This document shows positions 1 to 64,000 of a DNA stretch of 64,000 nt, piece by piece (position 1 is the stretch's first letter; each line of letters begins with the position of its first letter). The notes under the pieces were generated by a model. That model did not search any database, had not been told where the DNA came from, and saw only the letters and a list, made by a program, of their open reading frames with translations. The position numbers were made by a program, and so were the translations under genes. The stretch is from Candidatus Micrarchaeota archaeon. Lineage in GTDB: Archaea; Micrarchaeota; Micrarchaeia; Norongarragalinales; Norongarragalinaceae. The stretch spans positions 31,871 to 95,870 of the forward strand of contig JACQQD010000005.1 of NCBI GenBank assembly GCA_016207165.1, written 5' to 3'.

Positions 1-1953
1 GGCCGACACGACGCCCAAGACGATGGGGGCGACAAACGCGGACATGGTCGACAGCATGACGGTCACGTCCTGCAACAACTTCCGCAGCGACTCGTTGATT
101 TTTTCCGCGTTTCGAAGCTGCAGGGACAGCGAAATGAGGGATTTGGAGGCCACGTTCACGCCCAAGTCCACGGAGTCCACCAAGAAACGCATGCCGCTGC
201 GGATGATTTGCGAGGGGATGTAACGCAACGCTCCAAACGTTCGGTCAAAAATCGCGGTTTCAAGGGTCATGCCCAAATTCGAAATGTTCTCCACCACGCG
301 GCGGAACACTTGCCGTCCAATTTGGCTTTTGGGCATGAAAGAGACGGAGGCGCGCATGGCCTCCTCGATGGGCTTGTTCTCGCCCATGCGGCTGGCCAGG
401 ACGTACATGGCGTCTTTGAACTCGGATTCCATGGCGCGGACGTCGTCTTGGACCTTTTTTCGCGCGGCGTACTTGCCCAAGAAAAAGACGGAGATGGCCA
501 CCGAGACGCCCATGAGGAATCCAAACAACGTGAATTGGCCGATGAAGAGCCCGAATTGAAGCGCCGCAAAGCGGAGGTGGGGAATGGATTGCACTTCCGT
601 GGCCAACGCCTCGTTTCTTCGGACTCGCTCGTTTTGAGGCGCCGCCAGCACGGCGAGGTTGTCCAGCAATTCCGACTGCCGCTCGGCGGGAGTGACTAAG
701 TACGTGGGAATGGCGCCCAGGGTGCCGGTGATCTGGAACGGATCCGGTTGCGCACCGCCGGAAGGCGGGTTGACCAAACGCATGGCCGGCAAGTACAACG
801 CGGAATTGAACGCGTCCTGGGTGGCGCCGATGTCCGTATAGTAACCCAGGCCGACGCCGCCGACAATCAGAAGCAAGGCGAAGAAACGGAACGGCAGAGT
901 CATGCCCATCACCCGCACGGACCCCTTGGGCGGCAGGCCGGGAAAGTTTTCCGGAATCTTGGGCGGCGTGCTGGTGGGCGGCTTGTTGGAAATGATGCTT
1001 TTTCCGAACACGAAGACCATGAGCGGAATGAGCAGGTTGTACATGACGAACAAAAATTCGGCTTTGGCGATGTCCGCGTTGTTGGCCAGGCTGGAACCAA
1101 TGGGCAACAGAATCGCCATCAACAAGGGCAGCAGAATGCCGAAGTAGTACAGGTAGACGGTGGGTTGCTGGAGTTTGCGGGCGTACAAATCCATTTTTTC
1201 CTTGCTTCCCTCCAAAACGTCTTGGCCGGCCTTGTCAAGCAACGCGAGCCGGCGCTCGGCGTTGGCTTCCAGGACCGAGGCGCGGATCATCATCAACGCG
1301 TGCTTGAAGTCCTCGTTGTAGGAACCCCACCGGTACGCCAACTCGTCGAGGCCCTCTTCCACGGATTCGTAGCGGCCCAACTGGACGTCCCACACGATTT
1401 TCTTGAGGTCTTCCGCGATCTTGCCGCGTCCGTGGGAGGCCGCGAACTCCACGGCTTTTTCCAGGTTGGGCGTCAACCGCATGCTCATGGTCAAATAGTT
1501 GACGATTTCCGGCACGTACGCCAGCGCCAGAATTTTTTCCCGCTCAACCAGGGAAAGGGGTTGCTTCTTGTAGACGTACGACGCCAGGATGGGCAACAGC
1601 AAGAACACGCCGGAAATACCGGCCTGGAACATGAATGGCAGCGAGGAAAAAACGAAGATGACCGCCGCCAGCGCCAAGCCGACCAGCATGCCGGTGCTTT
1701 GGATGCCGCGCGCCACGGCGTAGTACTCTTCCGCGGACACGTCGTAGCCCAGAAACGCAAATGCCTCCGCCTCGTCGTCGGTGAACTTGGCTCCCCGCCC
1801 CGAAGACCTGAAGAGTTTGGCGAACCGCTTCGTGAACGTGACAAAGCCGGGGATTGGCGGCGGCTTGTAGGCGTCCTCTTGTATGTCGACGTACGGTTGG
1901 GAGTACAAGGACTCGGGCTTGGAGTCTTTCTTTTTGTTGGGCCGGGCCGCCAT
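1..1953 (-). CDS. FlaJ/PilC/TadC-like polytopic membrane platform protein of a type IV pilus/archaellum-type assembly system; 3' end runs off the window
   Basis: Absent from the ORF track because it has no stop in the window. My own minus-strand translation from ATG (cat at 1951-1953) stays open to position 1 (MAARPNKKKDSKPESLYSQPYVDIQ...). It shows two soluble helical segments, each followed by hydrophobic helices, and lies downstream of the FlaI-like ATPase. Confidence 0.6.
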   Translation of the reverse strand, partial: MAARPNKKKDSKPESLYSQPYVDIQEDAYKPPPIPGFVTFTKRFAKLFRSSGRGAKFTDDEAEAFAFLGYDVSAEEYYAVARGIQSTGMLVGLALAAVIFVFSSLPFMFQAGISGVFLLLPILASYVYKKQPLSLVEREKILALAYVPEIVNYLTMSMRLTPNLEKAVEFAASHGRGKIAEDLKKIVWDVQLGRYESVEEGLDELAYRWGSYNEDFKHALMMIRASVLEANAERRLALLDKAGQDVLEGSKEKMDLYARKLQQPTVYLYYFGILLPLLMAILLPIGSSLANNADIAKAEFLFVMYNLLIPLMVFVFGKSIISNKPPTSTPPKIPENFPGLPPKGSVRVMGMTLPFRFFALLLIVGGVGLGYYTDIGATQDAFNSALYLPAMRLVNPPSGGAQPDPFQITGTLGAIPTYLVTPAERQSELLDNLAVLAAPQNERVRRNEALATEVQSIPHLRFAALQFGLFIGQFTLFGFLMGVSVAISVFFLGKYAARKKVQDDVRAMESEFKDAMYVLASRMGENKPIEEAMRASVSFMPKSQIGRQVFRRVVENISNLGMTLETAIFDRTFGALRYIPSQIIRSGMRFLVDSVDLGVNVASKSLISLSLQLRNAEKINESLRKLLQDVTVMLSTMSAFVAPIVLGVVSA

Positions 1954-1981
1954 AACCACCCAAAGCACGGATTGCCGCGAT

Positions 1982-2764
1982 TTAAGCACTTCGATTTTTG
2001 GTTCGCGGCAAGCGGATGCGTTCGATGACTTGATGGCTCCAGCCGGGGCGCGCGTAATTGGCCATGGCCAAAAGCAAGCGGACACCCAAGCCGGGCAGGT
2101 TGTTCCACACAGGGTTCATGCCGCCACCTCCCGGCGCCAGGTTCTTGGCGACATCAATGCCTGCCGAAATCACGGTCCAGCGCTTGGCGGCTTTTTTATC
2201 GCCTAACACCGCGGCCACCGGCACGGCGACTTGAGGGGACGCCGGCGCGACGCCCTGGTCCAGCTGGCGGGCAGCGGCCTTGTACTCCGCCAAAAAGACG
2301 GCCGCCGTCAATCCCATGTGAGCCAAGGTGGCGTTAAACGGCGTAAGTTCCATGAACTTGGGATCCATGCCGTGTTTTTGCGCCAGCGCGGCAAGTCCCA
2401 ATACTAAGGCATAGTTCACGCCAGCCTGAAACGCGCTGGCGCCCAACGTCTTTTTCAGTTCCGGCCAGCGTGTTGGAAACTCGTTTTGAATGGCTCGGAT
2501 TTCAGCGGCCAAACGGGTTTTGGCGAAACGACTCTTGTCGGAATACAGCAGGCCGTGAAAATAGGCTTGCATGCCACGGCGTTGCTTGGAAGACAGCTTG
2601 GCTCCAGTTTTCTCTTCAAACGCCTGGACGAGTTCCTCGTGCAATACGGGCTTGGCAGACGCGGCGTGTGCGGAAGCCAAGCCAACGGGGCCTCCGACTC
2701 CCGCAAACGCGGCATGTCCCAACACGTGCAAATGTGTTTCCGCAATCCTTCGTTCCAACGCCAC
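1982..2764 (-). CDS. hypothetical protein between the pilus ATPase and platform genes
   Basis: This is the 3' part of track ORF 1982..3037. The upstream part overlaps the ATPase gene. A GTG at 2764 sits 1 nt after the ATPase TGA (2766-2768). Composition is protein-like (VALERRIAETHLHVLGH...), with no recognisable motif. Confidence 0.45.
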   Translation of the reverse strand: MALERRIAETHLHVLGHAAFAGVGGPVGLASAHAASAKPVLHEELVQAFEEKTGAKLSSKQRRGMQAYFHGLLYSDKSRFAKTRLAAEIRAIQNEFPTRWPELKKTLGASAFQAGVNYALVLGLAALAQKHGMDPKFMELTPFNATLAHMGLTAAVFLAEYKAAARQLDQGVAPASPQVAVPVAAVLGDKKAAKRWTVISAGIDVAKNLAPGGGGMNPVWNNLPGLGVRLLLAMANYARPGWSHQVIERIRLPRTKNRSA

Positions 2765-2765
2765 G

Positions 2766-5027
2766 TCATTGCACCGGTTGGTTTTGTTGGACGAGGTCTT
2801 TGACCAGGTTGTCGTCCACCCATTTCTTCCATTGCGGAACCAGGGTCTTGTAGTCCACGGCCCCGATTTCCTGGCGTTGGGCCTCCGACAACAACAGATA
2901 CTTGTTGTGGGCGCGCACCGCGTAGTCCGCCTCCAAAAGCCGGGGCACGTTGAACTTGTTTTTCTGGTCCACGAGGTATTGTTTGGTGGCTCCCCGGGCG
3001 GACATTTCGCTCCAAACGGCATCAAAATCCAGGCCACGCATGCGTTTGACTTTGTTCAGCCACGCGGATTTTTCGCGGATGGCGTCCTGGAACACGTCCA
3101 ACTTGTCTTTGTTGGCGTCGAAATTCAGCCAGTTCAAAAAACCGTCTTCTTTTCCGGGGTCACTAGTCCAGTCCTTCATGACTTCCGTGACCTCGATTAA
3201 CCGGCGGTGGCGCTTAATGGAGCCCTTGAAGCGAATCGGCGCGGACACCAAGCAAAAGTCCGTGGCTTTAAACGACGTGGTGGGCACCCCCAAGTCGTTG
3301 ACCACGCGGTCCCAGATACTGTAGGCTGACTCTCCATGGATGGTGCCCATGACGACGTTGCCAACAGCCCCAACCCGCATGGCCTCATAAAGTGCCGACG
3401 CCTCTTTACTGCGAACTTCCCCCACGATCAGCACCGAGTCACCCAACCGAAGCGCGGTGCGAAGCGCGTCTTCGGCGGAAACCTCGCTTTCCGTTCCACC
3501 CCCAAGCGGCGGGCGCGTCTTCATGCGCTGGATGTTCAACCCCAAAGACTTCATTTGCGGCACAGGCAATTCCTGGGTGTCTTCCTGCACGAGGATTCTG
3601 AGGTTCTGGGGGATTTCCAGCATCAAACTTTGCAATTGGGACGTTTTTCCAGAACCCCTTGAACCCACGATGAGCATGGAGGCCTGCGCGTCCACGAAAA
3701 ACGACATCATTCCCGCGGTAAGGGGGTCGTACATTTTCGCGTCCACGAACTGCGCCAGCGTCCACGGCGTCTCTTTGTGCAACCGGAGCGCGAACGCGAT
3801 GCCGTCAAGGGCCAAGGGTTTCCCGATGACGGCCACGCGCGTCTGGAGGTCCTCCAAGTCGAAGTCCAAAATGGGGTGCGCCTCGTCAAAAGGCCGTCCC
3901 GAAAGCGCCCGGAAGCGCGAGACGATGGAGCGCGCCTCTTCATGGCTGAAAATGATGTTGGTCTGGCATTGGCCGTACTTGGAGTGCACCAGGTACACGG
4001 GTTTGACGCCCAACGGAGAGTCGATGTAGACGTCGGTGAGCCGCCGGTCGGACAACAAGATTTCCAGGATGCCGTAGCCGATGGTGTAGCGCGCGACGAT
4101 TCCGGCAAGCTCCTCTTTTTCCTCGACGCTCAAGTCGATATTGTTTTTCATGGCCAAATCCGCGATGGTCGCCACATAGACTTTCCGGAAGTACTTGCGG
4201 GCTTGGGTGATGTCCATGAATTGCACGGAGTCAGGCCGGTGCTGGGCCACGACTTCCTTGGTTTTTTCCAGCAAGAAGTATTTCTCTGGCGGCAGGCTGT
4301 ATTCGGGCGGGTTGATGAAGTACAAGTACTCGACTTTGTCGGGATGCTTGTAGAGGTAGATGTTCGTTCCAGCGACGTCGTACTGGTCGACCAACTCCAA
4401 ATCCTCGGTGGACGTAAAGAAAATGCGGGAACCGATGAAGGAGGGCTTGATGGCCGACTCGAAAAACGCGTGGTACGCCGCCCGGCCTTCCGGAATCGAG
4501 CCTAACTGCGCCAAATAGCCTTTCATTTGCTGGATCAAATCAAGACCCTCCATTTTCTGGCGCATGAAATTCAACGTGCCCATGTATACGTTGAGGTCGT
4601 CAGGGCTGGAAGCGGAGGCGACTTTGCCGGAGGTGTCCTTGATTTCCTGGATCAGCGTCATGTACGACTTGAATGGGTCGGCTCGAAGCAGGTTCATTAC
4701 GCGCAAGACGGCGTCGTGGCGTGGCCCCAACGTCTTGGACTCCGTGGTTTTCCCCAAGTGCGACGGACTCCAGACGGCGTCGGCTTCCAAGGCGTTGACC
4801 AAGTCGGCGACTTGCCGCAACCAATTGGTTTGCTTTTCGTCGTAGATGCGTTCGTAGTATTCGCTCAGGACGACTTCGTCGGCGTCCAGTTCCCGGAGTT
4901 TCTCGATGACGTCGCTCATGGCTTCCGGATACTGCGCCAAGTCAGGCCCCCAAGCGAGCCCCCGGTAGTCGATGACCAGCCTCTTGCGCCCGCCCTCGCT
5001 TTTGACCACAGCCTGGCCCGGTGCCAT
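2766..5027 (-). CDS. FlaI/PilB/VirB11-family secretion ATPase (type IV pilus/archaellum assembly) with a long N-terminal extension
   Basis: 753-aa ORF with Walker A GSRGSGKTS and the downstream LIVGEVRSKEA...GTIHGES block typical of GspE/FlaI ATPases. Confidence 0.85.
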   Translation of the reverse strand: MAPGQAVVKSEGGRKRLVIDYRGLAWGPDLAQYPEAMSDVIEKLRELDADEVVLSEYYERIYDEKQTNWLRQVADLVNALEADAVWSPSHLGKTTESKTLGPRHDAVLRVMNLLRADPFKSYMTLIQEIKDTSGKVASASSPDDLNVYMGTLNFMRQKMEGLDLIQQMKGYLAQLGSIPEGRAAYHAFFESAIKPSFIGSRIFFTSTEDLELVDQYDVAGTNIYLYKHPDKVEYLYFINPPEYSLPPEKYFLLEKTKEVVAQHRPDSVQFMDITQARKYFRKVYVATIADLAMKNNIDLSVEEKEELAGIVARYTIGYGILEILLSDRRLTDVYIDSPLGVKPVYLVHSKYGQCQTNIIFSHEEARSIVSRFRALSGRPFDEAHPILDFDLEDLQTRVAVIGKPLALDGIAFALRLHKETPWTLAQFVDAKMYDPLTAGMMSFFVDAQASMLIVGSRGSGKTSQLQSLMLEIPQNLRILVQEDTQELPVPQMKSLGLNIQRMKTRPPLGGGTESEVSAEDALRTALRLGDSVLIVGEVRSKEASALYEAMRVGAVGNVVMGTIHGESAYSIWDRVVNDLGVPTTSFKATDFCLVSAPIRFKGSIKRHRRLIEVTEVMKDWTSDPGKEDGFLNWLNFDANKDKLDVFQDAIREKSAWLNKVKRMRGLDFDAVWSEMSARGATKQYLVDQKNKFNVPRLLEADYAVRAHNKYLLLSEAQRQEIGAVDYKTLVPQWKKWVDDNLVKDLVQQNQPVQ

Positions 5028-5073
5028 GACAGGGACAACGCCGTCAAACTATATAAGAATCAAGGCTTTTTGC

Positions 5074-7836
5074 TCACTCGACGAAAATCGCGGGTTTTCC
5101 AGGCAACGCTTTTTCTTTTCGGGGATTTTGGGACTTGGACTCCTCTTCAAAAACCAGAGCCGCACCGAACTGGGATTCCAAAAAGGATTGGGCGGCACCA
5201 AGGACGCGGGCTTCGTCCACGCGCTTGAAGCGTTGGAGTTCGTAGAAGCGCTTCTTGACGTAGGATTCCATGACGCCTTCGCCGATTTTCTCCGGTGACG
5301 GAAACCCAATCAAGTCCATGAAGCGCTTTTCCTTGGATTTGGACGCGAAAATCACGGTGATTTTCTCGGGCTTCTTCTTGACAAGCTTCAACACGGTTCG
5401 GACGTCCGACACGGTGTTCAAGAGAAAATCCTCCTCGGCTTCCGCGGACAAGTCGCTCCAGGCCTCCGGTGGTTTGGGCCAGGCCGCGTGGCTCACGAAG
5501 CCTTTTCCGCCGGACTTCTGCCAATATTCTTCGGCGGCATGCGGGATCACCGGCGCCAAAAGCGAAATCCAGGGGCGAACGACTTGGGAGGCGACGTACG
5601 CTTTTTCCGCTTCGTTGGCCCGGCTCAAAAAGTGCTCCATGGCGTTGAGTAATTCAAAAAAAGCGGTTTGCGCGTAGTCGCGAAGCGCCATGGCCTCCAA
5701 ATGCTGCGTGGATTGCTGGGTCAAGCGGTAAAACTTGGAGCGCGCCCAGCGGACAATGGGCGAGTCCACGGGTTTTCCCTTCAAAACCGAGAACTCGTCC
5801 CACACCGCATACAGCTTGCTGAGTCGGCGGCCGAGGGTTTCCACGTCGTTGCGTCGGAAGTCCAACGTCGCGCCCAAGTCGGCCGTGGAAATGGCGTACA
5901 ACCGGAACAAGTCGGCGCCCGTCTTTTCGGCGATGTCGTTCAAAGAAACGACGTTGCCCTTGGACTTGGACATCTTGGTGCCTTCGGCGACGACCAACTC
6001 GTTCAGCGTAATGGCGTTGGGCCAGTGTTCCTCTTGAAAGCACGCCGTGTGCGCGAAGACGAAGAAACTGAGGTGGTTGGCGATGTGCGCGATGGCGGTG
6101 TGGCGTTGGTCGTTGGGATACCAGTACAAAAATTCCTGGCGCACTTTTTCCGCGGCCTCCGTCTTTTTGCCTTTACCCAAAAACACGTAGTCGAAGAATT
6201 CCTTGGACAAGTCCTGGGGCTTGAAGCCCAATTCGCGGATTTTCTTAATCACGGTGTAAAACGCCATGTAAATCGTGGAATCGGAAAGCGATTCGATGAT
6301 CCACTCGTTGTTGAACGGCAACTGCGTACCCAGGCCGCGACGTCGGGCGCAGGGGCGTTTGTCCAGCCAGTCAAACACGTCCTGGAACTGTTTCTTGTAG
6401 TTTTCCGGGTGCACGCGCAGGCGTTCCAAAGCCGCCCTGGATTTTTCCTTCCAGCCAGGCGCGTTGTAATCCAAAAACCACTGGTCCGACAAAACGGCGG
6501 CCACGACTTGCCCGCCGCACCGGCACTCCGCCGGACGCGAGGCCTCAAACACGTCCAACGCCTTTCCCTCTTTTTTCAACCAATCGGCGATTTGGTCTTT
6601 GGCTTCCGACGCCTTCACGCCGGCAAAACGCCCCGTGTTTTGAGCCATCCGGCCTTCGTAGAATTCCTTCTTGTAGAGTTCCGCCGTGGCCTTGTCCAGC
6701 TTCCCCTTTTCCTTGAGGTTGGCAATCTTCATTTTCTCCACCAAGTCCTTCGCCGGAAACGAGGAGAAGCCATCCACGTCAATGACGGAAACGGGCCGGA
6801 TTTTTTCGACGGTTTTCTTCCACGCGTCGTCTTTCTTGAGGACCTCCAACGCCACCCAGTCAAACGGCGCGTGCGCGGGCACGGAGTGAACCAAACCCGT
6901 CGCATGGTCCGCGTCGACAAACGCGCCCGGAAGAATGGGCACGGTTTGACCCAACGGCGTGATGCACGTTTTTCCCAACAAGTCCTTCCCGGAAAAAGAT
7001 TGCATGACGTTCACGGCGTGGTTCTGCAAGGCGAGTTTCTTGGAGAAGGATTCCGAGACGATGAACGTCTCGCCGTCGACTTCCGCGCGCACGTAGGTCG
7101 CGTCGGGGCGGACGAACATGTTCGTGATGCCGTACACGGTGTCCGGCCGGAGCGTCGAAGAAACCAAAAACGCGTCGCCGAAGGCAAACTTGAATCCCGT
7201 GAAGCGCTGGACGTCCACGGGATTGGAGTCCCCGTCCTTGATGTCGTCCTCGCCCACGGCGTTACGGTCTTTGACGCAGTACAGAAGCGGGTAGGCCGCT
7301 TGTTTGAGGTAGCCTTTTTCCTTGAACGTGTAAAACTGCCATTCAACGAATTTGTTGTATTCCTTGTCGCCGGTGGTAAACTGGCGAGACAAGTCCAAGG
7401 AGAACCCCATCCGCCAAAAGTCGTGCACCAGTTTCTTGGAATAATAGTTGACGATGTTCCACGGATCCTTTCCAAAAGAAGCCACAATGGATTCGGCTTT
7501 CTTTCGGTCGGACTCGTACACGGACACGTAGTCGGTGTGCAACTGGATGGTGGCCGCATCGCCTTCCGCAATCTTGGAACTCACCGCCAGCACCGGCGTG
7601 CCGGTGATGTGAAACGCCATGGGCCAAAGCACGTTGAAGCCCTGCATGCGTTTAAAGCGCGCCACCACGTCGCCCACCGCATACGTTCTACCGTGACCCA
7701 CGTGAAGGGAACCCGAAACATACGGGTAAGGCACGGTGAAAAAGAATTTTTCCTTGGACGCATCCGTCTTCGGCTCAAACGCTTTCTGCTTGGCCCAGGC
7801 GTCCTGCCACTTTTTTTCCACCGACTTGAAATCCAC
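5074..7836 (-). CDS. leuS: leucyl-tRNA synthetase, archaeal type
   Basis: 920-aa ORF with the HIGH-class motif (SLHVGHGRTY) and KMSKSKGN. Confidence 0.95.
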   Translation of the reverse strand: MDFKSVEKKWQDAWAKQKAFEPKTDASKEKFFFTVPYPYVSGSLHVGHGRTYAVGDVVARFKRMQGFNVLWPMAFHITGTPVLAVSSKIAEGDAATIQLHTDYVSVYESDRKKAESIVASFGKDPWNIVNYYSKKLVHDFWRMGFSLDLSRQFTTGDKEYNKFVEWQFYTFKEKGYLKQAAYPLLYCVKDRNAVGEDDIKDGDSNPVDVQRFTGFKFAFGDAFLVSSTLRPDTVYGITNMFVRPDATYVRAEVDGETFIVSESFSKKLALQNHAVNVMQSFSGKDLLGKTCITPLGQTVPILPGAFVDADHATGLVHSVPAHAPFDWVALEVLKKDDAWKKTVEKIRPVSVIDVDGFSSFPAKDLVEKMKIANLKEKGKLDKATAELYKKEFYEGRMAQNTGRFAGVKASEAKDQIADWLKKEGKALDVFEASRPAECRCGGQVVAAVLSDQWFLDYNAPGWKEKSRAALERLRVHPENYKKQFQDVFDWLDKRPCARRRGLGTQLPFNNEWIIESLSDSTIYMAFYTVIKKIRELGFKPQDLSKEFFDYVFLGKGKKTEAAEKVRQEFLYWYPNDQRHTAIAHIANHLSFFVFAHTACFQEEHWPNAITLNELVVAEGTKMSKSKGNVVSLNDIAEKTGADLFRLYAISTADLGATLDFRRNDVETLGRRLSKLYAVWDEFSVLKGKPVDSPIVRWARSKFYRLTQQSTQHLEAMALRDYAQTAFFELLNAMEHFLSRANEAEKAYVASQVVRPWISLLAPVIPHAAEEYWQKSGGKGFVSHAAWPKPPEAWSDLSAEAEEDFLLNTVSDVRTVLKLVKKKPEKITVIFASKSKEKRFMDLIGFPSPEKIGEGVMESYVKKRFYELQRFKRVDEARVLGAAQSFLESQFGAALVFEEESKSQNPRKEKALPGKPAIFVE

Positions 7837-7889
7837 GATAAAACCCCTTCAACCCAAACCCTGAAAACACGCGACAGCGTAACCTGCGT

Positions 7890-8411
7890 ATGCCGAAGAA
7901 AAAGCGTATGGCCACGGACGCTTTAAAGTTTTTGGGGACGATCCTCGTTTTAAGCGGCTTCAGTTACGGCGCCCTGATTTTCACGCCCTTGGAATCGGCA
8001 CTGGGCGGCTACACGGCGTACGCCACGCAAGCCGTCCTTGCATCGCTGGGCGAGAAAACCGTGCTGGTCCTGGACGCGTTCCCGCACCTGGTAGGCCCGC
8101 GCTTTGACGCGGAACTCATACCGCTTTGCTTTGGCACCCTGGAAATCGCGTTGTGGACCGGAATCGTTTTTGCGACGGAAAACCGTTCACTCAAAAGACG
8201 CTTCCAGGGATTCCTGGCGGGCCTCGCCACGTTTTTGGCTTTCAATCCCGTCCGCATCGCTTTGACGCTATACGTGTTTGACGCGTCGGAACCCTTTGCC
8301 TCGTTTGCCGCCCATGACGTGCTGTTCCGGTTGACCCTCGTCGCCTTGTTCGTGGTGGCGTACGCCGTCTGGTACGCGTGGCCGGAACAAAGAAAAACGC
8401 CGCGAAAGTAA
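7890..8411 (+). CDS. short exosortase/archaeosortase-family membrane protein
   Basis: 173-aa polytopic ORF with candidate Cys/Arg/His signature positions of the family: IPLCFG, FNPVRIAL, AAHDVLFR. Confidence 0.55.
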   Translation: MPKKKRMATDALKFLGTILVLSGFSYGALIFTPLESALGGYTAYATQAVLASLGEKTVLVLDAFPHLVGPRFDAELIPLCFGTLEIALWTGIVFATENRSLKRRFQGFLAGLATFLAFNPVRIALTLYVFDASEPFASFAAHDVLFRLTLVALFVVAYAVWYAWPEQRKTPRK

Positions 8412-8418
8412 CGGTTTC

Positions 8419-9831
8419 ATGCGTCCCCCCAAACGCACTCCACCGCTTAAACGGGCGTTTGTCGCCGCACCCCTGATCGGCACCATCCTTTTTTTGGCCG
8501 CCGTCCTGTTCACCGTCAACCTCTCCAAAGTCGAAGCCGCGCAAAGCGCCCGCGTCGTCAACGACGCCTACCACAACCGAATCGTTTCCTTAATCGAAAT
8601 CTACCGAACGGACCTCAACTCGGTGTTCCGGGAAAGCCTGCGCCGCAACATCGAGACGTTCATCCTGCGTCCCGCGTGGCTGAACTTCGGCATCACCAAC
8701 GTGCGCAACGCACGGCTTTTGTCCTACGAGGAAGTCCGCAAGACCCGCTGCGACCAAATCAACCAAGTGGCCCGCGAACTGGTCTGCTCCGTAGGCGGAA
8801 ACGCACCCCAAAACTTTCAAACCGCCGATTCACTCAAGGCCTTCGGGTACGGCATTCCGGGTTGGGTGGACGTGGCCAACCGTCCGTTCTCGTTTGAAGG
8901 CGTGACATTCAAGCCAGCCAACCCCCAACAAATGAAGTTGCTCAACCCGGACACCAACGACTTGACGCAACTGCTCAACTACCAGCGCGCCTGCCAAGAG
9001 TTCGTTCAAGGAAGCCTGTTTGACTGCGACAACTTCGCCCGAAAGTCGGGCCCCCAGGCCCTTCAATGCAAGGACCCCGACACCGGACAAGTCATTGCCG
9101 GCTGCGAAGAAGGAACGTTCTACTTGAAAATCACTCCGGCGCCGTCCACCCCCGAAGGCGCGAAACTCTACGCCGCACTGCCCCGCATCGTGGGCGACGA
9201 CGATTTCGGCAACCAAGTGCGTTCGGGCGCCATCGGCGACGAAAACTTTTTGCTGCCCATCAACATCCGCGTCTTCCGCTACGATGACGAAGCCCTGGAG
9301 TTCTACAAGCACATGGCCTTCGGCCAGAACGGCATTGCCTACGACCGCGAACAATCAAAAGGCGGATTGTCCGACGGATTGTGCGTCGGCGGCCGCACGC
9401 CCGAGGAATGCCTGTCGGAAGGAATCCAAAACGCGTACGGGACCGCCATGTCGCCGGGCCGACAAGACCAAGCCAAACAACGCGTGTTCAACGACTTGTA
9501 CACCGGCGCGTTTACCGCCGCCAAAACCACGCTGCCCAGACCGGGAGTGTCCGACGGCATGACGTTTTACATCCTATCGCCGGGCACCACGGCGCCGGAG
9601 GAATGCGACGACCGCTGCAAAGAAGTGTACGGCGAAGCCACACAGGACGCCATCAAGGCGGTGCTGGAGCCGCAGACCGGACAGAACCCCACCAACCACA
9701 ACGTCTACGCGTACTTTGACGACGAGAGCCTGAATTTTTACGTCATCGACGAAAAGGCGGCGTACCGCGTGCGCGGCACCAAACCCAACCAAGTCGCGTA
9801 CCCCATGACGTTCAACCACATCAAGACGTGA
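8419..9831 (+). CDS. large secreted protein with a putative class III (type IV pilin-like) signal peptide
   Basis: 470-aa ORF. The N-terminus MRPPKRTPPLKRA/FVAAPLIGTILFLAAVLF fits the archaeal prepilin peptidase site pattern [KR][GA]|[hydrophobic] followed by a hydrophobic helix. Confidence 0.6.
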   Translation: MRPPKRTPPLKRAFVAAPLIGTILFLAAVLFTVNLSKVEAAQSARVVNDAYHNRIVSLIEIYRTDLNSVFRESLRRNIETFILRPAWLNFGITNVRNARLLSYEEVRKTRCDQINQVARELVCSVGGNAPQNFQTADSLKAFGYGIPGWVDVANRPFSFEGVTFKPANPQQMKLLNPDTNDLTQLLNYQRACQEFVQGSLFDCDNFARKSGPQALQCKDPDTGQVIAGCEEGTFYLKITPAPSTPEGAKLYAALPRIVGDDDFGNQVRSGAIGDENFLLPINIRVFRYDDEALEFYKHMAFGQNGIAYDREQSKGGLSDGLCVGGRTPEECLSEGIQNAYGTAMSPGRQDQAKQRVFNDLYTGAFTAAKTTLPRPGVSDGMTFYILSPGTTAPEECDDRCKEVYGEATQDAIKAVLEPQTGQNPTNHNVYAYFDDESLNFYVIDEKAAYRVRGTKPNQVAYPMTFNHIKT

Positions 9832-9858
9832 CGACGCGCGGCGACGGCGGTGGCCCCC

Positions 9859-9868
9859 TTTATATAAT
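9859..9868 (+). promoter_or_regulatory. TATA-box-like element upstream of the giant surface protein gene
   Basis: tttatataat lies about 40 nt upstream of the GTG at 9906. Confidence 0.4.
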
Positions 9869-9905
9869 CCAATAAGGAAACTACAACTGGGAGAGGACAA
9901 AGACC

Positions 9906-12900
9906 GTGGCGGACCTAAAAGAACAATACGAGGCGTGGATGACGTCGCTGGAAGAAAAAGGCATCCCCCAACCCCGTCTCCTCGTCCCGCTGCTGGTCGT
10001 CGTCATCGCCGCCGGCTTGCTGTTTTACGCCGTCCCCAACCTCTTCACGCCCCAGTCCACCGTCACATTCACCGTGCAAAATGAAGAAGGCCAAGCCGTG
10101 CCCAACGCCGCCGTCGAACTCACGGCCAACACCGAAACAAAAACCAGCCAGACGGACGCCTTGGGCAAGGTGTCATTTACCGTGCCAGCCGACCAACGCC
10201 TCCGCGTGAAAGTCACGCACTCGAAATACGAGGAGTACATCAACAACCAATTCAGTTACACGCAAAGCCAAGTCCGGCTCCAAGCCAAGTTCGCCGCCGC
10301 CGAACAATCCTACACCGTGCAAGTCGTCTCCGACCAAGGAAGCCCGCTTCAGGACGCGTTGGTCGTGTTCAGCCTCGATGACGGAACCAGCCGCATCCAG
10401 ACCACCGACGCGTTGGGCCAAGCCCAAATCAACGTGAATCTGCCCAACCACATCAGCATCAAAGTCACCAAAGAAGGCTACAAAACCGAACAGGAAAGCG
10501 TGGCCGCGTCCGACCAGTCCCCGCGCCGGGAAGTCACGCTACGGAAAATCCAGGACGAAAAACCACAGACCCGCACCGTCACGCAACTCGTGCGCGTCGA
10601 AGACCAAAACGGCAACGCCGTCGACGACGTGAGAGTCACCCTGCTTGACGAAACCACGCAAATCGCCTTTGACACGGCGTACACCGACGCCTTCGGACAA
10701 AGCCGGTTTGACGACGTGGACGCGTCCAAGCGGTTCACCGTCTCCGTGGTGGACGACCGCGAACGCTTCTCCGCGTATGCAACGCCGTTTGCCTACACGG
10801 CCAGCAACTCCGAAGCCATCACCGTCCGCTTGACGGCCGTCCAACGAGAAAAGCAACTGCAAATCACAGTCAAGGATGACAAAGCCAACAGCGTGGCGGA
10901 CGCCACGGTGCGCGTATACGACCGCGCCAAGAAGCACTTCATTTCTTCCAAGGCCACCGACTCCGCCGGAAAAGCGGTGTTCCAACTGGAAGCCGAAAGC
11001 GCGTACGTGACCGTCTACAGCGAAGGCTTCCTGCCGGAAGTCTTCTTCGCCAAGAACACCGACGAAAAAACAGTGACCCTCAAATCCGCTGAAGGCGCGA
11101 CTGTGCAAGTTGAAGTCACGGTTCAAAAGCAATTGGATCCCCAACCCAACGCCGACGTGCAACTGTTTAGCTCGGATGGCTTCCCGTTGGGCGTGCCGGA
11201 ACAAGCCACGGGAACCGACGGCATCGCCACCTTTCAAATCCCCCGCAAAAACCAGGGATTTTACGCCGAAGCCGCGCTGGGACTGGATTTGGGCCGAAGC
11301 GACATTGCGGTGGCATCCAACGATGCGGAACTCTTCATCCACTTGGAATCACCCAAAGCCACCCTGAAAGTCAACGTGCGCGATGCCGGCACCAAGCAGA
11401 AAACAAGTCAAGCCGTCGTCCGGTTGGTGGACTCTACGACGAAAGCCGAATGCACGACCACCAACGGCTCCTGCACCCTGAACGTGCCCACGGACGTTGA
11501 ATTCCGCGTCCTCGTCGAGCACCCCCAGTATTTACCATACCAGTCCGCCCTCCAATTCATTCCCGCCGGCACCCCAAACCAGGACCACGACGTGGCATTG
11601 TACCCCAAAGCGCTCACCGACGGCGCCGCGGTTTCCTTCCAGGGCTTCTTTACTTCCGAGGGACAGCGCGTGCATGAAACCGGCAACGCCCAACGCCTCG
11701 AAGCCCGCTTTGCCGTGACGCTGCCAGTAGCCAAACCCGAGGACGCCGCGCGCTTTACCGTATGGGTGGGTCAGAACGACGTGGACCAAAACAACGCCGG
11801 CATTTTGTCCGTGGACGGGCCCGACTCGTTTTACACCGGCACGACGCCGCTTCAAGCCTGCAACCCCTCGGAGAACCTCGCCGAAGACCTGGGTTTGGCG
11901 CAGTGGGCGGTTTTTGATTTCCCGAACGGCTTTTCCGGCACGCAACAAGTCATCCTGGACGTCTTCGTCAAGCCCGACGCCAAAGCGTCCGACGACGTGG
12001 TCTTGGAATACCGCTTGCACGGCATCCGCAACAACCTGCCCGTCACGGTGCCACTGGACGCCGAAAAACTCCAAAGCCTCTTGGGCGGAACGGTGACGGA
12101 CGCCGACTTCTGCGGCGCCAAAACCCAAACGCAAAAATTGCCTATAGCCAAAGACGTGCTGACGTGCGACGAGAACCTCTGCCAGAAAGCCGTGTTTGAA
12201 ACCGCCGACGGCACGCGCCTGACCAACGCCCCCGAAATCACGTTGGGGCAAACATTCACCTTGGACTTGGCCTTCGTCGGCCTTCAAAGCGGCGTGGCGC
12301 AAGTCACCGTGGACGCGCCGGAATCCGTGGACTTGCTCTCGTTACAACCCCTAACCCCCTCTACCAACGCGAACAACTCGGAACTGGCCACCAACCGCCT
12401 GACGCTTCCCCTGGATGCCGCCGCCGGCGAAAAAGCCGAACTGCAACTGAAGGCCAAAGCCGTGCGGGCCACCCCGTTTGCCGAACTGCTGGTAACGGTA
12501 CAGGACGTCGACGGATTCGAAACGGAAATCCGGAAAAACGTCCTGGTTTCCGGCACCAACCGCTTCTCCGTACAAACCAACCCCGAGGAACTGGAAGCCG
12601 GACTCCAACAACTCTTGCGCGTCACGGTCAAAGACCAACTCCAACGCCCCATCGAGGACGCCGTGGTGACGTTGTACGAATGCGACGGCGTACCTTTAAA
12701 CGGCCAGGAACTGGAAATCACGGAAAACCAGAACGGCGTGTACACGCAACGCATGGAGCCTTCCTCCCTGGGAATCATCGGCGTGCGCGTGCAACACATT
12801 GAATTCAAAACATTCGACGAATGCATTCTCCCCGTAACCGCCACGGACTTTTTGGAAGCCGAACCCGAATCCCTGACTCTCACCGGCGACACCAAAACGG

Positions 12901-15900
12901 AGTCCGTCACCGAAAAAATAACGGTTTCCAGTTTAATTGACGTCAAAAGCAAGCTCTCCTCCACCATTTCTTGTAGCGACGAAAACGACGAGAAAGCATC
13001 AGCTCCCTTCACCGTCTCTCCCAAAGCGCTGACTCTTAAAGACACGGCCACCGTGGACTTGACGGCCAAGAAGACCACGTTCAAAGGCCGATGCGACGTC
13101 GTGTTCACCGCCAAAGCCAACAACGACAACATCGCCGCCGCCATTGTGGCGGTTCAAGTCGACTTGAAGGGCCCGCCCAAACCCGAAGAACTCTGTCCCC
13201 AAACCGCCCGCTGCCTGCCGCCATCCGACGGAAGAGAACTGCGTTGCACGGCGTCACGCCTTTTGTGCGACGATGAAACGCTGTCTTGCTTCCAATGCAA
13301 CCTGGGTCCCCAAACCATTCCCTCCCAAATCAGTTTGAGCGTGTCGAACTTCCAAAGCGACGACGTGAAAACCTTTGCCGTCGCGCTGGAAGACCAACCC
13401 GAGGAATGCCGAGTGGAAGGCTTCAAAAACAATCCCGCCCTCTCGCCCTACGGCCCAAGCAACCCCTACAGTCAAAACCCGTTCCAGCAATACCAAAACC
13501 CGTACTACTCACCCTACCAATCCACCAACTTCAACTACTGGAATTACCAACCCAACGGCTACCAACACTACCCAACGAATCCGTTTGACGTGGCCACCCC
13601 CGAAGAGCGCCAAGGCGACTTCCAATCCCTCCTCTCCCAACTCTCGCCCTATTGCCAACGCTTTTTGCACCAATACACGCCCTACAACGCGTACCAGAAC
13701 TACTACGGCACCAACTACCAAGACCCCTGGAACACGCAAGGCTCACCCTACCAATCCCAGTACCAGTATCCCCAAACCTCACAATACCAGTACTCGCAAA
13801 ACCGGCCCACCGTCTCGGTGACGGCCACCTGCACGCGCACCGAAATCGTGGTATCCGCCCAGTACACCGGCGGCGACCAACAATTTGGCGCCGGCCTTGG
13901 CGGCCAACAACGCGGCATCTTGCTGGTGCGCGCCGGCGGACAAACCAAGCAAGTTCCCGTCACCGTCCAAGTCCAAACCCCCTCCCAACCCGGATTCTTC
14001 CCGCAAGGCTATCCCACCAGCCAAATCCCACCCCAATGCCTGTACGAACTCCAGCAACTCCAACAAAAACAGCAAACCCAGGAAGAGGGTCTTGACGCCT
14101 CCGGATTGCCGGACGCCATCGACGTCTACTACAACAAGTACACCGGAAAAGGCGGGTGGGAGCGCGAACTCAAGCCACCCCAGAACGCGCAAGACCTCCA
14201 ACGCACCCAGCCGACGGGTTCCAAAGCCCGCGTGACAGTAGGGTATACCGGCAACAAGCTACGCGTGGACGTGCAATGCCCAGTTGACAAGGAAGGAGCC
14301 GTGGATTGCGGCGGAACCGCGGAATTCCAAGCCACCTGGCGCATCGGCCAAGTGCAGCAAACCCAGAAGAAACGCACCATCCGCTTCCTGGAAGACCCCT
14401 TCAGCCCGGCTGTCCTCCAACTCGTGGTGGGCCAAACCGGAAAAGACGCCGCGCAATACAGCGTGCAAGCCAACACCGACTTCAGCAAAGCCAAATGCCA
14501 AGGCGTTTCCGGCGTGACGTGCTCCGGCGACTCCATCACCGCTACAACTTCAACCGCAATCAACAAAGACCTGGAAATCTCGGGCACCGACGACTTCGCC
14601 ATCCGCTTCATCCCCGTCCGCGCCTCCACCATCCAGAACCGCGTCGACATCAATTTGGAAGACAAACAAAGTGACGCCGTCACCATCGCTTTTCAACCCA
14701 AACTCTTAGTCGAACCCACGTGCGAACCCGACGAAAAACTCAAAACCGTTCTGACCATCGAGAAATGCACGAAAGACGGCGTGGTTTTGAAAGCCGCGCG
14801 CCCCCCAAGCACTGAACCCGTCAGCGGCACCATCAAATTCAGTTTCGCCGACAGCGTTCGGGCGACCACCGACAACCCGCCCTCCATTACGGTTGTTGTG
14901 ACGCGGACGGAACCCAAGCGTCCAACCATTAACAGCGTGGAACCCCGCATCGCCGGCCAGGAAAGCACCATCGTCTACACGTTCCCCGACGGCTCGGACG
15001 CCGAAAAAAGCAAGATCACCGTCACCCTGAAAAAAACCGATGGAACCGACGCCGGCACCAAGGAATTCAAGAAAGCCGACGGATTGGCGCAAAGCGGGTC
15101 CATCAAGTACACGCCGCAAGTCGTGGGCACCTTGAACGTGCAGGCCGTCACGGAAATCAACGGAAAAGAAGTCAAATCCGACGTTTTCCCCGCCGAAATC
15201 ACCGTCAAAGAACAAGCGCAAACCACGGACACGACGACGCCCGGCAAGTCCACGGACTCCGGAATTTTGTCCAACTTGCAAGTCAGCAAGCCCAGCGGGC
15301 CAGTCCCAATGACGATCACCGCCACGTTTGCCGGCGAGAAAACGACCTGGAAGAAATACGTGTTAAGCGTGCAAGCCGATGCGTCCAACAAAATCACGCC
15401 GTTTGAAAGCCAAACCAAGGACGTCGACTTTAGTGGTACCACGTTCACGCTGAAGCTTTACCCCAACACGCCGGCGATAACTTCTGGCGCCTACGACGAA
15501 ATCAAGACGCTACTTGAAAAACACGGCAAGGCCACCTTCACGCTGGAGGCGTTGGACGCCAGCAATAAGGTAATCGGGAAAAGTTCCATCGAGAAGACGG
15601 CAGCAGACCTCGGCTTTACAGCCAGCACGGCCCCGACAAGCCCCAGCGCGCCGGGAACGACGACCGGAGCGTACTTCGTCGCCGCGAGCCTGGACGCGTC
15701 CCAGCATGCAGTGGTGAGCGGCTCCGAATCGGTGGAACAAAGAATCACGATGCGATTTAACAAGGAGGCGCTGGACAAGCTCAACAGCCCGGGGTTGAAG
15801 TTTTCCATTCACTATTCGGAAGACCTCGAAGCCACAGACGACGTCATCGGATCCAAGGCATTGGCATTTGAAACCAGCGTCCTGCCGTTGACGAAAGCCA

Positions 15901-16760
15901 AGGGCACGGGCGCCACGCGAATCATATCGTATGCGTTTCAGTTTAACGGCTTTAGGTGGCCGAACGGTAAACCTGCGATGGGCAAAACAGGTTCAGGCAA
16001 ATACTACGTAAAAATTACCCTCGTTTCAGAAGGAAAAACCGTAGAAGAATTCGAAGGCGTCGACAAAACGAGCTTGCAGTTCACTATTGCCAAGCAATTG
16101 GCTCTGGATGCGACCTCGCAAATCCTTGAGAAAAACCCAGTCGGATACCCGCCGGGATCCTACATCGTATTGTTGACAAAGAAAGAATTGTCCAGTGGCT
16201 TGGGTCCACCCGTAACACTTGAATTTGGTGATGGAGCGACCAAAAAAACGCTGGCTTTGCATTACCTATACTACCGGCAAGCACACGTCTCAATTTTCAG
16301 CGGTGAAGGAACAGATTCGCAAATTGCATGCGGGTATTACTGGCTTGGGCGGGGCAGTGACATGCGGTTGGAAACGAACTGGGGCAGTTCAATACCCGCA
16401 ACAACGGCCGCGACGCTAACAGGAATCGGTGTGACCGGAGCCGGTGTTCTGCACGTAACAGGAATTGCAGGCGCCGCGACGGCCGGGACTGGATTCGCAT
16501 TGGGAAGCATCCCGACCATTGCAGCACTGATTCCAGGTCCAGGATGGGCCGCAATTGCAATAGGAGGCGTAGTTGCCGGCGGAGTGGTAGCCTATAATTA
16601 CTTCAAGTCGGATACGGTCACCTGTGGCAACGCGGGACTCAAAGTGACACTCAAGCTGGCGACGTTCCCACCCGGAGCTACATACGAAACGGGCTGGAAA
16701 TGGGGCCGAGGATACGAAAATGCGCGAGTGGTCCTAATCGTGTCTCCAGTCACCTCGTAA
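9906..16760 (+). CDS. giant (2284 aa) membrane-anchored surface/adhesin-like protein with repeated beta-sandwich (carboxypeptidase-regulatory-like) modules
   Basis: Single long ORF. It has an N-terminal TM helix (LLVPLLVVVIAAGLLFYAV) and recurring modules of the type 'V.V.d..G.p...A.V......tD..G...f.v'. A Q/N/Y/P-rich insert and a near-C-terminal PGW+TM+K segment are also present. Confidence 0.85.
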   Translation: MADLKEQYEAWMTSLEEKGIPQPRLLVPLLVVVIAAGLLFYAVPNLFTPQSTVTFTVQNEEGQAVPNAAVELTANTETKTSQTDALGKVSFTVPADQRLRVKVTHSKYEEYINNQFSYTQSQVRLQAKFAAAEQSYTVQVVSDQGSPLQDALVVFSLDDGTSRIQTTDALGQAQINVNLPNHISIKVTKEGYKTEQESVAASDQSPRREVTLRKIQDEKPQTRTVTQLVRVEDQNGNAVDDVRVTLLDETTQIAFDTAYTDAFGQSRFDDVDASKRFTVSVVDDRERFSAYATPFAYTASNSEAITVRLTAVQREKQLQITVKDDKANSVADATVRVYDRAKKHFISSKATDSAGKAVFQLEAESAYVTVYSEGFLPEVFFAKNTDEKTVTLKSAEGATVQVEVTVQKQLDPQPNADVQLFSSDGFPLGVPEQATGTDGIATFQIPRKNQGFYAEAALGLDLGRSDIAVASNDAELFIHLESPKATLKVNVRDAGTKQKTSQAVVRLVDSTTKAECTTTNGSCTLNVPTDVEFRVLVEHPQYLPYQSALQFIPAGTPNQDHDVALYPKALTDGAAVSFQGFFTSEGQRVHETGNAQRLEARFAVTLPVAKPEDAARFTVWVGQNDVDQNNAGILSVDGPDSFYTGTTPLQACNPSENLAEDLGLAQWAVFDFPNGFSGTQQVILDVFVKPDAKASDDVVLEYRLHGIRNNLPVTVPLDAEKLQSLLGGTVTDADFCGAKTQTQKLPIAKDVLTCDENLCQKAVFETADGTRLTNAPEITLGQTFTLDLAFVGLQSGVAQVTVDAPESVDLLSLQPLTPSTNANNSELATNRLTLPLDAAAGEKAELQLKAKAVRATPFAELLVTVQDVDGFETEIRKNVLVSGTNRFSVQTNPEELEAGLQQLLRVTVKDQLQRPIEDAVVTLYECDGVPLNGQELEITENQNGVYTQRMEPSSLGIIGVRVQHIEFKTFDECILPVTATDFLEAEPESLTLTGDTKTESVTEKITVSSLIDVKSKLSSTISCSDENDEKASAPFTVSPKALTLKDTATVDLTAKKTTFKGRCDVVFTAKANNDNIAAAIVAVQVDLKGPPKPEELCPQTARCLPPSDGRELRCTASRLLCDDETLSCFQCNLGPQTIPSQISLSVSNFQSDDVKTFAVALEDQPEECRVEGFKNNPALSPYGPSNPYSQNPFQQYQNPYYSPYQSTNFNYWNYQPNGYQHYPTNPFDVATPEERQGDFQSLLSQLSPYCQRFLHQYTPYNAYQNYYGTNYQDPWNTQGSPYQSQYQYPQTSQYQYSQNRPTVSVTATCTRTEIVVSAQYTGGDQQFGAGLGGQQRGILLVRAGGQTKQVPVTVQVQTPSQPGFFPQGYPTSQIPPQCLYELQQLQQKQQTQEEGLDASGLPDAIDVYYNKYTGKGGWERELKPPQNAQDLQRTQPTGSKARVTVGYTGNKLRVDVQCPVDKEGAVDCGGTAEFQATWRIGQVQQTQKKRTIRFLEDPFSPAVLQLVVGQTGKDAAQYSVQANTDFSKAKCQGVSGVTCSGDSITATTSTAINKDLEISGTDDFAIRFIPVRASTIQNRVDINLEDKQSDAVTIAFQPKLLVEPTCEPDEKLKTVLTIEKCTKDGVVLKAARPPSTEPVSGTIKFSFADSVRATTDNPPSITVVVTRTEPKRPTINSVEPRIAGQESTIVYTFPDGSDAEKSKITVTLKKTDGTDAGTKEFKKADGLAQSGSIKYTPQVVGTLNVQAVTEINGKEVKSDVFPAEITVKEQAQTTDTTTPGKSTDSGILSNLQVSKPSGPVPMTITATFAGEKTTWKKYVLSVQADASNKITPFESQTKDVDFSGTTFTLKLYPNTPAITSGAYDEIKTLLEKHGKATFTLEALDASNKVIGKSSIEKTAADLGFTASTAPTSPSAPGTTTGAYFVAASLDASQHAVVSGSESVEQRITMRFNKEALDKLNSPGLKFSIHYSEDLEATDDVIGSKALAFETSVLPLTKAKGTGATRIISYAFQFNGFRWPNGKPAMGKTGSGKYYVKITLVSEGKTVEEFEGVDKTSLQFTIAKQLALDATSQILEKNPVGYPPGSYIVLLTKKELSSGLGPPVTLEFGDGATKKTLALHYLYYRQAHVSIFSGEGTDSQIACGYYWLGRGSDMRLETNWGSSIPATTAATLTGIGVTGAGVLHVTGIAGAATAGTGFALGSIPTIAALIPGPGWAAIAIGGVVAGGVVAYNYFKSDTVTCGNAGLKVTLKLATFPPGATYETGWKWGRGYENARVVLIVSPVTS

Positions 16761-16767
16761 ACATTTA

Positions 16768-16890
16768 ATGAATGCAGTGAGTGCCGGGAAGCCTGAGCCC
16801 GACGCAATCCAGCGCGGGCTGTCGGGGAAAATCACGTTGCATTCGAAAAAGCCATCGGGATTAAAAACGTTCAAGCAAACAAGTAAATGA
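16768..16890 (+). pseudogene. decayed duplicate of the ndk 5' end
   Basis: 16796-16836 (agcccgacgcaatccagcgcgggctgtcggggaaaatcac) matches ndk 17207-17247 (agcccgacgcggtccagcgcgggctcttgggaaaaatcac). It translates to ...KPEPDAIQRGLSGKIT, compared with ndk ...KPDAVQRGLLGKIT. Confidence 0.4.
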
Positions 16891-16900
16891 AGGGATTTGA

Positions 16901-17101
16901 ATGACGGCGACCATTACGCTTCCCGTGCCGGTGGTTCGGGACTTGAACCGCAAACTGTCGGAGTTGGAGGAAATCCTGGAAACCATTGAAATTCTTTCCG
17001 ACGAGCAGCTTGTGGCGGGCATTGAAAAAGGCCAGAAAGACATCAAAGAAGGCCGATACAAGAAAATCAATTCCTTAAAAGAATTGGATTTTTTGGGCTG
17101 A
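16901..17101 (+). CDS. small antitoxin-like protein (RelB/Phd-like by context)
   Basis: 66-aa ORF, helical and charged, followed 9 nt later by a toxin-like start that is truncated. Confidence 0.45.
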   Translation: MTATITLPVPVVRDLNRKLSELEEILETIEILSDEQLVAGIEKGQKDIKEGRYKKINSLKELDFLG

Positions 17102-17110
17102 ACGGACAAC

Positions 17111-17149
17111 ATGCCGCTGATCTTGTCCGACGAATTCCAGAAAGACTAA
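17111..17149 (+). pseudogene. 12-codon remnant of a RelE/ParE-like toxin gene
   Basis: The ORF reads MPLILSDEFQKD then a stop. It resembles the usual N-terminus of RelE-family toxins and sits in the toxin position after the antitoxin-like ORF. Confidence 0.25.
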
Positions 17150-17182
17150 GACGTGTACAAGTAAAAAAAACGGAAAAGGCCA

Positions 17183-17647
17183 ATGGAACAAACATTCGTC
17201 TTGTTAAAGCCCGACGCGGTCCAGCGCGGGCTCTTGGGAAAAATCACTTCCCGTCTCGAGGAGAAAGGCCTGCAATTGGTGGGGTTGAAGATGATCGTCT
17301 TGGGGGATGCGGTCTTGGACGAGCACTACGCGCACCTGAAAGACAAGCCGTTCTTTGCTGGAACCAAGAAGTTCATGAAGTCCGCTCCCGTCGTGGCGTC
17401 AGTTTGGCAAGGCAAAAACGCCGTTGCGGTGGTCAGAAAGCTTTGCGGCGTGACGAATTCGCGGGACGCCGAACCGGGAACCATTCGCGGCGACTTGGGC
17501 ATGAGCATCCAATGCAACTTGGTGCACGCGTCGGATTCCGTGGAAACCGCCAAGGCGGAAGTCAAGCGCTTTTTCAAACCCAATGAGCTCCACGCGTACA
17601 AGAAGACGTTGGACGCGCTCTCGTATTCAGAGGACGAACGACAATAA
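17183..17647 (+). CDS. ndk: nucleoside diphosphate kinase
   Basis: 154 aa with FVLLKPDAVQRGL, GTIRGD and the NLVHASDS active-site His region. Confidence 0.95.
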   Translation: MEQTFVLLKPDAVQRGLLGKITSRLEEKGLQLVGLKMIVLGDAVLDEHYAHLKDKPFFAGTKKFMKSAPVVASVWQGKNAVAVVRKLCGVTNSRDAEPGTIRGDLGMSIQCNLVHASDSVETAKAEVKRFFKPNELHAYKKTLDALSYSEDERQ

Positions 17648-17653
17648 GCCAAC

Positions 17654-17712
17654 TACCCACGAATTTGACTTACCCACAAATCTTATTAACCCACGAAATC
17701 ATTGAGTGGGTT
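17654..17712 (+). promoter_or_regulatory. possible VapB operator: three direct ACCCAC(G/A)AA repeats plus an inverted GTGGGT
   Basis: tacccacgaa (17654), tacccacaaa (17671), acccacgaaa (17689) and gtgggt (17706) lie immediately upstream of vapB. Confidence 0.3.
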
Positions 17713-17725
17713 GGAGGAGGGCTAA

Positions 17726-17959
17726 ATGGGTGAGTTTGTGAGGATGGATGACAGGCGGCGGGTGACGTTGCCTCTGGAGATGGCGGAACTGTTTTCGGAG
17801 GGCATCATTCGCGTCAAAAAACAGAAAGACAAAGTGGTGTTGGAGCCGGTGCATGACCCGTTCGGGAAATTCAAGGGGCTCTTGAAGGCCAAAAAACCCA
17901 TTCGGGAACTCCGGGACGAGTTGGATGGGGAGCTGTCCGCCGGAGAGATTGGATTGTGA
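17726..17959 (+). CDS. vapB: AbrB/SpoVT-type antitoxin VapB
   Basis: 77 aa with RRRVTLPLEMAELF..., a swapped-hairpin-like N-terminus. It overlaps the PIN gene by 4 nt. Confidence 0.7.
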   Translation: MGEFVRMDDRRRVTLPLEMAELFSEGIIRVKKQKDKVVLEPVHDPFGKFKGLLKAKKPIRELRDELDGELSAGEIGL

Positions 17960-18414
17960 GCAGCATGCACTTGGTTGAATGCGACTTGATTACCTCGTTG
18001 GCCGGTCACGGGAGCCATCAGGAAACGGCGCGCCGGCTTTTCAACGCCTGTGCCGCCGGAAAAATCCAGTTGACAGCCAGCGTCCAGGCGTTCCAAGAAA
18101 TGGATTTGCTGATCAAGCAAGGCAAAATAAAGATTGAAGTGCCGGCGGAAACGTTTTTTAGCGAGTTATTGGACTCGTTTGCGCAATTTGGAGTGCACGA
18201 ATTGCCGTTGGCGGGGGCGGACACTTCCAACAGCATTCGGTTTCGGAAAAAGTATAGGTTAACGTTCAATGACTCCTATTACGTGGCGCAAGCCTATCGG
18301 ACAGGGTACACGTTGCTGTCCCACGATCAACGGTACTCTTCCATCAAGGAAATCAAGACCGAGCACCCCCGTGACGCGTTGAAACGCCTTGAAGAGGGAA
18401 AGACGGCGTGGTGA
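17956..18414 (+). CDS. vapC: PIN-domain toxin VapC
   Basis: 152 aa with acidic positions in [23 protein letters not shown] and LLSHDQ, which fit the PIN pattern. Confidence 0.65.
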
Positions 18415-18845
18415 CCGTCATCAAAGTCCGCCTCGAAAAAGGCCAACTGCCGAAATACATGTCCAGCCACGCCTCCGGCGCCGACGTGTTTGCGGCCAAC
18501 GCCGAACCCATCGTGTTGAAACCCGGGGATTTCGCGCGCGTGCCGACGGGACTGCACGTCGAGATTCCGGAAGGATTTGAAATCCAGGTGCGGCCAAGAA
18601 GTGGATTGGCTTTCAAACACGGAGTCACCATCCTGAACGCGCCGGGCACCATTGACGCGGATTACCGGGGCGAAGTGCAAATCCTCTTGGTGAACCTGGG
18701 GAAAGATGCATTTACAATCCAAAAAGGCGAGCGCATCGCGCAACTGGTCGTCGCCAAAGTCGATCAAGCGCATTTCGAGGAAAGCCAAGCGTTGTCTGAC
18801 ACCAAACGCGGGCACGGCGGATTCGGCTCCACCGGAAAACACTAA
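18408..18845 (+). CDS. dut: dUTP diphosphatase (trimeric Dut type)
   Basis: 145 aa with [24 protein letters not shown] and GGFGSTG motifs. Confidence 0.9.
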
Positions 18846-18921
18846 CCCCCCCGTGAATTCTGCCAAAACGATTCGAAACCGCGTCCAAGCGCAAAGACAG
18901 GGGGCTCTAACCCAAAAAAAG

Positions 18922-19470
18922 TTAACGGCGCACTACCGCGTCAAAAAGCGCGACGGGGTCCGAAGAATAGTGGGCCTTGGCTTTTCTTCGGCGCGCCAGC
19001 GTTTGTTCCAATGTTTTGACGAACGACGCGGCACCCGGAGAATTCAAAACGCCCAACGGCTTTTCCGTTTCAAAGACCAAAGCCAATTCGCTCAGCGTCC
19101 CCCAACTGCCTTCCACGCAGAACACCCCGTCCGCGTCGTCAATCAAATGTGCGGAACGCCACGTAAAGTTTTTCACGTTGGACCAGTTTTTGTCCCCAAA
19201 GTACCGGATTTCCGTGAAAGCATCCAATGGCGAGGAAAACGAATGCACGTGGTGCTTTTCGTCTTGGGCCGGCGAGTAGCCAACCGTTTTTTCGCCGGAA
19301 AGGTGCGCGGCTTGGACCGCCGCATGCGGATACCCCGGACACGCACCGGACAAAAGCGTTAAGCCCTTCCCGGCGATGCGTTTTCCAAGCACTCGGCATT
19401 GTTCCAACAGTTTTTCGTCAAACGGCGGCGTAGAGCGGCCGATGACGGCAACGGTTTTCATGGGAAACAC
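18922..19470 (-). CDS. LOG/TIGR00725-like Rossmann-fold protein
   Basis: 182 aa with VAVIGRS...LLSGACPGYPHAA...GSWGTLSE. The start may be the M at 19461. Confidence 0.65.
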   Translation of the reverse strand: MFPMKTVAVIGRSTPPFDEKLLEQCRVLGKRIAGKGLTLLSGACPGYPHAAVQAAHLSGEKTVGYSPAQDEKHHVHSFSSPLDAFTEIRYFGDKNWSNVKNFTWRSAHLIDDADGVFCVEGSWGTLSELALVFETEKPLGVLNSPGAASFVKTLEQTLARRRKAKAHYSSDPVALFDAVVRR

Positions 19471-19530
19471 GGTTTTATAGGACGGAAAAGAAAAGGGTAA
19501 TGGTCAAAGGCTTTTTTTCGGTGAAACGAC

Positions 19531-21309
19531 ATGTTGCGTCAACCCATCGTGTGCATTTTAGGACATGTGGACCACGGTAAAACTTCACTCCTTGACTCCA
19601 TCCGCCAGACGCGGGTGGCCGCCAGGGAAGTCGGCCACATCACCCAGCACATCGGCGCATCGGAGATCCCGTTGGATGCCATCCAGTCCTTCTGCAAGGC
19701 GGTCCTGGAGAAAATGCCGTTGAAGTTCACCATTCCGGGCTTGCTGTTCATCGACACGCCGGGCCACGACGCGTTAGCGAAATAGCGTCGACGCGGCGGC
19801 AGCATCGCCGACATCGCCGTTCTGGTCGTGGACGCGACCAAGGGCGTTGAGCCGCAGACCGTGGAGGCCATCGAAATCCTCAAAGAGTACAAGACGCCGT
19901 TTTTGGTGGCGTTCAACAAACTGGACGCCTTGTCAGGCTGGAAAATGGGGGGCGCGTCGTTTAGCGAGTCTTTTTCCCGGCAGGCCCCGCACGTCCAAGA
20001 GGACTTGGACGCCCGCATCTACCGATTGATCGGGAAACTCTACGAATACGGCTTCAACGCCGACCGCTTCGACCGCGTCGAGGACTTCACCAAACAGATC
20101 CTCATCGTGCCCGTCTCGGCCAAAACCAAGGAAGGGCTCAGCGAGCTGTTGTTGTACGTGGCCGGATTGGCGCAACGCTTCCTGGAAAAACGGTTGGAAC
20201 TGCATTCCGACGAGAAAGCCAAAGGCAGCATCCTGGAAGTCAAGGAAGAGCAAGGACTGGGAACGACGTTGGACGTCATTTTGTACGACGGAATCCTGCA
20301 CGCCCACGACTCCATCGCCTTTTCTTCAGTGGATGGGCCAGTCACCGCGTCCGTCAAGGCCCTGCTTAAACCCCAAGCCATGGACGAAATGCGTGACCCC
20401 CGGCACAAATTCGCCTCGGTCAAAAGCGTTTCCGCGGCCGCTGGCGTGAAAATCGCGTGCGAGCACGCGGATTCCGCGGTCGCCGGGTCAAGCCTGTTTG
20501 GCGTAGATGAAACAACCAAAAAACAGGCGCTGGCACATCTTTCCGAAGAACTTTCGGGGCTGGTGTTTGAAAGCGACACGCAAGGCGTGGTTCTGAAAGC
20601 CGATTCCCTGGGGAGTCTGGAAGCCATCATCAAATTGTTCCGAAGCCACGGCATACCCGTCAAGAAAGCCGGCATCGGCAAAGTGACTAAAAACGACGTG
20701 GCGCTCGCCTCCGCCATCAAACAAACCAAACCATTCTTGGGCGTGGTCTTCTCGTTCCACCAAAAAACCGACGAGGATCTCCTGAAGCTCGCCGAACGCG
20801 ACGGCGTGGCCGTGTTCCAAGAAAGCATCATCTACAACCTCTTGGAGGGCTACACGCAGTGGAAGGACGCCGAAGAAGCCAAGACGCGACGCGAGGCGTT
20901 CTCATCATTGTCCCTTCCAGCCAAAATCAAGGTGCTTTCCGGCCACTGCTTCCGCGCCTCCAGCCCCTGCATCACCGGCGTTGAAGTCTTGGGCGGACGC
21001 ATTCGAAAAGGCGTGGCCTTGATCAACGAAAACGGTGAGGTGGTGGGCACCATCCGCGCCATCCAGGACAACAAGAAGCCCGTGGACGAAGCCAAAACCG
21101 GAAAGCAGTTGGCCGTCAGCATCGACGGACCCGTCTTCGGCCGCCAAATCCAGGAAAAACAGGAGCTTTACGTCGACATCGACAAAGAGTCCGCCAAGAT
21201 TTTGGAATCCAAGTACGCCGACGCGCTTTCCGCGGAAGAACACGAACTATTAAAAGAAATCAAGAAAATCAAGGGATTCCTCTTCACGCCAAGCGAGCCG
21301 AAGCGTTAA
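19531..21309 (+). CDS. infB: translation initiation factor aIF5B, interrupted by an in-frame TAG at 19783-19785
   Basis: Track ORFs 19531..19785 and 19828..21309 are in the same frame. The read-through gives [12 protein letters not shown]...[36 protein letters not shown]..., a contiguous GTPase G1-G4 region followed by the C-terminal domains. Confidence 0.8.
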
Positions 21310-21366
21310 AAACCCGCTTCCGCCAACAAAAATACCGCTTTACGGCTTTCAACGCTTAATCGACAG

Positions 21367-21858
21367 GTGAGAATGATGAAATTGGTGTTCAACGACCCCA
21401 ACACGGGCCACTCGTTCCAGAAGGAAATCGAAAAAGACAAGACGGGCCAGCTCTTGGGCAAGAAAATCGGAGAAGAATTTTCCGGCTCCGTCGCGGGATT
21501 GGACGGCTATACCCTCAAGATCACCGGCGGATCGCTTTCCGACGGCACGCCCATGCGGTTTGACATTCCCGGTTCCAACGCCACCAACGCCTTATTACCC
21601 AGTGGACCCGGAATCAACGAGAAAAAGTATTTGGAAAAAGGCATGCGCGTCAAGAAGCGCGTGGCGGGCAGCACGGTTTCCCAAAACACGGCGCAAGTCA
21701 ACGCCGTGATTTCCGCGCCCGGAGCCAAGCCCTTGACGGACTTCGGGTTTCTTTCCAAGAAGCAAGCCGAAACCAAAACAAAGGAAGAAAAGCCAGCGGA
21801 CGCGTCCAAACCTGCCCCGGAAAAAAAATCAAGTAAATCCGCCGAACCCAACGCCTAA
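21367..21858 (+). CDS. rps6e: ribosomal protein eS6 (S6e)
   Basis: 163 aa with KLVFNDPNTGHSFQKEI...GYTLKITGGSLSDGTPMR. The C-terminal tail is lysine-rich. Confidence 0.9.
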   Translation: MRMMKLVFNDPNTGHSFQKEIEKDKTGQLLGKKIGEEFSGSVAGLDGYTLKITGGSLSDGTPMRFDIPGSNATNALLPSGPGINEKKYLEKGMRVKKRVAGSTVSQNTAQVNAVISAPGAKPLTDFGFLSKKQAETKTKEEKPADASKPAPEKKSSKSAEPNA

Positions 21859-21943
21859 TTTTGTTACTACCAGTTAGAAACAACATGATGGAAAGGTTTT
21901 TATAGGGTTACCGCCAGGTTTCAATCCAAGGTGGATTGATTTT

Positions 21944-23344
21944 ATGGTGGGAGTCATTGAAGGAGTTTTGATCGTTGGAGCCCTGGGCTTGGACGTGTAC
22001 GCGTACACGAAAATGAAGGAAGCGGAAAACGCCGCCGATTCCGCGACCCGGGACCGCGAACGCGCTCGATTCAAGACCCACGTCACCGAAACCACCACCA
22101 TCACCACGGCGACGCCCGCCGCGGCCGGCGCGACGGCTTCAGAGACCCGCGAAGAACAGCCCAGCCACCCCGCCGACTGGAAGCCAGTCACGTATGAAGG
22201 CTACGCGGAACCCGTCGCCCACGGCGAGGACGTCAAGGACGAACTGCGTTTTATGCGGGACGAAATGAAGACGGAGTACAAGAAGATTCACGACCGCCTC
22301 GACGTCATCGACGAACGCCTCCACGAAGAGGATTCCAAGATTTCCGTCATGGAAACCAAGTTTACGCATTTGGACTCGGAAGTCGAGAAAGTCCGCCACG
22401 GCTCCGAGAACATGGAAATCGAACTGCCGGAAGAACAAATCGACGCCATCGTGGAAAAGAAATTGTCGACGAAGAACGAGCGGCTCAACAAGAAAGTCAA
22501 GGACCAGGAAAAACAACTCACACAACTGCAGACGAAATTGGACAACGCCTTGATTGCCGCCCCCGACGCCGTATCGATCAAAAAGGACTTGCGCTCGGAA
22601 TTCGTGCCGCTGTTGTCAGAACCCAAGAAACTCGTTGAAGACTACCGGACGAAAAGCGACAAGAAAATCAAGGAACTGGACGAGAAAATCGCTTCCCAGA
22701 AAGACGCGACCCTCCAGGAAGTCAGCGTGCACGTCAAGAAGCTGGGTTCCTCGGCGCGCGACGCCAAGCGCATCAAAGACCAAGGCAAGAAGCTGGCCGA
22801 AGTGGAAGCCAAACTGGACTCGCACCTCATCGCCGCCCCGGACGCCGTATTGATCAAGAAAGACTTGCGCGAGGAATTCTACCCGGTCCTAAAAGAACCC
22901 AAGGCGGCGCTGGAAGAACACCAGAAAGAAACCGCGCAACGCCTCAAGGACGTCAACAAGCGCATCACCGAAGCCAAGGAAACCGCCTTGGAGGAAACCA
23001 AGACGCGCGTGAGCAAAGGCGAGTTTGAACGCTCGATTTCCGCGCTGCGCCCCGGCCTCAAGAGGAAAGCCACCATCAAGGCCAAAACGGCTTCAAAGCC
23101 CAAGAAAGCCGCCAAGGCGAAAACCGTCAAGAAAGTTAAGCCCGCGAAAACAGTGGCCTCCAAAACCAGGAAGGCATCCAAGCCCTCCAAGAAAGCCGCC
23201 GCGAAAAAGCCGGCAAAAAGCGTGAAGAAAACGCCTTCCAAGCGCACGGCCAAGTCGGCCAAAGGCGAAGTCACCGTGACGACCACGGTGCCGCGCGGCG
23301 TGGACGTCAGCACGGAAGTCGTGTCCGCCAAGAGCAAGAGTTAG
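21944..23344 (+). CDS. membrane-anchored coiled-coil protein with an internal duplication and a lysine/alanine-rich basic tail
   Basis: 466 aa with an N-terminal hydrophobic helix, heptad-like charged repeats and a KAKTASKPKKAAKAKTVKKVKPAK... tail. It ends in TAG. Confidence 0.75.
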   Translation: MVGVIEGVLIVGALGLDVYAYTKMKEAENAADSATRDRERARFKTHVTETTTITTATPAAAGATASETREEQPSHPADWKPVTYEGYAEPVAHGEDVKDELRFMRDEMKTEYKKIHDRLDVIDERLHEEDSKISVMETKFTHLDSEVEKVRHGSENMEIELPEEQIDAIVEKKLSTKNERLNKKVKDQEKQLTQLQTKLDNALIAAPDAVSIKKDLRSEFVPLLSEPKKLVEDYRTKSDKKIKELDEKIASQKDATLQEVSVHVKKLGSSARDAKRIKDQGKKLAEVEAKLDSHLIAAPDAVLIKKDLREEFYPVLKEPKAALEEHQKETAQRLKDVNKRITEAKETALEETKTRVSKGEFERSISALRPGLKRKATIKAKTASKPKKAAKAKTVKKVKPAKTVASKTRKASKPSKKAAAKKPAKSVKKTPSKRTAKSAKGEVTVTTTVPRGVDVSTEVVSAKSKS

Positions 23345-23345
23345 C

Positions 23346-23489
23346 ATGAGCATCTGGTCCATCGTCATCCTCCTGGCCTTGTTGGTCGAGGAATTCCGCA
23401 ACATGCTGTTCTATTGGCTCGGCGGATTGGATGCGACGGCCCTCATCGTCCTGTTTGTCCTCGTCTTCAACTGGTACTACCGCTGGTGA
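23346..23489 (+). CDS. possible 47-aa small membrane protein
   Basis: Own translation gives MSIWSIVILLALLVEEFRNMLFYWLGGLDATALIVLFVLVFNWYYRW. It is below the ORF-track size cutoff and has two hydrophobic segments. Confidence 0.3.
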   Translation: MSIWSIVILLALLVEEFRNMLFYWLGGLDATALIVLFVLVFNWYYRW

Positions 23490-23538
23490 ACTTTTTTTAA
23501 AATCGCTTTTTCGCCAGCCGCCAAATCGTATGCCAAGT

Positions 23539-24369
23539 TCATGCGCTTCGGAGATCCCGCAACGCGTCCCGGGGTTTCTTGAAGTTCACGATGACTCCGG
23601 CACCCAATTCAACTCCGCCCCACACCGCTTTGCGCGGAAGCACTTCCACGTGGAACCAGAGCTTCTTGTTTTTCGGCGCGACATGAAAGGCCACCGTATA
23701 GTCCCACGACAGCGTCTTGATTTTCCGAATGATTTCCCGTAGAACCAGCATGAATTCCAAACCCTGCTTCTCGTTCATGTCTTCAAAGCGAAGGTTTTCG
23801 TCATTGGAAAGAATCCAAGTCTCCCACGGAAACCGCGAGACAGGCGGGCACACGGCCTTGAAGTGTTCCGACTCTAAAACCGCGGGTTGCTTCAGCATTT
23901 TCTTGAAGGTGGACGGACCGGCATGCAATTCGGATTGGACGAGTTTTGGAATGAAGGGGAAGGACAGGATTTGCGCGTGTTCGTGGTCGATGGAGGCCCC
24001 CGACTTGTCGCCGAAGTTCTTGAACAGCAACACGTACTTCGCGTTCTTGTTTTCCAAGAGGGCGCGGAAGCGGTTTTGGTATGCTTGGAACACCAACGCC
24101 AACTGGCTTTCCGGAAAGTCTTCCCACGCGTCGTGCCCTGCGGTCTCTACAATGACTTCGTGAAAGCCATTGGGTGATTCCACCACGGGAAACTTGTTGG
24201 GAAAGCACCGGACCCTCCAATTCTTGGCACCCGGCAACACCAAAGTCGCGGGAGGCGTGAGGTGTTCGGCTCCAGGACAAAAAAGGCAATTTTTGGGTTT
24301 GTGGGGACGCTTGCTTCGGGACTGGGAATACGCCACGCGGGTGCCGTGGATGGCGTCCAAAGCGAACAT
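23539..24369 (-). CDS. galactose-1-phosphate uridylyltransferase-like HIT-family nucleotidyltransferase
   Basis: Contains CLFCPG (zinc-knuckle-like) and the HEHAQI (HxHxQ) motif. The start was moved to the ATG at 24369 because the upstream part overlaps the neighbouring ORF. Confidence 0.7.
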   Translation of the reverse strand: MFALDAIHGTRVAYSQSRSKRPHKPKNCLFCPGAEHLTPPATLVLPGAKNWRVRCFPNKFPVVESPNGFHEVIVETAGHDAWEDFPESQLALVFQAYQNRFRALLENKNAKYVLLFKNFGDKSGASIDHEHAQILSFPFIPKLVQSELHAGPSTFKKMLKQPAVLESEHFKAVCPPVSRFPWETWILSNDENLRFEDMNEKQGLEFMLVLREIIRKIKTLSWDYTVAFHVAPKNKKLWFHVEVLPRKAVWGGVELGAGVIVNFKKPRDALRDLRSA

Positions 24370-24376
24370 GAAAGGC

Positions 24377-24598
24377 TTAGACGGTTTCGACCTTGAAATA
24401 TGCTTTGCTGCCTTCCAACGTCTTCTGGATTTGGTCGATGAAGGAGAACAATTGCTCCATGGACGGTTTTTTCCGCCACGTGTACTCAAAATCGTAGTTG
24501 CCCGTCATTGGGCTAAACCCCAAGGAGGTCAACCTCGAAATGACTTCGCTGGGCAAGTCGCCTTCCGAGGAAAACCAGACCACCAAATACGTCTTCAT
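24377..24598 (-). CDS. hypothetical small protein
   Basis: 73-aa ORF with protein-like composition and no motif recognised. Confidence 0.45.
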   Translation of the reverse strand: MKTYLVVWFSSEGDLPSEVISRLTSLGFSPMTGNYDFEYTWRKKPSMEQLFSFIDQIQKTLEGSKAYFKVETV

Positions 24599-24731
24599 GA
24601 AAACCCACCTTCGTCAAGCAAGGTTGGCCTGCGAGGCTTTAAAGGGTTTCTCCCAAATCGATGCAAATCCATCAAAAAGTGTTGTGCCTTCCAAGGGATG
24701 TTTTTAAGAAAGCCAAGCAAACACGTAACGC

Positions 24732-25073
24732 ATGGAAAAAGAGCTCCACGAATTATTTGCCGAACGGGGTTGGACCCGCTTCAATCCCGTGAAAAAAGGG
24801 CCCCTAGACACACCGGCCCACGAAACAGCCAAAGCCCTCATGCAATCGGCGATGGATGCGGGCCAAGAGTTGCCAAACCCAAGATACTACTACTTTCACA
24901 AAGAAGCCCCACCTGCGCATGAACCCCTCCATCAACCCTCCGTTGAATTTGCCGACTTAGTCAACCAAGTGCAACAAACCCATCCAAGCGCCGGAATACA
25001 TTTTGAGAGTCGGTTAGTGGGCAGCCTTCGGATTCTGGCCGTCGTGCTCCACCAAAAGCCTTCAAGGAAATGA
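24732..25073 (+). CDS. hypothetical protein
   Basis: 113-aa ORF preceded by a tttttaag TATA-like element. Confidence 0.4.
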   Translation: MEKELHELFAERGWTRFNPVKKGPLDTPAHETAKALMQSAMDAGQELPNPRYYYFHKEAPPAHEPLHQPSVEFADLVNQVQQTHPSAGIHFESRLVGSLRILAVVLHQKPSRK

Positions 25074-25127
25074 CGCCTGATTCAACCCAGTTCATTTTAA
25101 TCCCCCAAAACAATGCATTGAAGTCAC

Positions 25128-25649
25128 ATGCCACTCCACGCGGTTCCCGACGCACTGAACATCGTCTACGACGAAAAAAAGTATTTGGCGTTAAGCCTGG
25201 CCACGGCTCCGCTTTTGGCTTACCTCCTCGTCCTGGCCACCTCCATTCCCGGCCAGACCCTGGAGAGCTGGTGGTTTTCCGCGCCGGCGTACACCAAATT
25301 CCTCGTTTTTTTCGCGGCCTCCGTTCTCTCCGTCATCCTGACCATGCAAGTCTACACCTGGAAAAACTACAAGAAAGTCAAGAAACGCCACACCACCGGA
25401 GGCCTGGCAGGCGTGGCCGCCACCCTGGCCGCCACGGCGTGCTGTTCTCCGTTGTTGCTGCCGTTGGCGGGCGTCGCGGGCTTTGGCGGGTTTTTGTTCT
25501 TCGTGCAAACCCACCAACTGGCCGTCGTGATACTCAGTTCCCTAGCGTTGTTGGCATCCCTTTACTTTACAAGCAAAGCCGTCTCGTGCGAGGACTGCCG
25601 CGTCAAAGCCGGCCTGGAAAAAAACGTCAAAAACCCAAAAGGCGCTTGA
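25128..25649 (+). CDS. polytopic membrane protein with a vicinal-cysteine motif (ATACCSPLL)
   Basis: 173 aa with four hydrophobic helices, a CC motif within one helix and a C-terminal CxxC (CEDC). Confidence 0.55.
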   Translation: MPLHAVPDALNIVYDEKKYLALSLATAPLLAYLLVLATSIPGQTLESWWFSAPAYTKFLVFFAASVLSVILTMQVYTWKNYKKVKKRHTTGGLAGVAATLAATACCSPLLLPLAGVAGFGGFLFFVQTHQLAVVILSSLALLASLYFTSKAVSCEDCRVKAGLEKNVKNPKGA

Positions 25650-26058
25650 AACGCTCCCAAAACGACGGCTTGACGGCGGGCGCACCCCACTGGGCAAACA
25701 AGGCGGCGTGTTCGGCACGACGTTCCACGGGACTGAGGATTTCAAAACGCACGCGACGCGTACCCGCGTCATGAAACAAGGCCACGTAGTGGCCTCCGTT
25801 AGCCAAAACAGCTCGGTGCTTTTCCAACAGGCCAACGACGACGCGGATGCGCCTGCCTTTGCGGAGAAGGCCCAGCAAGTGAGTCTCTTGATGCCGAAGG
25901 CCTGGAACATCCAACTCCCCCTCCAAGTGCGGGTTGCACACATGGACCTTCGAGTCCTCGCCGGCCACGGAGTGGATGAATGGATCGGACGGGTCAGGCT
26001 CCGGCGCGACGTGCCGGCGCATTTCACGCAAGAACACGCGGTGCAAGGTGGAACTCAT
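25627..26058 (-). CDS. hypothetical protein downstream of gap
   Basis: 143-aa ORF co-directional with grx-gap and starting 19 nt after the gap stop. No motif recognised. Confidence 0.35.
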   Translation of the reverse strand: MSSTLHRVFLREMRRHVAPEPDPSDPFIHSVAGEDSKVHVCNPHLEGELDVPGLRHQETHLLGLLRKGRRIRVVVGLLEKHRAVLANGGHYVALFHDAGTRRVRFEILSPVERRAEHAALFAQWGAPAVKPSFWERFKRLLGF

Positions 26059-26076
26059 GAAAACAAGGAAAAAAGT

Positions 26077-27066
26077 TCATCGGCGTCCGCCGATTTTCTC
26101 CGCCAATTCGACGAGCCGGCACGAGTAACCCCACTCGTTGTCGTACCAGGACACGACTTTGACCAAGTCGCCGTCAATGACGTTGGTCAAACCCAAGTCC
26201 ACGATGGAGGAATACGGGTTTTTCTTGAAGTCCGAAGACACCAATGGTTCGTCGGTCCACGTCAGAATGCCTTTGAAGCGCGGGGACGCCGCGGCTTTCT
26301 TGATGGCGGCGTTGACTTGCTCTTTGGTGGTTTTCTTTTTGACCAACACCGTGAAATCGGAAAGCGAGACCACGGGCACCGGCACGCGGAACGCCAAGCC
26401 GTCAAACCGGCCTTTCAAGGAAGGCAGCACTTCCCCGGTGGCCGACGCCGCGCCGGTGGACGTTGGAATGATGTTTTCGGCGGCCGCCCGCGCGCGCCGC
26501 AGATCCGTGTGCGGCGCGTCGTGCAGGTGCTGGTCCTGCGTGTAGGCGTGGATGGTGGACATGGCCGCCTTCTGGATTCCGAAAGCCTCGTCCAAGACGT
26601 CCATGACGGGAATGATGCAGTTGGAAGTGCAAGACGCGTTGGACACCAGCGCCGCACCGGTTTTGTCCTTGACGCCCAACACCAGGGTATCCACGCCTCC
26701 TTTGGCGGGAGCCGAAATGATGACGTGTTTGGCGCCCGCGTCAAGATGCTTTTGCGCGTCCTCTTTCTTCGTAAACCGGCCGGTACACTCCAAGACGACG
26801 TCCACGTTGAATTTCTTCCACGGCAGTTGTTCTGGGTCGCGCTCGGAAATGCCGTGGATTTTCTTTCCGTCCACGACCAAGTCGTTTCCCTCCACCCGGA
26901 CGTCGCGCTCGTACGTGCCGTAGTTGGAGTCGTGCTTCAAAAGGAAAGCCAATTCCTTGGCCTGAGTCAAGTCATTGACGGCCACAACGTCCAAGCCCTT
27001 CTCAAAAGCGATCTTGAACGCCGTCCGGCCAATCCGGCCAAAACCGTTGATTGCAATGCGAACCAT
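26077..27066 (-). CDS. gap: glyceraldehyde-3-phosphate dehydrogenase, class I (bacterial/eukaryotic type)
   Basis: Contains INGFGRIGR, SNASCTSNC (catalytic Cys) and WYDNEWGYS. The start is placed at the ATG at 27066. Confidence 0.95.
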   Translation of the reverse strand: MVRIAINGFGRIGRTAFKIAFEKGLDVVAVNDLTQAKELAFLLKHDSNYGTYERDVRVEGNDLVVDGKKIHGISERDPEQLPWKKFNVDVVLECTGRFTKKEDAQKHLDAGAKHVIISAPAKGGVDTLVLGVKDKTGAALVSNASCTSNCIIPVMDVLDEAFGIQKAAMSTIHAYTQDQHLHDAPHTDLRRARAAAENIIPTSTGAASATGEVLPSLKGRFDGLAFRVPVPVVSLSDFTVLVKKKTTKEQVNAAIKKAAASPRFKGILTWTDEPLVSSDFKKNPYSSIVDLGLTNVIDGDLVKVVSWYDNEWGYSCRLVELAEKIGGRR

Positions 27067-27080
27067 TTGACCCAACCCAC

Positions 27081-27329
27081 CTAATTGGGCAAGCCCAAGA
27101 GCTTCTGGATTCTAGGCTTGTCAAATCCTACTACAATCTGTCCGTCGATTTCAATCACGGGAACGCCGAGTTGACCGCTTTTCTCCACCATTTCCTCGGC
27201 TTTCTGTTGGTCCGCGGCCACGTCAATTTCCTGGTATTGGACCTTGTTTTCCTTGAAGTATTCCTTGGCCAACCGACAGTACACGCAGGACGGCGTCGAA
27301 TAGATGATGACCTCGTGTTTTTGAGCCAT
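27081..27329 (-). CDS. glutaredoxin-like protein
   Basis: Contains VIIYSTPSCVYCRLAKEYF...GVPVIEIDG. The start is placed at the ATG at 27329. Confidence 0.8.
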   Translation of the reverse strand: MAQKHEVIIYSTPSCVYCRLAKEYFKENKVQYQEIDVAADQQKAEEMVEKSGQLGVPVIEIDGQIVVGFDKPRIQKLLGLPN

Positions 27330-27422
27330 AAATAAAACCCTCCCGGATGCGACGTGGAACAATAAGCACGTAAAACCAATTAAAGCTTGAGGTTGAATCC
27401 GCGCGCCCTTGGAAGCACGAAT

Positions 27423-30092
27423 TCAGTCAACCGGGATAATTATCTGGGTTTCGCTGGACGGATCCCCTTGGCAGGCCATCTGGCCGTCTGGGCGCACGGT
27501 ACAAACTTGCTGATCCGTTGATTCAAAAAGAAGGGGTCGTGAGACCTCTTGAATGACCTGGGTTTTCACTTCATCCAAGAGCAGATCGGCCAAAGGTACG
27601 GACCAACTGAACGTGGCAAGACCGGAGAGCAGGAAAGCGGCGTCATACAGTTGTTCTGCGGAATTTTGCAAGATTTCAGTTCCATTCGCACTTATCCAAG
27701 CCCGGTGGGTTCCCAAGCCGAACACGCCGAAAATTTCAGAGCTGACTTTGGCATCGGTGCCCGCCTCGTTGATCGTGCAGTGCGGAAAAACCGTCTGACC
27801 GGTAGTGTACGTCTCTTCCCGACAGTGCCAGATTCCTTCCGGCGACTTCCAGCATGCCTGCGGATAGTACACCTCATAACTTGTCGGGTACGGACAGAAC
27901 CGCCACACGTAGGATTGTTCCTGCTTGTTTCCATCGGAATACTCAACATAGCGATAAGCCAAAATCGGCGTCACCGGACGCAGTAAATGGGTTACGGGTT
28001 CACCGTACTTGAAACGCCAGGCCGTGGTTCTGATGACATCCAAAGATTCTGGCAACGGGATGCCGGACGCACACGTCGTTCCCAAATCGGCCTGGCAACT
28101 CGTTGGAATGTCCGGAATCACGGACACGGGTTGAAACGTCATCCCGATTCTCGGCGTTTCCAGCTTCGCCAAAAAGTCGGCGGTTTGAGAAACCGGCATG
28201 AGTTCGCTGCAATTCTGGCCCATGCATATTTGGCAGACTTCATGCACGCACAGGAAATTGAAACGGTCGCTGGAAGTTTCTACGGGCAAAAACAACTTCG
28301 AGTCAACAGGAACCGGAGTCGGAGACGCCGTCGGCGTGGGTGAAGGGGAGGAAGAGGCGGTAGAGGCTCCGACAAAAAGGCCGCTTGCGTAATGGCTGAC
28401 CAGTTGCGAGTTGGTCAAGCTGGAAAGGCCAAGGCCCTCCGGCGGCACGACGGCAAGCGGGACTCCGAAGTTGTTTCCAAGTTCGGCCAGAGGAAAGCTT
28501 CCATCTGCCACCAAATTGTATTCAAACGCGAGCGAGTCCGGAAAGTCATACAGGTAAAACGCGGTGTTGGACGCGCCGCCCAAGGATTCAAGCCCAAACG
28601 AAGCGGGTTTTCCGGGTTCCAGCCACGACGCAGGCACCGTCACCCACACTACGCCCTCGCTGTAAACGTTTGAATCCCACCACTTGTTTTGGAGGTACAC
28701 GCGGCTTTCGTCGCCTTGAACCAAATTGGAGGAAATGGCGGGAAAACCTTCCAGAAGCGTGTGGCCGTTGAGCGTCAACCGGAACGGCGCGGAGTAGCCC
28801 GCCGGAACGCCCACGCCGGCGTAAAAGGCGAACGTCACGGTCCCGTTCGTGAAGTCTGTTGGAACGGCCTGCGTTTCCCAGAAAAACTTTTGTTGCGCGG
28901 CCAGCGGGTAAAACCAGTACGCGTGGCTCTCGCCTTGTGGGCCAGTCCGGTATCCTGAACCCCGGTTCACGTACCCCACGTTGGGCGTGTAGGTGGCGCG
29001 GGTGTATCCTTCCAATGCCTGAACCCGAAGGGGCACCGGTTCAAGAAAAACGGGGTCAGCCGGAGCGTTTTCAACAGCGGGCGCATACTTCAAGCGTACG
29101 GAGTAGGTCCTTCCAAGCCGGGTCAGGGCGGATCCGTCAAAGAAGAAATCGGTACTCAAGTCGGCCTGGTCAAAGGAAAGGAATCCGACGGATTGGCGCA
29201 TTTTTAGTCCTACCCACGCCGTGCCGGAAACGGAAACATTCGGTAGTGCGGCGTACTCCGTGTGCGGGACGCCGTTCACGGCGGCCGTTGAAGTGGCGTG
29301 CGCAAGCAAGGCGCCTGGTTTTCCGTCCTGGTCGGCCCAAACCGACACGTCCAGCACGTCCCCGTCCACGCCGCGGTCAAAGCCAACCAGCTCGACTTCC
29401 AGAAGTTGGACGGATGCGCCCAAATCCATTTTCTTGGCCAGCCAATAACCCGTTGGAATGATGTTGTCGGTGTAGATGTAAGAAGCGTTTTCGTTCTGCC
29501 AGGTTTCAGTAGCCATGACCGGCTTTGGCTTGGGCGTCGGGCTGAGCGTGGGCGACTCCCTGGGCAACGGCGTAGCCGTCGGAGACGGCTCCGGAGGCGG
29601 CAACAAAAATGCGAATTCGTCGTACTGCACGCGCACGCTGTACGTTCGGCCCAAGCGCGTCAAGGCATTGTTGCCTTCCCAGAAGAAATCGGTTCCAGAA
29701 TCGATGGCATCAAACCAAAGAAAGCCGACGGACTGCTGCATGCGAACGCCGACCCACACCGGGCCGTTGGCCGGAGCTGAAACCGGAACGGATTCCCAGT
29801 GGGCCTGGCCAGTCACGGAAACGGCTTTCGAAGCAGAAGCCAGAAGCGTCCCGGGTTTTCCTTGATCGTCTGCCCATACAAAAACGGAAACGACGTCCCC
29901 ATTCACGCCCCGGTCAAACCCGTAAAGCGAAATCTCGTTGAGCACCGCGGCCGAAGGAAAATCCACGTGTTTGACGAGCCAGTAACCCGTCGGGATGATG
30001 TTATCCGTGTAGGGACCCGACCCGTACTCGTTTTGCCATGTAGCGGCTCCCACAAAAACGAGCAGCACCAAGAAAAGAAAAAGCCACCGCAT
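27423..30092 (-). CDS. secreted protein with two tandem ~150-aa N-terminal domains and Pro/Thr/Ser linkers
   Basis: 889 aa with signal peptide MRWLFLFLVLLVFVGAA. A duplicated block reads TWQNE..YTDNIIPTGYW...GFDRGV.GDV..V.VWAD..GKPG.LLA...RLGRTYSVR. Confidence 0.8.
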   Translation of the reverse strand: MRWLFLFLVLLVFVGAATWQNEYGSGPYTDNIIPTGYWLVKHVDFPSAAVLNEISLYGFDRGVNGDVVSVFVWADDQGKPGTLLASASKAVSVTGQAHWESVPVSAPANGPVWVGVRMQQSVGFLWFDAIDSGTDFFWEGNNALTRLGRTYSVRVQYDEFAFLLPPPEPSPTATPLPRESPTLSPTPKPKPVMATETWQNENASYIYTDNIIPTGYWLAKKMDLGASVQLLEVELVGFDRGVDGDVLDVSVWADQDGKPGALLAHATSTAAVNGVPHTEYAALPNVSVSGTAWVGLKMRQSVGFLSFDQADLSTDFFFDGSALTRLGRTYSVRLKYAPAVENAPADPVFLEPVPLRVQALEGYTRATYTPNVGYVNRGSGYRTGPQGESHAYWFYPLAAQQKFFWETQAVPTDFTNGTVTFAFYAGVGVPAGYSAPFRLTLNGHTLLEGFPAISSNLVQGDESRVYLQNKWWDSNVYSEGVVWVTVPASWLEPGKPASFGLESLGGASNTAFYLYDFPDSLAFEYNLVADGSFPLAELGNNFGVPLAVVPPEGLGLSSLTNSQLVSHYASGLFVGASTASSSPSPTPTASPTPVPVDSKLFLPVETSSDRFNFLCVHEVCQICMGQNCSELMPVSQTADFLAKLETPRIGMTFQPVSVIPDIPTSCQADLGTTCASGIPLPESLDVIRTTAWRFKYGEPVTHLLRPVTPILAYRYVEYSDGNKQEQSYVWRFCPYPTSYEVYYPQACWKSPEGIWHCREETYTTGQTVFPHCTINEAGTDAKVSSEIFGVFGLGTHRAWISANGTEILQNSAEQLYDAAFLLSGLATFSWSVPLADLLLDEVKTQVIQEVSRPLLFESTDQQVCTVRPDGQMACQGDPSSETQIIIPVD

Positions 30093-30187
30093 ACACGCTC
30101 TCCCACCAATAGCCGGCGGAAAAACGCATTTATATTTTGTGACATAAAAGAAATAAATTATTAAGAAAAGACGTATTTGAGTACATT

Positions 30188-30829
30188 ATGACCAATATAC
30201 GCAACGAGGTTTGGAAGCGCATTGACGCCGACCCCTCCATTCAATTGGACTTGGAACGCGGCATCGTCAACGTGCGGGCCTTGGCTCGGCACTTCCAGGA
30301 CACGGGCGTTCCGGGAAGCAAGGAGGCCGTCATCTCCGCCATCCGAAGATACCCCCGCACGTCCGCCAAGTCGTGGTATGAAACGGCTCGAAGCATCGTC
30401 GCCCAGTCCCACGTCTCCACGAAAAGCCACATCGTCCTCATCGAATTAAGCAAAGGCGGGGAAGTGCAAGACATCCTGGCGGAGCTGTTTGACCTCGTGC
30501 GCTACGAAAAGGGGGAGACGCTGCGCATCGTCCAAGGCGAGGAATCCATTCGGTTGCTGGTGGATGAAAAGAACCGCGAAAAGATGCTGGAAAAAATACC
30601 GGAAAAAAGCGTGCTGAACGTCTACAGGGACTTAGCGGAAATCAACGTGCATTTGCATCCCCAAGGGGCCAAAACCCCGGGCATCGTGTACGTGATCAGC
30701 GGCGAGTTGGCGCGCCACCACATCAACATGTATGAAATGCTGGGCGGGGCACCGGAAATCCTGATTTTCGTCGAGGAAAAAAAGTTGATGGCGGCGTACA
30801 ACGCCTTGTTCGAGTTGTGCCACCAATAA
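30188..30829 (+). CDS. hypothetical protein, possibly with a C-terminal ACT-like regulatory domain
   Basis: 213-aa ORF. The ACT-like assignment is by general resemblance only. Confidence 0.45.
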   Translation: MTNIRNEVWKRIDADPSIQLDLERGIVNVRALARHFQDTGVPGSKEAVISAIRRYPRTSAKSWYETARSIVAQSHVSTKSHIVLIELSKGGEVQDILAELFDLVRYEKGETLRIVQGEESIRLLVDEKNREKMLEKIPEKSVLNVYRDLAEINVHLHPQGAKTPGIVYVISGELARHHINMYEMLGGAPEILIFVEEKKLMAAYNALFELCHQ

Positions 30830-30831
30830 AT

Positions 30832-32190
30832 CTAAATGATTTTTTCGCCGGAGTCCTTCTTGACCAAATGAATGACGTTCACGGGGCAGGACTGGGCGGC
30901 TTCCATGTTCGTGTCGAAATCTTGGTCCTGGATGTCCAACTCTTCCGTTTCGTCATCCATCTTCTTTCCGCCGACGACATCGCTTTTCCCGTCGTCATTC
31001 ATCGTCCAGAAATCCGGGGAAACGCCCGCGCATGCCGCGCAGTTGTGCACGATGCCGGCCGAGGTGCAGTAATCCTCGATTCCAGCGACTTCCAGGTTGT
31101 AGACGACTCCGGAATAGGGCGTTTCAATGACGTCCATTATAGGAAGCAAAAGCCGCGATTCGGTTTGAATCGAGTTAATTTTTAGTGCGGAAGCGGTTTT
31201 AGCGGTTTGGCCGTTGACCAACGCCTCCAGGTGGGCTACGTACGGATTGCATACTTTTGGTTTGAACGAAGGCCTGTGGCCCGGGCGCGGTTTGGATTGC
31301 TCCATGGAGCTGACGATGTCCTGACGGAGCAAAAGCAATTTCATTTGTTCGGCAAGCCGGCGGGAAATGGTGCTGTATTGCGCACGGTTAGAACCAATCC
31401 AGCCGTCCCCACGCCAAAGACCCTTAATCAAGTCCCTTTGAACCCATGGCTCCGCCAACATCATTTCAGCAGGAACGTGCTTGTTTTGCGCTCCATGACC
31501 AAACCATTCAACAAAGGCTTTGGCAATCAACGAAGAGTTTGCCAAGACAGTAATGGTGTTCTTTCGGGGTATTCGCCGAATCGTTGCCTTCAATCCAAAC
31601 ACGTGGTCCAAGAGTTGCGCCGTATCCTGGGCCAATTCCATTTCCTTGCTCCCAAAAGTGAAAAGAATCTGCCGACAATACACGGTTTCCGGTTTTCCAA
31701 TGGTATTTCCTTCCGACACGTAGTAACCCGCCAACCGGAAGAATTCAGGCGTAAACGCTACCGTTTTCTGTTTCAACCCGTTTCTGGAGGCGGTTGAAAA
31801 CGTCAAGAAGTTCACGGACGCCGACCTAACGGGCTTGGGATAAGTCACGTAATCGAGTTTCTTGAGGTTGCCTGCCTCCGTCCACTCAAATTCAAACGGC
31901 GCCCGGTTATGCTCGTATTTGGACTTCCGGCGGACAACGAGCACTTTGTGTTCTTCGGTGATGTGAATGGAACCCATGGAACGGATTTTCAGTTCAAAAA
32001 TGCGGCCCACGTGTTTGTGGGCCATGACGCCGGTGACAGCTTGATACGATCCGTTCGAGGTAAGCACCAAATCTCCTACCTTGATTTCCGAAATGGGTTT
32101 GGCGCCATATGGACCAACGATTAGCGTATCGGGAGTCAAGCACCCAATGCAGTTTGGCCGGTCGTGTTGAATCTTGTAGCCCATAGGCAT
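30832..32190 (-). CDS. small [4Fe-4S]/[3Fe-4S] ferredoxin (Pyrococcus type) interrupted by an intein
   Basis: The exteins MPMGYKIQHDRPNCIG + CAACAGVSPDFWTMNDDGK...AAQSCPVNVIHL rebuild a CxxCxxC...CP ferredoxin. Confidence 0.85.
   Translation of the reverse strand: MPMGYKIQHDRPNCIGCLTPDTLIVGPYGAKPISEIKVGDLVLTSNGSYQAVTGVMAHKHVGRIFELKIRSMGSIHITEEHKVLVVRRKSKYEHNRAPFEFEWTEAGNLKKLDYVTYPKPVRSASVNFLTFSTASRNGLKQKTVAFTPEFFRLAGYYVSEGNTIGKPETVYCRQILFTFGSKEMELAQDTAQLLDHVFGLKATIRRIPRKNTITVLANSSLIAKAFVEWFGHGAQNKHVPAEMMLAEPWVQRDLIKGLWRGDGWIGSNRAQYSTISRRLAEQMKLLLLRQDIVSSMEQSKPRPGHRPSFKPKVCNPYVAHLEALVNGQTAKTASALKINSIQTESRLLLPIMDVIETPYSGVVYNLEVAGIEDYCTSAGIVHNCAACAGVSPDFWTMNDDGKSDVVGGKKMDDETEELDIQDQDFDTNMEAAQSCPVNVIHLVKKDSGEKII
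31042..32142 (-). mobile_element. 367-aa intein with a LAGLIDADG homing-endonuclease domain
   Basis: Block A is CLTPDTLIV, block B is SIHITEEHKVLV, the LAGLIDADG motifs are FFRLAGYYVSEGN and LIKGLWRGDGWIG, and the terminal block VVYNLEVAG...SAGIVHN is followed by a +1 Cys. Confidence 0.8.
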
Positions 32191-32204
32191 TCACTTAACA
32201 ATAG

Positions 32205-33668
32205 TTAATTGTCGTTGGCTTTCTTAAATGCGTTGCGGTTGGAAAGAACGCCCAACAGCAACCGCACGCCAAAACCGGTGGCTCCAGAGGCTAAATAAGG
32301 TTTTGGGCTGGTGTTCCAAGCCATGCCGGCAATGTCCATGTGTGCCCAAGAACCGGAGACGAATTGCTTCAAAAACGCGGCGGCGGTAGACGCGCCGGCA
32401 TAGCCTTTGGGGTGGCCCACGTTTTTCACGTCGGCAAACTCGCCTTTGATTTGGTCTTCGAATTCCTGGACAGGCAACCGCCAAACCAAGTCACCGCTTT
32501 GCTTGGAAGCATGCTCGACTTGCTTCAAAAATTCGTCGTCGTTTCCAAACAATCCCGCGAATTGCTCGCCCAAGGCAATGCAACAGGCACCGGTAAGCGT
32601 CGCCAAGTCAACGACGTGTTCCGGCTCGTACTGGGAATGCACGTAATGCAGGGCGTCAGCCAGGACCAGTCTTCCTTCCGCGTCGGTGTTAAGCACTTCA
32701 ATGGATTTGCCGGACAACGAGGAAACGATGTCCCCCGGCCGATACGATGAACCCGACGGCATGTTTTCGGCAAACGCGACCACGCCCACCACGTTGCCCT
32801 TGATTTTCAGGGCACTCAAGGCGCTCATGGCCCCCAGCACCGCGCAGGCACCGGACTTGTCGTACTTCATTTTGTCCATGTCCGCGGACGGCTTAATGGA
32901 GATGCCGCCGGAATCAAACGTAATGCCTTTGCCGACCAATGCAAACCAGGGGTCCTTCTTGGATCCACCGGCGTATTCCAACACCACAAGCCGCGGCGGG
33001 TTCAAACTTCCCTGCCCTACGGCCAAAAGCGCGTGGAAACCCTTCTTTTTGAGGGTCTTTTCATCCAGCACCGTGACTTTGAGTTTGGCGTTGCGGCCCA
33101 TTTTCCGGGCTTGCTCGGCCATGTATGCGGGGGTGGCGACGTTGCCGGGCTGATTGTTGACGTCTCGCGCCCAAAGCACCGCGTCGCTTACGACCAAACC
33201 GCTTCGAAGTGCCGCATGCGCACGCTCGTCCTTGGCCACCAAAACGACTTTCTCCAGCAACGCGTCTTTGGCTTTCTCCGTCTTGAAAACATCAAATCGG
33301 TATGCCGCGTCCCGCAACCCCTGGACCGCGAAAGAAACGCACGCCGAATCCAAGTGCGTGACATCCACGGCCACCGCTTTCGCGCCAAACCGCTTCAAAA
33401 CAGGGTAGGCGGCCCCAATAGCTCGCATGAACTGGTGGGGCAAAAACGCGTCTTTAGGGCCCAAACCAATGAAAACGGCTTGCTGGAAATCGTACGTCTG
33501 TCCGGGTTTGCCCTCGAAGAGTTTGCGCTTCTTGGCATCCGTTAGCGCGTGCTGGAGCTTGGCTGGAAGTCCAGAGTCGGATTGGTCTTGGAAACGCGGG
33601 ACAATTCGGGCGTCAGCGTGCACGCTGTAAAACGAGGCGATTTGCACCTTGAAATCCATATGAAGCAT
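32205..33668 (-). CDS. pepA: M17 leucyl aminopeptidase
   Basis: Contains VGKGITFDSGG and the NTDAEGRLVLADAL signature. The start was trimmed to M at 33668 or 33659 because the upstream part overlaps the divergent gene. Confidence 0.9.
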   Translation of the reverse strand: MLHMDFKVQIASFYSVHADARIVPRFQDQSDSGLPAKLQHALTDAKKRKLFEGKPGQTYDFQQAVFIGLGPKDAFLPHQFMRAIGAAYPVLKRFGAKAVAVDVTHLDSACVSFAVQGLRDAAYRFDVFKTEKAKDALLEKVVLVAKDERAHAALRSGLVVSDAVLWARDVNNQPGNVATPAYMAEQARKMGRNAKLKVTVLDEKTLKKKGFHALLAVGQGSLNPPRLVVLEYAGGSKKDPWFALVGKGITFDSGGISIKPSADMDKMKYDKSGACAVLGAMSALSALKIKGNVVGVVAFAENMPSGSSYRPGDIVSSLSGKSIEVLNTDAEGRLVLADALHYVHSQYEPEHVVDLATLTGACCIALGEQFAGLFGNDDEFLKQVEHASKQSGDLVWRLPVQEFEDQIKGEFADVKNVGHPKGYAGASTAAAFLKQFVSGSWAHMDIAGMAWNTSPKPYLASGATGFGVRLLLGVLSNRNAFKKANDN

Positions 33669-33765
33669 TGCAACGATTTCACCCGCTTTAAGGGTTTCGG
33701 CCCCAAAAAGCGCAATTTTTAAAACCTCCAACACCATTAAAATAACGATTGTTAAGGCGAAGGAC

Positions 33766-34332
33766 ATGAGCGTACAAACCGTTTCCAAGGACATGACCAT
33801 CGGCGAAGTCGTCCAGTCCCACCCCGAAGCCGTGGACGTCATGTTGAGCCGGGGCTTTCACTGCGTGGGTTGCCACGTGTCGCCGTACGAGACCATCGAA
33901 CAAGGCGCCCGAGGCCACGGCATGTCCGAGGCGGACGTGGATGACTTGATTGCGGAGATCAACGCCAAAATCCAGGACAACCCCGTAGTCGTCAAGCCGC
34001 CGGAACAGCAAGGCGTCGAGTTGACCGACGAGGCCGCGGACAAAATCAAGTCCCTCATGCAAAAAGAAGGCAAAACCGGTTTCGGTCTTCGCATTTCCGT
34101 GGTCGGCGGCGGCTGTGCCGGAAACTCGTACGAAATGGATTTCGACAACCCGAACCCGCAAAACGACCGCGTGTTTGAAACGCACGGCGTCAAAGTATTC
34201 TACAACAACTTGTACCACGACCAAATCCGTGGCACGCAAATCCACTACCGCGACAGCCTCCAAGGCGGCGGTTTCGTCATGCGCAACCCCAACGCCAAAG
34301 CCTCGTGCGGCTGCGGCAACAGCTTCTCGTAA
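33766..34332 (+). CDS. fusion of a DUF1858-like redox-disulfide domain and an IscA/HesB-type Fe-S assembly domain
   Basis: The N-terminus reads MTIGEVVQSHPEAVDVMLSRGFHCVGCHVS. The C-terminus reads GLRISVVGGGCAGNSYEM...NPNAKASCGCGNSF. Confidence 0.8.
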   Translation: MSVQTVSKDMTIGEVVQSHPEAVDVMLSRGFHCVGCHVSPYETIEQGARGHGMSEADVDDLIAEINAKIQDNPVVVKPPEQQGVELTDEAADKIKSLMQKEGKTGFGLRISVVGGGCAGNSYEMDFDNPNPQNDRVFETHGVKVFYNNLYHDQIRGTQIHYRDSLQGGGFVMRNPNAKASCGCGNSFS

Positions 34333-34700
34333 TGCCTTCCATCGCCATCATCGGCGCGTCCAACCACCCCGACAAGTTCGGCTACAAAGCCGTCAAAGCG
34401 TACCTGGACAAAGGCTGGACCGTATATCCGGTCAACCCCAAGGAATCCGACATCTTGGGCACGCGCTGTTACTCCACCATCCAAACGGTTCCAGGCGTGC
34501 CGGACTTCGCGTCGCTATACATTCCCCCGGCCGTGGCGCTCAATGTGCTGGAGGACATCGCCAGAAAAGGCGTGAAAAAAGTGTACTTCAACCCCGGCAC
34601 GGAAAGCGGGCCAGCGCTTTCCAAAGCCAAGTCGCTGGGCTTGGAACCCATTGCCGCGTGCAGCATAAGGGCAATCGGCTACGACCCCAACGTGTTGTAA
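34332..34700 (+). CDS. CoA-binding domain protein
   Basis: Contains MPSIAIIGASNHPDKFGYKA...VYPVNP. The ATG overlaps the upstream stop (TAATG). Confidence 0.7.
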   Translation: MPSIAIIGASNHPDKFGYKAVKAYLDKGWTVYPVNPKESDILGTRCYSTIQTVPGVPDFASLYIPPAVALNVLEDIARKGVKKVYFNPGTESGPALSKAKSLGLEPIAACSIRAIGYDPNVL

Positions 34701-34857
34701 ATCCGGTAGCCAAATAATACCATTCAAACAAAGGGAAAAACGTGAGAAAAAAAACCAAAGCGAGCCTTACCGAATTTAAAGGCATCTACACCGAAACGCA
34801 GGCAAAAGAACTCGAAAAAAACATTGAAGAGATTCGAAGAAAGGCGAAAATAAGAAC

Positions 34858-35298
34858 ATGGCCGTATTAGAACCCGGACAGAAACCCCCCGAATTTTCCT
34901 TGAAAGACCAGAACGGAAAAACGCGGACCGAACGCGACCACGAGAAACTGATCCTGTACTTCTACCCCAAGGACTTCACGCCCGGCTGCACCATCCAAAT
35001 CCAGGATTTTTCCAAATTGTACGACCAATTCAAGGCCAAGGGGTACGAGATTTACGGCGTGAGTCCGGACTCCCAAGAAAGCCACCAAAAGTTCTGCGAT
35101 GCCTACAAGACGCCCTACGCGTTGCTTTCAGACCCCGACGCCAACGTGGCAAAAGCCTATGGGGCCTGGGGCAACAAGGGCGTCTTCGGCGAAGGATTGC
35201 TCAGAAGCACGTTCGTCATTGAAAGCGGCGTCCTGATCCAGGCGCATTACCGCGTCAACGCGTTGGCGCACGCCGACGCGCTGCTCAAGTCATTGTAA
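34858..35298 (+). CDS. bcp: peroxiredoxin, Bcp type
   Basis: 146 aa with LYFYPKDFTPGCTIQ. Confidence 0.9.
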   Translation: MAVLEPGQKPPEFSLKDQNGKTRTERDHEKLILYFYPKDFTPGCTIQIQDFSKLYDQFKAKGYEIYGVSPDSQESHQKFCDAYKTPYALLSDPDANVAKAYGAWGNKGVFGEGLLRSTFVIESGVLIQAHYRVNALAHADALLKSL

Positions 35299-35310
35299 GG
35301 CGGTCAAACC

Positions 35311-35823
35311 ATGAAGGCATTTGTATTTTTGGAAAACGAGTTCCAGGACGCGGAAGTGCTCTACCCGTACTACCGCCTCCAGGAAGCCGGATTTGACGTC
35401 GTGTGCGTGGCACCGGAAAAAAAGGCGTACCACGGAAAATACGGGTGCCCCTTCGACGCCGATGCGACCGCTGAGGAAGTCAAAAACGAGTTGGCGGACG
35501 TCGTCGTGATTCCCGGAGGCTGGGCTCCGGATCGCTTGCGTCGGCATAACGCTGTCCTGGATTTGGTCAGGAAACACGTGGACGCCGGAAAAACCGTGGC
35601 GTCCATCTGCCACGGCGCGTGGGTTTTGGTCTCCGCCGGCGTGCTGAAAGGCAGAACCGTGACGTGCTACGACGCCATCCAAGACGACGTCAAAAACGCC
35701 GGCGCCCGTTACGTGGACCAAGAAGTTTGCGTGGACGGCAACTTGGTCACGTCAAGAAAGCCATCGGACTTGCCGGCATTCTGCCGGGAAATCCTGAAGT
35801 TGGCTGGACGCGAGGGAACCTAA
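35311..35823 (+). CDS. DJ-1/PfpI-family protein
   Basis: 170 aa with VVVIPGGWAP and the nucleophile elbow ASICHGAWVL. Confidence 0.85.
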   Translation: MKAFVFLENEFQDAEVLYPYYRLQEAGFDVVCVAPEKKAYHGKYGCPFDADATAEEVKNELADVVVIPGGWAPDRLRRHNAVLDLVRKHVDAGKTVASICHGAWVLVSAGVLKGRTVTCYDAIQDDVKNAGARYVDQEVCVDGNLVTSRKPSDLPAFCREILKLAGREGT

Positions 35824-35870
35824 AATCTTATAATCCGTTAACGATAGTGAAGTAAGTTGAGGTGTAACGA

Positions 35871-36473
35871 ATGTTTGAATTGCCAAAGCTTCCTTATGAT
35901 TACAACGCGTTGGAGCCGTACATTGACGCGGAAACCATGCAACTGCATCACACCAAGCACCACCAGGCCTACATCAACAACGCCAACAAGGCGCTGGAGG
36001 GCACCGAGTTCGCAAACAAATCCGTGGAAGAACTGCTTTCCGACTTGTCCAAGGTGCCGCAAGACAAGCGCAACGCGGTGCGCAACCACGGCGGCGGCCA
36101 CTACAATCACAGCCTTTTTTGGAAAATGATGAAGCCCGGAGGCGGCGAGCCCTCCGGCGAATTGGCCGAAGCGATTAAGTCCAAGTTCGGCGGTTTCGAC
36201 AAGTTCCAAGAACAGTTTTCCGCCAAAGCCATGGGCCAATTCGGCTCGGGCTGGGGCTGGCTGGCGTCCAACAACGGGGAATTGGAAATTTTGTCCACCG
36301 CCAACCAAGACACGCCGTTGAGCGAAGGCAAGACGCCAATCCTGGGCGTCGACGTCTGGGAACACGCGTACTACAAAAAATTTGGTCCCGCCCGCGCCGA
36401 GTACATCAAGGCGTGGTGGAACGTCGTCAACTGGGGCTTTGTCGAAGAATTGTTCGCCAAGTCCAAAGGCTGA
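35871..36473 (+). CDS. sod: Fe/Mn superoxide dismutase
   Basis: 200 aa with [25 protein letters not shown] and DVWEHAYY. Confidence 0.95.
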
Positions 36474-36538
36474 TTGCCTGGGCATCGGCCAACCTTTTCC
36501 TTTTTTCATTTTGCCCTCTCAGGTTCGTGACGTAACGC

Positions 36539-36919
36539 ATGAAGTCTTTCTCCGTTCAAACCCAAAAGAAGCTTGACGTTTTGGACATCACGGATTCAGT
36601 CGAGAAGCAAGTCACCACGGACGCCAAACTGTTGCACGTCTTCTGCCCGCATACCACGTGTGCGGTGGTCGTGAACGAATTCGAGTCGCGTTTGGCCGAA
36701 GACTTTGTTTCCCTGGCCAAGGAGTGGTACGGAAAGAAGTGGAAGCATGACGCGTCGGACGGCAATGCGGCCGCGCACCTGCTTTCAAGCCAACTGGGTT
36801 CCGGCGCGACGCTCATCGTCCAAAATGGAAAAATCCAGTTGGGCACCTGGCAACGCATTTTGTTGTTGGAGTTAGACGGGCCACGCCAAAGAGACGTCTG
36901 GGTCCAGGAAATCCGGTAA
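36539..36919 (+). CDS. YjbQ/UPF0047-family protein
   Basis: 126 aa with LDITD...HTTCAVVVNE...NAAAHL...GTWQRILLLELDGPR. Confidence 0.8.
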   Translation: MKSFSVQTQKKLDVLDITDSVEKQVTTDAKLLHVFCPHTTCAVVVNEFESRLAEDFVSLAKEWYGKKWKHDASDGNAAAHLLSSQLGSGATLIVQNGKIQLGTWQRILLLELDGPRQRDVWVQEIR

Positions 36920-37102
36920 AATGGAAAAGGCGGAAAAAAAGGGAAGCGAAAAAACCGGGAACGAAACGCCAAGGAAAAAAAACCTGAAAGCCAAACCGAA
37001 TCCTTGAAAATCATCCACAACCGCAGCCCGGGCCCATACGATGCAACACCTCTGGACGATACGTGTAAGGCCGAGTTAAAAGGATTGGGTTGAATTCACG
37101 GC

Positions 37103-37200
37103 ATTACAGCAAGACCGGCAAATTTCACGACGAATAGGCCGGTCTTGCTGTCTAGCAAACGGCGCGAAAGTTCCGGGAAACTTTCGCGGTTTGCTATAGG
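37103..37200 (+). repeat. double-hairpin module, copy 1
   Basis: The module reads ACAGCAAGACCGGC-loop-GCCGGTCTTGCTGT, then CTAGCAAACGGCGCGAAAGTT...AACTTTCGCGGTTTGCTATAG. The first loop carries GCAAATTTCACGACGAATAGGC (37118-37139). Confidence 0.65.
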
Positions 37201-37230
37201 CTTATTAGCACATTGGCCGTAAGCCCATGC

Positions 37231-37644
37231 ATGAGCTTGATGCATCACCTGCTGGCTCACGCCGCCATCCACCAACGCCAGGACCGGCTCAAAAAACTCT
37301 CCGACAAAGTCCAAAAGCATAAAGACGACGCGGACGAAGCCCACCGGCAGGCCATGGCCGCGCAGGCGGAAATCACGCGAATGCACAAGGCCTTGGCGCT
37401 AAACAAGTTCGGCCGGAAACTCACCACGCACCTGCAGGAAGTCGAGAAAACGCGGCGGCTTCAAATCCACGCGTTGGTCAAGACCATCGACCGCATGGAG
37501 CAAGCCAAAACCGACATGCAGAACGCGTTGGCCAAGAAATCCGTTGAGCACGAGAACACGCGCAAACGATTGGAAGCCATGCGCCAGGAAATCGATTCGG
37601 CGATTTTGTCCCTGGAACACCTCAAAAACCAGCCACCCCGATGA
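37231..37644 (+). CDS. hypothetical coiled-coil protein inside the hairpin-bounded segment
   Basis: About 137 aa from the ATG at 37231, charged and helical, with no motif. Confidence 0.4.
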   Translation: MSLMHHLLAHAAIHQRQDRLKKLSDKVQKHKDDADEAHRQAMAAQAEITRMHKALALNKFGRKLTTHLQEVEKTRRLQIHALVKTIDRMEQAKTDMQNALAKKSVEHENTRKRLEAMRQEIDSAILSLEHLKNQPPR

Positions 37645-38211
37645 ACCCATTCTCTTTTTCCCATCCACTACCTTTTTTAAGTCCAACGCCGATTAAGCGT
37701 TCAATGAACGGCGACCTTCCGACGGCATTCCAACTGATTTTGTCCACCGTCGGGTTCGTCGCCCGCCCGATTTGCGTCCCTGTCGTCGCCTGTCCGGCGA
37801 TGAAGTAAGCCCGGGATGACGCGGCGTTTTTAAACGCTTTTGACGCCGCTGACTTGAAACCAAAAAACAAGACTCCGAAAGCTTTTTTCTATCTCTAATT
37901 CATAATCCGGGGAAGAATAAGCCTTATTTCTTTAAACGAAGTTATTTAAGACGAAATATTTAAATATAAAGGACGCGTAAACCTTTTTATCGGCTGGAAG
38001 CCGATTTGAGGCAAAACAACCGAGAAAAAAAGAGTTGGAAGGTGTGTGGTCCGAGCGACACCAAGCAACCCCAAAGGAGGCAAATCCTGAGAACGCGGCA
38101 AGTTGCCCTTGGTCGGTTCGGCCACCATCTTCCCCCAGAAGACGCGGTTAAGAAGGTTTGGCGGTTTAGTTTATAAACTTAACGGCATTTTGGGAGTCGT
38201 TTAAGTGGAAT

Positions 38212-38308
38212 TTACAGTAAACCACGAAAGTTCCCCGATAAAATAGTCGTGGTTTACTGTCTAGCAAACCCCGCCTATTCGTCGTGAAATTTGCGGGGTT
38301 TGCTATAG
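38212..38308 (+). repeat. double-hairpin module, copy 2
   Basis: The module reads ACAGTAAACCACGA-loop-TCGTGGTTTACTGT, then CTAGCAAACCCCGC-loop-GCGGGGTTTGCTATAG. The second loop (38273-38294) is the exact reverse complement of the copy-1 loop. Confidence 0.65.
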
Positions 38309-38339
38309 CTTCCAAACGACCATTGCGGCTCTTGGTAAT

Positions 38340-40235
38340 TCACTGGAATTCTTTTTTGATTTTCGCGAGCAACCGCTTCTTGTTGGGCCCGCCTGTCAGC
38401 GCGTGCTGAAGAACTTCGTAGACGTTGTTCACGGGAAGGACGCGGATGCGTTTTTTCTGGTCTTCGTCCAACAACAAGTCGTTTTCGTTGGCGGCCGGAA
38501 TGATGACTTTGGAGATTCCGGCTTCAATGGCGGCCTCGACTTTCTGCGTCACGCCGCCTACAGGTAAAACGTCGCCGCGTACGCTTAGGCTGCCCGTCAT
38601 GGCCACGTCCTGGTGCACGGCGCACTCCTCGATGGCGGAAATGACGGCGGCGGCCACGGAAATGGACGCCGAATCGCCTTCGACTCCTTCGTACGTCTGG
38701 AGAAACTGGATGTGGATGTCGTAGCTGGACGTGTCCTTGCCCGTATGGCGCTTGATGATGGCGGAAACGTTTTCAACCGCTTCCTTGGCAATGTCTCCCA
38801 ACTTTCCGGTGGCGATGATGCGGCCCTCTTCCCTGGAAGAGGCCGGCGCGACTTCAGCGACAATCGGCAAAATCACGCCGGAGTCGCCCATCACGGCCAT
38901 GCCGTTTACTTTGCCAACCTGGGCGCCTTGGGTGACGAAGATCTTGTAGTCTTTCTTGATCTCAATGGCCTGCGTGGCGGCCTGCTGCTCCAACGTTGCG
39001 GCCAACGCCTTGGCCTGGCGCACGTGCGTGGCGGATACTTCTTGGACTTTGTCTTCAGCCGCTAAATCGCCAGCCGCCCGCACCAGTCCCCCCAATTCCC
39101 TGAGGCGGAGCGTCAAGCGTTTCTTTCGTCCCGACCGCTTTTTGGCTTCCTGGATGATGGCTTGGACGGCACCGGCCGAAAACGCGGGAATCTTTCCGTC
39201 TTTGGCCACTTCCTGGGCAATGAATTGGACGATTTTGGCGCGGTTCTCCTCGGTGTCCGCCATGGAGTCCTCCATGTAGACTTCATACCCGTAGCCCCGA
39301 ATGCGGCTGCGCAAAGCCGGATGCATTTTCTGGATGTCCTGGTAATTGCCGGCGGCCACCAACACGAATTCACAGGGCGCCGGCTCGGTGCGAACCAAGG
39401 CGCCGGAACTCATCTCGCTTTGCCCCGTGATGGCGTACTTTTTTTCCTGCATGGCGGTGAGAAGCTCTTGCTGGCTTTTATCGGAGAGCGAAGAAACCTC
39501 GTCAATAAACAGAACGCCTTTGTTGGCCTTGTGAATCAACCCGCTTTCCACCCGCAAGTGCGGCGGAGTTCCCAAGCCGCCACTTTGGAACGGGTCGTGC
39601 CTCACGTCGCCAAGCAAAGCGCCGGCGCGGGCGCCGGTGGCTTCCATGAAGGGCGCGGTCTTTTTGTCGGCGTTGTCCACCAACAACTTGGAGGGCTGGC
39701 CTTCCGCGGCAAAGCGGCCGCGGCCCAATTGGCTTCCCAAAACCATGACGATGCCGGTGAGGCCCAGCATGACCAATAACGCGGCCGTGATGATGTCACC
39801 CAATTGCTCGCGGCCAAAAGAAAGCAGGAAGAAGAATGAAATGAACAAGAACACCATGACGAACAAGTTGATGTTGCCCCCGCCGGAAACCAGTTGGAGG
39901 CGCTCTTTTTGGATGATTTTGCGGCCGTCCCCTGCCTTGACGGAGACGATCTTGGGGTTGTTGTCATTCTCCGCATTGGCTTTGACCAACACGTCCTCCA
40001 ACACGGATACGGGCAAAAGTTCGCTCATGGCCTGCGCCAACAAGCTTTTCCCGGTGCCGGGCGAACCGACCAAAAGCACGTTTCGTTTTTGGGCGGATGC
40101 CTTCTTGATGACGTTGACGGCCTTTTCCTGGCCCACGATTTGGTCGATGAGGCGCTTGGGCACCGCGACGGCCAGGGTGCCGGTGATGGTGGCGCGTTGG
40201 GCGTCCGTCTTTTTGGTGTGTTTGCGTCGGGCCAT
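38340..40235 (-). CDS. lonB: archaeal membrane-bound Lon protease (LonB)
   Basis: 631 aa with Walker A GSPGTGKS, two hydrophobic helices inserted in the AAA+ module, and a C-terminal protease domain ([12 protein letters not shown]). Confidence 0.9.
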
Positions 40236-40298
40236 ACCGATTTAAAACCTCTCCAACTCATTTTCTTGCTCCACCCTTTTATAGAATCGGTTCTGCTC

Positions 40299-41195
40299 AT
40301 GATTCGCCTGGTCTGTTTGGGAACGTCGGCTTCCACGCCCACGTCGCGTCACGTGCCCAGCCACTTCGCCGTCAAATTCGGCGGAGTCTTTCTGCTGGAT
40401 TGCGCGGAAGGCTGCCAGCGTCAAATGATGAAGTTTGGCGTTCCCTACGGCTCGCTTTCCGGCGTCTTCTTGACGCACCTGCACGCCGACCACGTCCTGG
40501 GATTGCCGGGGGTAATTCAAACGCTGAATTTGGCGGACCGCAAGGCCGTGTTGCCGATTTTCGGGCCGGCAGGCACCCGGGATTTCGTCGAAACGCTGTT
40601 GGACTTGCCTTCCCTGCGGGCCAAGTTCCCGGTGACCGTCACGGAAATGCCGCACACCCAGACCGCATCCTGCCTGAAAACGACGTTGTTCGAAGTCCGA
40701 AGCTTTCCCGTCCAACACTCGTCGAAAGCAGTGGGTTACGTCATGGAAGAAGCGGAGAAAACCAAGTTCCATGAGGACCAAGCCAAGTCCAAGGGTATCC
40801 AAGGCAGACTGTTTACGCAAATCCAGGAAATGGGCGAACTCACCGTCAAAGGCAAGAAAATCCGGTTGGAGGACGTGACCTTCAAGCAAGCCGGAAAAAA
40901 GCTGGCGTTTACCGGAGACACGCAGGCGTGCCGTTCCACCCAGGAAAACGCGGAGAACGCCGACGTCTTGGTCCACGACTGCACGTTCTTGGAGGAGCAC
41001 AAGGACTTGGCGGACCAAACCAAGCACGCCACCGCGCTTTCGGCTGCAACACTGGCCAAGAAAGCCCACGTCAAGAAACTCATTTTAACGCATTTGGGCA
41101 ACCGGTACGCCAACCGCAACGTGTTACTGGACGAAGCTCAACGCGTGTTTCCGGCCACGGAACTGGCTCAAGAGGGAAAAGAGTGGCTGATCTAA
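40299..41195 (+). CDS. rnz: ribonuclease Z
   Basis: Contains MIRLVCLGTSASTP and the metallo-beta-lactamase motif THLHADH. The start is trimmed to the ATG at 40299. Confidence 0.9.
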   Translation: MIRLVCLGTSASTPTSRHVPSHFAVKFGGVFLLDCAEGCQRQMMKFGVPYGSLSGVFLTHLHADHVLGLPGVIQTLNLADRKAVLPIFGPAGTRDFVETLLDLPSLRAKFPVTVTEMPHTQTASCLKTTLFEVRSFPVQHSSKAVGYVMEEAEKTKFHEDQAKSKGIQGRLFTQIQEMGELTVKGKKIRLEDVTFKQAGKKLAFTGDTQACRSTQENAENADVLVHDCTFLEEHKDLADQTKHATALSAATLAKKAHVKKLILTHLGNRYANRNVLLDEAQRVFPATELAQEGKEWLI

Positions 41196-41230
41196 ACCTT
41201 TTACAAGAAAAACCTCTAAAAGGAAAGCTC

Positions 41231-41416
41231 ATGAAAAAGAATCAAGAAATAGTTTGGCTCGAAAAAGGCGACAAAAAGGTGCCAATACCGGTGCTGCCTC
41301 TTAAAAAACTATTCGGCGCGTTTCAAACTCAAGACACAGCGGAAGACATCCAAGCATTTTTCGAGCATGAGAAACGGATTGAAGAGAAAAAATTCCGGAA
41401 GCTTGGAAAAAGATGA
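41231..41416 (+). CDS. small hypothetical protein
   Basis: 61 aa (MKKNQEIVWLEKGDKK...) with an ATGA overlap with the next ORF. Confidence 0.35.
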   Translation: MKKNQEIVWLEKGDKKVPIPVLPLKKLFGAFQTQDTAEDIQAFFEHEKRIEEKKFRKLGKR

Positions 41417-41928
41417 AACTCTCTGAAATCCCCATTGAAACCATTCTGCTTGGGCTCTTGGCCGTCGGCGTGTTCGCCGCCGTATTCTTTTTTTCCGCGC
41501 TTTTCCCCAAGCCCACCGACGCCACGCTTCAAGGCGTCCACGTTGTCGCCACCGGCAACGCCCAAGAACAGCTCCGCGGCATTCTTTCCAGAAACAATCC
41601 CGTGGTCTTCGAATTGCAGTTGTTCCAAGGCAATTCCTCGAAGAACACGGCGCTTTCCATCGCCTCCGCGCAAATCGTGTCCAACCTCGTCCACCGAAAC
41701 GTCAACGCCTCCGTGTTCGGCTCCATTGACGGCAACGCCTCGATTAACTGCGTGGCGGAAACCAACTTCTGCTCCGGCGCCGACGTGACGCTGCGCATCG
41801 GCTCGTTTAACGGCATGCGCATCACGGACGACCGCGTCGACATCGAGGGAACGGAGGACTTCTACAACGACCCCCAGACCCTGGAAGTTTTAAGCGGCGT
41901 GTTCGGGCTGGCGGCAAACAAGGGTTAG
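41413..41928 (+). CDS. membrane-anchored hypothetical protein
   Basis: 171 aa with one N-terminal TM helix. Confidence 0.5.
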   Translation: MKLSEIPIETILLGLLAVGVFAAVFFFSALFPKPTDATLQGVHVVATGNAQEQLRGILSRNNPVVFELQLFQGNSSKNTALSIASAQIVSNLVHRNVNASVFGSIDGNASINCVAETNFCSGADVTLRIGSFNGMRITDDRVDIEGTEDFYNDPQTLEVLSGVFGLAANKG

Positions 41929-41931
41929 AAG

Positions 41932-43113
41932 TCAGTTGAAACTCCGCTTGAAATCGCGTACGGCGTCGGTAAGGGTCTTGCCCTGGCCCTTGTAATGCTT
42001 GATTTGTTCAAGCAAATCCCGGAGGTTCTCTGAAATGCGCTCAAAAACAAACCGGCCTCGGTCATCTTTCTTCGAAAGGACATCGCCCACCGCACGCATG
42101 GCGGATCGTACGTATGGATTAAACTCCGGATTTTCGTAGTGGGAAAGGATGGACCGGATCCAGCCAAAATAATGCTGGGGACGCACGATGACGTCCTTGG
42201 ATTTCGCCGTGTCGTGCACGTGGGAGACAAAACGAATGGCGTGCTCCAAGTCTTCGGATCGCTCCATCGGGCCTTCACGTTCAATATCGCTTAATTCTTT
42301 TGCCCATGCTTCGGCGAAGCGGGGGAGGTCCCGAGGATGCACGGTGTCCTTGAGATACCGCAAAATGTGCATGCCCGAAGTGCGGGATGGCGCAAAATGG
42401 GAAAGAAGGCTGACGGCTTGCAGCCATTTGCCATAGTTTTCCCGAATCAACGGGGCAAACTTCGAGTCGGAATCCAGGTGACCCAGGTAATTGACGCTGA
42501 AGCGGATGTTCTGGGAACCCGTACCATGGATGCGGGCCACGCATTGGTGGATGTCGTCGAATTCCTGCATCCGTGAAATGAATTCATCCGGATTTCGTCG
42601 CATGACTTCGATGACTTCTCGGTGTACGGCCTCCGGGTCCGAAACGCCCATGACCGCCTGTTTCTTTGAAAGCAGATCATGATACGCCAACCCCAGAACC
42701 GCGGAACGCAGCGCGGTCCAGGGATTGCGGTCTCTGCGTTCGTGCGCAATTTCCTGTGCTTCACTATAAAGGCCTTGGAAACGCTTCCGTGAATATCGCG
42801 AGAAAGCGCGGCTGACCAAGAAAAGATGTTTGGGGTTTCGAATCCTTCGGAAGGGTCCGGGAACGACGCTGGCGGCCGTGACGTGGCGAGGATCCGCGCC
42901 CTCCTTGAAATGGACGTGGTCGTCCGGAAAACGCTCAGAAAGGAAAAGATCTTCAATGGTTTGGCGACCGTTTCTTGAACTGGCGAGGGCATCGGCGGTT
43001 AAACGCATGCGAACTTCAAGTGCATCAGCGCGTTTTTCGGGCCCGACTTCTTCGGGCGGCCGAACCAATGCATGAATGTACTCGCGCATTTGAAAGCAAA
43101 CGCTATGATTCAC
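41932..43113 (-). CDS. hypothetical protein with a weak HD-phosphohydrolase-like motif
   Basis: 393-aa ORF. HPRDLPRFAEAWAKEL ... FVSHVHDTAK resembles the H...HD(I/T)(G/A)K pattern. This is tentative. Confidence 0.5.
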   Translation of the reverse strand: MNHSVCFQMREYIHALVRPPEEVGPEKRADALEVRMRLTADALASSRNGRQTIEDLFLSERFPDDHVHFKEGADPRHVTAASVVPGPFRRIRNPKHLFLVSRAFSRYSRKRFQGLYSEAQEIAHERRDRNPWTALRSAVLGLAYHDLLSKKQAVMGVSDPEAVHREVIEVMRRNPDEFISRMQEFDDIHQCVARIHGTGSQNIRFSVNYLGHLDSDSKFAPLIRENYGKWLQAVSLLSHFAPSRTSGMHILRYLKDTVHPRDLPRFAEAWAKELSDIEREGPMERSEDLEHAIRFVSHVHDTAKSKDVIVRPQHYFGWIRSILSHYENPEFNPYVRSAMRAVGDVLSKKDDRGRFVFERISENLRDLLEQIKHYKGQGKTLTDAVRDFKRSFN

Positions 43114-43151
43114 GCCCCGGTTTTTAAGCGCTTAGAGTCAAAGAGAATCCG

Positions 43152-44744
43152 ATGGCCGACCCTCGAACACCGCGGTTTCCGCGCCCGCACTACACGCCGT
43201 TTGAACTGGAAAGCTATATCGCGGCGTGTAAACGGCTTGGAAGTCACCTGTGGCAACACCCCAAAAACCGGTCCGTGCTCATTCCACTGCGCGGCGCGTT
43301 TTTACCAGGCTTTGTGGCATCCATGGACGAGAAGGCGTCGGTTGGAAAACGCCAGTTTCTGGCTTTCATGCCGGCAAGCCAATTCTTGCACGGATTCAAG
43401 GACACGGTGCGGGTTTTCTTTCGTAACTTCATTGAGCATCGGATGCAAAAAGGGGAAGCCGGAGACGCCTACGGGTTTCTTCCTGGAGAACGATCCGTCA
43501 TCCACGTGATTGACGAGGCCAAAAGCGGTAACGCCGCAAGCCACCTGCACCGCCATTTTCAGGAGGTGCTTGAGGAGAAAAAAGAGGAAGAGGCGCAATC
43601 CGTCATGGAGCGAATCGGGGACTTCAAGCCCAGCCAGCAAAAAATGCTGGAAGAAGTCGGAAAACGGCTTGAAAAGGAAGTTGAAGAACAGCGCGACTAC
43701 ATGGTCCAACGGCTTGAACAGCTCAGCCGGAATCCCGAAGCCATCAAGCTGGTCAACCCCAATGGGGATTACACGCCGGAAGGCATTTTTCTTTTGAAGG
43801 TCTTACGCGCGACTGGACGAATTTCCGACGAAACGTTCGAGAACCTGGTTAGTCACCGGTTTCTCGTCGAGCAGAAGATCGGGCAGAGGCTTGGAAAAAT
43901 CAGAGTGAAACTGAACATTCGCGAAGATGTAAGCAAACGGATGGGAATCAAAGACATCCGGGAACCCGTGAGCACTGTCCAAGAACTCGTCAGCATGTTT
44001 CCCCACCTCAAACCACATCTGGCCGAGACATACGCCGACATTGAACAAGGCCACCTCGTGAAAGAGGAACCGCACGTCGACCATCGACAGGTCTACGGGA
44101 ACCCTGAACACCAGGCCTTATACGAAGGGGGTTTCGCGACATTGGCCAACTATCGCCTGCACGCCTTGTTGCAACATTTGCCCGATCCCGCCCAATTCAA
44201 CCGCCTCAACAGCCACTTGAGAAAAGACGTAATTGCGGCGGCAAACAAGAAGAAAACCCGGATACGACAGGAACTTGGTCTGGTTGACCGGGCCATTCGG
44301 ACCAATTCACTGGAACGCGACGACCAAGCCCGGAGTAAATTCAGGGAGTTGATAAAACGGGCCAGCGCATTGAACAACATCAAAATGCGGTTCTTGACCG
44401 TGCACGGAATCAATCAATTCATCACGACGCTGCGCTATTCGAGACTGAAAGACGAGGGCAAAACATACCAATTTGACGTCAACAACCTGATCAGCATGGA
44501 TCACGTCATCACGCCGTTGGAATACTATTCCGAAACCACGGACCGGGGAGGCACCATCCACTTTCCTTCTTTTAACATTGTGCGAACTTCGCATTTCGAA
44601 AGATTTCTGCATGAACTGGGATTCCAAGAACAGGCGCCAAATCCAGAAGAAGTTGAACGACAATTTGAGTTGTATACGCATGAATTCCATCGGTCAGAAC
44701 GGTTTCTTGAGGGCCAGCAAACGGAAGCCCTGGTTTCTCGTTAG
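43152..44744 (+). CDS. PRTase (UPRT-like) fold protein split by a ~270-aa helical insertion
   Basis: 530 aa. SVLIPLRGAFLPG compares with UPRT VVPILRAGLGM. The PRPP-loop-like segment is SVIHVIDEAKSGNAA. The C-terminal IKMRFLTVHGINQFITTL...YQFDVNNLISMDHVITPLEYYSE compares with UPRT IKVLVLVAAPEGI...YTASID..LNEHGYIIPGLGDAGD. Confidence 0.6.
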   Translation: MADPRTPRFPRPHYTPFELESYIAACKRLGSHLWQHPKNRSVLIPLRGAFLPGFVASMDEKASVGKRQFLAFMPASQFLHGFKDTVRVFFRNFIEHRMQKGEAGDAYGFLPGERSVIHVIDEAKSGNAASHLHRHFQEVLEEKKEEEAQSVMERIGDFKPSQQKMLEEVGKRLEKEVEEQRDYMVQRLEQLSRNPEAIKLVNPNGDYTPEGIFLLKVLRATGRISDETFENLVSHRFLVEQKIGQRLGKIRVKLNIREDVSKRMGIKDIREPVSTVQELVSMFPHLKPHLAETYADIEQGHLVKEEPHVDHRQVYGNPEHQALYEGGFATLANYRLHALLQHLPDPAQFNRLNSHLRKDVIAAANKKKTRIRQELGLVDRAIRTNSLERDDQARSKFRELIKRASALNNIKMRFLTVHGINQFITTLRYSRLKDEGKTYQFDVNNLISMDHVITPLEYYSETTDRGGTIHFPSFNIVRTSHFERFLHELGFQEQAPNPEEVERQFELYTHEFHRSERFLEGQQTEALVSR

Positions 44745-44783
44745 ACTAAAGACAGAAAAACCTTACAGACGAAAAAAATAGTA

Positions 44784-46595
44784 ATGCCGCCCAGTGTTCT
44801 TGAAAGAGTCCAAAACTCCGACCGTGGCCGTCACCTGGCTGGCCTGTATGCAGAAAGTCAGCCCCAAAGCCTGTGGAAGACGGGAAAACACGTGCCGCTG
44901 AATCAAACGGCGCAGCAAGCCGCGCAAAACCTCTTGAACTGGATGCCGTGGGGGGAAGGAAAAAATAAGATCGCTTTGGACGACGACATCCGAATCGGCG
45001 GTTCAGAACCGACTGCCACTGAATCCAAGGACCGGCTGACTCCGGCTGAGAACCTGTTGCTGGCTGCCTTGGCGGCGCACACACGATACCTGCCGGCAGG
45101 AACCCGATTGGGCGAGGGGTTTGAGGAAGTAAGCGATATTCTGGAACGCGTCCAAGCACTCCGAGCACTCCAGGGACGGTTTGCGGAACGATCCGAAAAA
45201 GTGAAGAGGCTTGAAGAGAAGCTCGCGGAGACTTTCGAGAGAAAAAAGTATCGGCAGGCCTTCAAATACCAGGGACAAATAAAACAGCTGAATCGTGAAA
45301 ACGAGAAAGAAAAAGAACGAATCAAACAGCACCCCGTACCCATCCGGTTGTTGGCGGCCGCCATTGACGCGGCCAACTTCAACCACATCGACCACGCCGG
45401 CTACAGTGACCAAATCAAGTACGCGCGACGCATGAGGCACTGGCACATTCCATTGCTTCGAAGCCTTGGAGAACACTATCGAAAGCAGTGCGATCAACTG
45501 GAAGCGCAAACGCTTTACATTCTAGACACGGACAAGCACCAAAAGTTGGCCCGCCTGCGAGGCGCCATCCAGGCGCACGAAGAACCCGGTTTGAAAGCCT
45601 TGGAAGCCTACTTGGAAGGAAACCAGCAACCGGTGGCTCGACTGGAGTCTCGAACCAAGACCATTGCGTCCATGCACATAAAAGAAGCCACGCATGAAAT
45701 CGCCGAGCAGCACGACAAACTGGGTTACCGAATCATCCTTCCAGGGGAAGACAGAAAACAGGTCCGTGAACTGGCGAACGCGTTGCGGCATGAAAGCCAC
45801 GGGTTAACGGGAAAGACCCTGGGAAACATGCGCGTCCAAGCCATCCGCGTGAACAACGACTGGTTGGATGAACCCAAAGAAGGCGGATACCGCGCCATCC
45901 ACTTGGTGGCCGACGTCCACGTGCCGGGAACGCCTGAACTAAAAAAACTGGAAATCCAGTTGGTTAACGAAGCCATGCACAAAACGAACACCAAAAGCAA
46001 GACCGCGTCCCACCGAGTCTACAAAGGCATTGAGGAACCGCCCAGCATCGAAGCATTCATCCCGCCGGAACGCATCAAGGAATGGGTGGACATCCGCGTG
46101 CACGGGCCCGACGAGGAAACCCGAACCTTCAAGTCCGCTCGCCGGCTGGACCGGCAAAAAGGATCAGTGGTTGCCACCATCCTGGAAGCGTTGCGAGACC
46201 ACCGCCCCGTGACGATCGGCGGCATCGTCAACGGACACATCCGCGTGTTCACCGAAAGCCAAGAGCTGGACGCCAAAGGCCGGCGCAAGTCCAAACAAGA
46301 GCCCGTTGGACTCCACGAGCCGCTCAAGGATGGAAAAGCGTATCACGTGTACGATGTGACGGACCCGCGCCACGAGCATCTCCGCGGTTACCGCCGACGA
46401 TTGACCAAGCCGGAACTAAGGTGGCTCCGCGATAGCCTAAGCCTTGAGGACTGGATTCGATACATCAACGAAGAACTCCGCGTTGAACCCAGTAAAACTC
46501 CGTCCCCAAAAATCGAGCTTCCAAAAGCGCGACTGACGTTGGACAAACTGCCAGGCGGTGCCGATGGCATCCAACCCCGGAAACGCAAGAAATAA
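44784..46595 (+). CDS. RelA/SpoT-homologue (RSH) synthetase-fold protein with a TGS-like domain and an unknown ~280-aa N-terminal region
   Basis: 603 aa. Motifs are RTKTIASMHIK, DKLGYRIIL, EPKEGGYRAIHLV, LEIQLVNEAMH and HRVYKG, compared with RelA RPKHIYSIWRK, DVRAVRIV, NPKPNGYQSIH, VEIQIRTKQMH and HWKYKEG. These are followed by IRVHGPDEETRTF...GGIVNGHIRVF (TGS-like). Confidence 0.7.
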   Translation: MPPSVLERVQNSDRGRHLAGLYAESQPQSLWKTGKHVPLNQTAQQAAQNLLNWMPWGEGKNKIALDDDIRIGGSEPTATESKDRLTPAENLLLAALAAHTRYLPAGTRLGEGFEEVSDILERVQALRALQGRFAERSEKVKRLEEKLAETFERKKYRQAFKYQGQIKQLNRENEKEKERIKQHPVPIRLLAAAIDAANFNHIDHAGYSDQIKYARRMRHWHIPLLRSLGEHYRKQCDQLEAQTLYILDTDKHQKLARLRGAIQAHEEPGLKALEAYLEGNQQPVARLESRTKTIASMHIKEATHEIAEQHDKLGYRIILPGEDRKQVRELANALRHESHGLTGKTLGNMRVQAIRVNNDWLDEPKEGGYRAIHLVADVHVPGTPELKKLEIQLVNEAMHKTNTKSKTASHRVYKGIEEPPSIEAFIPPERIKEWVDIRVHGPDEETRTFKSARRLDRQKGSVVATILEALRDHRPVTIGGIVNGHIRVFTESQELDAKGRRKSKQEPVGLHEPLKDGKAYHVYDVTDPRHEHLRGYRRRLTKPELRWLRDSLSLEDWIRYINEELRVEPSKTPSPKIELPKARLTLDKLPGGADGIQPRKRKK

Positions 46596-46690
46596 CCAAC
46601 GGCAATCCACATAAAAAAAATCGCCTTCGTTACGTTAATTAATCCGGGATTCACCCACAACTCCACCAATACGTTTTGGAACGGATTACC

Positions 46691-48127
46691 ATGAAGGAAA
46701 TCGAGCACCGCATCCTGGAGGCGTTGTCCAAGCACAAAACGTCGGTGGACGGCCAAAAACTCGCGCAAGACGCCAAGGTCTCCTACGACGCGCTCATGAG
46801 CGTGTTGAGCGCGTTGGAAGACCAGGGATTTGCCTACGTCAAACGGTCCTCGTCCAAGCGGCTTGAATTGACGGACGAAGGCAAGACGTACGCCGAGAAA
46901 GGCACGCCGGAACGAAGGCTGGTGGACGCGTTGTCCAAAAAGCCCGTGGCGTTTAAAGAAGCGTTCAAGTCCGCCGGTCTTTCCGTTCAGGAAGAAAAAA
47001 TCGCTTTGGTTTGGGCCAAGAAAAACGGCTGGATTTCCATGGAGAAAGGCTTGATGGCCAAGGTCTCGGATGTCGAAAGCGAGACGGAAAAACAACTTAA
47101 ACAGGCATTGGAAGGAAAGCTCAAGGACGCCGGCGCGCTTTTGGCGCGGAAACTGGCGGAAGAAGTCGAAGAGAAAACCGTTTCCACTTCCATTAGTTCC
47201 AACGGAAAAAAAGCGTTGACGCAGGAATCGGTGCTGGCCTCCCAGCTCACGCCGGAAATGCTGAAAACGGGTTCGTGGAAAAACCAAGAATTCCGGTCCT
47301 ACGACGTGGACACCCTGGTTTCCCCGGTCATGGCAGGCAAAAAGCACGCGTACCAGGAATTCTTGACCAAGATTCGCGACAAGCTCATTGCGTTGGGCTT
47401 CCAGGAGGCCCACGGCCCTTTGGTGGAACTGGAGTTCTGGAACATGGACGCGCTTTTCATGGCGCAGGACCACCCGGCGCGCGAAATCCACGACGTGTTC
47501 TTGGTGGAGGACCCCACGAAAGGCGAAATTTTGGAGAAGCAAGTCATTGAACAAGTCCAAAAAGCGCATGAAGAAGGCTTGGCGGGATCCAAGGGATGGC
47601 GGTACACGTGGGACCCCGAAATCGCTCTGCGGTTGTGTTTGAGAAGCCAGACCACCGCCGTGTCTTCGCGCACGCTGGCCAAAGGCATAAAGCCGCCGTT
47701 GAAAATGTTTTCCATCGGCCGCGTGTTTCGGCCCGATGAAATTGACTGGAGCCACTTCATCGAATTCAACCAGTGCGAAGGCATCGTCGTGGACGAGAAC
47801 ATGTCGTTTCGGGAACTCTTGGGGTATTTGAAGCGTTTTGCCGTGGAAGTCTTCCACGCCGAAGACGTCAAGTTCGCTCCCTCCTATTTTCCGTTCACGG
47901 AACCCAGCGTCGAATTGTACGCCAAGATTCCAAAAAGAGGATGGGCGGAAGTCGGCGGAGCCGGCATGTTCCGGCCGGAAATGCTTTCCGCGCTTGACGT
48001 GCACGTGCCGGTGTTGGCGTGGGGCTTGGGCATCGACCGCCTGGCCATGCTTTCGCTAGGCATTACGGATGTCCGGGAATTGTTTTCCAGCAACATCGGA
48101 TTCTTGAGGGAGGCGAAAACCGCGTGA
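46691..48127 (+). CDS. pheS: phenylalanyl-tRNA synthetase alpha subunit (archaeal type)
   Basis: N-terminal winged-helix repeats plus a class II core (FRPDEIDWSHFIEFNQCEG, GAGMFRPE). The ATG at 46691 is preferred. Confidence 0.9.
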   Translation: MKEIEHRILEALSKHKTSVDGQKLAQDAKVSYDALMSVLSALEDQGFAYVKRSSSKRLELTDEGKTYAEKGTPERRLVDALSKKPVAFKEAFKSAGLSVQEEKIALVWAKKNGWISMEKGLMAKVSDVESETEKQLKQALEGKLKDAGALLARKLAEEVEEKTVSTSISSNGKKALTQESVLASQLTPEMLKTGSWKNQEFRSYDVDTLVSPVMAGKKHAYQEFLTKIRDKLIALGFQEAHGPLVELEFWNMDALFMAQDHPAREIHDVFLVEDPTKGEILEKQVIEQVQKAHEEGLAGSKGWRYTWDPEIALRLCLRSQTTAVSSRTLAKGIKPPLKMFSIGRVFRPDEIDWSHFIEFNQCEGIVVDENMSFRELLGYLKRFAVEVFHAEDVKFAPSYFPFTEPSVELYAKIPKRGWAEVGGAGMFRPEMLSALDVHVPVLAWGLGIDRLAMLSLGITDVRELFSSNIGFLREAKTA

Positions 48128-48489
48128 AGGCGTTGTCCGTCGCATTTCGAACCGTCAAGACCAAGGGATCCGAGTTCCGCGTCACCGCGTGGCAAAACGA
48201 GAAAGAATCCGGCGCCTTGCTGGTGCGCTTTCAAGAAGAAAACGCGTACTTGGTACCGGACCCCAAAGCCTTGAAAATCGTGCACGCCCACGCCAAAGGC
48301 CAGGGACTGGCCAAGGCCTTGGTGGCGTACGCCGTCGGCGTGGCCAGAAAGCAAGGCGCCAAGAACGTCGTGTTCGCCAACATCCAAAACGAAGAACTGG
48401 CCGAAAAACTCGCTGGAAACGGCCGCGTGACGTCGTACCACGAGTTCGGCGACGCGGCGTACCCCGAGCGCTTCCAAATTCAGTGGTAA
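48124..48489 (+). CDS. small GNAT-like protein
   Basis: The GTG start overlaps the pheS stop. HAHAKGQGLAKALVAYAV resembles the acetyl-CoA loop Q/RxxGxG/A. Confidence 0.45.
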   Translation: MKALSVAFRTVKTKGSEFRVTAWQNEKESGALLVRFQEENAYLVPDPKALKIVHAHAKGQGLAKALVAYAVGVARKQGAKNVVFANIQNEELAEKLAGNGRVTSYHEFGDAAYPERFQIQW

Positions 48490-48496
48490 AAAATTC

Positions 48497-50131
48497 ATGG
48501 TTTCTACGACATACCCCAAAGAATTGCTTTTGAAAGCCGTTTCCGCCAGCGAAAAGCAGGTGCTGGAAGCGTTGCCGAACATCAAGGCCAACGTCGAGGG
48601 CACCGACGATGAAGGCATCACCGTGGAAGTCACCGGCGACCGGCCGGATCTTTTAAGCGTCTTTGGCGCCGCCCGCGCGCTGAAAGGCTACCTGGGAAAA
48701 GAAACGGGCTCGCCTGCCTGCGACTTCAACGCGTCAGGCATCAAGGTGTTCGTGGAACCGGAAGCCGAAGCCATCAGGCCCGTACTGGTTTCCGCCGTCA
48801 TTCGAAACGCGGACTTGGACGACACGAAAATCCAGCACCTCTTCCAAGTCCAGGAAAAACTGGATTTGACCAATGGCCGAAGAAGGAAGAAAGGCTCCAT
48901 CGGGTTGTACGATTTGGATCAACTCAAGGGCCCGTTCTACTTGAAAAACGCGTCCATGGACACGAAATTCCATCCCCTCAAAGCCGACCGCGAAATGACG
49001 GTCAAACAAATTCTTTCCGAGCACCCCACCGGCAAAGACTACGCGCACCTGGTCACCGGCAAACACTACCCCATGCTGGTGGATTCCAAAAACAGGGTCT
49101 TGTCTCTGGTGGACATCATCAACGCCGCGGACTGTGCGGTGACGGAGGACACCAAAAACGTTTTCATTGACTTGACGGGCACGGACTTGCATTCCTGCAA
49201 CGCGACGCTCAACGTGTTGTGCCAGGATTTCGCCGACCAAGGCGCCGTGGTGGAAACCGTGGAAATCCACCACAAAACCAAGAAGCTGGTCACCCCGGAC
49301 ACCAAACCCGAGAAATACGTTTTGAACGTGGACCGAGTCAACAAGTTGCTTGGAACCAGCCTACCGCCCAAGGAGGTCGTGCAACTGCTCCGCCGCCAGC
49401 GCCTGGACGTCACGGTGGGAAGGGAAACCCTGGAGTGCTTTACGCCAAGATACCGCTCGGATTTCCTGCATGAAATCGACTTGGTCGAGGAAGTCGCCTT
49501 GGCGCACGGGTACAACCAATTCCAGGTCAAAGAACCCTCTGTTTTCACCGTGGGCTCAAAAAGCGATCGGACGTACCTCGTGCAGAAAGCCCGCGACCAG
49601 TTGGCGTCGTTTGGCTTCCTGGAGCTCATGACGCACGTGTTCTTCTCGCACGCCAAAGCCGCCAAGGCCTCCGCCGAAAAAGACGTGGTGAAAATCAAAA
49701 ACCCCGTTTCCGAAGAGTACACCAGCCTCCGCTCCCTCTTGATGCCGTCCCTATTGGAAGTGCTCTCCAAGAACACGCACCAGCCCTACCCCCAGAACGT
49801 GTTTGAAGTCGGGGAAGTCGTGGTCAAGGACCCAAAAACCACGACCAAGACGCGCACCGACGTGAACGCGTGCCTTCTGTCTGCGCATGCCGACGCCAAC
49901 TTGAGCCAAGTCGCCTCGCTCTTGGACGAGTTCAACCGACGCATGAACTTCGCGTACACGCTGAAGGCCTACACCCACGGACGATTCATTTCCGGCCGAG
50001 CCGCCGAAGTCGTGCAGGGCAAAATCCCAGTCGGGTTCGTCGGCGAACTGCATCCAATGGTGTTGGAGAACTACGGGTTGCAGGTGCCGGTAAGCGCTTT
50101 TGAAATCCGCTTGATCAAAGGCGAACACTAA
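48497..50131 (+). CDS. pheT: phenylalanyl-tRNA synthetase beta subunit (archaeal type)
   Basis: 544 aa, in operon position after pheS, with B3/4-B5-like organisation. Confidence 0.9.
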   Translation: MVSTTYPKELLLKAVSASEKQVLEALPNIKANVEGTDDEGITVEVTGDRPDLLSVFGAARALKGYLGKETGSPACDFNASGIKVFVEPEAEAIRPVLVSAVIRNADLDDTKIQHLFQVQEKLDLTNGRRRKKGSIGLYDLDQLKGPFYLKNASMDTKFHPLKADREMTVKQILSEHPTGKDYAHLVTGKHYPMLVDSKNRVLSLVDIINAADCAVTEDTKNVFIDLTGTDLHSCNATLNVLCQDFADQGAVVETVEIHHKTKKLVTPDTKPEKYVLNVDRVNKLLGTSLPPKEVVQLLRRQRLDVTVGRETLECFTPRYRSDFLHEIDLVEEVALAHGYNQFQVKEPSVFTVGSKSDRTYLVQKARDQLASFGFLELMTHVFFSHAKAAKASAEKDVVKIKNPVSEEYTSLRSLLMPSLLEVLSKNTHQPYPQNVFEVGEVVVKDPKTTTKTRTDVNACLLSAHADANLSQVASLLDEFNRRMNFAYTLKAYTHGRFISGRAAEVVQGKIPVGFVGELHPMVLENYGLQVPVSAFEIRLIKGEH

Positions 50132-50137
50132 CCCGCC

Positions 50138-50755
50138 ATGTCCGCCGAAAACATCCTCCGCCGAATTCCTCTTCACGTCAAACTCGTGGCCGCCACCAAG
50201 TACGCAAAATCCAACGCAGTCAACGCGCTCATTGGCCAAGGCGTGAAGCGAATTGGGGAAAACCGTGTCCAGGACGCCTTGGAAAAGTTTCCCCTTCTCT
50301 TGCCGTGCGAGAAGCATTTTTTGGGCACCATCCAATCCAACAAGATCCGAAAAATCGCGGAGCACTTCGACTGGATCCAAAGCATGGAATCCCTGGACCA
50401 CGCTGAAAAACTCAATCGCGTCCTGAATGAAAAAGCAAAGGCCATGCCGGTCCTGGTGCAAGTCAATTTGGGTGAGGAAAAACAGAAACACGGCTTGCCG
50501 CCCGACGTGGAGGCGGTCCGGGAATTTCTTTTGGCTCTCAAACCCTTCAAGAATTTGGACGTGCGCGGCCTCATGGCCGTGGTTTCCCTGAAAGGCGATT
50601 CCCGCCCGCACTTTAAAAAAGCCAAGGCGCTTTTTGACGCGCTCAAGGACGAATTCGGCTTGGAAGAACTGTCCATGGGCACGTCCGACGACTTCCAGGT
50701 GGCCATCGAAGAAGGCGCGACCATGGTGCGGTTGGGAAGAATTCTTTTCGTCTAG
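50138..50755 (+). CDS. YggS/PROSC-family PLP-binding protein
   Basis: 205 aa with LVAATKY (PLP lysine), GENRVQDA, HFLGTIQSNK and LSMGTSDDF. It ends in TAG. Confidence 0.85.
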   Translation: MSAENILRRIPLHVKLVAATKYAKSNAVNALIGQGVKRIGENRVQDALEKFPLLLPCEKHFLGTIQSNKIRKIAEHFDWIQSMESLDHAEKLNRVLNEKAKAMPVLVQVNLGEEKQKHGLPPDVEAVREFLLALKPFKNLDVRGLMAVVSLKGDSRPHFKKAKALFDALKDEFGLEELSMGTSDDFQVAIEEGATMVRLGRILFV

Positions 50756-52251
50756 TCGTTCTTTTTCCTTCGCCAGCCGAAAAACAGGTCTCCGGCTTTC
50801 CTAAGCAAGTTCCTGGCGCCGCCGCGTGCACGGGCAGCGGCCTGGCGCGCGGACTCCATTCCCGGAATGGCTTGAAGCAGTTTCGCGTTGAAGCGTTTGA
50901 GGTACCTCGAACTGAACCGGTGCGAATTTCCAGGTTCAGGTAGAGGCGCCAAACGGAGGTCCTTGGAATGAAGTGCCTCAATCACGTCGTCCAGGGTGGA
51001 AGCCACAAACATGCCGCGGGCGCGGGCGCGAAGCCGGCGACCCACCGAAGTATCCTGTTTGGCGGTTTCACTCTGCCAAGAGACGGGCATGTCCAGGATT
51101 TTGTCCGGAAGCAACACGTCGCTGTCGTGCATCAAAATCACGTCGCCGGGCCGCGCACTGGAAACGCGTTGAAGCAACTCTTTTCGCGCGGCTTCAAGCA
51201 ACTGCGATCGATCTTGTTCGCCTGGGCTTAGAAGGGATTGCGCGGCCAGGTGGTAGTCGCCCGTATCCAAACTCCAGTCCACGTGGTCCATGCCGCGGTT
51301 GCGCACGTGCAGCAAGGCGGGCCAAGAAAAAATGCCGCCGGGAAAACGAAAATGTCGAACCGCTGTACGCAACAATCGTTGCAAGCGTTGCTGGGGTAAA
51401 GTCACTTCCCGTTCCAGCACGTCCCGGGATGGAAAGCCCCGCAAGCCATAGTCGTGGGTTTGGCTGTGGGAACCGATGCCGTGGCCGTTTTCGTGCGCTT
51501 GCCTAACCACGTCCTCGCCGTCCGGTAACGCGTCCAAGTTGTTTCCGGTGACGAAAAACGTGACCGGCAATTTGCGCTTGGATTTTGTTTCAAGGCTGCT
51601 TAACATGCCCACGATGTGCTGGGTCCATGGGCCGGGGCCGTCGTCAAAAGTCAGGTACACGTCTCGCATGGAAGCCGGGGTTTCAGGCACTGGAAAACCT
51701 TCCGGCGCAGGCCCCCATTGTCTCTTGGAAGTTGGAGGCATTCCGGCAATTTGGCGTAGCGTGTCCACATGGCGTTTGAAAAAGGCTTTGGCGCGGCTCA
51801 AGGGTTTGGAGGAGGAAAAACGGTTTAACGGAACTTCCTGGCGGCGAATTTCGGTACCGGTTTCTTGTGAAATGGCGTCAAACGTGTGACGCATTTTCTC
51901 ACGGTAAAGCGCTTGATACGCGTCCGTGAGAAAATCAAGGCCATGACGTTGGGCCACGTCATACGCCTCGCGAAGCCGAGAAACATACAAGTGGCGGCTG
52001 ACGACCAGCAAAAACAGTTGCGGCGAAACCTCGCCTTTCACTTGGACCTTTTTGCCCGGAAAGGCGTCCTTGAGGAAATCGTTCACAGCCGTGGCCGGCA
52101 CCGCTTCAACAGCGGGATCATGCAATCTGAAGAAGCCGTGCGCCAGTTCCGATACTTCGTCGATTTCCCTATGTCCGATGCGCGGCAGGACCACGGAATC
52201 CGTTTTCGGCCTTCCCTTGGAGGGAAGCGTGATTTCCAAGCGCGGCGACAT
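50752..52251 (-). CDS. polysaccharide deacetylase (NodB homology) with N- and C-terminal extensions
   Basis: 499 aa with VYLTFDDGPGPW and GIGSHSQTHDY. Confidence 0.8.
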   Translation of the reverse strand: MSPRLEITLPSKGRPKTDSVVLPRIGHREIDEVSELAHGFFRLHDPAVEAVPATAVNDFLKDAFPGKKVQVKGEVSPQLFLLVVSRHLYVSRLREAYDVAQRHGLDFLTDAYQALYREKMRHTFDAISQETGTEIRRQEVPLNRFSSSKPLSRAKAFFKRHVDTLRQIAGMPPTSKRQWGPAPEGFPVPETPASMRDVYLTFDDGPGPWTQHIVGMLSSLETKSKRKLPVTFFVTGNNLDALPDGEDVVRQAHENGHGIGSHSQTHDYGLRGFPSRDVLEREVTLPQQRLQRLLRTAVRHFRFPGGIFSWPALLHVRNRGMDHVDWSLDTGDYHLAAQSLLSPGEQDRSQLLEAARKELLQRVSSARPGDVILMHDSDVLLPDKILDMPVSWQSETAKQDTSVGRRLRARARGMFVASTLDDVIEALHSKDLRLAPLPEPGNSHRFSSRYLKRFNAKLLQAIPGMESARQAAARARGGARNLLRKAGDLFFGWRRKKND

Positions 52252-52276
52252 GAAAGCGTTTGGAAAACCGGGTTAT

Positions 52277-52987
52277 TTAATCCCAGTGCGCGTTAAGGTC
52301 GTGACGCTTGAGCCAATCCATGGCATCCTGGTAGAATGGGTATTTTTGCTCGTCCGTCTTGAAGGCCATCGAGTGGACGGTCCGGCGCGTGGCGTTGTGT
52401 TTGGACGGGTGTTTGGCGTGCAAAAGTTCGTGGAACACCACGTATTCTAAGACATAGAACGGAACGCGTTTTTGGTCCAAGCGGTTGGAAATGAGAATCT
52501 CGTGAGCGGCTTCATCATAGAAACCCACCAGCCGCGCGCCGCCTTGCGCGTTCCACCCGATTTTCGGCACCGGCAGTTCTTGGAGAACGGGGTACTCGTG
52601 AATCAAGCGGAGGACCACGTCGTTTAAATCGTGGTGGCTGCCGTTGGCCTGCAAACGGCGTTGGCGTCCAAAACGGCGTTTGAGGGAATGCGAGAGTTTG
52701 ACGGCTTGGGCGTTCCGGAAGAATTCCTGGAAGGCCGACGTGTACGCGTTTTCCGGCACTCTCCTTCGGAAGGAGCGGCCGATTAAATCCAAAGCCAGGC
52801 CAACCAACACTTCTCTTCCCCCGGCCTCAAAACCTCGGCTTGCCTTGACGGTCACCAAATTCCCCGTCCGCTGCATGACGGCTTTCAGGGAAGCGAAGTC
52901 ATGGTAGTTCGCGCGCACGCGGTAGTCGCTCAAACCCATCAAAACCAGCCCCGAATAGAAGGCTTCCTCCAAGTCCGCCATTTTCAA
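52277..52987 (-). CDS. SprT/DUF45-like zinc metallopeptidase-fold protein
   Basis: 236 aa with the HExxH motif in YVVFHELLHAKH. Confidence 0.65.
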   Translation of the reverse strand: MKMADLEEAFYSGLVLMGLSDYRVRANYHDFASLKAVMQRTGNLVTVKASRGFEAGGREVLVGLALDLIGRSFRRRVPENAYTSAFQEFFRNAQAVKLSHSLKRRFGRQRRLQANGSHHDLNDVVLRLIHEYPVLQELPVPKIGWNAQGGARLVGFYDEAAHEILISNRLDQKRVPFYVLEYVVFHELLHAKHPSKHNATRRTVHSMAFKTDEQKYPFYQDAMDWLKRHDLNAHWD

Positions 52988-53003
52988 GAACAGGAAAAGC
53001 CAG

Positions 53004-53013
53004 GTTTTTAAGC
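53004..53013 (+). promoter_or_regulatory. TATA-box-like element for the RNase P RNA
   Basis: gtttttaagc is centred about 26 nt upstream of the predicted RNA 5' end at 53036. Confidence 0.45.
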
Positions 53014-53035
53014 TCGTTCAAGCACAATTCTTTTC

Positions 53036-53332
53036 GGGTGGGGCGGTGCACGGCTGTCGGTAGCCTGGGTTCAAAGCCTGGGTGGCTGAGGAAGCTCCGC
53101 ACACTATTTCGACTGGAAACAGTGGTCAAAAACCCGTGCGCGGCAACGCGCCAACTCTAAGGGTTGATTTCCGGAACAGAAACGATATCGTCGGGTTTCG
53201 CAGGATGAAGTCCGCTGACGTTGAAGCCCAGTACGAGTGAAACGCGCCGGGAAATGGGGAGTGCAAGGCCTTTGAGCCGCTAAGTCGAATGCCGTGGTCA
53301 ACAGAATGCGGGCTATGGCCGCCCCCACCCGT
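53036..53332 (+). ncRNA. rnpB: RNase P RNA (archaeal type A-like)
   Basis: The termini pair (GGGTGGGGCGG...CCGCCCCCACCC). Conserved regions are GAGGAAGCTCCGCAC (CR-I/P4), AACAGAAACGA, GAGTGAAAC and ACAGAATGCGGGCTAT (CR-V). A T-tract follows. Confidence 0.8.
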
Positions 53333-53431
53333 CTTTTTTCATTTCGAGTACCAGTCTAACTTACGAAAGCGTTATTAACGCCTTAGGGAACAAGAAAAAT
53401 CGTACGTTTTAGAACCCCTATTCGTGACTGG

Positions 53432-54529
53432 GTGAAGGCTTTGAACCAATACGATTTCCTGAAAGACAAGCACACCATCGATTTAAGCCAGGTCTCCGAG
53501 GAAGACAAGGCGCTCGTCGAGTTTCTGGAGCAGTCCAAGCCCAAAATCTGCGTGATCGGCACCGGCGGCTCTGGTTGTAACACGCTGGTGCGCATGCAGG
53601 AAGTGGGCATCGGCGACGTGAAAGTCATCGCCATGAACACCGACGCCCAGCACTTGCTGAAAGTCAAGGCGGACAAGAAAATCTTGTTGGGCAAGAAAAA
53701 GACGCGGGGCATGGGGGCGGGGTCGAATCCGACGGTCGGCCAGGCGGCCGCCGAGGAAAGCGAGGCGGAAATCCGCGAGATTCTAAAAGACATGGACATG
53801 GTATTCATCACCTGTGGTTTGGGCGGCGGAACGGGCACGGGTTCCGCGCACGTCATCGCGCGCTCGGCCAAGGACGCCGGAGCGCTTTGCATTGCCGTGT
53901 GCACGCTGCCGTTTACTTCCGAGGGCCCCAAGCGCATGCAGAATGCGTTGGACGGCTTTGAAAAGCTCAAGAAGGAGGCCGACACCACCATCGCGATTCC
54001 CAATGACAAGCTTTTGTACTTCGTTCCGGATTTGCCGCTCAACGCCGCATTCAAGACAGCCGACTTGGTTCTGACCAACGCCGTGCGTGGGATCGCCGAA
54101 TTGGTGACGAAACCGGGCTTGGTCAACTTGGATTTCGCCGATGTCCGCACCATCCTGGAGAAAGGCGGGCAAGCCATGATCGGATTGGGCGAAGTGTCGC
54201 GGCCGGACCAGCAGAACCGCGTGATTGAAGCCGCCGAAAAGGCGTTGTCCTCGCCGCTTCTGGACTTGGATATCGGCCAGGCCGACAAGGCGTTGGTCAA
54301 CATCACCGGCGGAAAAGACATGACTCTGGGCGAAGCAGAAGCCGCCGTCAACGCGATTTCAAGCAAGATGGGCCGCGACGCTCACGTGATTTGGGGCGCC
54401 ACCATTGACGACGGATTGGAGAAGAACACGGTCCGCGTGCTGGCGGTGCTTTCCGGCATCAAGACCAGCGTGAACCCGTCTCACCCGCCCAAGCAGGCGG
54501 TGGAAGAACTGGATTTGGAGTTTGTGTGA
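53432..54529 (+). CDS. ftsZ: cell division protein FtsZ
   Basis: 365 aa with the tubulin signature GLGGGTGTGS and NTDAQHL. Confidence 0.95.
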   Translation: MKALNQYDFLKDKHTIDLSQVSEEDKALVEFLEQSKPKICVIGTGGSGCNTLVRMQEVGIGDVKVIAMNTDAQHLLKVKADKKILLGKKKTRGMGAGSNPTVGQAAAEESEAEIREILKDMDMVFITCGLGGGTGTGSAHVIARSAKDAGALCIAVCTLPFTSEGPKRMQNALDGFEKLKKEADTTIAIPNDKLLYFVPDLPLNAAFKTADLVLTNAVRGIAELVTKPGLVNLDFADVRTILEKGGQAMIGLGEVSRPDQQNRVIEAAEKALSSPLLDLDIGQADKALVNITGGKDMTLGEAEAAVNAISSKMGRDAHVIWGATIDDGLEKNTVRVLAVLSGIKTSVNPSHPPKQAVEELDLEFV

Positions 54530-54711
54530 TGTCTATGAACGTGCAGGAATCCGTGCAATCGTTTCTCAAGCAAGCCGAAAGAGTCCTTGCGGTAACGCAC
54601 AAGCCGCGTGCGCCGGAATACAAGCAAATGGCGTTGACCACCGCCATTGGCATTGCCATCATCGGCATCATTGGATTTGTCATCAACACGTTGTCGCACT
54701 TTTTGGGGTAA
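54526..54711 (+). CDS. secE: protein translocase subunit SecE/Sec61-gamma
   Basis: 61 aa with a single C-terminal TM helix, in the conserved position before spt5. Confidence 0.8.
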   Translation: MMSMNVQESVQSFLKQAERVLAVTHKPRAPEYKQMALTTAIGIAIIGIIGFVINTLSHFLG

Positions 54712-54717
54712 TGGTTC

Positions 54718-55161
54718 ATGTTGTACGCGTACCGAGTCACCGCCGGCCAGGAAAACATCGTGGCCGACTTGTTGTCCGAGAAAATCCGGAAAACCAAGTC
54801 GCAGGTTTCCGCGCTCTTGGTTTCCTCCCGCCTCAAAGGCTACTTGATTGTGGAAAGTCCCGACGAAGTGGAGGCCAAGAAGCTGGTCACCAACGTACCC
54901 CACGTCAAAAGCGTGTTGAACAAGCCCATTGCCTTTGACGAAATCAAGGAACTCTTGGAATCCAAGCCCCAGGAAGTCTTGTTGAACAAGGGCGACTTGG
55001 TGGAAATCACGGGCGGGCCTTTCAAAGGGGAAAAGGCGAAAGTCGTCCGCATCGACAACGACAAGGAAGAGGTTACCGTCGAGCTGGTGGAAGTCGCGGT
55101 GCCCATTCCCGTCACCCTCAAGTTAAATACCGTGAAAGTCTTACCGTCTGGAGCGCAATGA
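54718..55161 (+). CDS. spt5: transcription elongation factor Spt5 (NusG)
   Basis: 147 aa with an NGN domain plus KOW (GDLVEITGGPFKGEKAKVV). Confidence 0.9.
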   Translation: MLYAYRVTAGQENIVADLLSEKIRKTKSQVSALLVSSRLKGYLIVESPDEVEAKKLVTNVPHVKSVLNKPIAFDEIKELLESKPQEVLLNKGDLVEITGGPFKGEKAKVVRIDNDKEEVTVELVEVAVPIPVTLKLNTVKVLPSGAQ

Positions 55162-55550
55162 GAGGCCAAGCACCCCAGACGCCCGTCAAAGTCGCCTACG
55201 TGATGGCCGTCGTCATTGCCACCATTTCAGGCGGCGCCGCTTTTTTTCACGCCGTGGAGGGCTGGTCGTGGGTGGACTCGTTTTATTTTGCCACCGCCAC
55301 GTTGACCACCGTCGGCTACGGCGACGTGGTGCCCACGCACGACGCGTCCAAGTTGTTCGCCATTCCCTTCATGCTGTTTGGCATCGGCATCATGCTTTAC
55401 TCGTTCAGGATCATGGGGGACCACGTCGTCGAAAAACGCTTAAAGGCCCTGCAACACTCACGCATGACATATGGACTTGAGGAAGACGTCGATGATGCGA
55501 ACCCATTACCGCAACGAAATCAACGAAGCGCTCCACGGAAAGGACGTTAA
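55158..55550 (+). CDS. two-TM potassium channel (KcsA-like pore)
   Basis: 130 aa with the selectivity filter TLTTVGYGDV between two hydrophobic helices. Confidence 0.75.
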   Translation: MRGQAPQTPVKVAYVMAVVIATISGGAAFFHAVEGWSWVDSFYFATATLTTVGYGDVVPTHDASKLFAIPFMLFGIGIMLYSFRIMGDHVVEKRLKALQHSRMTYGLEEDVDDANPLPQRNQRSAPRKGR

Positions 55551-56790
55551 GCTGGCGGGCTGGGTGCACGAAGTCCGCGACCTCGGCGGCATCTTGTTCG
55601 TGTTGGTGCGCGACAAGACCGGCATCTCCCAAGTCATCGTCAAAAAGAAGGAAGCCGACGCCAAACTCCTGCAAAAAGCGGAGGGGTTGGTCAAGGAAAC
55701 CGCCGTCGTCGTCTTTGGCACGGTGAAGTCCTCCAAGCAAGCCCCCGGAGGCTTTGAATTGCTTCCAAAAACATTGGACATCGTGGGCCCGGTATTCAAG
55801 AAAGTGCCTTTGGACGTCACAGGCCGCGTGCCGGCTGAACTGGACACGCGATTGGACGCGCGCTTCATCGACTTGCGCCGGGAACAACCCAGTGCCATTT
55901 TCCGCATCCGGGCTCTCGCACAGAAAGCCTTCCGGGAAAAGCTCTTGGAATTGGGGTTCCAGGAAATCAATCCGCCCAGCATCGTGTCCGCGTCCACCGA
56001 AGGCGGCTCGGATTTGTTCCACGTGCAATACTTTGAGAAAGACGCGTTCCTGGCGCAGTCCCCGCAACTCTACAAGCAGTTGGCCGTATTGGGAGGGATG
56101 GACAAAGTATTCATGACCGTTCCCGTGTTCCGCGCGGAAAAGCACAACACGGTTTCGCACCTCAACGAAGTCACGCAAATGGATGCGGAAATGGGTTTTG
56201 CGGATGACCAGGACGCCTTGGACGTGCTGGAACAAGTCTTCCTGCACATTCTCGGCTCGGTTCAAACCGAAGGCGGCGAGGACCTCAAGACCCTGGAACA
56301 AAAACTGGCCGCCCCGAAGAAAATCAAGCGCTTCACCTACGACGACGTTTTGGGCGCATTGTCCAAAAAATACCACGACCTCAAGTGGGGCGACGACTTC
56401 TCCAAAGAACAAGAAGGCGCCATGCCGGAATTGCTTGGGGAAGAAGCGTTTTTCATCACGGATTGGCCGACCGCTGTTCGCGCCTTTTACTCTATGCCGC
56501 ATGAGAAAGAACCCAAGAAATGCAAGGCGTACGACTTGATGTACCGCGGGCTGGAACTTGCCTCCGGGGCGCAACGCATCCACGTGCCCGAGTTGTTGAT
56601 CAAAGCCCTCAAGGCACGCGGGTTGGACCCCGCCGATTTTGAGTCGTACATCGACGCCTTCCGCTACGGCGCGTGCCCCCACGCCGGCTGGTCCATTGGC
56701 TCGGAACGCCTCACCATGCAGTTGACGGGGCAAAAGAATATTCGTGAATGCGCGTTGTTTCCAAGAGACAGACACCGATTGCGGCCTTGA
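55492..56790 (+). CDS. aspS: aspartyl-tRNA synthetase (archaeal type)
   Basis: Contains MMRTHYRNEI...VKLAGWVHEVRDLGGILFVLVRDKTG (OB fold) plus a class II core. The start is uncertain (55471, 55492 or 55495) and overlaps the end of the channel gene. Confidence 0.9.
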   Translation: MMRTHYRNEINEALHGKDVKLAGWVHEVRDLGGILFVLVRDKTGISQVIVKKKEADAKLLQKAEGLVKETAVVVFGTVKSSKQAPGGFELLPKTLDIVGPVFKKVPLDVTGRVPAELDTRLDARFIDLRREQPSAIFRIRALAQKAFREKLLELGFQEINPPSIVSASTEGGSDLFHVQYFEKDAFLAQSPQLYKQLAVLGGMDKVFMTVPVFRAEKHNTVSHLNEVTQMDAEMGFADDQDALDVLEQVFLHILGSVQTEGGEDLKTLEQKLAAPKKIKRFTYDDVLGALSKKYHDLKWGDDFSKEQEGAMPELLGEEAFFITDWPTAVRAFYSMPHEKEPKKCKAYDLMYRGLELASGAQRIHVPELLIKALKARGLDPADFESYIDAFRYGACPHAGWSIGSERLTMQLTGQKNIRECALFPRDRHRLRP

Positions 56791-56836
56791 GGAAAACCAA
56801 ATCCATTAATCTTCCACCGCCAAAACGCCTAACGCC

Positions 56837-57565
56837 ATGAAGTGGACGCGGCCCCTCCAAAAAGCGGTCAAGTGGTTCATGCAACCGCTTCGACGAAGGA
56901 AATCCGCTGAAATCCGCTATTTCCGGGAACTGGATCGCGCCTCGTTTCAGGGAATCGGCCACCCGGGCCTCGGCCGCGACAAATACTACACGGACTCCGG
57001 CTTGGACGAATACAGCGAACACTTCAAAACCGACTTGGCGCAAGTCGCCGAGCAGCTCCACCGCGAACGCGGACACGCCATCCGCGTTCTGGACGTGGGA
57101 GCTGGCGACGGATTGTTCGGCATCCAATTGCAGGACCACGTCGGACCCGAAAACGTCGAGCTTCACACCACGGGGTTGGCGCGTCCCTTCAACCAAGACC
57201 GAAAAACCAGGAAGTGGTCCGTGCAATCCAAGGCGTTGGACCGCGAAACCCAGCAGCCCTGGAACCGGTTCGCGTCATACAACGTCGGCGTGTTCACCGA
57301 CAACGCCGACCAATGGTTTGACGACGAGCACTTCGACCTCATCGTCGACCACAGCGGCATGCTGAAGGGTCAAGCCGCCGTGGGTTTAATGGCGAAAAAA
57401 CTGCGGGCCGGAGGGCACGCGTACTTGATGGGTGAATTCGGGAACGTGCTTCAATTGGGTCGCCTGCGCAGAACGCTTTCGCGTCAAGGCATTGCCATGG
57501 AATTGATTCGCGGAGCCACGGTCATGAACGCCGTGACGGCCATCCGCCTGGAAAAAATGCGTTGA
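56837..57565 (+). CDS. SAM-dependent methyltransferase-fold protein
   Basis: 242 aa with motif I VLDVGAGDGLFG. Confidence 0.6.
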   Translation: MKWTRPLQKAVKWFMQPLRRRKSAEIRYFRELDRASFQGIGHPGLGRDKYYTDSGLDEYSEHFKTDLAQVAEQLHRERGHAIRVLDVGAGDGLFGIQLQDHVGPENVELHTTGLARPFNQDRKTRKWSVQSKALDRETQQPWNRFASYNVGVFTDNADQWFDDEHFDLIVDHSGMLKGQAAVGLMAKKLRAGGHAYLMGEFGNVLQLGRLRRTLSRQGIAMELIRGATVMNAVTAIRLEKMR

Positions 57566-57596
57566 TTCAGGAAACACAACCCGCCTAAAATTAGGT

Positions 57597-57845
57597 CTAT
57601 TCACGGCGGGCGAGCCACCATCGTTTTGCAAAGCCCAGCGTGAGCGTGGAGATAATGTAGGCGACGGCGGGAACCAGTGCCACCAAACCTGCTTGAGGAG
57701 CGCCGATGGCAAGCAGAATGACCAGCACCGCAACGTAGGTGAACGCCGCCAGAATCAGCCGACGCGTCCAACTTAACTCCCACGCCTTGTCGGCTTCCAC
57801 GCGGGCGTTGCGGACTTCAATGGCGGAAATGCGTTTCTGGGTCAT
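57597..57845 (-). CDS. small two-TM membrane protein
   Basis: 82 aa from the ATG at 57845 (MTQKRISAIEV...). The upstream part of the track ORF is not protein-like. Confidence 0.45.
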   Translation of the reverse strand: MTQKRISAIEVRNARVEADKAWELSWTRRLILAAFTYVAVLVILLAIGAPQAGLVALVPAVAYIISTLTLGFAKRWWLARRE

Positions 57846-58027
57846 CACGTGAAAATGGAAGGAAGGGAATAAGAATCCGGACGTTTCGTTTTGTCCCTTC
57901 GACCAAAGAAGGCTAAACGACCAATAGGAGTTTGCCGTTGTGGCAGGCAGGACGCGTAGACTTGGCAAGCAGCCAAGTCCAGCGCATAGCAATGCGCACA
58001 TTGCTATACCAACGGCTTCGCTTGAAG

Positions 58028-58197
58028 TGGGGGAGGAGGGATTTGAACCCTCGAAGGCACATAACCACAGGATGGCCTAACCGCTTCTTTCTTTCCTCTG
58101 AAGCCCTTCTTTCTTTGCATGAAAGATTTCTTTCTTCGGGAAGAAAGAAATGTTTCCTTAAGTCCTGCCCCTTTGGCCAGGCTCGGGACACTCCCCC
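58028..58197 (-). tRNA. tRNA-Leu(UAA), class II, with an 83-nt intron at 37/38 (58074-58156)
   Basis: Hand-folded. The acceptor is GGGGGAG/CTCCCCC, the anticodon arm is CAGGA-CTTAAG|intron|A-TCCTG, the T arm is GAGGG-TTCAAAT-CCCTC and the discriminator is A. No CCA is encoded. Confidence 0.8.
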
Positions 58198-58251
58198 GTT
58201 GTTGGTTTTGAGGGCAAGTGGTTTTAACCGTTGACTTCCCGTTTTTGTCTC

Positions 58252-58866
58252 ATGAGTGAATTGACGGTGCCAAGCGTGGTGGCCCACTTGGAACGCTTCG
58301 CCAAAGAGCGCCGGTTGATGCCGGGGTTCAAGCCGTCGCGCGACGAGTTGGAAATCGAGTTGCACGGCCACGTGTTGGACCATTTGGGTTTGGGGGAAGG
58401 CGTCAAGGCCAAAGTCGCCGAGTTGCTGGCCAAGCGCATGCGGCTGGATTATGCCGACGTGGTGGCGTCTCGCTACCACAAGCTGAGCTTGCCGGACGTG
58501 CACGTGATTTTCCGGGATTTCTCCGAACAGCTGCAGGAGCACGGCGTGCACCGCCTCGGTTTGCCGCGGGAACGCGTAACCCACCTGCGCACTTTAGCCG
58601 AATTGTTCCTTGAGCGGCACCCATCTGAAAAACGGCGTCCCCGGGCGTCAGGCTCGGTTCTCGTTTCTTTCCCGAAGGACTCGGAACAAAAAAGCATCCT
58701 GTCGGTGGCCCAGACGTTGAACGAAGACTTGTTGAATTCGTACTTGGGTCCTCACGCCAAGCCCGTGTTGGAGTTGTTGGATGAAGTGCGCCGGAAGTTC
58801 TTGCAATCCCGGTACCCGGTCCACGACAGCGATTTGTTGTCGGACGCGCTTTCACTGCGCCGGTGA
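58252..58866 (+). CDS. hypothetical protein
   Basis: About 204 aa from the ATG at 58252, helical, with no motif recognised. Confidence 0.45.
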   Translation: MSELTVPSVVAHLERFAKERRLMPGFKPSRDELEIELHGHVLDHLGLGEGVKAKVAELLAKRMRLDYADVVASRYHKLSLPDVHVIFRDFSEQLQEHGVHRLGLPRERVTHLRTLAELFLERHPSEKRRPRASGSVLVSFPKDSEQKSILSVAQTLNEDLLNSYLGPHAKPVLELLDEVRRKFLQSRYPVHDSDLLSDALSLRR

Positions 58867-58869
58867 TTG

Positions 58870-59481
58870 TCAGATGTACGCCGGGGTCTCCAAGCCCTTC
58901 AAGTGGGAGTAGTCGTTGAGTCGCACCACGCGGACTTGGCTTTCGGAAAGCCAGAGTTCGTTGATGCAGGCGTTGTGCTGGGAGAACTCGCTTTGCGTGT
59001 CCAAGTAATAGCGGAAGATCTGGTTGTTCAGAACGTGGTGGCCTACCAACAAAACGGTTTTTCCGGCGTGCTTTCCCCGGATTTCTTCCAGGAAGGGGTG
59101 CAGGCGCGCGTTGACTTGCTCCAAGCTTTCCCCTCCGTCGGGCACGAATCGCGGGTCCTTCATTTGAGCGAGGATGCCGGGTTCTTTTTCTTCGGTTTCC
59201 TCTATGCCGAGGCCTTCGTAGACGCCTTTGCCTCTTTCCTTTAACGCGTCGGTGAACACGGCTTGCAAGTGAGAGTGGTGGATGCGTACCGCTTCCAGGG
59301 TTTCGCGGGCGCGGCCCAGCGGCGATCCGTAAAACAAGTCGATTTCCTCGTTTTTCAGCGCTTCCGCCAAAAGTTGCGTCTGTTTTTTGCCGAGGTCCGA
59401 GAGTCGGCCGTGGATGTGGCCCTGGAAGCGGTGTTCTTGGTTTTCGATGGTTTGCGCGTGCCGCACCAGAAGCATTCTCAT
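58870..59481 (-). CDS. histidine phosphatase (phosphoglycerate mutase-like) family protein
   Basis: 203 aa with MLLVRHAQT (RHG-type motif) and VLLVGHHVL. Confidence 0.8.
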   Translation of the reverse strand: MRMLLVRHAQTIENQEHRFQGHIHGRLSDLGKKQTQLLAEALKNEEIDLFYGSPLGRARETLEAVRIHHSHLQAVFTDALKERGKGVYEGLGIEETEEKEPGILAQMKDPRFVPDGGESLEQVNARLHPFLEEIRGKHAGKTVLLVGHHVLNNQIFRYYLDTQSEFSQHNACINELWLSESQVRVVRLNDYSHLKGLETPAYI

Positions 59482-59561
59482 GGTTGTTCAACTCGGAAAA
59501 GCGAAAAGAAAAAAAATGGTTGGGGGGTGTTTGCCCCTTGGTCGTGGCGCGCGGCTTGGTT

Positions 59562-59723
59562 TTAAGCGCCGCCCTTGGCGTCCTTGCGCTTCTGCTTCTT
59601 TGGACGCAACTTTTTGTACCCGCATTTGCGGCAGACTTTGTTGGTTCTCGGGTTCCGCGCCTTGCACTTCATGCACACGGCGACGCTCAAAAACGCCTGG
59701 TCGGCGACCGGAAACTTACCCAT
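59562..59723 (-). CDS. rpl40e: ribosomal protein eL40 (L40e)
   Basis: Below the track cutoff. Own translation gives MGKFPVADQAFLSVAVCMKCKARNPRTNKVCRKCGYKKLRPKKQKRKDAKGGA, with a CxxC...CxxC zinc ribbon. Confidence 0.8.
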   Translation of the reverse strand: MGKFPVADQAFLSVAVCMKCKARNPRTNKVCRKCGYKKLRPKKQKRKDAKGGA

Positions 59724-59783
59724 GAACGAATTCACCTTCAGAAACGCGACGAAAAGGACTACTTTGGTGGCCGCCAGGCCTCT

Positions 59784-60152
59784 TTAAGCTTTTTGCCGGG
59801 CCAGGCGTTCCAAAAATTGACCGGCTTTGTTTTGTTCCCTCGGCACCCACTTCAAGGACACGTTTTTGGATTCGTAGAGTGCTTTGGCTTTTTCGAACAA
59901 GGGTTTCAGGTTTTCCGCCTTGACTTGGTATTGCCCGGAAAGCTGGCGTTCAACGAGTTGGCTGTCGCCGACGAGTTCGTCTCCATCGTTTGCGTTTTCC
60001 AGGGCTTCAATGAGGGCGGCGTACTCCATCTCGTTGTTCGATTTTTTCTCATGCAGGCGAACGATGATGGGCGGGCGTTTTTTATCTTCAAACACGACGG
60101 TGTAGGCCGACGTCTGGCCGTTCCAGCCGGAGCCGTCGAAAAAGGTTTTCAT
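59784..60152 (-). CDS. rnhA: ribonuclease HI
   Basis: 122 aa with FFDGSGWNG, NNEMEYAALIEAL, GDSQLV and WVPREQNKAG. Confidence 0.8.
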   Translation of the reverse strand: MKTFFDGSGWNGQTSAYTVVFEDKKRPPIIVRLHEKKSNNEMEYAALIEALENANDGDELVGDSQLVERQLSGQYQVKAENLKPLFEKAKALYESKNVSLKWVPREQNKAGQFLERLARQKA

Positions 60153-60181
60153 ACTATTTCTTTGGAAGAAAAACTAGAAAA

Positions 60182-60253
60182 AGCCCCGGACGAGGATCGA
60201 ACTCGTGACCCCCTGTTTACGAAACAGGTGCTCTACCGCTGAGCTACCGAGGC
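60182..60253 (-). tRNA. tRNA-Thr(CGU), no intron
   Basis: Hand-folded as GCCTCGG TA GCTC AGCGGTA GAGC A CCTGT TTCGTAA ACAGG GGGTC ACGAG TTCGATC CTCGT CCGGGGC T. Confidence 0.85.
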
Positions 60254-60362
60254 ACTGCGTTGTTTTTGTGGTCCGATAATGTTTTTGAATCTTCGTTTTT
60301 CTTTGAAGCGCCTAACTTTCTTTTCGGAAAAGAAAGTTGGGCCCGCCTGAGCTACCGAGGCA
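60254..60362. mobile_element. miniature hairpin insertion (copy b) ending in a 16-nt duplicate of the tRNA-Thr(CGU) 5' end
   Basis: The direct repeat ctgagctaccgaggca occurs at 60239-60254 and 60347-60362. The conserved module gcgcctaactttcttttcggaaaagaaagttgggcccgc lies at 60308-60346. Confidence 0.5.
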
Positions 60363-60543
60363 AGCCCCGGGGGGACACCTCCACTTCGTTCCGGTTTCGC
60401 CCTGGCGCGCAACAGTTGGAAGCGATGGTCGACAAGCGGCCATCGCAAGGCTCAACCGCCTCGCCCCCTTCCCTTTGAAGTGGTGGAAGGGTGAACTGGC
60501 AATGAAAGCATTTTTTACTGGCATTTGACCATTTAAAGGAGTT

Positions 60544-61128
60544 ATGTTCGACGTGTCGGTTTGGAAGAAACTTTCGCGCGGCCCCCAAGTCATTCTGTTG
60601 AAAGACGCCGCCGTCATTTCCGCTTTTACGGGTTTGCAATCCGGCGACCACGTCGTGGACGCGGGAGCAGGAAGCGGGTTTTTGGCCTGCTATTTGGGTT
60701 CCATCGTGGCGCCCGGCGGACGCGCTTATTCGTACGAGAAGCGCCCCGAATTTGCCAAACTGGCTTGCCGCAACGTGGAAAAAGCGGGTTTGCAAGACGT
60801 AGTCGAAATCAAGGAAAAGGACGTGTTGGAAGGAATCGACGAAAAAGGCGTGGACTTGGTGGCATTGGATTTGGCGGATTCCCCAAATGCTCTTTCGCAG
60901 GCCTTTGCCGCGCTTAAACCCCGGGGTTTTTGCGTGGGGTACTTGCCGCACGCCGAACAAGTTCAATCCTTCGTCGCCGAGGGCTTGCGCGTGGGTTTCC
61001 TGCAGAACCAGACGTTGGAAGTCATCCACCGTGAAATGCTGGTGCGAAAACAAGGTTTTCGGCCGGAAAACTCCGGTTTGCTGCATACGGCCTACTTGAG
61101 TTTCCTGCGAAAGCCGCTTAAGACGTGA
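60544..61128 (+). CDS. trmI: tRNA (adenine-N1)-methyltransferase TrmI/Gcd14-like, short form
   Basis: 194 aa with GPQVILLKDAAVI and HVVDAGAGSGFLACYL...GRAYSYEKRPEFA. Confidence 0.75.
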   Translation: MFDVSVWKKLSRGPQVILLKDAAVISAFTGLQSGDHVVDAGAGSGFLACYLGSIVAPGGRAYSYEKRPEFAKLACRNVEKAGLQDVVEIKEKDVLEGIDEKGVDLVALDLADSPNALSQAFAALKPRGFCVGYLPHAEQVQSFVAEGLRVGFLQNQTLEVIHREMLVRKQGFRPENSGLLHTAYLSFLRKPLKT

Positions 61129-61261
61129 TTCGCGCGCAATTCCTTTCTTTTGGCGCGCCTAGCTTTCCGCACAAACGCCGTTGCGTTTGTGGGGCACAGC
61201 AAAACCAATTGGTTTTGCCCGTGTCTTTGGAAAGAAAAGGTGGGCTGCGAAAGCCGCTTAA
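61122..61261. mobile_element. miniature hairpin insertion (copy c) with a 17-bp direct repeat at the trmI 3' end
   Basis: ctgcgaaagccgcttaa occurs at 61105-61121 and 61245-61261. The conserved module at 61155-61244 is split by a nested double hairpin at 61167-61225. Confidence 0.5.
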
Positions 61262-61283
61262 ATCCTGAAAACGTCTTTCTTTC

Positions 61284-62408
61284 ATGCGGCCCTGGTTTGC
61301 AGTCACGTTTTTCGCCTTGTTGGCCTTGTTTTCCGTGCCGTTGATTGCTTCGGCCGCCGACTTGGCCTGCCAGAAAAACGAGGTCTGCATTTTCCTGGGC
61401 TTGGTGCCGGCGCGCATCTTGGAATCCTTGCCGGATGGTTCTGTCACGCCTCCGGCTTCGCCTGGATCTTCTGGCTTGATTTGTCCGGTGACGGTGTCCT
61501 CCGGCCAGATTGGGCGAGGCGTTTCAGGAGCCAGCGTGCACCCCTTAAGCGGCGAGATTCGGCCTCACGACGGACTGGATTTGAAGATTGCATCCGGGAC
61601 GCCGGTCAAGGCCGCGGCGGCCGGTAAAGTCGTCGTCCCCGATTTTGACACCGACGGTTACGGCGCGTGGATCATTTTGGACCACGGCAATGGCGTCGAG
61701 ACGCGGTACGCCCACTTGACTCCCGGCGCGTTCAAGGTGCGCTCCGGCGACACGGTTTCGCAAGGCGATGTTCTCGCGTTGTCCGGCGACTCCGGGGGCT
61801 CTACGGGCCCCCACCTGCATTTCGAGGTTCGGCGCAACGACCAGCCTACGCACGAACCGGAAGCGTTGTGCCGGACGGGGGCGTCTTCCACCTCCACCCA
61901 GGCATTCAACCCGTCTTCCGTGAACTTGGTGTCCGTTGCCCAATGCGCGCAGCAAGCCGAATCCGCGTGCCCGTCTACGGGTTCCAAAGACTTTGCCGGC
62001 CGGTCCTGGAAAACCGCGGACTACCGATGCGTCACGCGCGTGGCAAGCCAGACGTCGGGCATTCCGGAGAACTTGTTGTTGGCGCAAATGCGGCAGGAAA
62101 GCGGGTACCAGCAATTCGTGGGTTCCTCCGCTGGAGCAAAAAGTTACATGCAGCTTATTGATGAGACGGCGGCGGGTTTGGGAGTAGGCGCTGACAAGAT
62201 TTACGATCCATATCACAACATTTGCGCGGGCACGCGGTATTTCGCCGGCCAACTCAAGGCGTTCGGTTCTGTCGAGTGCGCACTGGCCGCGTACAACGCC
62301 GGCCCCGGCAACGTCCAAGGCAGCAACCCGTCCACCTGCGTGCCGAATTTTGAGGAAACGAGAAACTACGTGACCAACATCGTGTCGGACTGGCGGGGAA
62401 CGGCTTAA
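61284..62408 (+). CDS. secreted bifunctional murein hydrolase: M23 (LytM) peptidase plus lytic transglycosylase (SLT) domain
   Basis: 374 aa with a signal peptide. The M23 motifs are PHDGLDL and GPHLHFEV. The SLT motifs are AQMRQESGYQ, YMQLID and AAYNAGPGNV. Confidence 0.85.
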   Translation: MRPWFAVTFFALLALFSVPLIASAADLACQKNEVCIFLGLVPARILESLPDGSVTPPASPGSSGLICPVTVSSGQIGRGVSGASVHPLSGEIRPHDGLDLKIASGTPVKAAAAGKVVVPDFDTDGYGAWIILDHGNGVETRYAHLTPGAFKVRSGDTVSQGDVLALSGDSGGSTGPHLHFEVRRNDQPTHEPEALCRTGASSTSTQAFNPSSVNLVSVAQCAQQAESACPSTGSKDFAGRSWKTADYRCVTRVASQTSGIPENLLLAQMRQESGYQQFVGSSAGAKSYMQLIDETAAGLGVGADKIYDPYHNICAGTRYFAGQLKAFGSVECALAAYNAGPGNVQGSNPSTCVPNFEETRNYVTNIVSDWRGTA

Positions 62409-62710
62409 CCGATTTTCTTCTGGTAAAACAAAATGCCGATGAAGACGCGGCCGATGCGTCCGGCTTGCCAAAGCAGTCCCTCGTCCGGCGACACGGCGGT
62501 GGAGCCGATGGCCTCCAACGCCAGGTAAACGCCGATGAGCGGCCCGTATTTTTTCGGGATGTGGCCGAACAACAAAAACAAGCCGATGACCAGGCGCGCG
62601 ACGCGGCCGACTTGGAAAAGCAGAATAAGGTCCGTAGAGTAGACGATGCTCAAGAGCGCGTCGACGACGAGCCAAACTCCGGCGACCAATGCAACGGTCT
62701 TTTCTTTCAT
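62405..62710 (-). CDS. small polytopic membrane protein
   Basis: 101 aa with three or four hydrophobic helices. Confidence 0.5.
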   Translation of the reverse strand: MKEKTVALVAGVWLVVDALLSIVYSTDLILLFQVGRVARLVIGLFLLFGHIPKKYGPLIGVYLALEAIGSTAVSPDEGLLWQAGRIGRVFIGILFYQKKIG

Positions 62711-63027
62711 GCCATCAGCGCGTCGATTTTGGCGGCCAAAATGAAATCGTTTTCGTGCAGGCCCCCGATTTTGTGCGTGTACAATTCCAGGCGCACCTCG
62801 TTCCAGTGGATTTCAATGTCGGGGTGGTGGCCTTGCTGTTCCGCGATGTCCGCCACGGCGTTGACAAACGCCATGGCGTCTTTGAAGTTTTTGAATTTGA
62901 TTGTGCGGGCGATTCTGTTTCCTTCCAGCTTCCAGTTCGGCACTTCCCGGAGGTAGAACTCGGCTTTTTCTTTGGGCAGCGGAGGAATGCCTCCGCGGCA
63001 GGGAACGCAGAACTGGTCTTTAAGCAT
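62707..63027 (-). CDS. phhB: pterin-4-alpha-carbinolamine dehydratase
   Basis: 106 aa with FKNFKDAMAFVNAVADIAEQQGHHPD...HENDFILAAKID. Confidence 0.85.
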   Translation of the reverse strand: MLKDQFCVPCRGGIPPLPKEKAEFYLREVPNWKLEGNRIARTIKFKNFKDAMAFVNAVADIAEQQGHHPDIEIHWNEVRLELYTHKIGGLHENDFILAAKIDALMA

Positions 63028-63354
63028 TTATTTCCCGCGTTGTTCTGTCCATTCAGGGTGCATGCGCAGGATGCCCACGATTCCAGATTGTATCAATGTT
63101 TTGTCCGTGACGGGTTCGTGAAGGAGTGCGACGCCAAGCGTGGATTTCAAGTCTTTGCCTGATACTTCGTCACTTCGAACGGGAAGGAATTCGCCTCTCC
63201 AAGCCGTGGTCGTGTACGTAATTTGCCGGCGATTTTTCAACCCGCTTCGGACTTTGTCGTTTGCTTTGGGCCAATCCACTACATAGACTTTTCCGCCTCG
63301 CTGAAGGTGGCTTAACACGGTTTGAGCTCCTTGAGCCAATCGTCGTTCTTCCAT
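63028..63354 (-). CDS. hypothetical protein
   Basis: 108 aa from the ATG at 63354. The longer track ORF would run into the tRNA gene. Confidence 0.45.
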   Translation of the reverse strand: MEERRLAQGAQTVLSHLQRGGKVYVVDWPKANDKVRSGLKNRRQITYTTTAWRGEFLPVRSDEVSGKDLKSTLGVALLHEPVTDKTLIQSGIVGILRMHPEWTEQRGK

Positions 63355-63409
63355 GAAATCACCGATTGGATGTAACGCAGCGGTAAAGAAATAGTTTTTG
63401 TTGCTAGAA

Positions 63410-63514
63410 AGCCTCCGGCGCGAATTGAACGCGCGACCTCGTCCTTTGCGGCAAACGATTCGGTTGAATCGCAAGTTACCATGGACGCGCTCTACCAGGC
63501 TGAGCTACGGAGGC
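63410..63514 (-). tRNA. tRNA-Thr(GGU) with a ~30-nt intron at the canonical 37/38 position
   Basis: Hand-folded. The acceptor is GCCTCCG/CGGAGGC, the D arm is GCTC-AGCCTGGTA-GAGC, the anticodon arm is CGTCC-ATGGTA|intron|A-GGACG and the T arm is GCGCG-TTCAATT-CGCGC. Confidence 0.8.
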
Positions 63515-63644
63515 AACGGGTTTTGTTATGGATCCTGCGGGTTTTCAAACCTTTTCACTCCGCCGGGTTTTCTTTTGGGGCGCCTAGCTTTTCTTTCGGA
63601 AAAGAAAAGGCGGGCGCGTCTGTACCCGGCTGAGCTACGGAGGC
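63515..63644. mobile_element. miniature hairpin insertion (copy d) ending in a 17-nt duplicate of the tRNA-Thr(GGU) 5' end
   Basis: The direct repeat ggctgagctacggaggc occurs at 63498-63514 and 63628-63644. The conserved module gcgcctagcttttctttcggaaaagaaaaggcgggcgc lies at 63580-63617. Confidence 0.5.
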
Positions 63645-63774
63645 GGATTTGGAAGAAAGAATTGCGCAAGGCCTTCTAAAGGGTTTTCTTTTTCGCTTGG
63701 CGTGAACGCTTGAAAAAAAAGGTCTTGGTTTTTGTCCCGGAAAAAAAAGAAGCCCGGGGGAAAAGAAAAAAAAA

Positions 63775-64000
63775 TCAGGCGTTGGAAAGTTCGGCGTCGA
63801 TGGCTTGCTTGAAGACGGAGAACGGTTGCGCGCCGACGAGGAGTTGGTTGTTGACGTAGAAGCTGGGTGTTCCGGACACGCCGGCGGCCACGCCTTGCGC
63901 GAAGTCGCCTTGGACGGCCTGCGTGAATTTGCCGGAGTCCAGGCACGTCTGGAATTGGGCTTCGTTCAAGCCGAGTTGCTTGGCGTACGTCGCATACACG
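63775..64000 (-). CDS. DsbA-like thioredoxin-fold protein; C-terminal part only, 5' end beyond the window
   Basis: ...GVSGTPSFYVNNQLLVGAQPFSVFKQAID is typical of the DsbA-family C-terminus. The reading frame is open to the window edge. Confidence 0.55.
   Translation of the reverse strand, partial: VYATYAKQLGLNEAQFQTCLDSGKFTQAVQGDFAQGVAAGVSGTPSFYVNNQLLVGAQPFSVFKQAIDAELSNA

Follow-up and report, generated by a model that had tools for sequence, protein, structure and literature searches.

A small ferredoxin gene in an uncultured archaeon has very probably been invaded by an intein. The gene, of Fer4_15 type, is interrupted in frame between Gly16 and Cys17, inside the cluster-binding motif C-I-G-C-A-A-C, by a class-1 intein that carries a two-motif LAGLIDADG endonuclease. 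This arrangement is unusual in several respects. The host is only 83-85 aa, about one quarter of the size of its intein, the splice junction falls within a metal-binding motif, and a cluster ligand acts as the +1 nucleophile, with another ligand at position -3. The gene therefore offers a compact natural system for the coupling of splicing to Fe-S cluster insertion, and for redox dependence through a native junction CxxC, and it bears on the long-running debate about whether some inteins serve regulation or all are purely selfish. The wider pattern is possibly more useful than the single case. Relatives of this intein sit at Fe-S cysteine sites of at least six other protein families, which suggests how inteins cross between unrelated genes, through short motif-level similarity.

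The precursor gene

The window, which is the whole stretch of 64,000 nucleotides that was analysed, contains on its minus strand a 452-aa reading frame (plus stop) made up of a ferredoxin N-extein of 16 aa, an intein of 367 aa and a ferredoxin C-extein of 69 aa (Table 1). Its extent, strand and coordinates (30832..32190) had been given in the initial annotation and were borne out here. The second ATG, at 32184, may be the true start, because orthologue N-termini read MGYKI or MAYRI. Excision of residues 17-383 brings ...DRPNCIG together with CAACAGVSPDFW...SCPVNV, and the predicted peptide across the spliced junction is ...PNCIGCAACAGV... The same residues had been proposed as the insert from the reading frame, and their boundaries are matched independently by a syntenic locus, L002, in which both flanks have 82-84% DNA identity and exactly 31042..32142 (1101 bp) is missing. 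The junction sequence of L002 is TGCATTGGG/TGCGC, where the slash, here and below, marks the insertion point.

Assembled independently, the same groundwater run gives a sequence with zero differences from the window over 30300..32700, so an assembly artefact is excluded for the precursor locus. There is at least one local assembly error elsewhere in the window. The database gene call for the locus (P0001) begins at residue 42 and leaves out the N-extein; small intein-interrupted ferredoxins are therefore likely to be under-annotated.

Table 1. Features of the intein-containing ferredoxin gene and its upstream neighbour (coordinates in the window)
Feature	Position	Strand	Basis or remark
Complete precursor ORF	30832..32190	-	ORF list, translation, Pfam search
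N-extein, aa 1-16, MPMGYKIQHDRPNCIG	32143..32190	-	translation, orthologue alignment
Cys14, first cluster ligand, position -3 to the intein	codon 32149..32151	-	within N-extein
Intein, aa 17-383, 367 aa, CLTPDT...AGIVHN	31042..32142	-	bases missing from syntenic empty locus L002
Splicing block A with nucleophile Cys1 (aa 17, codon 32140..32142)	32104..32142	-	alignment
Splicing block B, GSIHITEEHKVLV, TxxH = T78 and H81	31936..31974	-	alignment
LAGLIDADG homing-endonuclease domain, approximate, aa ~123-333	31192..31824	-	Pfam, structure match, mini-intein comparison
LAGLIDADG motif 1, LAGYYVSEG, acidic E160 at catalytic position	31708..31734	-	alignment
LAGLIDADG motif 2, IKGLWRGDG, acidic D262 at catalytic position	31402..31428	-	alignment
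Splicing blocks F and G, GVVYNLEVAGIEDYCTS-AGIVHN; penultimate His382, terminal Asn383, F:4 = Asn365	31042..31110	-	alignment
C-extein, aa 384-452, CAACAGVSPDFW...SCPVNVIHLVKKDSGEKII	30835..31041	-	translation, Pfam, alignment to P. furiosus ferredoxin
+1 Cys384, second ligand; Cys387, third; Cys435-Pro, fourth	Cys384 31039..31041; Cys435-Pro within 30874..30891	-	C-extein
M17 leucyl aminopeptidase gene, upstream neighbour	32205..33842	-	ends 14 nt before ferredoxin start

The mature ferredoxin

The joined exteins (85 aa) match Pfam Fer4_15 with E = 3.2e-13 (50.6 bits, cut-off 22.4), and the spliced product also matches Fer4_13 (39.7 bits, cut-off 24.5). In a PDB search it aligned to P. furiosus ferredoxin (E = 1.6e-8), the +1 Cys falling opposite Pf position 14. 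In spliced numbering the ligand motif is C14-I-G-C17-A-A-C20...C68-P. An intein-free orthologue that is 93% identical, P0058, has a predicted structure with a pLDDT of 96.6, and the top PDB matches of this model are the single-cluster ferredoxins of P. furiosus, B. thermoproteolyticus, T. maritima and H. thermophilus. The Pfam scores, the alignment and the model uphold the identification of the exteins as a Pyrococcus-type ferredoxin. The gene product is, as judged from its sequence, a single-cluster [4Fe-4S] ferredoxin of the Fer4_15 / P. furiosus type, for which cluster binding and electron transfer are predicted. The alignment likewise agrees with the earlier placement of the insertion inside CxxCxxC, between Gly16 and the second Cys of the motif, and with the view that the +1 Cys, which aligns as that second Cys, doubles as an Fe-S ligand.

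The ferredoxin of P. furiosus and other single-cluster ferredoxins (2z8q, 1siz, 1iqz, 1vjw) have the fold and the C-I-G-x-A-x-C...C-P motif in common with the mature host protein. There are also differences. Wild-type Pf ferredoxin has Asp where the host has the +1 Cys, the best-matching entry being the D14C variant, and the acidic insert is longer in the present family than in the Pf-type structures. We know of no inteins in these P. furiosus-type single-cluster ferredoxins.

The intein and its splicing domain

The element is a canonical class-1 intein of a well-known kind, in a new host and at a new site. The full precursor matches Pfam LAGLIDADG_3 (E = 6.8e-17), Intein_splicing and Hint_2, the last two with scores below their gathering cut-offs. 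When the intein is aligned with 27 relatives (alignment A2), the block A nucleophile C17, in CLTPDTLIV, is at least 90% conserved, and T78 and H81 of block B (T78-E-E-H81) are invariant. At the C-terminal end, H382-N383 followed by C384, N383 is invariant and H382 and C384 are at least 90% conserved. The splicing blocks that the initial annotation had called complete (C1, TxxH, terminal HN, +1 Cys) are all present and conserved, and a check of the essential splicing residues for mutation on the alignment found every one intact. Block F:4 is Asn365 (VVYNLEV), where many inteins have Asp. Asp is frequent at F:4 but is not obligatory in all inteins. Within the clade Asn has a conservation of at least 90% and is shared by inteins of essential enzymes and by those of the 2-oxoacid:ferredoxin oxidoreductase (OFOR) beta subunit, IscU and IspG, and we treat it as a probable clade-specific variation that does not disqualify the element from the intein class.

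In the AF2 model the intein has a pLDDT > 90. Its top Foldseek matches are the TliVMA (7qsu/7qss), PI-PkoII (2cw7), PI-SceI (1vde) and PI-PfuI (1dq3) inteins (E about 1e-13 to 8.5e-22), which have the same Hint and double-LAGLIDADG architecture at a sequence identity of 11-17%. PI-SceI and PI-PfuI have extra DNA-recognition regions. The hosts of the solved endonuclease-containing inteins are V-ATPase, DNA polymerase and ribonucleotide reductase, whereas here the host is a ferredoxin.

A comparison of two intein-bearing alleles gave a dN/dS of 0.026 in the exteins, 0.10 across the intein and 0.075 in the endonuclease domain, values that are rough because dS is saturated (> 1). The low extein value indicates that the host gene has been kept functional despite the insert, and this requires splicing. 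On this evidence the intein almost certainly splices.

With standard intein chemistry applied to the ferredoxin precursor, the 452 aa would be translated in one piece and the Hint domain would fold before any chemistry. Cys1 would make the N-S acyl shift, the +1 Cys would attack the thioester and Asn383 would cyclise. The outcome would be a ferredoxin of 83-85 aa, joined by a native peptide bond, and the released intein of 367 aa. The Fe-S cluster would be inserted only after splicing, since in the precursor 367 residues separate ligand 1 (Cys14) from ligands 2-4. For a selfish element the site would be a favourable one: no other stretch of the gene is as conserved, and the obligatory +1 Cys is already in place.

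Empty sites, other alleles and the endonuclease

Intein-free orthologues, sought to confirm the insertion point, are abundant. There are about 290 intein-free orthologue clusters, in which HDRPNCIGC.AC is invariant. Those with names are from DPANN archaea, the closest from Micrarchaeota, and one named Micrarchaeota MAG also has a precise empty allele. Among GTDB species representatives the ferredoxin site has no intein, only empty alleles. A search for other ferredoxin-hosted inteins found the same site occupied in five further clusters from independent metagenomes, and all five have C-x-x/C with Cys at -3. One of these alleles (P0005) is a mini-intein of 173 aa with a short linker in place of the endonuclease domain, which has been lost in this lineage. 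An intein-free variant of the same strain was absent from the contigs of four groundwater DNA metagenome runs, although rare variants may escape contigs; an intein-free ferredoxin (CIGCSAC) of a different organism is present in these runs. No close relative of the intein was found in viral contigs.

Both LAGLIDADG motifs are present, as the initial annotation had it, and their acidic residues are kept, with conservation of at least 90% across the 27 relatives for E160, G161, D262 and G263. Endonuclease blocks C, D, E and H are also conserved in the alignment with relatives. Foldseek matches the endonuclease domain to I-DmoI (TM-score 0.72-0.78, normalised to the target), and also to PI-SceI and PI-PkoII, and phmmer finds a sequence match to PI-PkoII residues 262-410. 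From motif retention and purifying selection, the endonuclease has probably stayed active up to the present or the recent past, and it would target intein-free alleles. At the DNA level an empty site of the L002 type is CCAAACTGCATTGGG/TGCGCTGCATGTGCC. Across the ferredoxin alleles intein divergence parallels host divergence, which fits vertical descent and not recent homing; within the ferredoxin family the intein appears to have been inherited mostly vertically.

Relatives at other Fe-S sites

The nearest inteins, at 35-40% identity, are placed before Fe-S-ligating cysteines of OFOR-beta, IscU and IspG. The junction in OFOR-beta is WCPG/CGDF, and the CXGC motif of this protein ligates a [4Fe-4S] cluster (PMC5020499). 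The OFOR-beta inteins are from Nitrososphaeria (Thaumarchaeota) and other uncultured archaea. They are the closest relatives over the full intein length. They have the same architecture and length as the ferredoxin intein and the same CxG/C site type, with both cysteines as [4Fe-4S] ligands, but their host protein is another one and the DNA targets differ too, with a modest similarity of 10-14 shared bases among the central 24. Because the nearest relatives occupy the equivalent CxG/C of OFOR-beta, a jump between similar Fe-S sites is plausible. More distant relatives are found in NuoI-like proteins, a dicluster ferredoxin and SufB (HYVEG/CTAP). Across the wider relatives the hosts include single-cluster and dicluster ferredoxins, NuoI-like proteins, OFOR-beta, IscU, IspG and thioredoxin-reductase-like CxxC proteins, and one NuoI-like protein has two inteins in a single CxxCxxCxxxCP motif.

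In a neighbour-joining tree with 100 bootstraps the ferredoxin inteins are monophyletic (100%). Their sister link to the OFOR-beta inteins has 52-59% bootstrap support, and the deeper nodes of an 'Fe-S clade' have 5-12%. As the OFOR-beta link is weakly supported and the deeper nodes are unsupported, we do not claim a single Fe-S-specific intein clade.

The great majority of inteins are in proteins of replication, repair and nucleotide metabolism, and in the standard survey 61-67% of hosts were in COG category L (PMC4760082). The initial annotation was correct in this respect, yet the ferredoxin is a less exceptional host than it implied, since inteins in Fe-S proteins have precedents in Mtu SufB, Pab MoaA and the NCBIfam intein-containing radical-SAM Tes family. 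The Mtu SufB intein has Cys1 and Cys+1 and a host from the Fe-S machinery, as in the present case. Its splicing is stress-sensitive according to Topilina et al. 2015, as cited in PMC4760082, and its kinetics are given in PMC8891592. SufB is, however, a large scaffold protein, and in the neighbour-joining tree the SufB inteins are in a different clade, grouped with the NuoI-like inteins. Full-text literature searches found no ferredoxin, IscU, IspG or OFOR protein described as an intein host.

Alternative readings of the element

Could the gene be dead, either a non-splicing intein with a pseudogene ferredoxin or an assembly chimera? The Asn at F:4, the gene call that misses the N-extein and the assembly error elsewhere in the window might point this way. 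However, the same Asn is kept in the OFOR-beta, IscU and IspG inteins, the ORF is unbroken in six independent clusters from different metagenomes, the independent assembly gave an identical sequence, and the extein dN/dS is that of a gene under constraint; this reading is largely refuted and we give it almost no credence. Or, does the intein splice but remain fixed and immobile, with an endonuclease that is inactive or repurposed, and persist only for want of a deletion precise enough to leave the ferredoxin intact? In two host sub-lineages the identity of the intein rises and falls with that of the exteins, as expected under vertical inheritance, the endonuclease domain has already been deleted in the P0005 lineage, and neither divergent hosts nor viral contigs yielded a near-identical intein. 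Such a state is a serious possibility, but on balance an unlikely one. E160, D262 and blocks C, D, E and H have been kept, and dN/dS of the endonuclease domain is as low as that of the splicing domain, which is unexpected for a decaying domain. Moreover, close relatives have empty target alleles, and the same samples contain another organism's ferredoxin without the intein.

A further possibility does not replace the reading of an invading, splicing intein but adds a regulatory layer to it. Oxidation could form a disulfide between Cys14 (-3) and Cys1 or between Cys1 and Cys+1, or a metal could bind four or five junction cysteines, and either would block the first step of splicing, so that the oxygen-labile ferredoxin would mature only in a reducing cell. 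The Ssp DnaE intein has been made redox-dependent by an engineered Cys-3, and a disulfide between Cys1 and Cys+1 inhibits the Pab PolII intein (PMC3922620, PMC10663303). In the native Pab MoaA intein a Cys-3-Cys1 disulfide controls activity, according to the summaries of Callahan et al. 2011 in the same two papers. As described there, this class-1 intein also has an oxygen-sensitive archaeal Fe-S host, a CxxC formed by the -3 Cys and Cys1, and Cys+1, all as in the ferredoxin intein. Its host is a radical-SAM enzyme and not a ferredoxin, no close sequence relationship between the two inteins has been established, and redox control is demonstrated for Pab MoaA in these accounts but inferred here. 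Because C-I-G/C1 has the Cys-3/Cys1 geometry of the Pab MoaA trap, redox-gated splicing is plausible for the ferredoxin intein. The OFOR-beta relatives have a similar C-P-G/C, the ferredoxin gene is beside glutaredoxin in related loci, and at L003 genes for superoxide dismutase, peroxiredoxin and DJ-1/PfpI are also nearby. That the host exploits such conditional splicing is nevertheless doubtful. The junction cysteines are fully accounted for by the host cluster motif, and their presence is thus no evidence of selection for a trap; the IscU- and IspG-hosted relatives have no Cys at -3; and with most orthologue clusters intein-free and empty sites in close relatives, the host has no need of the intein. 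A broader version, which we consider quite improbable, would place the intein in an undescribed archaeal radiation specialised on Fe-S-ligating or redox-active Cys motifs, with the host ligand cysteines and Cys1 as a natural disulfide or metal trap. If this were true, the maturation of oxygen-labile Fe-S proteins would be gated post-translationally by redox or iron status.

Genomic neighbourhood

A phmmer search with the intein against all six-frame segments of the window found no related intein, and no second ferredoxin-like ORF was found in the window. Every related locus has the M17 leucyl aminopeptidase gene next to the ferredoxin gene, and co-transcription of the pair is probable. The window also contains an archaeal RNase P RNA, is found in groundwater runs and has Micrarchaeota as its closest named genomes; its host is most likely an uncultured groundwater archaeon, a member of the DPANN Micrarchaeota.

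An intein in a ferredoxin gene

The precursor ORF runs without interruption and encodes a short N-extein, an intein and a C-extein. The initial annotation had described an ORF with an intein at residues 17-383 and ferredoxin-like exteins, and the division of the ORF and the Pfam matches bear out both points. The whole precursor matches LAGLIDADG_3 (E = 6.8e-17), Intein_splicing, Hint_2 and Fer4_15; in NCBIfam its only matches are to intein-containing families and an intein N-terminal domain. When joined, the exteins (85 aa) match Fer4_15 (E = 3.2e-13, 50.6 bits against a cut-off of 22.4) and Fer4_13 (E = 8.3e-10). A PDB search aligned the spliced sequence over its whole length with Pyrococcus furiosus ferredoxin (E = 1.6e-8). 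The top PDB match is the D14C variant of that protein, and therefore the +1 cysteine corresponds to P. furiosus position 14, the second cluster ligand. An independent assembly of a groundwater metagenome contains the same 2.4-kb stretch with zero differences, and the intein-interrupted ferredoxin locus is real. The public gene call (P0001) begins at ORF residue 42, so that the N-extein and the first 25 intein residues are missing from it. Small ferredoxins with an interruption close to the N-terminus are likely to be annotated wrongly as LAGLIDADG proteins alone.

Features of the window and their coordinates
Feature	Position	Strand	Details
Precursor ORF	30832..32190	-	452 aa
N-extein		-	residues 1-16; MPMGYKIQHDRPNCIG
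Intein	31042..32142	-	residues 17-383, 367 aa; CLTPDT...AGIVHN
C-extein		-	residues 384-452; CAACAGVSPDFW...SCPVNVIHLVKKDSGEKII
Gene call P0001	30832..32067	-	411 aa
ACT-domain gene	30188..30829	+	
889-aa protein	27423..30092	-	
2284-aa ORF	9906..16760	+	
aIF5B/IF-2 gene	19531..21309	+	
In-frame TAG	19783..19785	+	in aIF5B/IF-2 gene
Archaeal RNase P RNA	53038..53328	+	90.9 bits
tRNA-Thr(CGT)	60182..60253	-	

Integrity of the intein

The splicing blocks and both LAGLIDADG motifs reported in the initial annotation are present and conserved in an alignment of this intein with 26 relatives. Invariant or at least 90% conserved are Cys1 (C17), T78 and H81 of block B, K237 and P240 of block D, E160-G161 of LAGYYVSEG, D262-G263 of IKGLWRGDG, and H382-N383-C384. 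The sole textbook departure, Asn365 at block F position 4 (Asp in many inteins), is kept throughout the clade, the inteins of the 2-oxoacid:ferredoxin oxidoreductase beta subunit (OFOR-beta), IscU and IspG included. In the AlphaFold model of the whole precursor, most of the intein is confidently predicted, with a pLDDT above 90, and the exteins are disordered. With Foldseek the model groups with the endonuclease-containing inteins TliVMA (8.5e-22), then PI-PkoII, PI-SceI and PI-PfuI; I-DmoI is matched by the endonuclease domain alone. The insert is an intact, standard LAGLIDADG intein.

The host ferredoxin and its empty site

About 290 proteins were recovered with the spliced sequence as query, the best 120 of them being 83-122 aa. 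Among the matches listed, those with a name are annotated as ferredoxin; their sources are Woesearchaeota, Micrarchaeota and Diapherotrites. The orthologues share HDRPNCIGC.AC and C.VNVIH without variation. The closest orthologue among the matches listed, P0058 on contig L002, is 93% identical, 83 aa long and intein-free. Its AlphaFold model (pLDDT 96.6) best matches the single-cluster ferredoxins of P. furiosus, B. thermoproteolyticus, T. maritima, H. thermophilus and M. tuberculosis. L002 and the window have the same gene order (M17 aminopeptidase, ferredoxin, ACT-domain gene on the other strand, a protein of about 886 aa, glutaredoxin) and 82-84% DNA identity on either flank, L002 lacking exactly the intein segment. 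The junction TGCATTGGG/TGCGC (here and below, the slash marks the insertion point) is the same in both, so that this intein-free orthologue fixes the proposed insertion point exactly.

In the window and in L002 the ACT-domain gene and the long protein lie between ferredoxin and glutaredoxin. The latter, 889 aa in the window, has no Pfam match and looks internally repeated by eye. Both genes are missing at 9354..9441 of the related contig L003, and at 8772..9465 of L004, another such contig, one 178-aa gene replaces them.

An intein-free ferredoxin gene (CIGCSAC) is also present in groundwater runs X1 and X4, on a contig aligning at window 30989..31032 and 32144..32168. In contig-level data from the same samples its depth is similar, 25.8 against 22.3. 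This gene is from a different, related organism and, although its recognition site has diverged, could serve as a homing target.

Alleles and inheritance

An intein occupies this site in five more clusters from other metagenomes (P0002, P0003, P0004, P0187 and P0005). That of P0005 is a mini-intein of 173 aa, with a short linker in place of intein residues ~107-317, the endonuclease domain. Empty, full-length and mini alleles are the three expected stages of the intein life cycle. No intein was found at the ferredoxin site in GTDB species representatives. Extein and intein identities give the same two sub-lineages, one with the window, P0002 and P0187 (empty allele P0058) and one with P0003, P0004 and P0005 (empty alleles P0060 and L051), each with an empty allele nearby; inheritance in the ferredoxin gene has thus been largely vertical. 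Comparison of the two intein-bearing alleles of the window and L003 gives a dN/dS of 0.026 (exteins), 0.10 (intein) and 0.075 (endonuclease domain), values that are rough because dS is saturated. Even so, purifying selection on the interrupted host gene is clearly strong, which implies that the intein splices.

In L003 a LAGLIDADG intein (L003 16022..17353) interrupts the aIF5B gene (1111 aa), and aIF5B has none in the window or in L004 (588 aa). Intein content thus differs at more than one gene among these close relatives.

Related inteins and their hosts

The nearest relatives outside ferredoxins are OFOR-beta inteins of Nitrososphaeria and other archaea (35-40% identity over the full length), located at WCPG/CGDF. 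In an alignment of spliced P0012 with S. tokodaii OFOR beta, the insertion falls after Gly14 and before Cys15. The loop from Cys12 to Cys15 ('CXGC') is a ligand loop of the [4Fe-4S] cluster (PMC5020499). Ferredoxin and OFOR-beta are therefore both split at CxG/C of an Fe-S motif. Other relatives are hosted by IscU (GNPV/CGDVM; aligned to A. fulgidus IscU) and IspG (AVMG/CIVNGLGEA; aligned to A. aeolicus IspG), where we take the +1 Cys to be a scaffold cysteine in the former and the third ligand of the cluster in the latter. Thioredoxin-reductase-like CxxC proteins and a PAPS-reductase-family protein (WTE/CDVWLY) also host relatives.

More distant relatives occur in NuoI-like Fer4 proteins, a dicluster ferredoxin and SufB. 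Among the NuoI-like two-cluster proteins, P0209 has one intein, before the third Cys of its CxxCxxCxxxCP motif, and P0197 has two in one such motif (GR/CVFCGF/CVDACP), before the first and third Cys. P0245, a 114-aa dicluster ferredoxin of Sulfolobus/Thaumarchaeota type, is interrupted before the first Cys of CIADGIC (DE/CIADGIC), and its family is a second, independent intein-hosting ferredoxin family. Fe-S or redox proteins host about 23 of the 72 full-length representatives examined; the remaining hosts are familiar, such as UDP-glucose dehydrogenase, RNA polymerase A'' and methyltransferases.

In a neighbour-joining tree with bootstrap the ferredoxin inteins are monophyletic (100%), their sister placement with OFOR-beta inteins has only 52-59%, and deeper nodes are unresolved. 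The two DNA targets have 10-14 of 24 central bases in common, including GGG/TGCG, and it is plausible that an intein jumped between these Fe-S sites. Inteins in Fe-S proteins are already known (SufB, MoaA, the intein-containing Tes family of NCBIfam); our literature search found no ferredoxin host, no insertion inside CxxCxxC and no equally small host. The Fe-S-cysteine sites of related inteins across many protein families may merit systematic study.

Splicing and possible redox control

By standard class-1 intein chemistry, Cys1 would make the N-S acyl shift, Cys+1 (C384) the transesterification and Asn383 would cyclise, an S-N shift then yielding native ferredoxin. In the precursor the intein parts Cys14 from Cys384, Cys387 and Cys435; with one ligand kept from the other three, we infer that the native [4Fe-4S] site would form only after splicing.

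Might splicing also be redox-gated, as a functional addition? The junction C14-I-G/C1 has the same Cys-3/Cys1 geometry as the engineered Ssp DnaE 'redox trap' and the native Pab MoaA intein, whose activity is controlled by a Cys-3-Cys1 disulfide; the Pab PolII intein is inhibited by a Cys1-Cys+1 disulfide (PMC3922620; PMC10663303). This likeness makes redox-gated splicing chemically reasonable. However, the junction cysteines are present because they are cluster ligands, and most ferredoxin orthologues have no intein, so we consider such gating unlikely. A selfish intein finds what it needs at this site: an invariant stretch of DNA and protein, with Cys at +1.

Other features of the window

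Among named sequences, the ferredoxins and the M17 peptidase closest to those of the window belong to groundwater Candidatus Micrarchaeota MAGs. The RNase P RNA and tRNA-Thr(CGT) are the sole Rfam and tRNA matches within the window. The in-frame TAG of aIF5B/IF-2 falls in the GTPase domain (GHDALAK(stop)RRRGG), in a region adjoining one where conserved sequence of many organisms piles up. Independent contigs from three of the same runs have TTG (Leu) at this codon and four differences in 13 nt. The likeliest source of the TAG is a local error of consensus or assembly in the window, rather than recoding or a pseudogene. The 2284-aa ORF, with N-terminal CarboxypepD_reg, Big_1 and alpha-2-macroglobulin-like Ig domains and a hydrophobic C-terminus, is probably a giant surface protein.

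Follow-up and report, generated by a model that had tools for sequence, protein, structure and literature searches.

Genomic context and repeat anatomy

The window, a stretch of 64 kb, comes from a groundwater archaeon of the Micrarchaeota, which are tiny DPANN archaea, and its sequence turns up in DNA metagenome runs only. It contains three copies of a hairpin-bearing insert, called here (b), (c) and (d), which are located at the 5' end of tRNA-Thr(CGU), the 3' end of trmI and the 5' end of tRNA-Thr(GGU), respectively (Table 1). The inserts are 90-125 nt long and there is no functional gene inside. The initial annotation had described a pair of direct repeats around each of them and all three pairs proved to be exact, with an imperfect extension to 25 nt in (d). 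Apart from these pairs, the window has a single local repeat of at least 16 nt, of low complexity and located in coding sequence (13508/13742), and the four repeats of this class found in the window compare with a mean of 0.02 in first-order Markov simulations. The module reported to be common to the inserts was also recovered, as GCGCCTARCTTT is found exactly three times and in a single orientation (chance expectation in the window, 0.66 matches at up to 1 mismatch). As noted before, terminal inverted repeats were absent from (b), (c) and (d) when the ends were compared by eye and by repeat search, which revealed the internal hairpin only.

Table 1. Positions in the window of the insertion sites and of the intron-bearing tRNA-Leu gene.
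Feature	Position	Strand	Evidence
tRNA-Leu(UAA), 83-nt intron 58074-58156 at canonical position	58028..58197	-	orthologue L027:3110-3286
tRNA-Thr(CGU), complete, intron-less	60182..60253	-	ARAGORN; Rfam tRNA 66.8 bits
Inner repeat of (b), first 15 nt of tRNA-Thr(CGU) and 1 upstream nt	60239..60254		exact 16-nt repeat
Spacer of (b)	60255..60292	-	upstream comparison
Hairpin module of (b)	60293..60347	-	covariance model R1, 57 bits, E 7.6e-15; nhmmer; inverted repeat
Outer repeat of (b), displaced tRNA-Thr(CGU) nt -1..15	60347..60362	-	exact 16-nt repeat
trmI (tRNA m1A57/58 methyltransferase)	60544..61128	+	Pfam GCD14; homologues; C-termini compared
Inner repeat of (c)	61105..61121		exact 17-nt repeat
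Insertion (c), hairpin module	61122..61244	-	nhmmer and covariance-model partial matches
Outer repeat of (c), ancestral trmI 3' end (..CTTAAATCCTGA)	61245..61261	+	exact 17-nt repeat; L027/L030 empty sites
tRNA-Thr(GGU), 31-nt intron at canonical position	63410..63514	-	ARAGORN, introns allowed; manual splice; Rfam 49.9 bits (relaxed filters)
Inner repeat of (d), tRNA-Thr(GGU) nt 1-17	63498..63514		exact 17-nt repeat
Spacer of (d)	63515..63564	-	upstream comparison
Hairpin module of (d), near family consensus	63565..63620	-	covariance model R1, 67 bits, E 7.6e-18
Outer repeat of (d)	63620..63644	-	17 nt exact (63628-63644), 25 nt with 2 mismatches
Native TATA-like box TTTAGAA, preceded by GAAAAAGAAAACCC	63674..63680	-	-36..-30 from outer fragment of (d)

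In (b) and (d) the repeats do correspond to the 5' ends of the tRNA-Thr genes and, as had been proposed, a displaced 5' fragment lies upstream of a complete inner tRNA gene. The orthologue of tRNA-Thr(GGU) in contig L032 was likewise called Thr(ggt) by ARAGORN when introns were allowed. The module of (b) reads GCCCAAC-UUUCUUUU..AAAAGAAAG-UUAGGCGC followed by the A-rich tail, and its spacer holds a BRE/TATA promoter-like motif, GAAGA-TTCAAAAA (ca. 60281-60288, -35..-28 from tRNA position +1), also found in the spacer of L007. L007 and L027 show the same outer-repeat arrangement as (b), which is missing in L030. The spacer of (d) has a comparable promoter-like motif, AAAAGG-TTTGAAA (ca. 63543-63549, at -35..-29), homologous to the sole promoter of the L032 orthologue. 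The outer repeat of (d) consists of tRNA-Thr nt 1-17 and then the element-type GGUACAGAC, a variant that also adjoins the hairpin in (b) of L027 and (d) of L030.

At trmI, the last 24 nt of the gene are made of the inner repeat and 7 element-derived nt, so that the protein terminates in KT* instead of KS*. The stem apex of (c) carries an extension of ca. 60 nt with two extra nested hairpins, a T-rich tract is found 16-23 nt past the stop codon, and the insert is 91% identical to its counterpart in L032. The outer repeat runs straight into the start region of an M23 peptidase gene and contains CTTAAAT, a TATA-like sequence that precedes the ATG at 61284. The outer trmI copy of L032 is, by our own count, ca. 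65% identical to its own inner copy and ca. 85% to the L028-type sequence.

A hairpin family of the Micrarchaeota

Searches with nhmmer and a covariance model, along the lines suggested by the initial annotation, located the module at ca. 30 places in other contigs of Micrarchaeota or Norongarragalinales. In the scan of GTDB genomes, 8 of the 12 matches fell in these groups, and the metagenome scan yielded 13 further loci. The family is Micrarchaeota-specific, with a hairpin module of ca. 50 nt and an A-rich tail, and no Rfam family matched it. On the minus strand the module reads GCCCAYC-U4CU4-loop-A4GA4G-CUAGGCGC, then CCAAAAGAAAAC. The long hairpin already recognized in the window is borne out by covariation among 22 family members (90.7% of cells paired, compensatory changes at 7 of 15 pairs), a level reached by none of 500 shuffles. 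Of the two ends of the element, the GCCC one is sharply defined and the other varies. All the gene-end copies found have one constant orientation, with the A-rich tail facing the intact gene; the tail abuts the repeat in L004b only and is separated from it elsewhere by a spacer. Read in one direction the tail is similar to the sequence upstream of local promoters (BRE-like), CCAAAAGAAAAC resembling the native GAAAAAGAAAACCC-TTTAGAA, and in the other it is similar to an oligo-T terminator. Some intergenic copies (L013, L012:1068-1118) have no repeats.

Most of the other places where the module occurs are within tRNA genes, as an intron at position 37/38 or in the T-loop or D-loop. This is the main point, one that was invisible from the window alone: a family of tRNA introns found across the phylum is built around this hairpin. 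ARAGORN called tRNA introns containing the module in L010, L015, L019 and L021, and taking out the T-loop insert of L004 in silico restored tRNA-Leu(CAA). The window has an example as well, since the intron of tRNA-Leu(UAA) holds a diverged module (21.9 bits with the covariance model) and thus represents the family as a true intron; its removal in silico gives tRNA-Leu(taa), so that here, as in the members elsewhere, a standard tRNA is restored. Such introns are expected to be removed by the archaeal splicing endonuclease. None of the intron copies has a flanking repeat of at least 9 nt, which indicates that introns and gene-end copies may have different origins. One true D-loop intron of the family (L003) is closed by the inverted repeat GGACCC..GGGTCC and not by an exon duplicate.

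The three copies (b), (c) and (d) are gene-end insertions, not introns. Their reading as archaeal bulge-helix-bulge (BHB) tRNA introns that must be excised is disfavoured: complete tRNAs are found downstream of (b) and (d), and (c), on the antisense strand, follows the coding sequence of trmI. In splice-site folds either copy of the repeat can complete the cloverleaf and a 7-bp helix forms between the D-loop copies in (d), and the folds of the window copies contained no clear 3-4-3 bulge-helix-bulge motif.

Empty and filled sites

Close relatives have empty sites for (c) in L027 and L030, for (b) in L030 and for (d) in L027. The claim that these are insertions of one element family is supported, with the module at many other loci, and the existence of empty-site homologues removes the doubt, raised together with that claim, that there might be none. 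The pattern is complementary, as L027 is filled at (b) and empty at (d) and L030 is empty at (b) and filled at (d), with nearly the same module subfamily in both (ca. 88% identity by eye). The empty sites in both contigs are intron-less. Contigs L017 and L022, with 99.78% identity over 7.2 kb, are distinguished by one hairpin insert of 104 nt, which lies at the 3' end of tRNA-Gln and has an 18-nt repeat. The sister lineages L032 and L028 show yet another state, a tRNA with the spacer and neither hairpin nor outer fragment.

Repeats were found at the 5' ends of tRNA-Thr, tRNA-His and tRNA-Leu and at the 3' ends of tRNA-Gln and trmI, and their length varied widely (9, 12, 15-17, 18, 21-25, 55 and ca. 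64 nt). In L004 a bare 51-nt module is bordered directly at both flanks by a 55-nt repeat. At five of the six 5'-end loci the outer boundary is no more than 1 nt from tRNA position +1. The outer copies have element-type or foreign-type bases adjoining the hairpin: their hairpin-proximal part (GTCTGTACC or GTCTATACC) is common to three loci at two different tRNA-Thr genes, and their distal part agrees with the local isoacceptor. The native promoter precedes the outer tRNA fragment, while a second promoter-like motif within the insert faces the intact tRNA. TTTAGAA is found at -36 from the outer fragment in the window and L030 and at -39 from the tRNA at the empty site of L027, where it is the promoter directly 5' of the gene, and the motif AAAGG-TTTNARA is present at -35..-28 upstream of every inner tRNA.

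Origin of the insertions

We favour insertion by recombination across short homology borne by the cassette itself (att-like) over duplication of the target at a staggered cut, and would give it an even chance. The small cassette would be composed of the hairpin with its A-rich tail and a short stretch identical to the gene end, most copies having a short spacer as well, and would enter that gene end via a single (Campbell-type) recombination over the common stretch, which would consequently be present twice. The agent may be host recombination or a recombinase supplied in trans. At the tRNA-Thr genes, the native promoter would be left with a displaced 5' fragment ending in the hairpin, and the promoter-like motif of the cassette, past the hairpin, would be suitably spaced for transcription of the intact tRNA, with RNase P trimming presumably giving the normal product. 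At trmI, the inner copy would preserve the frame with one residue changed and a new stop codon, and the outer copy would preserve the start region of the next gene.

What argues for homology and against a staggered cut is the variability in repeat length together with the non-local bases of the outer copies, the outer trmI copy of L032 included. For the same reasons, the integrase-like or homology-based option fits best among the mechanisms listed at the outset (repeats of 9 to ca. 64 nt). The casposon or Cas1 option is not supported, given the lack of inverted repeats, a duplication length that is not fixed and the absence of Cas1 in the ORFs scanned. The 36 window ORFs that were compared with Pfam contained no Cas1, integrase, transposase or reverse-transcriptase domains and no recombinase or other candidate enzyme; the RVT_3/RNase H match at 59784-60152 is an RNase HI-type protein and not a reverse transcriptase. 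Stretches of 9-17 nt are short for general homologous recombination, and a homology-dependent step alone cannot explain the first colonisation of trmI, of the tRNA-Gln 3' end or of the tRNA-His 5' end. It is also conceivable that the element-type bases of the outer copies are ancestral states that were retained, or changes that arose in parallel, and the outer tRNA fragments may owe their perfect identity to selection that the recombination model does not predict.

There are other possible explanations. One would be a non-autonomous transposable element using widely staggered cuts or target-primed synthesis, the repeats being target-site duplications of variable length and the survivors only those insertions whose duplication regenerates the gene end. 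The perfect repeats at young sites (16/17/17 nt in the window, 18 nt in L022 versus L017), the directly flanked bare module of L004, the many different target sequences and the single precise end, as in 5'- or 3'-truncating mechanisms, are all consistent with this. However, we consider it unlikely, because there are no inverted terminal repeats, the scanned ORFs include no reverse transcriptase, Cas1 or transposase, and the duplications would span 9 to 64 nt, a variability for which we know of no archaeal transposase or casposase. Besides, a random staggered cut leaves unexplained both the outer boundaries so close to tRNA +1 and the non-local bases common to the outer copies. It is also conceivable, if rather improbable, that no dedicated mobility is involved and that the hairpin is a host regulatory or boundary element, acting as an oligo-T terminator one way and as a BRE-like promoter element the other, with the changes stemming from replication slippage, flap mis-processing or ordinary recombination (duplications, deletions, allele exchange). 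The likeness of the tail to the sequence upstream of native promoters, the constant orientation relative to the intact gene, the intergenic copies devoid of repeats and the partial states with spacer and no hairpin (L028, L032) would all be accommodated. However, a module of ca. 50 nt highly conserved across orders at many unrelated sites, tRNA interiors included, is not what one expects of a terminator, and both the complementary occupation of two tRNA-Thr genes by one subfamily and the clean presence or absence of 104 nt in 99.8% identical genomes point to copying between sites.

The last alternative, already raised in the initial annotation, is a giant D-loop intron, in which the outer fragment with its native promoter would be the true 5' exon and everything up to the matching point in the inner copy would be spliced out by a splicing endonuclease of broad specificity. 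Besides the position of that promoter, the hairpin starts no more than 12 nt past the fragment, and the true introns of the family have their 5' splice site directly before the hairpin. When (d) is folded, the acceptor and D stems are both completed by the outer copy in the minimum-free-energy as well as the centroid structure; for (b) this applies to the acceptor stem of the centroid structure. Several lineages have outer fragments with perfect conservation over 15-17 nt. For the ARMAN-2 Micrarchaeota, numerous non-canonical introns and an epsilon2 splicing endonuclease have been reported (PMC3239211), which would also suit a giant intron. Nevertheless, we find it very improbable. The inner genes are complete tRNAs (66.8 and 49.9 bits) with their own promoter-like motif at -35..-28, L032 and L028 keep tRNA and spacer without hairpin or outer fragment, and the empty sites are intron-less. 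The L003 D-loop intron is closed differently, the same anatomy recurs in (c), at a protein gene and on the antisense strand, and folding energies do not separate the two copies. Altogether, neither a casposon nor a reverse transcriptase nor a giant intron is supported by the evidence.

Comparison with known systems

Transposed BHB-type tRNA introns were described in Thermoproteales (Fujishima et al., 2010, as summarised in PMC4090602), and the ARMAN-2 Micrarchaeota have intron-rich, disrupted tRNA genes (PMC3239211). Intron gain is believed to take place at the DNA level. Unlike such introns, the hairpin family is built on a defined core of hairpin and tail that is conserved between orders of Micrarchaeota. 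Its members are not confined to tRNA bodies but also occupy gene ends, where they have long direct repeats; empty and filled alleles are visible, and the three window copies need not be spliced.

Casposons, which are Cas1-dependent self-synthesising transposons, share with the hairpin inserts repeats of ca. 14-17 nt and a preference for the termini of tRNA genes or housekeeping genes. However, they are several kb long, whereas the inserts have ca. 100 nt, no coding capacity, no inverted repeats and a variable duplication length, and neither Cas1 nor a polymerase was found in the scanned ORFs. Like MITEs and other small palindromic repeat elements (for example Sulfolobus MITEs, bacterial REP or Correia elements), the family is short, non-coding, multi-copy, built on a structured core and polymorphic for insertion among close relatives. 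In contrast to these, it has neither terminal inverted repeats nor a fixed short target duplication (repeats of 9 to ca. 64 nt), is strongly tied to tRNA genes and keeps a constant orientation to the neighbouring gene.

The gene-end repeats of the inserts resemble those of an integrative element at a tRNA gene. As with elements that target tRNA genes by SSV- or pNOB8-type integrases, an intact tRNA gene is reconstituted and its 5' or 3' terminus recurs as a direct repeat on the far side of the insert; this repeat stops at the tRNA terminus and the mismatches are inherited from the element's copy. A displaced 5' fragment is also known at the tRNA-Thr(GGU) locus of Caldiarchaeum (PMC3293823), one of the two tRNAs affected here. 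However, the window inserts encode nothing and the 36 ORFs scanned include no integrase or other tyrosine or serine recombinase; there is no single att core, the repeats differing from site to site in length and sequence and extending to the 3' end of a protein gene, and the same hairpin doubles as an intron core. The three copies belong to a small and apparently mobile element family of Micrarchaeota and, being gene-end copies of a family that elsewhere forms the core of tRNA introns, offer a rare sequence-level view of archaeal tRNA genes gaining and losing inserts.

Direct repeats and tRNA genes of the window

The three direct repeats that the initial annotation reported around its hairpin insertions are exact and lie where it had placed them. 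As it had also described, the shared motif GCGCCTARCTTT was found inside a long hairpin in each insert, i.e., (b) at the 5' end of tRNA-Thr(CGU), (c) at the 3' end of trmI and (d) at the 5' end of tRNA-Thr(GGU), always in one orientation. Local repeats of at least 16 nt numbered four in the window vs. 0.02 in simulated sequence, and this simulation, together with the recurrence in other genomes, rules out a chance origin. The fourth, of 16 nt, is low-complexity coding sequence, arising from a Q/Y/N/P-rich stretch in a giant ORF of 2284 aa; a lysine-rich repeat protein yields a further repeat of 14 nt.

The source archaeon has a G+C content of 56%, and three tRNA genes were located within 58-64 kb of the window, together with several protein-coding genes (see the table). 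The gene for tRNA-Leu(UAA) was overlooked by default ARAGORN and by Rfam at the gathering threshold, its region giving only a weak tmRNA-clan match at a relaxed threshold. That for tRNA-Thr(GGU) escaped default ARAGORN and the Rfam fast filters, and was wrongly called Cys(gca) by ARAGORN with introns allowed; a brute-force ARAGORN intron scan at permissive thresholds did not discriminate. The practical consequence is that two of the three tRNA genes of the window are invisible to default annotation. Elsewhere in the window, one ORF of 452 aa carries an intein splicing domain and a LAGLIDADG homing-endonuclease domain beside a 4Fe-4S cluster domain, and is a second kind of selfish insertion.

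Features of the window, with positions and strand
Feature	Position	Strand	Remark
Giant ORF, 2284 aa	9906-16760	+	
Low-complexity repeat	13508-13523 / 13742-13757		within the giant ORF
Lysine-rich repeat protein	21944-23344		
Intein/LAGLIDADG ORF	30832-32190	-	
Archaeal RNase P RNA	53038-53328		
tRNA-Leu(UAA)	58028-58197	-	83-nt intron 58074-58156
tRNA-Thr(CGU)	60182-60253	-	
Insert (b)	60239-60362		
trmI	60544-61128		among the three tRNA genes
Insert (c)	61105-61261		
M23/SLT peptidase gene	61284-62408		among the three tRNA genes
RNase H-like gene	58-64 kb		among the three tRNA genes
Small ORF and pterin-4a dehydratase gene			among the three tRNA genes
tRNA-Thr(GGU)	63410-63514	-	31-nt canonical intron
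Insert (d)	63498-63644		
A/T-rich hairpin	63716-63772	+	

The hairpin family and its occurrence as tRNA intron

The repeated module is a hairpin of ca. 50 nt with an A-rich tail and reads, on the usual tRNA sense strand, GCCCAYC-UUUUCUUUU-loop-AAAAGAAAAG-CUAGGCGC-NNC-AAAAGAAAAC. A GTDB scan with an exact pattern (one genome per species) gave 12 matches, eight of them in Candidatus Micrarchaeota/Norongarragalinales assemblies, the four bacterial ones being partial and due to chance, and a stricter pattern was found in 13 metagenome contigs. With nhmmer and a covariance model made from 22 copies, ca. 30 distinct copies were recovered in ca. 160 kb of fetched sequence (contigs from other genomes carry L numbers). 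Among the 22 copies, 90.7% of cells pair, seven of the 15 pairs show compensatory changes and one C·A mismatch is retained in 20; none of 500 shuffles matched the observed pairing and covariation, and pairing was lost when the 3' partners were slid. No Rfam family matches the hairpins, even with E values up to 1 allowed. A viral or plasmid carrier was dismissed, as the seven IMG/VR matches to a 17-mer are chance ones, none fitting the covariance model and none near a tRNA. No RNA sequencing run contains the sequence. As to population polymorphism in the source samples, the Logan contigs of four groundwater runs yielded nothing beyond assembly breaks where k-mers are repeated and cross-matches with the tRNAs of other organisms.

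Within the window the covariance model scored 67 bits at (d), 57 at (b), 21.9 at the tRNA-Leu intron and 19.6 at (c), so that every tRNA gene of the window has a family member. One further, weak match (16 bits, E 0.016) lies in an A/T-rich hairpin that separates the (d) locus from the 3' end of a convergent thioredoxin/DsbA-like gene and is probably a terminator hairpin, not a member of the family; a similar structure is present in L032.

Outside the window the module is mostly a tRNA intron. ARAGORN intron calls put it at position 37/38 in tRNA-Pro(UGG) of L021 and in tRNA-Thr(CGU) of two contigs, L010 and L019. In three others, L004, L008 and L011, it occupies the T-loop near 59/60, and tRNA-Leu(CAA) is restored when the L004 insert is taken out. 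Three copies sit in a single tRNA gene of L003, one of them as a D-loop intron with an inverted repeat closing it, and in L015 the module lies inside an intron in the opposite orientation. None of the intron copies of the family has a flanking direct repeat of at least 9 nt. These introns agree with the situation reported for the ARMAN-2 Micrarchaeota, where 56% of the tRNA genes are disrupted and a broad-specificity epsilon2 splicing endonuclease is present (PMC3239211), and parallel the intron transposition, of unknown mechanism, in Thermoproteales (PMC4090602).

Filled and empty sites in relatives

An exact-protein search with the TrmI of the window gave no match, and orthologous loci were fetched through TrmI homologues, 89-70% identical. 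The reading of (b), (c) and (d) as insertions was borne out by empty-site homologues of all three in close relatives. Site (c) is empty in L027 and L030 (...CTGCGAAAGCC..TTAAATCCTGA, with the ATG of the peptidase gene 15-16 nt further on), the empty allele being equal to the window minus the insert and one repeat copy, and TrmI ends in KT* in filled alleles vs. KS* in empty ones. In L032 the same insert is found at (c) with the same left junction (91% identity over 103 nt), and there the outer repeat, i.e., the displaced copy adjoining the hairpin, comprises ca. 64 nt of the trmI 3' end, by our own count ca. 65% identical to the inner copy of L032 vs. ca. 85% to L028-type sequence. L028 (5586-5665) and L029 have at the trmI stop codon an insert of ca. 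43 nt without hairpin, followed by a partial second trmI end (AAAGCCGCTTTAAATCC) like the window-type sequence and unlike their own, which may be a decayed or a different insertion at the same site.

Site (b) is filled in L007 (15-nt repeat) and L027 (16 nt exact, or 23 nt with one indel) and empty in L030, whereas site (d) is empty in L027 and filled in L030 (21-nt repeat), so that these two genomes have opposite occupancy. By eye, their module subfamilies are ca. 88% identical, while their intergenic DNA is not alignable. At (b), L028 has the spacer (the stretch between module and intact gene) but neither hairpin nor outer copy, and at (d) L032 has the spacer alone. Spacer types disagree with the TrmI tree, one being common to the window and L007 and another to L027 and L028. 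A conserved structured segment with ..CCCTGCCGGGC.. in a GC-rich hairpin, followed by GCTTAAAT (L030:4598-5000, L007:1480-1600), precedes tRNA-Thr(CGU), or the fragment displaced from it, in L030, L027, L007 and L032, and may be a leader or divergent-promoter region.

Other gene ends are also occupied: the 5' end of tRNA-His in L026 (9-nt repeat), the 5' end of tRNA-Leu(CAA) with its promoter in L004 (where an imperfect repeat of 55 nt directly adjoins the module, here bare and 51 nt long) and the 3' end of tRNA-Gln in L012, L017 and L022 (12-nt repeat). Of L017 and L022, 99.78% identical over 7.2 kb, only L022 has at the 3' end of tRNA-Gln a multi-hairpin insert of 104 nt, accompanied by an 18-nt repeat; this is a recent gain or a precise loss. 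In L012, three hairpin elements are stacked downstream of tRNA-Gln, part of the tRNA 3' end recurring after two of them, and a run of N (822-964) covers the stretch where the near-identical L022 has the 104-nt insert.

Junctions and promoters

All gene-end copies share one polarity, with the tail toward the intact gene and the GCCC/GGGC end 0-12 nt from the displaced copy. For copies at tRNA 5' ends, the outer edge of the repeat lies at tRNA +1 in window (d), L007, L027, L030 and L026, at -1 in window (b) and at -41 in L004, a copy that lacks a spacer and in which the native promoter has been duplicated. For those at the 3' end of tRNA-Gln, this edge is 1 nt beyond the discriminator base. A native TATA-like box, TTTAGAA with GAAAAAGAAAACCC before it, lies at -36 to -30 from the outer fragment in (d) of both the window and L030, and the same box is at -39 to -33, directly before the tRNA, in the empty site of L027; the local promoter consensus was drawn from the similar promoter of the RNase P RNA. 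Every spacer contains AAAGG-TTTNARA at -35 to -28 from the inner tRNA, and the module tail is similar to native upstream sequence. The insertions appear to re-wire tRNA promoters, and one alters the TrmI C-terminus. A tandem duplication of promoter and tRNA 5' end at (d) was rejected, the tRNA parts being identical and the inner and outer promoter regions not recognisably homologous. Close to the hairpin, GGUACAGAC or GGUAUAGAC stands in place of GGUAGAGC in the outer copy of window (d), of L030 (d) and of L027 (b); this variant spans two different tRNA-Thr genes in three genomes, and the distal part fits the local isoacceptor.

How the hairpins may move

We consider it very probable that the hairpins are a mobile or unstable family related to tRNA introns; for a homology or att-like mechanism specifically, we see the case as evenly balanced. 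A small cassette with a short gene-end copy would enter by a single crossover inside that copy. The shared variant beside the hairpin, the opposite occupancy and the spacer types off the TrmI tree are all expected of such a cassette, as are the foreign-like outer trmI copy of L032 and repeat lengths from 9 to 64 nt, and they fit poorly to a staggered-cut duplication. Staggered-cut or target-primed transposition, for which the perfect young repeats and the bare module of L004 would speak, is also at variance with the boundary at tRNA +1 and the non-local bases in outer copies, and we regard it as unlikely. An outer boundary near +1 would follow from the cassette model, since the homology of the cassette would begin where its own promoter-driven tRNA copy begins. 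The polarity could come from selection or be there by design: toward a tRNA 5' end the tail would act as promoter upstream sequence, after a 3' end as oligo-T terminator, and the U-rich arm could also halt transcripts from the orphaned native promoter. The weak points of an att-like mechanism are that the homologies are very short, that the first colonisation of new sites is not accounted for and that intron copies have no repeats. A further weak point is that no enzyme was found, the 36 window ORFs scanned containing no integrase, transposase, Cas1 or reverse-transcriptase domain.

The alternative raised in the initial annotation, a giant tRNA-Thr intron with the outer fragment as 5' exon, seems highly improbable. 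The inner tRNA is complete, has a promoter-like motif of its own and is retained without outer fragment in L032 and L028, and the true D-loop intron of the family (L003) has no exon duplicate, even if the native promoter precedes the outer fragment and the acceptor stem is completed by the outer copy in some folds; thermodynamic folding does not discriminate between the two repeat copies. A regulatory hairpin that is not mobile, with rearrangements around it, would explain neither the copies inside tRNA bodies nor the opposite pattern of filled and empty sites, and appears quite unlikely. An intron-first origin is plausible for the tRNA 5'-end copies and fails for the 3'-end ones of trmI and tRNA-Gln.

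A more general version of the cassette reading, unlikely as it stands, is that the module is the mobile unit long looked for behind archaeal tRNA intron gain, a protein-less DNA cassette spreading among tRNA genes and gene ends by short-homology recombination or small circular intermediates. A copy inside a tRNA would persist because a broad-specificity endonuclease splices it out, and one at a gene end because the end is supplied anew as a duplicate, accompanied by promoter- or terminator-like sequence. If this were true, the repeat-flanked copies of the window would be snapshots of the insertion mechanism, and the displaced 5' fragments with their attached hairpin would stand at the start of a path to split tRNA genes.

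Comparison with known systems

These observations bear on intron gain, at many positions, in archaeal tRNA genes and on the origin of split tRNA genes. In the locus and its relatives, one intron-core family is found in three states: inside tRNA genes as genuine introns, at gene ends as insertions between direct repeats and, in close relatives, with the site empty. Together these states make intron gain and tRNA fragmentation testable, with junctions that are defined, transcripts that can be predicted and circular intermediates as candidates. The literature searched gave no account of the hairpin family, nor of repeat-flanked gene-end copies of an intron core. The proposed cassette insertion would work like that of integrative elements targeting tRNA genes, where the gene is made whole again by the incoming element and a fragment is displaced (PMC3293823). 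In contrast to integrase-mediated elements, the window copies encode no integrase and have no single common att core; unlike archaeal tRNA introns, (b), (c) and (d) are not introns, and they fall outside the definitions of both MITEs and casposons. Among known phenomena, the transposed introns of archaeal tRNA genes and insertion by integrases at tRNA termini come closest to the hairpin family, which joins features of the two while fitting the full definition of neither.
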